From contig NZ_MPKA01000135.1 of the NCBI RefSeq assembly GCF_001945605.1, positions 1 through 21,279 of the forward strand: a DNA stretch of 21,279 nt, read 5' to 3'. The stretch comes from Dubosiella newyorkensis (GTDB lineage Bacteria > Bacillota_I > Bacilli_A > Erysipelotrichales > Erysipelotrichaceae). This document shows, piece by piece, positions 1-21,279 of the stretch. Under the pieces are notes generated by a model. That model made no database searches. It had not been told where the DNA came from and saw nothing but the letters and a program-made list of their open reading frames with translations. Position numbers and translations under genes: made by a program. Position 1 is the first letter of the stretch. Every line of letters begins with the position of its first letter.

Positions 1-416
1 TGGCCGTGAGCCTGGGAATCGAAGCCGCCAAGAAGAGGAACAGCACCTACTTCATCAAATGCCACGACCTCATCCAGCAGCTGAGAAAAGCCAACGAAGA
101 AAATCGGCTGGAAAACCGTTTGAAGAATTACAGCCGGTACAAGCTGCTGATTATCGACGAAATCGGGTATCTGCCGATCACAAAAGAAGAGTCGAAACTG
201 TTCTTTCAGCTGATCGACAAACGATACGAACAGAAAAGCACGATACTGACAACCAATATCGGCTTTGGCGAATGGGACGAGATATTTCAGGACCCCGTTA
301 TGGCCAATGCGATCCTGGACAGGATCCTGCATCATGCGCATGTCGTGTCCATTACCGGAAAGTCTTATCGGATGAAAGACCATATCAAGAAGAAGCCGCA
401 CACAAAGCAGGAATAA
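1..416 (+). CDS. istB: IS21-family helper ATPase IstB, C-terminal part (5' end lies outside the window)
   Basis: The reading frame is open to the left edge. The translation carries IstB/DnaC-like motifs: Walker B 'LLIIDEIGYLP', 'STILTTN' and 'ILDRILHHAHVVSITGKSYRMK'. TAA stop at 414-416. Confidence 0.85.
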   Translation, partial: AVSLGIEAAKKRNSTYFIKCHDLIQQLRKANEENRLENRLKNYSRYKLLIIDEIGYLPITKEESKLFFQLIDKRYEQKSTILTTNIGFGEWDEIFQDPVMANAILDRILHHAHVVSITGKSYRMKDHIKKKPHTKQE

Positions 417-510
417 AGCAAATTGGTCAAAATCGAAAGAAGGATCAAAAGATCCTTCAGGACCTTTCAAACAAAATTGAGCATTTTTATCTCATCGAAT
501 TTGTACATTT
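1..510 (+). mobile_element. Right-hand portion of an IS21-family element; the outer boundary is not resolved
   Basis: istB is the last gene of IS21-type elements, so the right terminal repeat should lie within about 100 bp of its stop. A perfect hairpin AAGGATC-aaaa-GATCCTT sits at 441-458, and a '...TTTGTACA' string near 500-508 could be a CA-ending terminus. The matching left end is not in the window, so the boundary is a guess. Confidence 0.35.
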
Positions 511-726
511 TTAACTTGACATCTACATAAAATATGTAGGAGAGTGTCTGTTTTATATTGTCGGTATTATTCTTGCGATCCTCGTGATCTTGAAATAGTT
601 GAGATGTGCTCAAAGCAATATAAGTGAACATGGACGCAAGCCAATCAAGTAAGCCAGGAGGAATAAACTCTTGGCTTTTTTGGAACCTAAACTATAGAAA
701 AGACAGTTTTTTTATCGTGGGAAGGA

Positions 727-761
727 TGTTATAATATAAAAAAAGATGTAAAAGCATCTTT
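727..761 (+). promoter_or_regulatory. Extended -10 promoter (TGtTATAAT, 727-735) followed by a 7-bp inverted repeat (AAAGATG 742-748 / CATCTTT 755-761) upstream of the XRE-cupin gene
   Basis: TG-n-TATAAT can be read directly. The palindrome sits between the predicted transcription start and the SD GAGGAG (764-769). It could be an autoregulatory operator or a 5' stem-loop. Confidence 0.4.
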
Positions 762-771
762 CGAGGAGCCT

Positions 772-1302
772 ATGATCGGAGAACAACTGAAAAAAATTCG
801 CAAACAAAAGAACCTGACCCTAGAACAAGTGTCTGCTCTCACATCCGTAAGCAAACCGATGCTCGGACAAATCGAACGCAGCCGATCAGTCCCGACCATC
901 ACGACGCTATGGAAGATCGCGACCGGGCTCAAAGTCCCATTATCCACGTTTCTGGTCGAAGAAGAGACCAAATATACGATCATCGATCAAAAAAAAGAAG
1001 AACCAATCTTAAGTGAAAAAGGAAAAATGCGCGCCTATACGATCTTTCCCTACGATCCGCTTCGAAACTTCGAAACGTTTTATATCGAGTTCGATCCAGA
1101 ATGTAAACATATTTCTTTACCCCATGATGAAAATGTGGAAGAAACGATCTTTGTGATCGAAGGGGAATTAACCATGAAACTGAAAGAAGAAGAGATCCAA
1201 CTGAAAAAAGGACAAGCGATCCGTTTTTTCGCCAATATCGAACACACCTACCAAAACAAGAACGATCAGATCTGCAAGATCTATAATACGATCTTTTACT
1301 AA
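772..1302 (+). CDS. XRE-family helix-turn-helix transcriptional regulator with a C-terminal cupin domain
   Basis: The N-terminus 'LKKIRKQKNLTLEQVSALTSVSKPMLGQIERSRSVPTITTLWKIATGLKV' is a classic HTH_3 pattern. The C-terminal half ('EETIFVIEGELTMKLKEEEIQLKKGQAIRFFANIEHTYQN') resembles a cupin_2 barrel. SD GAGGAG lies upstream. Confidence 0.85.
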   Translation: MIGEQLKKIRKQKNLTLEQVSALTSVSKPMLGQIERSRSVPTITTLWKIATGLKVPLSTFLVEEETKYTIIDQKKEEPILSEKGKMRAYTIFPYDPLRNFETFYIEFDPECKHISLPHDENVEETIFVIEGELTMKLKEEEIQLKKGQAIRFFANIEHTYQNKNDQICKIYNTIFY

Positions 1303-1316
1303 AAAAGGAGAAAATA

Positions 1317-2198
1317 ATGTACGAACTAAAACAAGTTGGAAAAAACACCTATTATATTGAATCTCCAGCCAAAATCGGGATCTATGTGACAGAAGATTCA
1401 TCCGTGTATTTGATCGACAGCGGAAACGACAAAGAAGCCGCCAAAAAAGTGAAAAAAATCTTAGAAGCGAAGAACTGGAAACTCAAAGCGATTTTGAATA
1501 CCCACTCCAACGCCGATCATATCGGAGGAAACCGATATCTTCAAAATCAAACCCACTGCAAGATCTATGCACCCGCAATCGAAGACGCCTTTACACGACA
1601 TCCGATCCTAGAACCTTCTTTTCTATATGGCGGATATCCGTGCAAAGATCTACGCCACAAATTTTTAATGGCCAAAGAAAGTGATGCAACACCAATTACC
1701 GACCCGGACTTTCCAAAAGAAATCGAGATCCTACCGCTACCTGGCCACTTTATGAATATGGTGGGCTATAAAACGAAGGACGAAGTGATCTTCTTAGCCG
1801 ATTGTCTGAGTTCAAAACAGACACTGGACAAATACCAAATCAGTTTCATCTACGATGTTGAAGCCTACTTAAAAACACTTGAAACAGTAAAAAACCTTCA
1901 AGCCAAATGTTTCGTTCCCTCACACGCCAACGCATGCGAAGAAATATCGACCCTTGCGGAAATAAACATCCAAAAAGTATACGAGATCGCCAATACGATC
2001 CTTGCGATCTGTCAAAATGAAACAACAGAAGCAGAACTTTTAAAGACCATCTTCGACACGTATGATCTGACGATGAATTTTGAACAATATGTCCTTGTGG
2101 GGAGCACGATCCGCTCCTATCTTTCATGGCTGAAGGATACTGGAAAAATAGACGCTTTCTTCCAAGACAATTGTTTAGTATGGAAAACAAAGAGCTAG
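1317..2198 (+). CDS. MBL-fold metallo-hydrolase
   Basis: 'LNTHSNADHIGGN' occupies the position of the HxHxDH metal motif, here as the variant H-S-N-A-D-H. Later His/Asp positions ('LPGHFMNMVG', 'FLADCL', 'FVPSHA') fit the fold. SD AAGGAG lies 8 nt upstream, and the start is 14 nt after the regulator gene stop, suggesting an operon. Confidence 0.85.
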   Translation: MYELKQVGKNTYYIESPAKIGIYVTEDSSVYLIDSGNDKEAAKKVKKILEAKNWKLKAILNTHSNADHIGGNRYLQNQTHCKIYAPAIEDAFTRHPILEPSFLYGGYPCKDLRHKFLMAKESDATPITDPDFPKEIEILPLPGHFMNMVGYKTKDEVIFLADCLSSKQTLDKYQISFIYDVEAYLKTLETVKNLQAKCFVPSHANACEEISTLAEINIQKVYEIANTILAICQNETTEAELLKTIFDTYDLTMNFEQYVLVGSTIRSYLSWLKDTGKIDAFFQDNCLVWKTKS

Positions 2199-2219
2199 GA
2201 ATTCAATGTCCTAGCTCTT
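2190..2219. terminator. Perfect 10-bp inverted repeat (AAGAGCTAGG / CCTAGCTCTT, 10-nt loop) spanning both stop codons of the convergent MBL and cysE genes; candidate bidirectional terminator
   Basis: The arms are at 2190-2199 and 2210-2219. The MBL TAG stop (2196-2198) lies in the left arm and the cysE TGA stop (2203-2205, minus strand) in the loop. T-rich sequence follows the hairpin on both strands. Confidence 0.5.
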
Positions 2220-2775
2220 TGTGTTCGTTTCTCAATTGGGCAAGCGCGTTGTTGATCTCCTTTTGTTCACGAACCGGATAGGCCGGAGAAGGGATCATTG
2301 TCGTATACGGCTCTACCGATTTGATGATGATCGAGCCAGCGCCGATCTTGCAGCCTTTATGAAGCACGATATTTCCGATCACTTTACTTCCAGCACCGAT
2401 CACCACATCCTCTTCGACAGTCGGATGCCGTTTGCCGCTCACTTTCCCTGTCGCCCCCAACGTAACACCTTGATAGATCATTACGCGATCATGGATCACG
2501 CATGTCTCGCCAATCACGACACCGCTGCCATGATCAATAAAAACATCTTTGCCGATCACGGCTCCAGGATGAATATCGATCCCCGTCTTTCTTTGCGCTC
2601 TCAAAGAAAGGATACGAGCCAGCGCAGGATGTTTTGGATACAATTTATGCGTAAAATAATGCGTATTCAACGCCTTGAAGCCAGGCATGAAAAAAATCTC
2701 GACCGTACTGTGCAAAGAAGGATCTAAACGCTTGATCGTCTTGATCTGCCCTTTGACAAACTGAATAAAACCCAT
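2203..2775 (-). CDS. cysE: Serine O-acetyltransferase
   Basis: Hexapeptide-repeat core 'GIDIHPGAVIGKDVFIDHGSGVVIGETCVIHDRVMIYQGVTLGATGKVSGKRHPTVEEDVVIGAGSKVIGNIVL' is typical of CysE. I chose the ATG at 2775 (MGFIQ...) because AGGAGG lies 7 nt upstream. The longer ORF-track start at 2832 would overlap apbE. Confidence 0.85.
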   Translation of the reverse strand: MGFIQFVKGQIKTIKRLDPSLHSTVEIFFMPGFKALNTHYFTHKLYPKHPALARILSLRAQRKTGIDIHPGAVIGKDVFIDHGSGVVIGETCVIHDRVMIYQGVTLGATGKVSGKRHPTVEEDVVIGAGSKVIGNIVLHKGCKIGAGSIIIKSVEPYTTMIPSPAYPVREQKEINNALAQLRNEHKELGH

Positions 2776-2792
2776 ATACGATCCTCCTGTGC

Positions 2793-3908
2793 TCAGCTTA
2801 GACGAAGCGAATCCTTTAAACCATCTGTACAATAGATCGCGTATCGATCCGTTGTGAATTGTGGAACGAGTCCATCGATTTTTTGATCAAGATTTACGAT
2901 CCATACAGCTTGCAAGTGATTGGCTTTGCAGAAGTCCATTCCTTCTTTGACAGGCATGCAGAATAGAGTCGTGCTCATCGCATCGGCCCATGCCGATTTA
3001 TCATGCGTATCGATCACAGTGACACTACGCATATATTCGGAAGGATATCCGGTCGTTGGATCGATGATATGACTATACTTTTTACCATCCACTTCCATAT
3101 ACCGCTGATAGTCTCCGGAAGTGACCATCACGACAGGACCCTTCGTCACAAATTGTACGACACTATCCGACTCGTCGGGAGATTGGATGCCAATGACCCA
3201 ATCTTTGCCGTTGAGCTTTTCACCAAGAAGAACGACATTGCCCCCGGCATTAATATAGCCATTGTTCAATCCCGCTTCATTCAATTTTTTGGCCGCGACG
3301 CCCGCCGTGTATCCTTTGGCGATCCCGCCAAGATCGAGCTTCAAGTTTGGATCCGTGAACTTTACCGTATCGCCACTGATCTTGATCGCTTGAATGCCAT
3401 CATGCTTTTTGGCCTCTTCAATATCTGTTGCGCTTGGCACATAAGGCGTTTTTGCCTCTCGTGCATCGTGCCACAAACTCAACACTTTTCCTTCAGAAAC
3501 ATCGAAGCGTTGATCAAGCTCGCCTGCCTTGATCGCAAGATCAAGACAATCAATCATTGCTGGATCGACTTTGACAGGATGCGAATACGCTTCTTGATTC
3601 AGAGTATAGACGTTGTTGATCCCTTCATACGAATGATATTGGTCAAAGATCTCGTTATACTCTCTAAACGTATCCTTTAAGATCGATTCATACTTGGCAA
3701 ACTGTTCTGGCGTACATGTGGCCTGGAAGGAAATCGGCGTATCGAAGCCTAAGTCGGTATACGTTTCGTTATACAATTTTGTCTTGCTCATCGAAGAGCG
3801 CGAACTCATAAAGGTAACTAAGCCAAAGATCAACACTAAAAAGCAAAGTGAACCAAAAATCCACAGCTTAATATGTGAAGTCTGTTTTTTTTGTTTATTT
3901 TGTTCCAT
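2793..3908 (-). CDS. apbE: FAD:protein FMN transferase (ApbE family), N-terminally membrane-anchored
   Basis: ApbE hallmarks are 'DLGGIAKGY', 'VMVTSGDYQRY' and 'YSHIIDPTTGYP'. The N-terminal hydrophobic segment is 'IKLWIFGSLCFLVLIFGLVTF'. I took the start as the ATG at 3908 (MEQNK...); the ORF-track start is a TTG at 3923. Neither has an SD (see findings). Confidence 0.85.
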   Translation of the reverse strand: MEQNKQKKQTSHIKLWIFGSLCFLVLIFGLVTFMSSRSSMSKTKLYNETYTDLGFDTPISFQATCTPEQFAKYESILKDTFREYNEIFDQYHSYEGINNVYTLNQEAYSHPVKVDPAMIDCLDLAIKAGELDQRFDVSEGKVLSLWHDAREAKTPYVPSATDIEEAKKHDGIQAIKISGDTVKFTDPNLKLDLGGIAKGYTAGVAAKKLNEAGLNNGYINAGGNVVLLGEKLNGKDWVIGIQSPDESDSVVQFVTKGPVVMVTSGDYQRYMEVDGKKYSHIIDPTTGYPSEYMRSVTVIDTHDKSAWADAMSTTLFCMPVKEGMDFCKANHLQAVWIVNLDQKIDGLVPQFTTDRYAIYCTDGLKDSLRLS

Positions 3909-3945
3909 GGTCCCATTATACAAAAAAGAGAAAGAATCCTAAAAT

Positions 3946-3959
3946 CAAGTGAACACTTG
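3946..3959. promoter_or_regulatory. Perfect palindrome CAAGTG-aa-CACTTG in the apbE/rnfC divergent intergenic region; candidate operator
   Basis: Read directly. It abuts the -35 element of the predicted rnf promoter and lies upstream of the predicted apbE -10. Confidence 0.35.
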
Positions 3960-3960
3960 T

Positions 3961-3989
3961 TTGCAATCGCTTAAAAAGTAGAATAGAAT
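3961..3989 (+). promoter_or_regulatory. Sigma-A-type promoter for the rnf operon: TTGCAA (3961-3966), 17-nt spacer, TAGAAT (3984-3989)
   Basis: Hexamers and spacing were read from the sequence. It lies about 35 nt upstream of rnfC, whose SD is GGAGG at 4009-4013. Confidence 0.45.
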
Positions 3990-4024
3990 AATTTCTGTAT
4001 AACTAATGGAGGTAAGGGAAATCT

Positions 4025-5314
4025 ATGTCACTTTTTCTTGGAAAAATGTGCGAACGGATCCCTGGTCACAAGTCAGCGACCGATCATGAGTCCATATTAG
4101 ATATCATGCCGACTAAAGAAGTCTATATTCCTTTAGTCGCTGGAAACAATACTAACTTCGAGATCCTCGTCAATGAAGGGGATCAAGTTTATATTGGTAC
4201 GAAGCTGGCCCAAACCAAAACGGGATTCAACGTTCCGATCTATTCAAGTGTTTCCGGAACATATACGGGACAAACAAAACGAATGCATTCTTCGCTCCGT
4301 CCGCAAAATCACATGGTCATTCAAATCGACCACAAACAAACAGCGATACAAGCTTTCGAACCGATCCAATATGAGAACGCGAGCGCAGAAGAGCTTCTCG
4401 AATTTACAAAAAATTCTGGTTTGGTTGGATTGGGAGGAGCTGGTTTTCCTACGTATGTTAAATACTTGAAGCCAGAAGGTATCCATACGATCTTGATCAA
4501 CGCGGTCGAATGCGAACCATACATCACAGCCGACTATAAACTCGTCATGAACGATCCAAAGCACTTGATCGATGGCGCCAAGATCATGAAAAAAATGGCT
4601 AACGCTCAACATGCGTACATCTGCATCAAAAAGAATCATCCCGATATGATCGATATCGTCAAACAAGCCGCTCAAGGCAGCGATATCGAAGTGAAGGAAG
4701 TGCCAAATGTCTATCCGATGGGGTGGGAGAGAGTGCTCGTCCGCGAAGTCATGAAAAAAGAATACGACAAATTGCCAAGTGAAGCAGGCGTGATCGTCAA
4801 TAATGCCGGAACGGCGATCGAGCTTGCAAGAATGATGGAATATGGCGAAGCGATCGCTAACAAAATCGTCACCGTATCAGGCGAAGCGGTCAAACGACCG
4901 ATCAATGTCCGCGTTCCTGTAGGAATGCCAGTAAAAGAAATCTTCGAGCAAACTGGCTTCAACACCGATTCTGTCCGTTTGATGGCAGGCGGACCGATGA
5001 TGGGAAAAGTCATTCCGAACGATATGTTCGTGATCGACCGCGCCATGAACGCGCTCACGATCCTTCCTGGAACCGTCGACGATGCTATCGCATGTCTACG
5101 CTGTGGTAGCTGTTCGGATCATTGTCCTGCCGGATTGCAGCCAGTGCGGATCGCGAACGCTGTCAAAGAAGGCAATCTTGAAGAAATGGAACGCCGCCAG
5201 GCGATGAGCTGTATCGAATGTGGCCTTTGCACCTACATATGTCCTAGCCACATCGAAGTCACAGAAAACGTGCGCAAAGCAAAACGGGCATTGGCTTTGC
5301 AGAAAAAGAAGTAG
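4025..5314 (+). CDS. rnfC: Rnf electron transport complex subunit C
   Basis: 'GLVGLGGAGFPTYVKY' is the NADH/FMN-binding module. Two ferredoxin-type motifs are present: 'CLRCGSCSDHCP' and 'CIECGLCTYICP'. It is the first gene of a C-D-G-E-A-B cluster. Confidence 0.95.
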   Translation: MSLFLGKMCERIPGHKSATDHESILDIMPTKEVYIPLVAGNNTNFEILVNEGDQVYIGTKLAQTKTGFNVPIYSSVSGTYTGQTKRMHSSLRPQNHMVIQIDHKQTAIQAFEPIQYENASAEELLEFTKNSGLVGLGGAGFPTYVKYLKPEGIHTILINAVECEPYITADYKLVMNDPKHLIDGAKIMKKMANAQHAYICIKKNHPDMIDIVKQAAQGSDIEVKEVPNVYPMGWERVLVREVMKKEYDKLPSEAGVIVNNAGTAIELARMMEYGEAIANKIVTVSGEAVKRPINVRVPVGMPVKEIFEQTGFNTDSVRLMAGGPMMGKVIPNDMFVIDRAMNALTILPGTVDDAIACLRCGSCSDHCPAGLQPVRIANAVKEGNLEEMERRQAMSCIECGLCTYICPSHIEVTENVRKAKRALALQKKK

Positions 5315-5325
5315 GGGGATGAAGT

Positions 5326-6498
5326 ATGAAGTTTAATTTCCACGTCAGCCCGAACTTGAAAGGAAAACAAACCACGCAACAGATCATGCGCGATCTAACG
5401 ATCGGACTTCTCGTCATCTTTCTTTGCGCATGTATCTATTATGGAATGAATTATGGAATGCGTTATGTTCTCCAATTGTTCCTTTTGCTGGCTTGTTCTC
5501 TATTGACAACTTTGGTGTGTGAAGCGATCTACGCCAAGATCTTAAAAATCGATATTAAAACTTTTTTGAAAAATTCATTTGGCTGGGTGACGGCGATCAT
5601 CTTGACGATGATGTGCCCGATCTCCATCACGCCATTCGCTTTGATCATTGCCACGATCTTCGCGATCGTGATCGGACGCCTTCTTTTTGGCGGGTTTGGT
5701 CAAAACATCTTCAATCCAGCCGCTGTTGGACGAGCTGTCATCTTCGCCGCGTTTGCTGGCGCCACGACAGACCTTGTCACATCAGCCACGCCAACGGCGA
5801 CGATCGCCAGCAACTATCATTGGCTTCCGGCAACGCCAGAAGTATTCGATAGTTTCTTGAGCGAATATGGTGGATTCTGGAATTTATTCCTCGGAAATTA
5901 TCCTGGGGCGATCGGAGAAACCTTCACCTTGGCGATCTTGGTCGTAGGCATTTTCTTGATCGTTCGTCATGTCATCGATTGGCGTGTACCTGTCATGTAT
6001 CTAGGCACGATCATCGTGATGACAGCGATCATCGCTCTTGTTTCAGGAATCGAATCGTACAATGGGATCCCAGCCTTGCTTTGGTATCCGGCCCTTCACT
6101 TAGTGACAGGAGGAATCGTGTTTGGAGCGGTGTTCATGCTTACCGACCCAGTCACCAACCCAACAAGCGCTGCAGGCCGTGTGTTCTTCGCGATGGGTGC
6201 AGCGATCCTGACCGTTCTTTTAAGAATGAAGGCGAACTTGCCAGAAGGCTGTCTGTATTCGATCTTGTTGATGAATATGTTCACGCCAATGATCGAGTCA
6301 GCGATGGATGGCAATCAGCTCAAGATCGCGAAAAAAGTTTGGATCACATTCGCTTGCTTCTGCGTTTTAGCCCTTGGCGTTTCTTTCTTTGCTGGAAGTA
6401 GCGTAGAACCAGTTCGCGAACTGAATACATCGTCTTCTGCAACAAACGGAGCCACGGCCTTTGAAATGCCAACGATCCAAGAGGAGGTCTCTTTATGA
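5326..6498 (+). CDS. rnfD: Rnf complex subunit D (NqrB-like membrane subunit)
   Basis: Polytopic membrane protein with 'GQNIFNPAAVGRAV', 'MLTDPVT' and a flavinylation-type motif 'DLVTSATPT'. Its stop overlaps the rnfG start (ATGA). Confidence 0.95.
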   Translation: MKFNFHVSPNLKGKQTTQQIMRDLTIGLLVIFLCACIYYGMNYGMRYVLQLFLLLACSLLTTLVCEAIYAKILKIDIKTFLKNSFGWVTAIILTMMCPISITPFALIIATIFAIVIGRLLFGGFGQNIFNPAAVGRAVIFAAFAGATTDLVTSATPTATIASNYHWLPATPEVFDSFLSEYGGFWNLFLGNYPGAIGETFTLAILVVGIFLIVRHVIDWRVPVMYLGTIIVMTAIIALVSGIESYNGIPALLWYPALHLVTGGIVFGAVFMLTDPVTNPTSAAGRVFFAMGAAILTVLLRMKANLPEGCLYSILLMNMFTPMIESAMDGNQLKIAKKVWITFACFCVLALGVSFFAGSSVEPVRELNTSSSATNGATAFEMPTIQEEVSL

Positions 6499-7004
6499 AA
6501 AAGATCATCCATCTCACTGTGTTCTTAGCGCTCGTCTCTGCGATCGCAGGCGGAGCCCTCGCCTACGCCAACCAGCTAACAGCGCCGATCATTCAAGAAA
6601 ACAACGAACGAGCTGAAAAACAAGTGCTCTTGGAAATGTATCCAAAAGCGAAAGTCGACGACTTTGAGATCATGGATGTCACGGTCGACAACCCAACAGT
6701 CAATAAGATCTACAGCTATGAAAACAACTATATCTTTAATATGTCTGTGTCTGGCTACAAAGATGGAACGACATTCTTGGTAGCGATCGACAAAGACAAT
6801 GGACAGATCACTGCTTTTAAAGCTATTTCGAATGGCGATACAAAAGGCATTGGTTCAAAAGTTACAGAAAGCGCATTTGCGGAAAGCTTGATCGGAAAAG
6901 AATCCAATGGGGAATTGGATACGATTTCAGGAGCGACTGTGACTTCGACACCAGTGATCGAAGGAATTCATGAGGCGAGCGATATCGTCGCCGAAATCGA
7001 TTAA
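6495..7004 (+). CDS. rnfG: Rnf complex subunit G (FMN-binding, NqrC-like)
   Basis: N-terminal membrane anchor, then 'LDTISGATVTS', the covalent-FMN threonine motif targeted by ApbE. SD GAGGAGG lies upstream. Confidence 0.9.
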   Translation: MKKIIHLTVFLALVSAIAGGALAYANQLTAPIIQENNERAEKQVLLEMYPKAKVDDFEIMDVTVDNPTVNKIYSYENNYIFNMSVSGYKDGTTFLVAIDKDNGQITAFKAISNGDTKGIGSKVTESAFAESLIGKESNGELDTISGATVTSTPVIEGIHEASDIVAEID

Positions 7005-7013
7005 GGGGGATGT

Positions 7014-7673
7014 ATGAACCGATTTGAAAATTTTAAAGCGGGCTTGATCAAAGACAACCCCGTCTTCGGCTTATATTTAGGAATTTGTTCGACTCTTGCC
7101 ATCACGACAACAGTCAACAACGCGATTGGTATGGGCGCGGCCGTTATCATGGTCTTGGTGCTCTCGAATATGATCATTTCCGCGATCCGCAAGATCGTGC
7201 CAGATGATATTCGTATTCCAGTCTTTATCGTGATCATCGCAACACTCGTAAAAATCATCCAAATGCTCATCGAAGCGTACGCGCCAGCGTTGAACACTTC
7301 GCTTGGCGTGTTTATTCCGCTCATCGTCGTGAACTGTATCATTCTTGGGCGCGCGGAAGCGTTCGCCAGCAAGCATGGTGTCCTTGATTCCGCATTGGAT
7401 GGAATCGGAATGGGTCTAGGCTATACGGTGGCTGTCATCGCGATGTCGTTTATTCGTGAAGTTTTATCCACAGGCATCTTGAATATCGTCAATCCGTTCA
7501 ACGATGCGCAAGTTTGGTTGAATGTCACCTTGATCCCGGCGGATTATACGATCCCGCTCTTTAATTCGCCTGTAGGCGCCTTTATCACATTTGCGTTATT
7601 AGCAGCCGCTTTGAGCGCCTATAAAACACATGCCGATAAAAAAGCGGAAGCCAAAGCAAAGGAGGTAAAGTAA
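7014..7673 (+). CDS. rnfE: Rnf complex subunit E (NqrD-like)
   Basis: 'NPVFGLYLGICSTLA' and 'GVFIPLIVVNCIILGRAEAFA' are the conserved RnfE/NqrD signature segments, including the two Cys. Confidence 0.95.
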   Translation: MNRFENFKAGLIKDNPVFGLYLGICSTLAITTTVNNAIGMGAAVIMVLVLSNMIISAIRKIVPDDIRIPVFIVIIATLVKIIQMLIEAYAPALNTSLGVFIPLIVVNCIILGRAEAFASKHGVLDSALDGIGMGLGYTVAVIAMSFIREVLSTGILNIVNPFNDAQVWLNVTLIPADYTIPLFNSPVGAFITFALLAAALSAYKTHADKKAEAKAKEVK

Positions 7674-7674
7674 G

Positions 7675-8250
7675 ATGTCCGAATTGATCACATTGTTTGT
7701 CACGAGCGTATTGATCAACAACGTCGTTTTGAACCAATTCTTAGGAATGTGTCCATTCATGGGTGTATCCAAGAAAAGAAGTTCTGCGATCGGTATGGGT
7801 CTTGCGGTTATCTTCGTTATCGTCGTTGCCGCTCTTATCACCTACGCGATCTACTATTGGATCCTCGTTCCGCTCAATTTGCAGTACATGGATTTGATCG
7901 CTTTCATTCTAGTCATCGCTTCTTTAGTGCAGTTGACAGAGATGTTTATCAAAAAAACAAGTCCAGCCCTCTATAAATCATTAGGGGTGTACTTGCCGTT
8001 GATCACGACCAACTGTGTCGTATTGAACGTATGCTTGGTCAATATTTCAAACAGTTATGATTTTGCTCATATGCTCGTTTATTCGATTGGTACGCCAATT
8101 GGTTTCGCGCTCGTTCTCTATATCTTCTCGACGATTCGGGAACGACTCGATATCGCCAATGTGCCAAATCCATTAAAAGGAAATCCGATCGCGATGATCG
8201 TGGCCGCTATCATGGCCATGGCGTTCAGCGGATTTGCAGGCATCGTATAA
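7675..8250 (+). CDS. rnfA: Rnf complex subunit A (NqrE-like)
   Basis: 'NNVVLNQFLGMCPFMGVS' and 'GVYLPLITTNCVVLNV' are RnfA/NqrE signatures, including the two Cys. SD AAGGAGG lies upstream. Confidence 0.95.
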   Translation: MSELITLFVTSVLINNVVLNQFLGMCPFMGVSKKRSSAIGMGLAVIFVIVVAALITYAIYYWILVPLNLQYMDLIAFILVIASLVQLTEMFIKKTSPALYKSLGVYLPLITTNCVVLNVCLVNISNSYDFAHMLVYSIGTPIGFALVLYIFSTIRERLDIANVPNPLKGNPIAMIVAAIMAMAFSGFAGIV

Positions 8251-8429
8251 TGGAATTAAAATCAGCGCTTGGAGCGATCGTCGTCTTTGGAAGTCTTGTC
8301 GGCGTATACATCACGTTATACAAGCTCAATAAAAAGACGCCGCTTCCTCCAGGATGCGAAGATCTAAAAGCGGATTGTGAAGGCTGCCACGATTATGCCT
8401 GCACGAACAATCCGCATCATGAACGATAA
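8250..8429 (+). CDS. Small (59 aa) single-TM, Cys/His-rich membrane protein of unknown function, encoded between rnfA and rnfB
   Basis: It falls just under the 60-aa cutoff, so it is absent from the ORF track. The ATG at 8250 overlaps the rnfA TAA (TAATG). Hand translation: MELKSALGAIVVFGSLVGVYITLYKLNKKTPLPPGCEDLKADCEGCHDYACTNNPHHER. The layout is hydrophobic helix, basic patch, then C-x6-C-x2-C-x4-C. It ends 14 nt before the rnfB ATG, and its codon style matches the flanking genes. Confidence 0.55.
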   Translation: MELKSALGAIVVFGSLVGVYITLYKLNKKTPLPPGCEDLKADCEGCHDYACTNNPHHER

Positions 8430-8443
8430 GAAAGGAGCTACGT

Positions 8444-8749
8444 ATGGGTACAGCGATCATAATGATGCTCGTTTTAGGCGCCGTATTAGGCTTAGGCCTA
8501 GGTCTTGCCAGCAAGTTCTTGCATGTGGAAGCCGATCCAAGAATCGACTACGTATCAGCCCTTCTTCCTAACTACAATTGTGGCGGATGCGGCTATGCTG
8601 GATGTTCAGCGCTGGCGGAAGCAATGGTGGAAGGCGAAGTTTCTGACTTCAAATGCAAGCCATGCAAAGCCGATAAAAAAGCGGAAATCATCGACTACTT
8701 AAAAAACACCCCAGGACCAGAAGGGGAAACGGTAACGATCAAAGGATAG
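8444..8749 (+). CDS. rnfB: Rnf complex subunit B, short form: membrane anchor plus N-terminal Fe-S domain only, no ferredoxin-like dicluster domains
   Basis: TM helix 'AIIMMLVLGAVLGLGLGLA', then 'LLPNYNCGGCGYAGCSALAEAMVEGEVSDFKCKPC', the RnfB N-terminal Fe-S cluster motif. SD AAGGAG lies upstream. The ORF stops at 101 aa, inside a terminator stem. Confidence 0.8.
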   Translation: MGTAIIMMLVLGAVLGLGLGLASKFLHVEADPRIDYVSALLPNYNCGGCGYAGCSALAEAMVEGEVSDFKCKPCKADKKAEIIDYLKNTPGPEGETVTIKG

Positions 8750-8768
8750 AGAAATCTATCCTTTTTTT
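8744..8768 (+). terminator. Rho-independent terminator of the rnf operon (GGATAG-agaaat-CTATCC followed by T7)
   Basis: Stem at 8744-8749 / 8756-8761, T-run at 8762-8768. The left arm contains the rnfB stop codon. Confidence 0.7.
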
Positions 8769-8774
8769 GTATAT

Positions 8775-8796
8775 AAAAAAGAGGCGTTTCTGCCTC
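8775..8796 (-). terminator. Rho-independent terminator for the minus-strand rqcH/vanZ-like operon (GAGGC-agaaac-GCCTC followed by T6 on the minus strand)
   Basis: Arms at 8781-8785 / 8792-8796. The A-run at 8775-8780 on the plus strand is the T-run on the minus strand. It lies 4 nt beyond the vanZ-like stop. Confidence 0.65.
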
Positions 8797-8799
8797 TGA

Positions 8800-9360
8800 T
8801 CAATACCAATAAAATAAGAAAAACCGACCAATATTCAAGACGAAGATAAACAGAAACAGCCATCGAAGCGGCAGCTTGTACGATCCAATCTTTTTGAAGA
8901 ATACAAAATAGATCAACCATCCGATGAAAACACCGAACGTGTTCATGATCAAATCATCCACATCGCTCACTCTTTCATTGAACAACTGGGAAAACTCAAT
9001 GAACAGCGAACCAAGAAAACCGCACCCCATAGTTTCTAGAAATGGATGCTTTTCCTTGAACAATAAGGGAATCAAAACCCCGAAAGGAACAAAAAGCACG
9101 ACATTCAAAACGTAGCCGATCTTCGAAATCCCGGTCGAAAACGGGACAAAATTCAAATTGAGATCCGCGGATGTAAAATCCAAAATATCAAAAATCGTGC
9201 TCGGATCGGTGAAGTGAAGCATGCCAGCGATATAGACACCAAAAGTCACGAGCAGATAAAACAGCGGATTGCTGATGTAAAGCATCCCTTTTTTCTTCAA
9301 ATGATTTAAAAGAAAGAAATAGGGAAGAAAGCTCGTCAAAAATTCGAACGTATTGATCAT
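8800..9360 (-). CDS. VanZ-like family membrane protein
   Basis: Multi-TM protein with 'NVVLFVPFGVLIPLLF' and 'SLFIEFSQLFNERVSDVDDLIMNTFGVFIGW', matching the VanZ family pattern. Its ATG overlaps the rqcH stop (ATGA, 9357-9360). Confidence 0.8.
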   Translation of the reverse strand: MINTFEFLTSFLPYFFLLNHLKKKGMLYISNPLFYLLVTFGVYIAGMLHFTDPSTIFDILDFTSADLNLNFVPFSTGISKIGYVLNVVLFVPFGVLIPLLFKEKHPFLETMGCGFLGSLFIEFSQLFNERVSDVDDLIMNTFGVFIGWLIYFVFFKKIGSYKLPLRWLFLFIFVLNIGRFFLFYWY

Positions 9361-11006
9361 GAACGAACTTGATACCTCTCAATCCAATGTTCGACGAGCG
9401 ATTCATCCGGATCGATGTAGATCGTCTTATACGATTTCATCGTCACAAAGCCGATCTTAGAGCCAGGGACCTTCTTCAGCTGAGAAATCGTCGTATAGTC
9501 GACAGGAACCGAACTCGAGTGCCTTCCTTTCGAAAAGTAAGTCGCCAACATCGCGCACATCCGAATGAGAGACTCGTCCACCTCTTCGCTTTTCAACAAT
9601 ACATGCGAACCATGATAATCTTTGACATGGAACCAGACATCGTTTTTATTGCCTAAATGATGCGTGATATAGTTGTTCTGCAAGTTGTTCTTGCCAACAT
9701 AAATATCCGCTTCATCTACTTTTAAATGTAAGACATGGGGACGCTTCGGCTTCTTTTTCCCTTTCGCCGCTTTTTTAGGAAGCAAATATTTATTTTTGAT
9801 CAATTCCTCCCGGATCTCGAGACCATCTTCCCAAGAAGCGTGTTGCAGCTGTTCTTTGAGCTGCGTGAAATATTCGATATCCTCCTGGCAGCGCGCGATC
9901 TGCTCTTCTAAAATCGAAAGCGAACGCTTCATCTTATGATATTTCTGGTAATATTTGTTTGCGTTTTGTTTCAAATCAAAACGCATATCGATCGGGATCT
10001 TCACATCCTTGCCGCTTTCGAAATCCGGAAGCGTGACGATCTTTTCTTTCTCGATTGTTCCCATATAGGCGAAAAGTAGATCGCCATACACTTGATATTT
10101 TTGATAATCTTTCGCGCTGAGCAAAGAACTCTCCAATTTTGGAAGTTTCTTCAAATGCTTGTTGAGTTCCTGATCAACGATCCGAAAGACATCTCCGCAT
10201 TGCTCCTTGATCCGAACTTTCGCTTCATTATAGGCATACAATTTATCGAGCCCATCCATCAAAGAATAGACTTTCGCCTCTTTTTGAAGATGCAAGAGAG
10301 GAAGGACATGGAAATTCTTTTCATCATACACATATAAGTTTTGCGAAGAAAACAAGGCGTCGTTGATCTCTTCCAAAGGCTCTTCCTGATGAAGACGATA
10401 AAGATACTCTTTGCTCAATAAAGGCGAGAAGCCTTGTACTTGCTTGGTCAAAGGGGAATCAAGATCTAGCTCTTCAAGTTTGACACGATCGATCGTGTAT
10501 CTTTTTTCCTGTGGAGGCAACATATATTTTGCGCCAGGATGGATCAACCGCTTCGAATTTTCAAATACGGGGATCCGCTTGAGTGCGTCAATGATCGTCC
10601 CACCCTCATCGACTAGGATCAAGTTGGCATACTTACCCATCAATTCCGCATAGAGTTTAAGATCTTTCGCATCTCCAAGTTCATTATGCCCTTTGATATG
10701 AAAGATCAAGATCCGATCGAAACCAGCCTGATTGATCGAGTCGACGATCCCTTGCGAAAGGTATTTTCGAAGAACCATCACGAAGTTGGACGGATTGGGC
10801 TGCGTATTCAAACCATGATCATGAAAATAGATCCGATTCGTATTCGAATGAACATTGATGATCAAACGGACATTTCCTAATTTTTGAGTATGGATATGAA
10901 GAACGATTTCTTCTTCGCTTAAATTTTGGATCTTGCCGATCTTTCCCGATTCAAGATCCTTGAGCTGCCTGCTCAAGCAATGCAGCATGAGGCCATCGAG
11001 TGCCAC
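9357..11006 (-). CDS. rqcH: Ribosome quality control protein RqcH (NFACT family; historically called fibronectin-binding protein A)
   Basis: The N-terminus 'MALDGLMLHCLSRQLKDLESGKIGKIQNLSEEEIVLHI' is the NFACT-N pattern. A central coiled coil follows, and the C-terminus 'WFHVKDYHGSHVLLK...VPVDYTTISQLKKVPGSKIGFV' is the NFACT-R/DUF814 pattern. GTG start with GGAGGG 7 nt upstream. Confidence 0.9.
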   Translation of the reverse strand: MALDGLMLHCLSRQLKDLESGKIGKIQNLSEEEIVLHIHTQKLGNVRLIINVHSNTNRIYFHDHGLNTQPNPSNFVMVLRKYLSQGIVDSINQAGFDRILIFHIKGHNELGDAKDLKLYAELMGKYANLILVDEGGTIIDALKRIPVFENSKRLIHPGAKYMLPPQEKRYTIDRVKLEELDLDSPLTKQVQGFSPLLSKEYLYRLHQEEPLEEINDALFSSQNLYVYDEKNFHVLPLLHLQKEAKVYSLMDGLDKLYAYNEAKVRIKEQCGDVFRIVDQELNKHLKKLPKLESSLLSAKDYQKYQVYGDLLFAYMGTIEKEKIVTLPDFESGKDVKIPIDMRFDLKQNANKYYQKYHKMKRSLSILEEQIARCQEDIEYFTQLKEQLQHASWEDGLEIREELIKNKYLLPKKAAKGKKKPKRPHVLHLKVDEADIYVGKNNLQNNYITHHLGNKNDVWFHVKDYHGSHVLLKSEEVDESLIRMCAMLATYFSKGRHSSSVPVDYTTISQLKKVPGSKIGFVTMKSYKTIYIDPDESLVEHWIERYQVRS

Positions 11007-11055
11007 GAACGATCCCTCCTTTCAACATACCTATCTATTATACAGAAATCTAGCT

Positions 11056-11084
11056 TTGACACCAACTAGGACTAGGACTAAAAT
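11056..11084 (+). promoter_or_regulatory. Sigma-A-type promoter for gmk: TTGACA (11056-11061), 17-nt spacer, TAAAAT (11079-11084)
   Basis: Consensus -35, exact 17-nt spacing and a good -10, read directly. The spacer contains the tandem ACTAGGACTAGGACTA. Confidence 0.5.
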
Positions 11085-11103
11085 AATTGAAAAGGAGAAA
11101 GAT

Positions 11104-11688
11104 ATGCACAAAGGCTTATTGATCATTTTGAGCGGACCGAGCGGCGTAGGCAAAGGAACGATCCGCAAATACTTCGAAAAAGATGAACGTCTCAATCTTG
11201 CGTATTCGACCTCGATGACGACAAGAAAACCAAGAGATGGGGAAGTGGATGGAAAAGATTATTTCTTCACTTCCAAGGAAAATTTCCAAGAGGCGATCAA
11301 AAAAGGAGAATTGCTGGAGTACGCGGAGTTTGTCGGCAACTTTTATGGAACACCGCTCAGTGAAGTCGAACGCTTGAGGAACGAAGGCAAGAACGTGCTT
11401 CTTGAAATCGAAGTGCAAGGGGCGCTTCAAGTCCAGGAAAAATGTCCAGACGCGATCTCGATCTTCATCATTCCGCCTTCTATGGAAGAGCTGGAAAAAA
11501 GGATACGAGGCAGAAAATCAGAGCCAGAAGAGATCATCCAGCAAAGGCTTTCCAAGGCGGCCAACGAAATGAAAATGGTGCCAAACTATAAATATATCGT
11601 CTGCAACGATGATCCAAAGCTCGCGGCTGAGCTGATCGAGACGATCGTATTGCGAAATATCGAGCTTGAAGCAAACAAAGAGGTCTAA
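11104..11688 (+). CDS. gmk: Guanylate kinase
   Basis: 'LIILSGPSGVGKGTI' is the P-loop; 'STSMTTRKPRDGEVDGKDYFF' and 'EYAEFVGNFYGTP' also fit. I took the ATG at 11104 because AGGAG lies 6-7 nt upstream. The ORF-track start at 10933 runs through the rqcH promoter region. Confidence 0.95.
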   Translation: MHKGLLIILSGPSGVGKGTIRKYFEKDERLNLAYSTSMTTRKPRDGEVDGKDYFFTSKENFQEAIKKGELLEYAEFVGNFYGTPLSEVERLRNEGKNVLLEIEVQGALQVQEKCPDAISIFIIPPSMEELEKRIRGRKSEPEEIIQQRLSKAANEMKMVPNYKYIVCNDDPKLAAELIETIVLRNIELEANKEV

Positions 11689-11737
11689 CCTTGCAAAAGG
11701 ATAGATGGTGTGGTACATTAGGGACGATAGGAAACGA

Positions 11738-11769
11738 GGAGTGGGCTGGCCCACTCCTTCAATTTTGAA
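11738..11769 (+). terminator. GC-rich hairpin (GGAGTGGG-ctgg-CCCACTCC) followed by an interrupted T tract, between gmk and rimP; probable gmk terminator or attenuator
   Basis: 8-bp perfect stem at 11738-11745 / 11750-11757. The downstream 'TTCAATTTT' is only moderately U-rich. Confidence 0.4.
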
Positions 11770-11781
11770 AAGAGGAAAAGT

Positions 11782-12240
11782 ATGGAACATTTGAAAGAAT
11801 GGATCGAACAAGTCTTGAATGACAATGGCTGCTCTCTCTATGAACTTGAATGGCTCAAAGAAGAAGTGACCCCAATTCTTCGTGTATCGATCGAAAAAAA
11901 AGGTGGTTCTGTCGATTTGGATACGTGCACGCAGTGTTCAGACGCGATCAGTGCCATGCTCGATGAAAAAGATTGGAACGACAACGAGTATTTGCTCGAA
12001 GTCTGCTCGCCAGGGGCGGAGCGCGAACTCAAAAACTACGATCAGATCAAAGCCCAAGAAAACGGCTACGTATTTGTAAAACTCAAAAATCCGAAACAAG
12101 GAGTCGATCAAGTTTTTGGTGATCTCGTTCACGTCGAACCCGAAGTGATCACCCTCTCTTATAAAGTCAAGGGACGTCCAAAAAAGATCACGATCGAAAT
12201 GGACAATATCCAGCTGATCAAGACAGCTGTCAAACTATAG
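11782..12240 (+). CDS. rimP: Ribosome maturation factor RimP
   Basis: 'YLLEVCSPGAERELK' matches the RimP signature (SSPG..R.L). It sits in the conserved position directly upstream of nusA. Confidence 0.9.
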   Translation: MEHLKEWIEQVLNDNGCSLYELEWLKEEVTPILRVSIEKKGGSVDLDTCTQCSDAISAMLDEKDWNDNEYLLEVCSPGAERELKNYDQIKAQENGYVFVKLKNPKQGVDQVFGDLVHVEPEVITLSYKVKGRPKKITIEMDNIQLIKTAVKL

Positions 12241-12252
12241 GAGTGAAGAAGC

Positions 12253-13881
12253 ATGAAAGCGAAATCAAAAAGCCCTAAACTCAAAGTAGAAGCTTTGACT
12301 AGCGCCCTTCAAGGGATCGAAAGCAACCATCAATTGGACAAAGCGACGATCGAAGAAGCCTTGAAGGAGGCGCTGACCAAAGCGTACCAAAAACAAGCGA
12401 AGCTCTCTGTCAAAAGCAACGACTTGAGAGATGTCATGGTCAAAGTCGAGATCGTCAATGGAATCATCCATATTTATCAGCAGCGCGAAGTCATGAACGA
12501 TGACGACATCGAAGACGACGAACTCGAGATCTCGCTCGAAGAAGCGCGTAAGATCAAACCGGACGCCAAGATCGGCGATATGATCGATGAAGAAGTCGAT
12601 TTCACGACATTCGATCGAGCCGCAGTCGTTCTCGCCAAAAATGTCATGAAACAAAAGATCCGCGAAGCGGAAAAACAGCTCGTCTATGAAGAATATTGCG
12701 ATAAGGTCGATGAAATGGTCAGTGGTGTCGTAGAAACCGTTGAAGAAAAATTCATTCTAGTCGATTTAGGAAAGACCTACGCGATCATGACGAAAAACGA
12801 TCAGATCCCGACAGAAACCTATAAAGAAGGAGAGCGGATCAACGTCGTCATCACCGAAGTCAATAAAGAAACAAAAGGCGCCCAAGTCCACGTGTCTCGT
12901 TCCACTCCCGTCTTTGTAAGACGCTTGTTTGAACGAGAAGTGCCGGAAATCTACAATGGAACGATCGAGATCAAAGCGATCGCCAGGGATCCTGGAGAAA
13001 GATGCAAGATTGCCGTGCATTCCCATAACGAGAATATCGATCCGATCGGCGCTTGTATCGGCCCAAGAGGCGCTCGTGTACAGGCGATCATCAATGAGCT
13101 CAACGGAGAAAAGATCGACATCTTCGAATGGTCGGACAATATCGCCACGCTCATTTCCAACGCGCTCTCTCCAAGCGAAGGAGTCGCTGTCATTCCAAAC
13201 GACAATGTGAAAGATGGCTTGATCGTCGTCGTACCAGACAATCAGCTTTCTCTTGCGATCGGAAAAGGCGGAAAGAACGCCCGTTTAGCTGTCAAGCTTT
13301 CCGGCCATAAGATCGATATCAAGTCGCAATCCGAAATGGATGCTCTTGGCATCGACTATATGGGCATCGCCGCCAAGATGCAGGAAGAATACGAAGCGAA
13401 GAAAGCGAAAGAAAGAGCCTATAAACAGCAAGAAAAGATCAAAGCGCTCAAAGAAAGCAACGACGAGATCGAAAATGTCGATGTGGCTGAATTCGATTAC
13501 GACGAGGAAGAAGAAGAAAACGCGCCAGTCGAAAGCTTGTTCGAAACCGAAAAGAACCGGGAGCTTTCGGAAATGGAAGAAGCGGCCCGTCTTGCCAAAG
13601 AAAAACGCAAATCCGGTCATGAAGTCAAAGAATACACTTCTAAATTCGAAGAGTTCGCCGGCACTGGAAAACCAGAACCAAAAGCGTTTGTCACAGAAGT
13701 TAAAAAAGAAGAGCCTAAAGTGGAAAGTCCAAAAGAAGAAGTCAAGAAAGCCATTGTCGAAGGCATCAAGCCGATCTATTCGGATGAAGAGTTGGCCGAG
13801 ATCGAAGAGAGCGAATACGACGATGATGTCTGGGACGATGATATCGACTACGAAGAATACGATTCGTACTATGATGATTAG
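12253..13881 (+). CDS. nusA: Transcription termination/antitermination factor NusA with a long acidic low-complexity C-terminal extension
   Basis: S1 and KH regions: 'VSGVVETVEEKFILVDLG', 'DPGERCKIAVHS...DPIGACIGPRGARVQAIINELNGEKIDI' and 'LSLAIGKGGKNARLAVKLSGHKIDIKS'. Roughly 190 further residues are E/K/D-rich and end in 'YDDDVWDDDIDYEEYDSYYDD'. Confidence 0.95.
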   Translation: MKAKSKSPKLKVEALTSALQGIESNHQLDKATIEEALKEALTKAYQKQAKLSVKSNDLRDVMVKVEIVNGIIHIYQQREVMNDDDIEDDELEISLEEARKIKPDAKIGDMIDEEVDFTTFDRAAVVLAKNVMKQKIREAEKQLVYEEYCDKVDEMVSGVVETVEEKFILVDLGKTYAIMTKNDQIPTETYKEGERINVVITEVNKETKGAQVHVSRSTPVFVRRLFEREVPEIYNGTIEIKAIARDPGERCKIAVHSHNENIDPIGACIGPRGARVQAIINELNGEKIDIFEWSDNIATLISNALSPSEGVAVIPNDNVKDGLIVVVPDNQLSLAIGKGGKNARLAVKLSGHKIDIKSQSEMDALGIDYMGIAAKMQEEYEAKKAKERAYKQQEKIKALKESNDEIENVDVAEFDYDEEEEENAPVESLFETEKNRELSEMEEAARLAKEKRKSGHEVKEYTSKFEEFAGTGKPEPKAFVTEVKKEEPKVESPKEEVKKAIVEGIKPIYSDEELAEIEESEYDDDVWDDDIDYEEYDSYYDD

Positions 13882-13889
13882 AGGTCAGA

Positions 13890-14147
13890 ATGCGAAAAAT
13901 ACCGATGAGAAAATGTGTCGTGACCAACGAACGCTTTCCTAAAAAAGAATTGATCCGCGTCGTTCGCACGCCAGAAGGCAAAGTCGTGATCGATACGACC
14001 GGAAAGAAAAACGGACATGGCGCTTATATCCAAAAATCAAAAGAAACCTTTGAGAAAGCCAAAAAGAACAAAGCGCTCGCGCGCGCTTTAGAAATCGAGA
14101 TCCCCGAAGAGATCTATACACAGCTCGAGGCGATGCTTGATGAATAA
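13890..14147 (+). CDS. ylxR: YlxR/RnpM family (DUF448) RNA-binding protein
   Basis: 'RKCVVTNERFPKKELIRVVRTPEGKVVIDTTGKKNGHGAYI' is the DUF448 pattern. It holds the conserved slot between nusA and infB. Confidence 0.9.
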   Translation: MRKIPMRKCVVTNERFPKKELIRVVRTPEGKVVIDTTGKKNGHGAYIQKSKETFEKAKKNKALARALEIEIPEEIYTQLEAMLDE

Positions 14148-14430
14148 AATGATTTCAATGATCCAAATGGCGATGCGCGCAAGAAAGGTCGCGACAGGCG
14201 ATCAAGTCATTTCGAGCATTCAAAGCCGCAAGGCGAAGCTCGTGCTCTACTCCTCGAGTTGCGGAGAGAACAAAAGCAAGAAGCTGATCGACAAATGCGC
14301 CACATTCTATGTGCCGATCTATGAAATCGACGCCAAAGACTTTGACGCGATCTCAAATTCGCCGATCTCTTCGCTTTCCATCTTGGATGAAAACTTCGCG
14401 AAGGGAATATTGAAACATAGGAAAGGATGA
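14140..14430 (+). CDS. ylxQ: L7Ae-family ribosome-associated protein YlxQ
   Basis: '[41 protein letters not shown]' fits the L7Ae/YlxQ pattern. I took the ATG at 14140; the ORF-track start is a TTG at 14137. It overlaps the ylxR 3' end. Confidence 0.85.
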
Positions 14431-16295
14431 GTGATTCAATGGCAAAACCACAACAAAAACGAAAACCAACCAATAAACGAGGACATAATAATCGAAACAA
14501 CCGGCCGCACAACAGCGCTCCAAGAAGGAGCCACGATTATCCTACCGAGATCACATACTCCAATGCGCTCAGCGTAGGACAGCTCGCCGAGCTCATGAAA
14601 CGCAATAGCTCAGAACTCATCAAGTTCTTGTTCATGATGGGAAACATGTCGACGATCAACACGGTCCTTTCCGATGAAGAAGTCGAATTGATCTGCATGG
14701 AATTCAATGTCACTCCGCATAAAGAAGTCGTGATCGATGAAGACGATATCGAAGAACAAATCGACAAAATGGAATTCGATGAATCCGAATTGAAGCCGCG
14801 TCCACCAGTCGTAACGATTATGGGACACGTCGACCATGGAAAGACGACTTTGCTTGACACGATCCGGAAAACCCATGTGACCACTGGCGAATTTGGAGGC
14901 ATCACCCAACATATTGGCGCGTACCAAGTCAATTTGAACAATCGCAAGATCACGTTTTTAGACACACCAGGCCATGAAGCGTTCACCGCTATGCGTGCTC
15001 GAGGCGCGCAGATCACCGATATCGTCGTTTTGATCGTCGCTGCTGATGATGGAGTCATGCCGCAAACAAAAGAGTCGATCGACCACGCAAGAGCCGCAGG
15101 TGTACCAATTGTCGTAGCCGTCAACAAAATCGATAAGCCAGGCGCCAATCCGGACAAAGTCATGGCGGAACTCGCTGATAATGGCGTCATGCCAGAAGAA
15201 TGGGGCGGAGACACGATCTTCACCCAGATCTCGGCGCGCAGCGGAGAAGGGGTCAACGATCTTTTGGAAACGATCCTTTTAGTCGCGGATATGCAAGAAC
15301 TGAAAGCCAATCCGGACACGAATGCGACAGGAACGGTCGTGGAAGCCAAGCTCGACAAAGGGCGAGGACCGGTAGCGACTTTGCTCGTGCAACAAGGAAC
15401 GCTTCATACAGGAGATAGTGTTGTTGTTGGTACAAGCTATGGGCGTGTTCGTAAAATGAGCAACGATAAAGGAATGGAAATCAAGACGGCAACGCCATCG
15501 ATGCCAGTCGAGATCATTGGTCTGAATGAAGTGCCTCGCGCAGGCGATGTCTTCATGACCTATGATTCGTATAAAAAGGCAAGCGAGATCGCCAACCATC
15601 GTTTAGAAAAACAAATCGAGAAAGAACGAAACCAATCCAGCGCGCTCTCTCTTGAAGATCTCGCCCGTCAAATCAATGAAGGCGATGTCAAAGATATCAA
15701 CATTTTGATCAAAGCCGATGTGCAAGGTTCTGCCGAAGCGCTCAAGGCAAGCATGGAAAAGCTCGATGTCGATACGGTCCGTGTCAATGTGATCCGCTCG
15801 ACCGTGGGAACGATCACAGAATCCGATATCATGCTCGCCAGCGCCTCCAACGCCATCATTTATGGATTCAATATTCGTCCAACGGCTGCGATCCGCAAAA
15901 AAGCCGAAGAAGAAGGCGTCGAGATCCGTTTACACAACATTATCTATAAAGCGCTGGAAGAATTGGAAAGCGCCATGAAAGGTATGCTTGCTCCAGTTTA
16001 TGAGGAAGTCGTGATCGGACAAGCCGAAGTTCGTCAAATTTATAAAGTTTCGAAAGTTGGAACGATCGCCGGATGCATGGTCACAGATGGAGCGATCCGC
16101 CGAGATTGTTCGGTCCGCCTCATCCGTGATGGAATCGTGATTTATACAGGCAAGCTCGGTTCTTTGCGTCGATTCGAAAATGACGTCAAAGAAGTGACAA
16201 GCGGCTATGAATGCGGTATGACGATCGAAAACTTCAACGACATCAAAGTCGACGATATCATTGAAGCCTTTGAAGATCAGGAAGTGAAAGAATAA
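14427..16295 (+). CDS. infB: Translation initiation factor IF-2 (short N-terminal region)
   Basis: G-domain motifs '[12 protein letters not shown]', 'DTPGHEAF' and 'NKID', plus IF-2 domains through '[23 protein letters not shown]'. The ATG at 14427 overlaps the ylxQ stop (ATGA). An alternative ATG at 14439 is possible. Confidence 0.96.
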
Positions 16296-16645
16296 TGGCA
16301 ACTGTAAAACAAGACCGCATGGATTCGATCTTGACAAAAGAGATCTCCCGGATCCTGCAGTTCGAATTAAAAAACCCGAAATTAGGCTTTGTGACTGTGA
16401 CCGATGTGCACTGCACACGTGATATGTCGCAAGCGAAGGTGTATGTATCTTTTCTTGGCCAGCAAGAACGCAATGACGCGGGAATGAAGATCTTGAATCA
16501 ATCTAAAGGATTTATTCGATCCACGATCGCGAAAAATGTGAAAATGCGGAAAGTGCCAGAATTGATCTTTGTACAAGATACATCGTTGGAACAAGGTCGA
16601 AAGATCGAAAAGATCATTCAGGAAATCAATGAGAAAGAGGCTTAG
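16295..16645 (+). CDS. rbfA: Ribosome-binding factor A
   Basis: 'RMDSILTKEISRILQFELKNPKLGFVTVTDVHCTRDMSQAKVYVS' and 'KMRKVPELIFVQD' are the RbfA pattern. Its start overlaps the infB stop (TAATG). Confidence 0.95.
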   Translation: MATVKQDRMDSILTKEISRILQFELKNPKLGFVTVTDVHCTRDMSQAKVYVSFLGQQERNDAGMKILNQSKGFIRSTIAKNVKMRKVPELIFVQDTSLEQGRKIEKIIQEINEKEA

Positions 16646-16657
16646 CCTCTTTTTTTA
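16636..16657 (+). terminator. Rho-independent terminator of the nusA-infB-rbfA operon (AGAGGC-tta-GCCTCT followed by T7)
   Basis: Stem at 16636-16641 / 16645-16650, followed by a T-run to 16657. The stem overlaps the rbfA stop codon. Confidence 0.7.
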
Positions 16658-16751
16658 AATATAATGTTATATTGAGTATAAGAGCATTAAAGTTATATTT
16701 TCTCTAACTTAGAAATATCATATAGTTGTAAACGAATTCACTCTTGTTCTT

Positions 16752-16779
16752 AAGCCTGAAATTCCAGCAGGCTTTTTTT
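16752..16779 (+). terminator. Orphan terminator-like hairpin (AAGCCTG-9 nt-CAGGCTT followed by T7) in the AT-rich spacer before the adhesin gene
   Basis: Stem at 16752-16758 / 16768-16774, T-run at 16773-16779. No ORF ends just upstream. Confidence 0.45.
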
Positions 16780-17842
16780 AAAATGAAAAGAATTCACCAA
16801 CTTCAAATTTAGAAGTTTTAGGAGGTAGACTATGAATCATACTAAACGTGACGAGCACTCAAATTCGTGGAATCTTGCTAAAAAAACAGTTTTTACGATC
16901 AGTGGTCTTTTGTTTTCGTCGTTTTTGATGCAGCTGCCTATTTACGCGGAAGGACAAGATGCTGTCGATCCCGTTCAAGAAGTCGAAAAAGAAACGAGTC
17001 ATGAAGAAGGACAAAACTCACCAAATGAATCAAGTTTAGAAAGCCTCCATGAAGACTTGTCTGATCAGCCCAAAAACTTCCTCCTATAATCGAAGAAAAT
17101 ACCAAAGAGCCATCTTTCTCGCTCGATAACCCAGAATCTGTGAACCAACCAGCAACGCAAGAGGAAGCGCCAAGTAAGTTCAAGATCAACCAAAAAACGA
17201 AGCGACTCCAAGGATAGAAGCGGATGCGCAGTCATCTACTCCAGAAAAACAAAACAGCGTGGCGACACTCGATTTTATGATCAAGTCGAAGGCTCTTTGT
17301 TAGAGACAAAAACGTATACAAGCTATGTTGGCGATCCGATCGGGCTTCCTTCCAAAGAACAGCTCGAAGCGGAATATCCAAGCACAAAATATACGATCGT
17401 TTCCGGAATGTGGGATATTGATCCAATCTATCAAACCGACAGCAATAATAACCAATTCAAATTGTATTTAGGCCACGTATTTAAGGAAGAGGTCCGTGAA
17501 AAAGATGTTCATGTAACGACAGAGTTTCTAGATTACGAAACCAATGCCGTCCTTCATGCTCCAATCACGCAGACCGCTCATTTTGAACGAACATGCAAAG
17601 TCGATCAAGTCAATGGCAACTTCGTTTGGGGACCAGAACCCGATCCGTTCCAATTAAAAGGGATCGATTTGAGCTCTTTAGGTATCTATGAACAAGGGTA
17701 TAGGCCTAAACCGTGGAAAATCTCGAGCAATTTGATCGTGCATTATGATGATCTTGACGATACGCAAAGCGTTGTTGAATACTTCGCCAAAGGGTATGTC
17801 GCTACGATCAATTTTTATGATGACAGCGTCGATCCAAGCAAG

Positions 17843-18037
17843 AACGTGTTCTCGATCCATTATAAACATCGGCTTCTGCACGATACCTACGATGAAGATG
17901 TCACACGGACGATCCATTTGATCGATCAAATCAATCAAAAAGAGATCGCCGATCCGATCCAACAAATCGTGCATTTTAGCCTTCCTGGTGTTTACGGCTA
18001 TCACGCCAAGGAATGGACATGGGATTGGGATCATTTT
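17843..18037 (+). repeat. Intragenic repeat copy A (65 codons: NVFSIHYKH...VTRTIHLIDQINQ...WTWDWDHF)
   Basis: By hand alignment, about half of the 65 residues are identical to copy B. Nucleotide identity is high in the 'ACGATCCATTT.ATCGATCAA..CAATCAAAA' core. Confidence 0.7.
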
Positions 18038-18952
18038 AACGATACATCATCTTGGAAGGTGCTGAGTGCGAAAGAAATTAAAGACTATTTGGCGACTCAA
18101 AACAACGATCGATATATTTTGCTGAGCGATCCTGTACCGGCCCAGACTGTCGTCTATGATGAAAACGACACCGATCAAACGGTTGATCTCTACTTTGTGC
18201 CTGCCTATCAAGCCATTTTAAGATGGGTCGATGAAACGACTGGAAAAACGCTGGAAACATGGACTTCAAAAGAAGGAAAAGCGAACGATTCGATCGTTTT
18301 TGACGAAAACGTCCAACAGACGCTCGATCATTATCAAACACTTTATTATGATCTCGTATCCAATCCGATCAAAGAAGGGCTTGTATTGAATGACGATCCG
18401 ACTTTGAACGGTTACGCCATCTATTTAAAGCATCAGATCAAAACCGAACGTGTAAGCAATACTGTCAAAGTGCCAATCGATCTTTTGGCTGGCGATCCAA
18501 ATGACAAAACAACATGGAAGCTATTGCACCACGATGAATGGAGCCATACGTTCTATCGGCCTCAATACACCGATTTTGTTACTGGCGTGATCACATTTGG
18601 GGTATACGAGGATCCAAAAGAAGTGATGTTCGAATATACATTCCCGACTTTTGAAGGATACATGAAGCCTGATCCAGCACAATTTAGTCCGATGAAGGTC
18701 ACGTGCGATGATGAAACAGGTTTTTTGAGCATACAACAATTTTATATTCGCATCAAAGAAGCTGTACTGAATTTTATCGACGACGACCAAGACGGAAAGA
18801 TCGTTTGGAGCCAGAAAGCGACGATCGCCGAACACAAGCCGATCGAATTCGTCTATCGGGATTACTATAAAAAATGGTTTTCGGATCATGGCATGAAGGT
18901 TGTTTCGGATAATTATGAAAAGCGGATCATCAATATGGATGATCCGGCGAAA

Positions 18953-19147
18953 AACATCTTCGAGATCCATCTAGAACATGTCAAATCGCCAACGACATTT
19001 ACAAAAAAAGTGACGCGCACGATCCATTTTATCGATCAAGCCAATCAAAACGTATTGAAAGATCCGGTCGAACAAACCGTGACCTTCATATTGCAAGGAA
19101 CAAAAGACGAATGGAGTCAAGAAACGACATGGGACTGGGATCACTTC
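18953..19147 (+). repeat. Intragenic repeat copy B (65 codons: NIFEIHLEH...VTRTIHFIDQANQ...TTWDWDHF)
   Basis: Pairs with 17843-18037. It is the same length with the same conserved blocks (VTRTIH.IDQ.NQ, DP..Q.V.F, TWDWDHF). Confidence 0.7.
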
Positions 19148-19360
19148 AGCAACATCCAAGAATAGAGCGCTTATCAAGCGCCGGTTGCTAAAAACAACAC
19201 AAGTCGAGAAGAACATCAAACGGAGATCCCGGCTTATACAAAAAAAGCAACCTCTTCTTCGGTGCCTACAGTTGTTCATACAGGTATATTCCAAAGTCTG
19301 GTCGGCATGGCTGCTTCCTTGTTTGGGATTTCATTATTCAAAAAACATAAAAAGGAGTAA

Positions 19361-19380
19361 AGAGGCGAATGCCTCTTTTT
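19361..19380 (+). terminator. Rho-independent terminator after the adhesin gene (AGAGGC-gaat-GCCTCT followed by T5)
   Basis: Stem at 19361-19366 / 19371-19376, immediately after the TAA that closes the sorting-signal reading frame. Confidence 0.6.
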
Positions 19381-19425
19381 CCTTGCTTTTGGATTTGGTA
19401 GGATAATGATTGGGAGGGGAAAAGG

Positions 19426-20025
19426 ATGAAAAGAATCGTTTTGATGGGAGGTCCAGGAGGAGGAAAAAGCGAAACGCTTTACTACTTGAAGGACGTCTTT
19501 CAAAAACAAGGGTATTCAACCTATATCGATACAGAAACGTGCACGGATGTCTTAAAGAGCGGCTTTACGATCGAAAATCAAGGGATCTATCGTTTTCAGA
19601 AGTTGATTTTCGAGATCCAGAAGGCAAAAGAAGACGCGTATGTTAAAGCGCTGAAAAATCAAGAAGACGCGATCTTGTTCATTGATCGCTGCTTGTACGA
19701 TCATGCAGGTTTTTTGGATCACGAAGATTTCCTGCGTCTTTTAGAAGAGGAAAGTGTAGAACTGGATTCGATCCAGGAGCGATATGATTTGATCTTGTTC
19801 TTAGAGACGAGCGCGAAAATTGAAAAATATGTGCAGCTTAGCAATCCTGTCCGGATGGAAAATAGGCAGGAGGCGCTTCTTTCCAATGCAGCTTTAAAAA
19901 AAGCGGCTTCCTATTTTCCGAACACGAAATTCGTCGAAGCGCAAGATACGATCGAGATCAAACAAGAAAAGGCGAGACAAATCGTGGACGAGTTTTTAAG
20001 AGGTGAAGATGAAACGAGTCGTTAA
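19426..20025 (+). CDS. P-loop NTPase (AAA_28/NadR-kinase-like ATPase family)
   Basis: Walker A 'LMGGPGGGKSETL', Walker B-like 'AILFIDRCLYD', and overall small-kinase-like size. SD GGGAGGGG lies upstream. Confidence 0.7.
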   Translation: MKRIVLMGGPGGGKSETLYYLKDVFQKQGYSTYIDTETCTDVLKSGFTIENQGIYRFQKLIFEIQKAKEDAYVKALKNQEDAILFIDRCLYDHAGFLDHEDFLRLLEEESVELDSIQERYDLILFLETSAKIEKYVQLSNPVRMENRQEALLSNAALKKAASYFPNTKFVEAQDTIEIKQEKARQIVDEFLRGEDETSR

Positions 20026-20941
20026 AGCGTTTTTTTCGTTCGTTTCGACTTTTATCGTATTGTATTTTGGGTATGATCTTCTCGTAGGGGCTTTGATGAC
20101 GTATCCATTTTCTTGGCAAGAAATCGAAATCTCGCGTTTCTTGTTGCATTTGCTAAGAATGGTCGATCCGCTCGGGATCGCTTTGGTTTTCGCATGCTGG
20201 AATGGGATCGTGACTCTTTTTAAGCTGCATGTCCTTTCGATGGTCGTGTTAGCTGTGCTTCTTGGTGTTGGCATTTCTCGTTATTATGAGCCGCTTGTCT
20301 CGTTCATGAAGGGTGAGTATTTTTCTTTTTTGCATCAAGACGCGCTTTTATCTTTGGAGCAAGGCAATCAAGAATATGGCCAGATCTTCGAGCGGGAAGG
20401 TTATCCTTCGCTTGTGTTTATGAGCGACGAGACGATCAGCGATGAATATGTGGATTCGCTCATTCAAGATTCTCTAGAGAAAGTTCCGAAAGAGGCGTTG
20501 AACAAAGTAAGCGCGATCCGCTTCATGGATGAAGCTTATTTTCGGCAAGAAGAGATCACGCGGCAAAATCCGAATGTCGTTGGATTCGCGAACAGTGCCG
20601 ATTTCAGCATTACGATTTTGAGAAACGATCGGACAGAGCCTTATATCGATCTTTCGATTCCAGAAAAGGTCATGTTCCCTAGTGATTATTATACGGATAC
20701 GCTCTTGCATGAGCTAGGTCATATCGTGGATTATCAAGAGCCGTATTCTCAGCATTTTTTAAGTGAAAACGAGGATTTTCAATCGCTTTACGATGTCGAG
20801 GGAAGTCAGCTCAACGCTTATGGCGCGAGTTCTCCGGCTGAATTTTTCGCGGAAAGCTACAAATACTATCTTCGTTATCCCGACTTGATGGAGGAAAAGA
20901 TCCCATTGACACAAGCGTATTTCGCTTCGATCGAACAATAG
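20009..20941 (+). CDS. Membrane-anchored zinc metallopeptidase with an anthrax lethal factor-like (ATLF/M34-like) signature
   Basis: About three N-terminal TM segments, then 'TLLHELGHIVDY' (HExxH) and downstream 'AYGASSPAEFFAESYKYY' (Tyr plus the EFFAE third-ligand motif). I preferred the ATG at 20009 (SD AGAGG) over the GTG at 20003. It overlaps the ATPase gene by 17 nt, suggesting an operon. Confidence 0.7.
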   Translation: MKRVVKAFFSFVSTFIVLYFGYDLLVGALMTYPFSWQEIEISRFLLHLLRMVDPLGIALVFACWNGIVTLFKLHVLSMVVLAVLLGVGISRYYEPLVSFMKGEYFSFLHQDALLSLEQGNQEYGQIFEREGYPSLVFMSDETISDEYVDSLIQDSLEKVPKEALNKVSAIRFMDEAYFRQEEITRQNPNVVGFANSADFSITILRNDRTEPYIDLSIPEKVMFPSDYYTDTLLHELGHIVDYQEPYSQHFLSENEDFQSLYDVEGSQLNAYGASSPAEFFAESYKYYLRYPDLMEEKIPLTQAYFASIEQ

Positions 20942-20960
20942 AAAGAAGAAGTCTATAGAT

Positions 20961-21279
20961 TGATAAGCTCCCCTAATAGTAGACACGCCAAACAACTAAA
21001 TTTGGAGGTCCTATTAGGGGGCTTTTTATATGGGAAGAAAATCAAAATACACTATAGATTTTAAATTATCTGTTGTTGACCGCTATTTAAATAAAGGAGA
21101 AGGATCCGTCACGATTGGAAAAGATTTAAATCTTAATCCAAACACTGTAATGAATGGGTAAAACAATTTCAAAAGTCGGATGCTGAAGCTTTTCTGGAGA
21201 AACCAAGAAATCAATCCTATTCAAAAGAATTCAAAATACAAGTGATTGAGGAATATTTGGCAGGAGGATGTTCGTATCC
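20961..21279 (+). mobile_element. Left end of an IS3-family (IS150-like) insertion sequence, continuing beyond the window
   Basis: The candidate left inverted repeat starts with TG at 20961 ('TGATAAGCTCCCCTAATAGTAGACA'). This is followed by an orfA with the typical HTH transposase N-terminus. The region is AT-rich and GATC-poor compared with the neighbouring DNA. Confidence 0.6.
21030..21279 (+). pseudogene. IS3-family transposase orfA, frameshifted (or miscalled) near 21155-21160 and truncated by the window edge
   Basis: Frame 1 reads 'MGRKSKYTIDFKLSVVDRYLNKGEGSVTIGKDLNLNPNTVMNG*'. The protein-like continuation 'WVKQFQKSDAEAFLEKPRNQSYSKEFKIQVIEEYLAGGCSY' is in another frame. Restoring one A in 'GTAATGAATGG' (to GTAAATGAATGG) would join them. 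Confidence 0.65.

Follow-up and report, generated by a model that had tools for sequence, protein, structure and literature searches.

A conserved Cys-rich membrane protein gene of about 60 codons between rnfA and a shortened rnfB in Dubosiella newyorkensis and related Bacilli

Anaerobes use the Rnf complex as a central means of conserving energy and balancing redox. The window analysed here is a stretch of 21,279 nt from Dubosiella newyorkensis (positions 1 to 21,279 of contig NZ_MPKA01000135.1), and its rnf locus contains all six of the families RnfC, RnfD, RnfG, RnfE, RnfA and RnfB according to the Pfam and NCBIfam profiles. As shown in Table 1, a small open reading frame, here called X, is located between rnfA and rnfB. 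The nearby apbE gene is transcribed divergently from rnfC and encodes a flavin transferase that matures RnfG and RnfD. The Cys pairs expected in the two membrane subunits, LGICSTLA and VNCIILG in RnfE and LGMCPFMG and TTNCVVLN in RnfA, are both present in the translations, as had been reported in an earlier sequence-only reading of this DNA.

Table 1. Features of the D. newyorkensis rnf locus and of the small ORF X. Positions are those of the window.
Feature	Position	Strand	Description
apbE	2793-3923	-	PF02424, 227 bits; divergently transcribed from rnfC
rnfC	4025-5314	+	profile match
rnfD	5326-6498	+	profile match
rnfG	6495-7004	+	profile match
rnfE	7014-7673	+	219 aa; translation and profile match
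rnfA	7675-8250	+	191 aa; TIGR01943, 255.9 bits; two Cys ligating the intramembrane [2Fe-2S] cluster
TAATG overlap	8248-8252	+	rnfA stop (8248-8250) and X start (8250-8252) share A8250
Small ORF X	8250-8429	+	59 aa plus stop; predicted bitopic Cys-rich membrane protein; translation MELKSALGAIVVFGSLVGVYITLYKLNKKTPLPPGCEDLKADCEGCHDYACTNNPHHER
TM helix of X	8256-8330	+	residues 3-27; AlphaFold2 helix 3-27
Juxtamembrane signature of X	8328-8360	+	N27-K-K-T-P-L-P-P-G-C36-E37; consensus N-[KH]-[KR]-T-P-x-P-x-G-C-E
Core Cys cluster of X	8376-8402	+	C43-x2-C46-x4-C51; with C36 (8355-8357), C-x6-C-x2-C-x4-C
X-rnfB spacer	8430-8443	+	14 nt, GAAAGGAGCTACGT; contains AAGGAG Shine-Dalgarno for rnfB
Mini-RnfB (rnfB)	8444-8749	+	101 aa; TM helix and single-cluster PF04060 domain (C-x2-C-x4-C-x16-C)

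The coordinates and sequence of X and its distance of 14 nt to rnfB were confirmed from the letters, the TAA of X ending at 8429 and the ATG of rnfB lying at 8444. The interval between rnfA and rnfB measures 193 nt and not the 194 nt first given. The one-base overlap of the rnfA stop with the start of X was likewise found at A8250, and this shared base indicates translational coupling of X to rnfA. A 1-nt or 4-nt overlap between rnfA and X occurs in about 58 of 79 complete Erysipelotrichaceae loci, and in other lineages X overlaps the start of rnfB by 1-8 nt. With a structural gene on either side, X is, judging from these junctions, translationally coupled to both.

The ORF had been described as unannotated, but the identical 59-aa protein is recorded at NCBI as 'hypothetical protein [Dubosiella newyorkensis]'. 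X is known in public records, where it is labelled only 'hypothetical protein'. We found no description of it in literature on Rnf and RnfB, Erysipelotrichaceae, Acholeplasma, NqrM and flavinylation.

A frame of only 59 codons that was first spotted by eye might be a spurious ORF within a non-coding spacer. The conservation data refute this explanation, to which we give practically no weight. An open frame and all four Cys are retained in 79 of 79 complete Erysipelotrichaceae loci; the stops, frameshifts or loss of Cys in relatives that the sequence-only reading had proposed to look for were absent from all of them. The frame is also kept in distant lineages. Its dN/dS of about 0.22-0.33 corresponds to purifying selection (median pS 0.78 versus pN 0.32), with third codon positions the most variable and Cys codons alternating synonymously between TGT and TGC. 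X has been called independently as a gene in thousands of contigs, and its profile matches 569 clusters at 90% identity and 266 clusters at 50% identity, the named members being assigned to Erysipelotrichaceae, 'Bacilli bacterium' and 'Mollicutes bacterium'. The best-scoring hit of the representative search (P0122) was discarded as irrelevant, being a eukaryote-like secreted Cys-repeat protein of 2325 aa whose score is summed over 23 repeats. An Rfam search of positions 8150-8550 matched no family. On this comparative evidence the 59-codon frame is a genuine and strongly conserved gene, and the proposal of a coding gene coupled to rnfA and dedicated to the Rnf operon is supported, X lying within the operon in all 79 loci and in 10 of 12 distant contexts.

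The translation has the build that had been claimed for it, namely one TM helix, then a basic patch, then the Cys cluster with three His residues (H47, H56 and H57). The four Cys are spaced C36-x6-C43-x2-C46-x4-C51. An AlphaFold2 model built with a 35-sequence alignment gave block-mean pLDDT values of 91 and 96 over residues 1-20 and 79 over residues 21-30, and it left the Cys tail without a confident fold (pLDDT 50-60). A PDB sequence profile search with X returned only non-specific TM-helix matches (E≥0.15). Among 137 family representatives, Lys and Arg are more frequent after the TM helix than before it (mean 2.2 on the C-terminal side versus 1.3 on the N-terminal side, the amino terminus counted); therefore an N-out/C-in topology with a cytoplasmic Cys tail is predicted.

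Conservation in the same representatives is concentrated in two blocks (Table 1). In the juxtamembrane signature, P33 is present in 137/137, N27 in 126/137, T30 and G35 in 112/137 each and C36 in 101/137. In the core cluster, C46 is invariant (137/137), C43 and C51 are each found in 136/137, and the motif C..C....C is found in 127/137. Retention among the representatives is thus 74% for the first Cys and 99-100% for the other three.

The RnfB encoded downstream of X is short, at 101 aa, which the sequence-only reading had passed over. In canonical RnfB, ferredoxin is accepted by a C-terminal domain that holds 2-7 [4Fe-4S] clusters (PMC12174285). The RnfB of the window is without this 2-7 x [4Fe-4S] domain and has no C..C..C...C motif, and its match to RnfB models ends after roughly the first 90 positions of profiles that have 190-290. 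All 78 RnfBs compared (78/78 loci) are 100-106 aa long and lack the ferredoxin domain. Farther afield, 10 of 12 distant contexts have X flanked by rnfA and by the gene of a 93-121-aa RnfB, and over the distant contexts and metagenome loci together its short partner spans 93-131 aa.

The association was also seen in a sample drawn independently of X, consisting of 80 metagenome loci chosen by the RnfB N-terminus. X was present in 8/8 loci with a short RnfB, all eight of which likewise lack the RnfB polyferredoxin domain, and in 0/65 loci with a long RnfB. Where rnfA directly precedes the gene of a long RnfB (31 loci), the two genes are -32 to 127 nt apart, mostly 9-34 nt. Two apparent short RnfBs without X (loci L128 and L150) proved to be frameshifted long RnfBs on low-coverage contigs, each with RseC upstream. 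X tracks short RnfB, but phylogeny confounds this co-occurrence, since the two traits mark a single clade. By its gene content, rnfC-D-G-E-A-X-B is an undescribed seven-gene Rnf variant of Erysipelotrichaceae and related reduced Bacilli or 'Mollicutes'. In one lineage (L096) RnfE has acquired a ferredoxin domain and X is still present; X is thus no mere substitute for the domain lost from RnfB.

The sequence-only reading had held that rnf operons carry no dedicated small Cys-rich gene, which overlooks RseC/RnfF. Of the 80 metagenome loci, 33 have an RseC-like gene adjoining rnfB; it was found beside rnfB in 32/65 long-RnfB loci versus 0/8 short-RnfB loci, and no RseC-like ORF was found in 817 kb of X-bearing loci. 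X and RseC-like genes were never seen at the same locus, RseC going with long RnfB and X with short. Both are linked to rnf or rsx genes, RseC often lying beside rnfB or rnfC. In Clostridium ljungdahlii, rseC immediately precedes rnfC, and autotrophy that depends on Rnf requires it (PMC9124969).

The RseC of E. coli has a cytoplasmic CX5CX2CX5C motif whose first Cys is neither conserved nor needed, while the last three are conserved and form an O2-sensitive [4Fe-4S] cluster; the protein interacts with RsxB and RsxD, yet Rnf assembly proceeds without RseC in V. cholerae and A. woodii (PMC11729352). The core tri-Cys motifs, CX2CX5C in RseC and CX2CX4C in X, differ by one residue, and the upstream Cys is not conserved in RseC and is kept in 74% of X. 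The architectures are different. RseC, of about 140-160 aa, carries its cytoplasmic Cys domain at the N terminus, ahead of two TM helices (PMC11729352), whereas X, of about 60 aa, begins with its one TM helix. No PF04246 match was found among 46 X family members or the 137 representatives. Comparison by hhalign with 35 RseC-like sequences from metagenome loci aligned the TM helix only (55-62% probability), and with E. coli RseC alone it gave 2%. Homology to RseC was rejected on these Pfam and hhalign results, and RseC is retained as a functional analogue only; the likeness is best described as analogy rather than demonstrated homology.

The N-terminal module of RnfB is also built as a TM anchor followed by C-x2-C-x4-C. 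When X was aligned with the RnfB N-terminus by hhalign, the tri-Cys stretches were paired (DCEGCHDYAC versus NCGGCGYAGC) over 12-17 columns with non-significant probabilities of 10-58%. X has neither the distal fourth Cys (x16-C) nor the helical body of PF04060, and on the short, non-significant alignment an origin as a paralogue of the RnfB N-terminus was rejected.

These comparisons bear on whether X is a purely structural small subunit, in which the three or four Cys would bind Zn as a knuckle or fold on RnfB and would stabilise or anchor mini-RnfB on the RnfA/RnfE dimer, with no role in redox chemistry or cluster delivery. The strongly conserved linker (P33 and N27 above all) is what a protein-protein interface typically shows, X goes strictly with a truncated RnfB that has lost most of its cytoplasmic mass, and coupling to both neighbours points the same way. 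Against it stand the C-x2-C-x4-C spacing, which is that of the first three ligands of the RnfB [4Fe-4S] cluster and was the stretch paired, non-significantly, by hhalign, and the binding of an Fe-S cluster by the comparable motif of RseC. We consider a purely structural role unlikely.

The sequence-only reading had likened X to NqrM, the maturation factor of Na+-NQR, and this kinship was not borne out. PF04400 matched neither the window protein nor any of 46 family members at E≤10 or of the 137 representatives at E≤0.01, while a control NqrM-like sequence scored 78.7 bits against a gathering score of 22 bits and all retrieved NqrM proteins carried the domain. In hhalign against 35 NqrM proteins, only the TM helix and basic patch of X aligned (56-75% probability, 13-14% identity) and the Cys region was left unaligned. 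Homology to NqrM was rejected accordingly. X does have the NqrM-type architecture, as an architectural likeness only: both proteins are about 60-80 aa long and start with a TM helix, which leads into a basic stretch and a Gly-Cys motif, and each has four Cys that are cytoplasmic, by prediction in the case of X. The Cys spacing is C-x11-C-x-C-x3-C in NqrM and C-x6-C-x2-C-x4-C in X, or, with the flanking residues, GSCGG-x9-C-x-C-x3-C versus GCE-x5-C-x2-C-x4-C. The alignment of the 35 NqrM proteins shows G-S-C-G-G ... K-x-C-D-C-x2-P-C, from which the X alignment differs. NqrM is encoded with the NQR complex, which is homologous to Rnf, and with apbE; nqrM is located at the distal end of the nqr operon, after apbE (PMC12174285), whereas X lies between rnfA and rnfB. 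NqrM accompanies NQR generally and X accompanies one Rnf subtype only.

X could nevertheless be a maturation factor of the NqrM kind, transiently delivering Fe or Fe-S to the four Cys of RnfA and RnfE to build the [2Fe-2S] cluster and staying outside the finished complex. The matching build (TM helix, basic patch, G-C motif, four cytoplasmic Cys; 60-75 aa), the retention of the cluster-ligating Cys in RnfA and RnfE and the adjacency of another maturation gene, apbE, are in its favour, and NqrM is thought necessary for inserting the homologous cluster of NQR (PMC12174285). Such a function would also account for the persistence of X where a ferredoxin domain is fused to RnfE. However, besides the lack of detectable homology and the unlike Cys spacing, X is coupled on both sides between rnfA and rnfB while nqrM stands at an operon end, and 26% of representatives do without the first Cys. 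The [2Fe-2S] cluster is moreover common to all Rnf (PMC12174285), yet X occurs in 0/65 long-RnfB loci. A maturation role therefore seems to us somewhat doubtful, though it deserves to be kept in mind.

The other resemblance that had been suggested, to the FeoB-associated Cys-rich family PF12669, is real but stays below threshold, the window protein scoring 14.3 bits (E=0.05) against a gathering score of 27 bits. PF12669 was the only recurrent Pfam match, being found in 23/46 members at E≤10 (best 6e-4) and in 18/137 representatives at E≤0.01 (best 5.7e-5). One cluster (P0103) carries a precomputed PF12669 match, and UniRef names some Faecalitalea members accordingly. By sequence this family is the closest to X: the sub-threshold matches cover the TM helix and the Cys tail, and size and domain order (TM helix, then Cys-rich tail) are equal. 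The Cys spacing differs, being Cx3-5Cx2-3Cx6-8C in the published PF12669 motif (PMC8749426) and Cx6Cx2Cx4C in X.

If X were a protein of the PF12669 kind, it would serve general iron handling, and its place in the rnf operon would reflect supply or regulation and not partnership with the complex. The recurrent and precomputed matches, the UniRef naming and the common domain order speak for this, as do two divergent relatives of X (L085 and L101) that lie outside rnf operons. With these two exceptions X is in the rnf operon and was never beside feoB in the contexts examined; no feoB was found in 12 context look-ups, and rnfA and rnfB are its neighbours in the 79 complete loci. The position between rnfA and rnfB is kept across deep divergence, the window protein falls well short of the cut-off and the motif spacing is different, and we regard this explanation as quite improbable.

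The reading we prefer, with a probability of about 0.5, is that X is a membrane-tethered Fe-S or metal module of three Cys plus one, partnering mini-RnfB on the side of Rnf where electrons enter from the cytoplasm. X is the seventh product of the variant operon, a single-pass protein of about 60 aa with a predicted N-out/C-in orientation. The conserved linker N-K-K-T-P-x-P-x-G-C-E would place C-x2-C-x4-C and the dispensable upstream Cys at the cytoplasmic membrane surface, where the Cys may hold a labile Fe-S cluster or ligate a metal ion. X may dock beside mini-RnfB and the RnfA/RnfE dimer, possibly remaining in the complex, and act as an accessory on the electron-input side, a role that would resemble the apparent one of RseC/RnfF in Rnf and Rsx complexes with a full-length RnfB.

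We suggest more tentatively that X and the mini-RnfB of about 100 aa form an unrecognised minimal electron-input module, with X as a third, independently evolved family of membrane-tethered Cys-cluster partners within the Rnf/Nqr superfamily, beside RseC and NqrM. If so, an Fe-S cluster on X would relay electrons from a different cytoplasmic donor or would be passed to RnfB or to RnfA/RnfE, and this Rnf subtype would work without the polyferredoxin domain used by all structurally characterised Rnf complexes. To our knowledge, RnfB is a multi-cluster protein in all three solved Rnf structures, which comprise six or seven known subunits.

The subtype, whose hallmark is a stripped-down RnfB together with an apparently obligatory extra Cys-cluster membrane protein of 60 aa, is widespread in gut Erysipelotrichaceae, including Dubosiella, Faecalibaculum, Holdemanella, Allobaculum, Faecalitalea and others, and also in related 'Mollicutes/Bacilli'. 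X may serve as a tractable handle on electron entry into Rnf without a ferredoxin-docking domain, on the actual job of RseC-type accessory proteins and on the assembly of the intramembrane [2Fe-2S] cluster and the RnfB cluster. It is also an example of a probably functional small protein that lies just below the common 60-aa cut-offs and is labelled 'hypothetical' throughout.

The gene for X, the Cys-rich membrane protein encoded between rnfA and rnfB, has as neighbours (by Pfam and NCBIfam) apbE on the minus strand and rnfC, D, G, E, A and B. Its ATG and the rnfA TAA have one base in common (TAATG), and the rnfB ATG at 8444 stands 14 nt past the X stop, with an AAGGAG ribosome-binding site within the spacer. 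The position, overlap and distance to rnfB claimed in the sequence-only reading held when the sequence was re-read, and the Cys motifs quoted there for RnfE and RnfA were found in the translations. The rnfA-rnfB gap is 193 nt, not 194 nt, and the gene, which had been called unannotated, is annotated and unnamed, as NCBI holds the identical 'hypothetical protein [Dubosiella newyorkensis]'. No Rfam family matched the X interval.

X is a real gene. An RnfA-based scan with one genome per species gave 80 loci. Nearly all bear the names of Erysipelotrichaceae genera or come from MAGs labelled Erysipelotrichaceae, Erysipelotrichales or Bacillota; the labels of three bins are Bacteroidaceae, Segatella or Waltera. 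All 79 loci spanning the interval carry an open frame of 53-66 aa between rnfA and rnfB with the four Cys complete, as expected if the proposed ORF is coding, and its start mostly overlaps the rnfA stop. Median pS was 0.78 (synonymous sites saturated) versus a pN of 0.32, and dN/dS was 0.22-0.33. Third codon positions vary most, and the Cys codons alternate between TGT and TGC.

The X profile matched 569 clusters of a 90%-clustered database, and among 1.84 billion 50%-identity representatives, searched exhaustively by HMM, 266 matched at E<=1e-3, almost all of them 45-95 aa long. Named sources are Erysipelotrichaceae and 'Bacilli bacterium' or 'Mollicutes bacterium' MAGs, every one labelled 'hypothetical'. 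The best match, P0122 (2325 aa), was rejected: it looks secreted, its score is the sum of 23 repeats of 'RRCEEFKGDHEGCVNTACPNNADVKCDYD', and the likeness to GCE..K.DCEGC...ACTNNP is chance or convergent. Among 137 representatives the N-terminal hydrophobic helix, N27 (126), P33 (137), T30 and G35 are conserved, as is a tri-Cys core of C43 (136), C46 (137) and C51 (136). The first Cys, C36, is retained in only 101. In P0111, P0123 (Ileibacterium-type), P0131, P0141 and P0149 it is replaced by Met, Ala, Tyr or Leu with C-x2-C-x4-C intact, and P0131 (GAE instead of GCE) remains inside an rnfA-X-short-rnfB operon (L081).

The proposed kinship with NqrM was not borne out. PF04400, whose control sequence scores 78.7 bits, matched 0 of 46 and 0 of 137 family members; hhalign alignments with 35 genuine NqrM were limited to the TM helix and the basic patch (56-75% probability, 13-14% identity) and never took in the Cys region, and the NqrM motif, GSCGG-x9-C-x-C-x3-C, differs from that of X. 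The suggested FeoB-associated resemblance survived in part: PF12669 is the sole recurrent Pfam match of the family (best E-value 5.7e-5), but the window X scores 14.3 bits against a threshold of 27, and no feoB occurs in the contexts examined. That X is a general iron-handling protein of this type is thus very unlikely. PF04246 (RseC) did not match the family, and hhalign against RseC aligned the TM helix alone. Against the RnfB N-terminus it aligned exactly C-x2-C-x4-C, over just 12-17 columns (10-58% probability). A PDB search found no relatives. Since none of these comparisons made X a member, it forms a separate family, one that has no curated model.

The contexts of 12 distant family members were looked up. 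The order rnfA-X-rnfB is present in 10 of them, frequently with stop/start codon overlap on both sides, and RnfB in these Bacilli/Mollicutes MAG loci has only 93-121 aa, the PF04060 domain alone. The other two, the divergent relatives L085 and L101, are not in rnf operons. P0173 has three Cys without the GCE motif. NifU-like and rhodanese genes stand 4 to 5 kb upstream of its gene, which comes right behind an unannotated 570-aa gene. The P0229 gene is followed by genes for a UDG and an ECF-transporter S component.

RnfB of the window is likewise short. It covers only the first roughly 90 positions of RnfB models and lacks the C-terminal polyferredoxin domain, and RnfB has 100-106 aa in 78/78 Erysipelotrichaceae loci. 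In canonical RnfB a further domain follows at the C terminus; it holds two to seven [4Fe-4S] clusters and is the part to which ferredoxin docks as donor (PMC12174285). In one MAG lineage (L096) the C terminus of RnfE bears a genuine ferredoxin domain of the 2x[4Fe-4S] type (CKKCGMCARNCP...CQKCGACEANC); the module appears to have shifted to RnfE. This locus keeps X and a 96-aa RnfB; X is therefore more than a stand-in for the lost ferredoxin domain.

Metagenome contigs were scanned with the conserved RnfB N-terminal motif and 80 loci were classed. X was directly upstream in all 8 loci with a short complete RnfB (105-131 aa, without ferredoxin motif), in 0 of 65 with a long RnfB and in 0 of 7 with RnfB cut by the contig end (length unknown). 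Within this sample the association has no exception; the loci are phylogenetically non-independent (confounded by shared ancestry). X would not fit into the 31 long-RnfB loci that have rnfA or rnfE directly upstream, as the gap there measures -32 to 127 nt and in most of them 9-34 nt. RseC-like genes (about 140 aa, C-x2-C-x5-C, two TM helices) adjoin rnfB in 33 of the 80 loci (within L112-L182), namely 0 short, 32 long and 1 cut, and stand upstream of it except in L121, L147 and L163, which have them downstream. An HMM built from them found no match in the window and L001-L101 (817 kb, six frames). L128 and L150, candidates for a short RnfB without X, were rejected as frameshifted long RnfBs with RseC upstream in both.

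This distribution bears on the sequence-only reading that X is an NqrM-like cluster-delivery factor, which we consider unlikely: X is confined to short-RnfB systems, yet the [2Fe-2S] is in all Rnf complexes, X is placed between structural genes, and NqrM homology is lacking. The closest parallel to a mechanism for X is published work on RseC. In E. coli RseC the cytoplasmic motif is CX5CX2CX5C. Of these Cys the first is dispensable and not conserved; an O2-sensitive [4Fe-4S] is formed by the other three, which are conserved. RseC interacts with RsxB and RsxD (PMC11729352). In C. ljungdahlii, Rnf-dependent autotrophy requires rseC, which immediately precedes rnfC (PMC9124969). Given the same logic of Cys conservation, the same tie to rnfB and the complementary distribution at the loci sampled, X may be an Fe-S or metal module of the Cys3(+1) type, tethered to the membrane, and would work with mini-RnfB (the roughly 100-aa form) on the cytoplasmic side of this Rnf subtype, where electrons enter. 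Sequence, synteny and analogy lead us to give this a probability of about 0.5. The alternative that X is a purely structural Zn knuckle seems improbable.

AlphaFold2 predicted a helix at residues 3-27 of X (block-mean pLDDT 91 and 96 for residues 1-20, 79 for 21-30) and no confident fold for the tail (50-60), as expected of a metal- or partner-dependent segment. The K/R count is 2.2 after the helix versus 1.3 before it (amino terminus included), which predicts an N-out/C-in topology. The Cys cluster would then face the cytoplasm, the side on which the cluster domain of RnfB lies and RnfA/E have their cytoplasmic opening.

Full-text literature searches found no description of the X gene or the short-RnfB subtype. 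That Rnf/Nqr have Cys-rich accessories in the membrane is an established concept (RseC, NqrM); what appears to be new is the X family, together with its invariant position and the way it is coupled to a minimal RnfB. In the genome paper of the mollicute Peloplasma aerotolerans the rnf cluster is MDI6452236-38, 40-41 and 43, with 39 and 42 skipped (PMC11122141). These gaps, between rnfG and rnfE (39) and between rnfA and rnfB (42, the X position), are consistent, from accession numbering only, with an overlooked extra gene.

Coordinates of features in the window and in collected loci (L-numbers)
Locus	Feature	Position	Strand	Remark
Window	acetyltransferase-like ORF	2203-2832	-	hexapeptide repeat
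Window	apbE	2793-3923	-	
Window	X	8250..8429	+	59 aa
Window	RnfB	8444-8749	+	101 aa; TM helix and single-cluster PF04060 domain (C-x2-C-x4-C-x16-C)
Window	VanZ-family protein	8800-9360	-	
Window	RqcH/NFACT	9357-11006	-	ribosome-quality-control protein
Window	rimP-nusA-infB cluster	11782-16295		
Window	MucBP/Muc_B2 protein	17297-19165	+	mucin-binding surface protein
L085	X-like gene	6001-6186		outside rnf operon
L101	X-like gene	240-437		outside rnf operon
L096	RnfE	4559-5410	+	283 aa
L128	RseC-like gene	141-566		
L150	RseC-like gene	428-850		
L081	enlarged RnfG/RnfD	1216-2208		
L082	enlarged RnfG/RnfD	2702-4159		
L086	enlarged RnfG/RnfD	3580-4620		
L091	enlarged RnfG/RnfD	2521-4182		
L094	enlarged RnfG/RnfD	3152-4600		
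L099	enlarged RnfG/RnfD	3231-4667		
L089	post-rnfB trio	6526-8401		
L091	post-rnfB trio	6645-8935		
L099	post-rnfB trio	6575-8627		

Distant X-bearing operons have enlarged extracytoplasmic flavin subunits, with RnfG of 330-482 aa versus the usual about 170-200 aa and RnfD fused to FMN_bind (485 aa) or extended to 553 aa, which hints at changed or extra extracytoplasmic electron transfer. Right after rnfB, several distant lineages conserve a trio of apbE, a NusG_II-domain protein (PF07009) and a PF07456 membrane protein named 'heptaprenyl diphosphate synthase component I'. Unlike in these lineages, apbE in the window is divergent and upstream of rnfC. It overlaps the downstream acetyltransferase-like ORF on the same strand by about 40 nt, counted from that ORF's longest listed start (TTG), a candidate start.

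Follow-up and report, generated by a model that had tools for sequence, protein, structure and literature searches.

How electrons enter an Rnf complex whose B subunit ends shortly after its first Fe-S domain is the question raised by the rnf operon of Dubosiella newyorkensis (Erysipelotrichaceae), located in a stretch of 21,279 nucleotides of contig NZ_MPKA01000135.1 (RefSeq assembly GCF_001945605.1), the whole of which was analysed and is here called the window. A preliminary description of this DNA had reported that the 101-residue RnfB retains the membrane anchor and the Fe-S domain but has no ferredoxin-type domain, and had suggested another ferredoxin-domain protein encoded elsewhere, a flavodoxin or the adjacent small Cys-rich protein as possible electron donors.

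The rnf operon and its minimal RnfB

Gene calling with Pfam and NCBIfam models revealed an rnf operon on the + strand in the order rnfCDGEA-X-B, closed by rnfB, in which all six canonical Rnf subunits are encoded (each identified by Pfam or NCBIfam) together with a small additional gene, rnfX. The same gene order was found in 80 related loci, and the position of apbE is kept in most of them. The features of the locus are as follows.

2793..3923, - strand: apbE, flavin transferase, divergent from the rnf operon (PF02424 ApbE, E 3.6e-67)
4025..5314, + strand: rnfC, 429 aa, NAD(H)/FMN subunit with two [4Fe-4S] motifs (TIGR01945, 338.9 bits, cut-off 245.95)
5326..6498, + strand: rnfD, 390 aa (PF03116, E 1.5e-77, residues 6-328 of 390)
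6495..7004, + strand: rnfG, 169 aa, FMN-binding subunit (PF04205 FMN_bind, E 3.8e-12)
7014..7673, + strand: rnfE, 219 aa (NF009070, 253.8 bits, cut-off 184)
7675..8250, + strand: rnfA, 191 aa (TIGR01943, 255.9 bits, cut-off 229.3)
8250..8429, + strand: rnfX, 59-aa membrane protein between rnfA and rnfB (no family at threshold)
8444..8749, + strand: rnfB, minimal form, 101 aa, 10,525 Da, ATG start (PF04060)
8741..8764, + strand: operon terminator-like hairpin (10-pair stem, 4-nt loop, T-run)

Regarding the individual subunits, the Pfam content of RnfC consists of the RnfC_N, Complex1_51K, SLBB and Fer4 families, RnfD has a C-terminal extension of about 60 residues past its Pfam match, and RnfG carries an SGAT flavinylation-type motif ('...DTISGATVTS...'). 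The cysteines C25 and C108 of RnfE align with the [2Fe-2S] ligands C25 and C108 of A. woodii RnfE, and C26 and C114 of RnfA align with the ligands C25 and C113 of A. woodii RnfA. No extra FMN_bind domain was detected in the operon with Pfam. The rnfB gene has the sequence AAAGGAG 8 nt upstream of its start, its TAG stop (8747-8749) lies inside the terminator hairpin, and a convergent VanZ gene, for which a separate terminator was found (8797..8780), has its end at 8800, precisely 50 nt downstream, so that the earlier account of a stop codon within the terminator stem and of a convergent gene within 50 bp was borne out.

Within RnfB, three features were assigned.

8447..8518, + strand: N-terminal transmembrane anchor, residues 2-25 (AlphaFold2 helix 2-25, pLDDT about 93)
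8564..8662, + strand: [4Fe-4S] domain, residues 41-73, Cx2Cx4Cx16C (PF04060, E 3.8e-13)
8696..8725, + strand: C-terminal tail (Y85 ... T89-P-G-P92 ... G94), conserved in the short form

PF04060 ('FeS'), matched over the full model (1-33), is the sole Pfam match of the protein, no Fer4 family was found in its 101 residues, and the rnfB model TIGR01944 is matched only over its N-terminal half (positions 6-92 of 190); profile searches thus agree with the domain loss reported beforehand. A six-frame scan of the window detected no CxxCxxCxxxC motif in the rnfB ORF or downstream of it in any frame, the only two sites of the window (5093-5125 and 5210-5242) both being located within rnfC, in keeping with the earlier observation that no CxxCxxCxxxCP remnant follows the gene. 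The TIGR01944 score of 68.3 bits is below the curated cut-off of 68.7 bits, which is probably why NCBI names the short RnfB proteins '(Fe-S)-binding protein'.

Residues 4-84 of RnfB align (E about 1e-12) with the first approximately 90 residues of the structurally solved RnfB chains 7zc6_B (C. tetanomorphum, 274 aa), 9eri_B (A. woodii, 333 aa) and 8ahx_B (A. vinelandii Rnf1, 174 aa), and the anchor helix aligns with the transmembrane helix of all three. The AlphaFold2 model (pLDDT 90) consists of a transmembrane helix and a small three-helix domain, for which the best Foldseek matches are the N-terminal [4Fe-4S] domain of the large subunit of CFeSP (9fzy_F, 4djd_C and 2ycl_A; rmsd 1.1-1.6 A over about 50 residues, probability 0.99-1.0). 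Relatedness between this CFeSP domain and the FdI domain of RnfB has been described (Vitt et al., PMC9588780). The CFeSP domain, also of PF04060, shares fold and cysteine spacing with the Dubosiella protein, but its context is unrelated: it belongs to a corrinoid protein of 440 aa, of which it forms the soluble N-terminus, and has neither a membrane anchor nor Rnf partners. The solved RnfB chains were not among the Foldseek matches of the model; poor resolution or omission of their FdI/B8 domain in the structures is the probable reason.

The short form is widespread. An identical RnfB is encoded on contigs in 1403 blocks of the assembly collection, with the same operon in six loci. Among 275 homologues, the best 120 are 88-124 aa long, have PF04060 as their sole precomputed domain and originate from Floccifex, Faecalibaculum, Catenisphaera, Longicatena and other Erysipelotrichaceae. 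In a scan using one genome per species, a relative was encoded in 433 species genomes, the best 80 of which belong to the genera Allobaculum, Dubosiella, Ileibacterium, Faecalibaculum, Floccifex, Holdemania, Holdemanella, Faecalicoccus, Solobacterium, Longicatena, Amedibacillus, Merdibacter, Faecalitalea and Catenisphaera. Further proteins of approximately 100-110 aa that match the Dubosiella protein end to end at 36-50% identity were recovered from 1.84 billion cluster representatives, the named sources being Anaeroplasma sp. and 'Bacilli bacterium' genomes.

Counted from the anchor-proximal Met, RnfB is 101-107 aa long in 81 loci, and in all 81 the stop codon lies 7-9 residues past a TPGPxG tail. 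An alignment of 49 sequences showed that the four cysteines of the Cx2Cx4Cx16C motif are invariant, as are Y85, P90, G91 and G94 of the tail, while T89 and P92 are kept in 90% or more; this tail may be a peculiarity of the Erysipelotrichaceae form. With the stop position fixed and the tail conserved, a fresh truncation or pseudogene was rejected. As judged from these aligned loci, the one-cluster RnfB is a settled architecture, as had been proposed for the single gene and is now seen in hundreds of orthologues of the same length with a conserved C-terminal tail.

Proposed electron entry through the one-cluster RnfB

RnfB proteins with a single cluster were already known from another phylum. 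The RnfB of T. maritima has a mass of 10.56 kDa and one predicted cluster (Kuhns et al. 2020, PMC7414866; noted again by Vitt et al. 2022, PMC9588780), and the purified T. maritima Rnf complex is a Na+ pump with Fd:NAD+ activity towards the ferredoxin of C. pasteurianum (PMC7414866). Compared by mass and description rather than by sequence, this protein resembles the Dubosiella RnfB (10.56 kDa vs 10,525 Da, one predicted cluster each), and both are encoded by the last gene of an rnfCDGEA...B operon; the two organisms differ in phylum (Thermotogae vs Bacillota/Erysipelotrichaceae), and only the six canonical genes, but no rnfX, were reported for the T. maritima operon (PMC7414866). The preliminary description was therefore mistaken in giving a length of about 190-330 aa for characterised RnfB proteins, as 8ahx_B has 174 aa and the T. 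maritima protein only 10.56 kDa, and in assigning a ferredoxin-type domain to every one of them, since T. maritima RnfB has a single predicted cluster.

In the long RnfB proteins, a transmembrane helix and a mobile one-cluster domain homologous to those of Dubosiella are present, and long and short forms presumably occupy the same place in the complex, on the side of RnfA/E. The mobile domain, named FdI in C. tetanomorphum and B8 in A. woodii, is the last relay before the membrane; in A. woodii, B8 (residues 30-100) is mobile and approaches the [2Fe-2S] cluster of RnfA/E, and mutation of B8 cysteines formed part of the validation of the pathway. Unlike the Dubosiella protein, from which this part is wholly absent, long RnfB proteins carry two to seven further [4Fe-4S] clusters in a C-terminal domain that is regarded as the ferredoxin acceptor, according to a 2025 review in which short forms are not discussed (PMC12174285). 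The Dubosiella RnfB is predicted, from alignment and model, to be an anchor plus a mobile relay domain, equivalent to FdI/B8 of the long RnfB.

We consider it likely that the Dubosiella RnfB is a genuine and complete B subunit of a working ion-pumping Rnf complex (ferredoxin/flavodoxin:NAD+ oxidoreductase) of the minimal T. maritima type, in which the tethered one-cluster domain would take electrons directly from a soluble carrier. The remainder of the complex is intact, with all six canonical subunits, the conserved [2Fe-2S] ligands of RnfA and RnfE, the SGAT motif of RnfG and the adjacent apbE gene. In the mechanism proposed here, the tethered FeS domain of RnfB would swing from a soluble carrier of low potential to RnfA/E, at its cytoplasmic face, and back; the carrier, presumably a ferredoxin or a flavodoxin, would dock directly on this domain, and the RnfB cluster would hand the electron to the intramembrane RnfA/E [2Fe-2S] cluster, from which it could pass via RnfG-FMN, the RnfD flavins and the clusters and FMN of RnfC to NAD+, or in reverse. 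The polyferredoxin 'wire' of long RnfB would be dispensable. The direction of electron flow in Dubosiella and the coupling ion can only be inferred.

The soluble part of the Dubosiella RnfB is acidic (pI 4.6) and would not be an obviously favourable site for an acidic ferredoxin, whereas a basic C-terminal region of A. woodii RnfB has been proposed to attract ferredoxin; this is a point against direct docking.

As to originality, one-cluster RnfB is an architecture that has been validated biochemically in another phylum, and what is new is its prevalence in Erysipelotrichaceae and allied Bacilli, which concerns distribution and does not make the system one of a new kind. In this lineage RnfB is short as a rule, a form with the T. 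maritima precedent (PMC7414866, PMC9588780), and the novelty implied by the preliminary description is not supported. Short forms are common (433 genomes) and have been characterised in Thermotogae but not in Erysipelotrichaceae: literature searches for short RnfB or Rnf biochemistry in Erysipelotrichaceae returned nothing relevant, and flavinylation surveys made no mention of short RnfB.

RnfX and alternative readings of the locus

The 59-aa RnfX consists of a transmembrane helix (residues 3-29, AlphaFold2 pLDDT >90) followed by a motif of four cysteines.

8355..8402, + strand: RnfX four-Cys motif, residues 36-51, C36-x6-C43-x2-C46-x4-C51

The sequence KLNKK after the helix fits the positive-inside rule, by which the cysteine motif would face the cytoplasm. 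The rnfX ATG overlaps the rnfA stop codon (TAATG), which suggests translational coupling. No Pfam or NCBIfam family was matched at threshold, and a fold search of RnfX against the PDB gave no match. The family has 560 detectable members with the pattern of a transmembrane helix followed by N..TP.P.GCE...C.GC....C, in which N27, T30, P33, G35, C36, E37, C43, G45, C46 and C51 are invariant among 50 sequences; the consensus spacing is C-x7-C-x2-C-x4-C, the first gap being one residue longer than the x6 of Dubosiella, and the C-x2-C-x4-C core has the spacing of the first three ligands of PF04060.

Regarding its distribution, rnfX lies between rnfA and rnfB in 80 of the 80 related Erysipelotrichaceae loci and also occurs in three more distant operons with a short RnfB (L087, L088 and L089, in the last as an uncalled ORF); this placement between rnfA and rnfB was recorded in 84 loci. 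L087 and L088 have the genes arranged as rnfA-rnfX-rnfB-apbE, and the RnfX of L087 has three cysteines only. A strict tie between RnfX and short RnfB was rejected: in L090 and L091 a short rnfB directly follows rnfA and there is no RnfX within 7 kb, which shows that RnfX is not required by a minimal RnfB. RnfX was absent from L092, the one canonical long-RnfB operon checked; in L093, also with a long RnfB, a small ORF encoding a transmembrane helix and four cysteines follows rnfA but is not significantly similar to RnfX.

RnfX was compared with two families of small membrane proteins. Like RnfX, members of PF12669 are small, with a transmembrane helix and a Cys-rich tail, and UniRef gives some RnfX members the name of that family; for one member, the metagenomic P0393, a PF12669 label had been precomputed. 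The window protein scores below threshold (14.3 bits vs a gathering score of 27, E 0.05), and membership was rejected; among 29 RnfX members, 13 gave weak matches, the best with E 0.003 and all below the gathering score. Unlike PF12669 genes, which lie downstream of feoB or are fused to it, rnfX never adjoins feoB in the loci examined and always lies between rnfA and rnfB. The other family is that of NqrM, a small membrane Fe-S maturation protein of Na+-NQR that is co-encoded with apbE. The likeness is one of architecture only (small size, a single transmembrane helix, conserved cysteines, a pump operon near apbE); there is no detectable sequence similarity, and homology was rejected as none of the 29 members matched PF04400 (NqrM/DUF539) at E values up to 10. 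To our knowledge, a named assembly factor for an intramembrane Fe-S centre exists for NQR only, in the form of NqrM, and none for Rnf.

RnfX is a conserved membrane protein and, because it is membrane-anchored, not a soluble electron donor. Of the earlier proposal that the adjacent small Cys-rich protein might supply the electrons, the role of donor is thus unlikely as stated, while the gene itself has proved to be a conserved member of the operon. Its strict synteny and its cysteines could mean that the input module is shared, a point against RnfB as the lone input. Tentatively, RnfX may be a hitherto undescribed seventh component, specific to Rnf, in Erysipelotrichaceae and related Bacilli, a reading that we find conceivable without calling it probable; it would either insert the intramembrane [2Fe-2S] centre, as a counterpart of NqrM, or carry a metal or cluster as a subunit and form a two-part electron-entry module with the one-cluster RnfB.

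The first of these roles, that of an NqrM-like assembly factor which supplies the RnfA/E centre (or RnfB) with iron or Fe-S and stays outside the mature enzyme, is drawn by analogy and is possible but doubtful; it would be compatible with RnfB as a complete, directly reduced subunit. The single transmembrane helix and conserved cysteines shared with NqrM, the location directly after rnfA, the rnfA-rnfX-rnfB-apbE order of L087 and L088 and the cysteine motif of the PF12669 family, which is regarded as iron-binding (PMC8749426), are in its favour, but no RnfX member matches PF04400 even at E values up to 10, the PF12669 matches all fall below the gathering score, and most Rnf operons, including the structurally solved ones, are without such a gene.

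The second role appears unlikely. Here RnfX would bind an Fe-S cluster or iron via its four cysteines at the cytoplasmic membrane face and, as a seventh subunit, act as a relay or docking site or stabilise RnfB, partly replacing the polyferredoxin domain. The synteny in 80 of 80 loci and in L087, L088 and L089, the overlap of the rnfX start with the rnfA stop, the invariance of the four cysteines and of the flanking N..TP.P.GCE, with a core spaced as in PF04060, and the absence of RnfX from the long-RnfB operon L092 would all fit such a role. Against it stand the short RnfB proteins of L090 and L091 with no RnfX within 7 kb, the distant RnfX of L087 with only three cysteines and the T. maritima Rnf, described with six canonical genes only; moreover, the cysteine loop of RnfX is modelled with moderate confidence (pLDDT 70-77) and has no structural match, and cluster binding is purely hypothetical.

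It is improbable that RnfB is split, with the polyferredoxin part encoded elsewhere and docking on RnfC and RnfB as a protein of its own, by which a multi-cluster entry wire would be retained. Such a polypeptide is conceivable, as the FdII+III domain of long RnfB is held mainly by RnfC rather than by FdI (PMC9588780), but in 79 of 81 loci no other ORF with CxxCxxCxxxC was found within approximately 9 kb, on which ground a neighbouring stand-alone ferredoxin gene was rejected, and the T. maritima preparation, reported to contain Rnf subunits, was active without a partner of this kind.

Still less probable is a changed function, by which the complex would be uncoupled from ferredoxin and transfer electrons mainly from NADH to extracytosolic flavoproteins, leaving RnfB as a reduced relic. 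Some related loci encode RnfD of 459-701 aa and RnfG of 397-490 aa with extra extracytosolic FMN-binding modules, the RnfD of L089 has a weak FMN_bind match, and L090 and L091 contain an additional FMN_bind gene of 363-390 aa; yet the Dubosiella operon has no extra FMN_bind domain, and the strict conservation of the RnfB cysteine ligands and tail and of the [2Fe-2S] ligands of RnfA/E would not be expected for a relic. A recent truncation, a pseudogene or an assembly artefact, for which nothing but the short length speaks, is refuted by the same length and stop in 81 of 81 loci from different genera, the conserved C-terminal tail with a terminator immediately downstream, and the identical protein in 1403 blocks of independent assemblies, and its probability is negligible.

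Implications for Rnf in Erysipelotrichaceae

The conserved but unannotated seventh gene of these rnf operons, rnfX, is a more original lead than the minimal RnfB. Regarding RnfB itself, the minimal form is the smallest electron-entry module possible for an Rnf pump, and that it can function had already been shown with the T. maritima enzyme. In a large, gut-abundant clade including Dubosiella, Faecalibaculum, Holdemanella, Allobaculum and others, and in Anaeroplasma-like Bacilli, it is the standard form. Annotation pipelines miss it by 0.4 bits under the TIGR01944 cut-off, and surveys in which Rnf is defined by an RnfB call (e.g., K03616, PMC8238504) may under-count Rnf in these genomes. The organisms concerned are mesophilic and partly cultured, and they provide material for asking how a soluble carrier docks on a mobile FeS domain.

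RnfX and a look-alike protein

The 59-aa ORF that we name RnfX is conserved: every one of the 80 related Erysipelotrichaceae loci carries it between rnfA and rnfB, and so do three more distant operons with a short RnfB. In the window its start codon overlaps the rnfA stop (TAATG). A 63-aa protein lies directly after rnfA in L093, a locus whose rnfB is long (266 aa) and placed apart from the rest of the rnf locus; its architecture is like that of RnfX, but the sequence similarity is not significant (hhalign probability 40%).

Window 8250..8429, + strand: RnfX, with a TM helix followed by C-x7-C-x2-C-x4-C (consensus spacing)
L093 2118..2309, - strand: 63-aa TM protein with C-x6-C-x2-C-x6-C

Variation in RnfD, RnfG and flanking genes

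The window RnfD (5326..6498) has 390 aa, and its Pfam match stops at residue 328; past that point lie one more hydrophobic helix and a tail rich in Ser and Thr (...SSSATNGATAF...). The RnfD ORFs of relatives span 459-701 aa, lengths that are upper bounds as the start was taken as the first-start call. The loci noted alongside the window are L019, L035-L037, L045, L052, L057, L058, L065, L070, L075-L077, L079, L081, L084 and L089, the last with a weak FMN_bind match in RnfD. These sequences suggest that extra extracytosolic flavin domains are fused to RnfD in relatives. The rnfG ORFs are much enlarged (397-490 aa) in L026, L033, L035-L037 and L061, and an additional FMN_bind gene (363-390 aa) sits between rnfD and rnfG in L090 and L091, the same two short-RnfB operons that do not have RnfX. 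In two distant Bacilli genomes (L087 and L088), short rnfB is followed by a conserved trio comprising apbE, a NusG_II-domain gene (PF07009) and a gene for an Hpre_diP_synt_I-family membrane protein (PF07456).

L090 4143..5234: additional FMN_bind gene
L091 4026..5198: additional FMN_bind gene
L087 8341..10212: apbE/NusG_II/Hpre_diP_synt_I region
L088 8338..10448: apbE/NusG_II/Hpre_diP_synt_I region

Elsewhere in the window, the region after rbfA (about 16650..19165) holds small ORFs and a MucBP-domain surface protein (622-687 aa). It varies among otherwise near-identical strains (18200..20306 in loci L001-L006), with other genes in its place in L004, and is a strain-variable adhesin locus.

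RnfB architectures and annotation

Two proteins from the search of cluster representatives, P0130 (182 aa) and P0154 (231 aa), have an RnfB-type anchor and then two tandem PF04060-like FeS domains, with two Cx2Cx4C...C motifs where Fer4 domains would stand; this tandem form is a further unusual RnfB architecture. The short RnfB of the window (8444..8749) scores 68.3 bits against a TIGR01944 cut-off of 68.7, which is probably why NCBI names it '(Fe-S)-binding protein'. Rnf surveys keyed to an RnfB call may overlook operons with a short RnfB.
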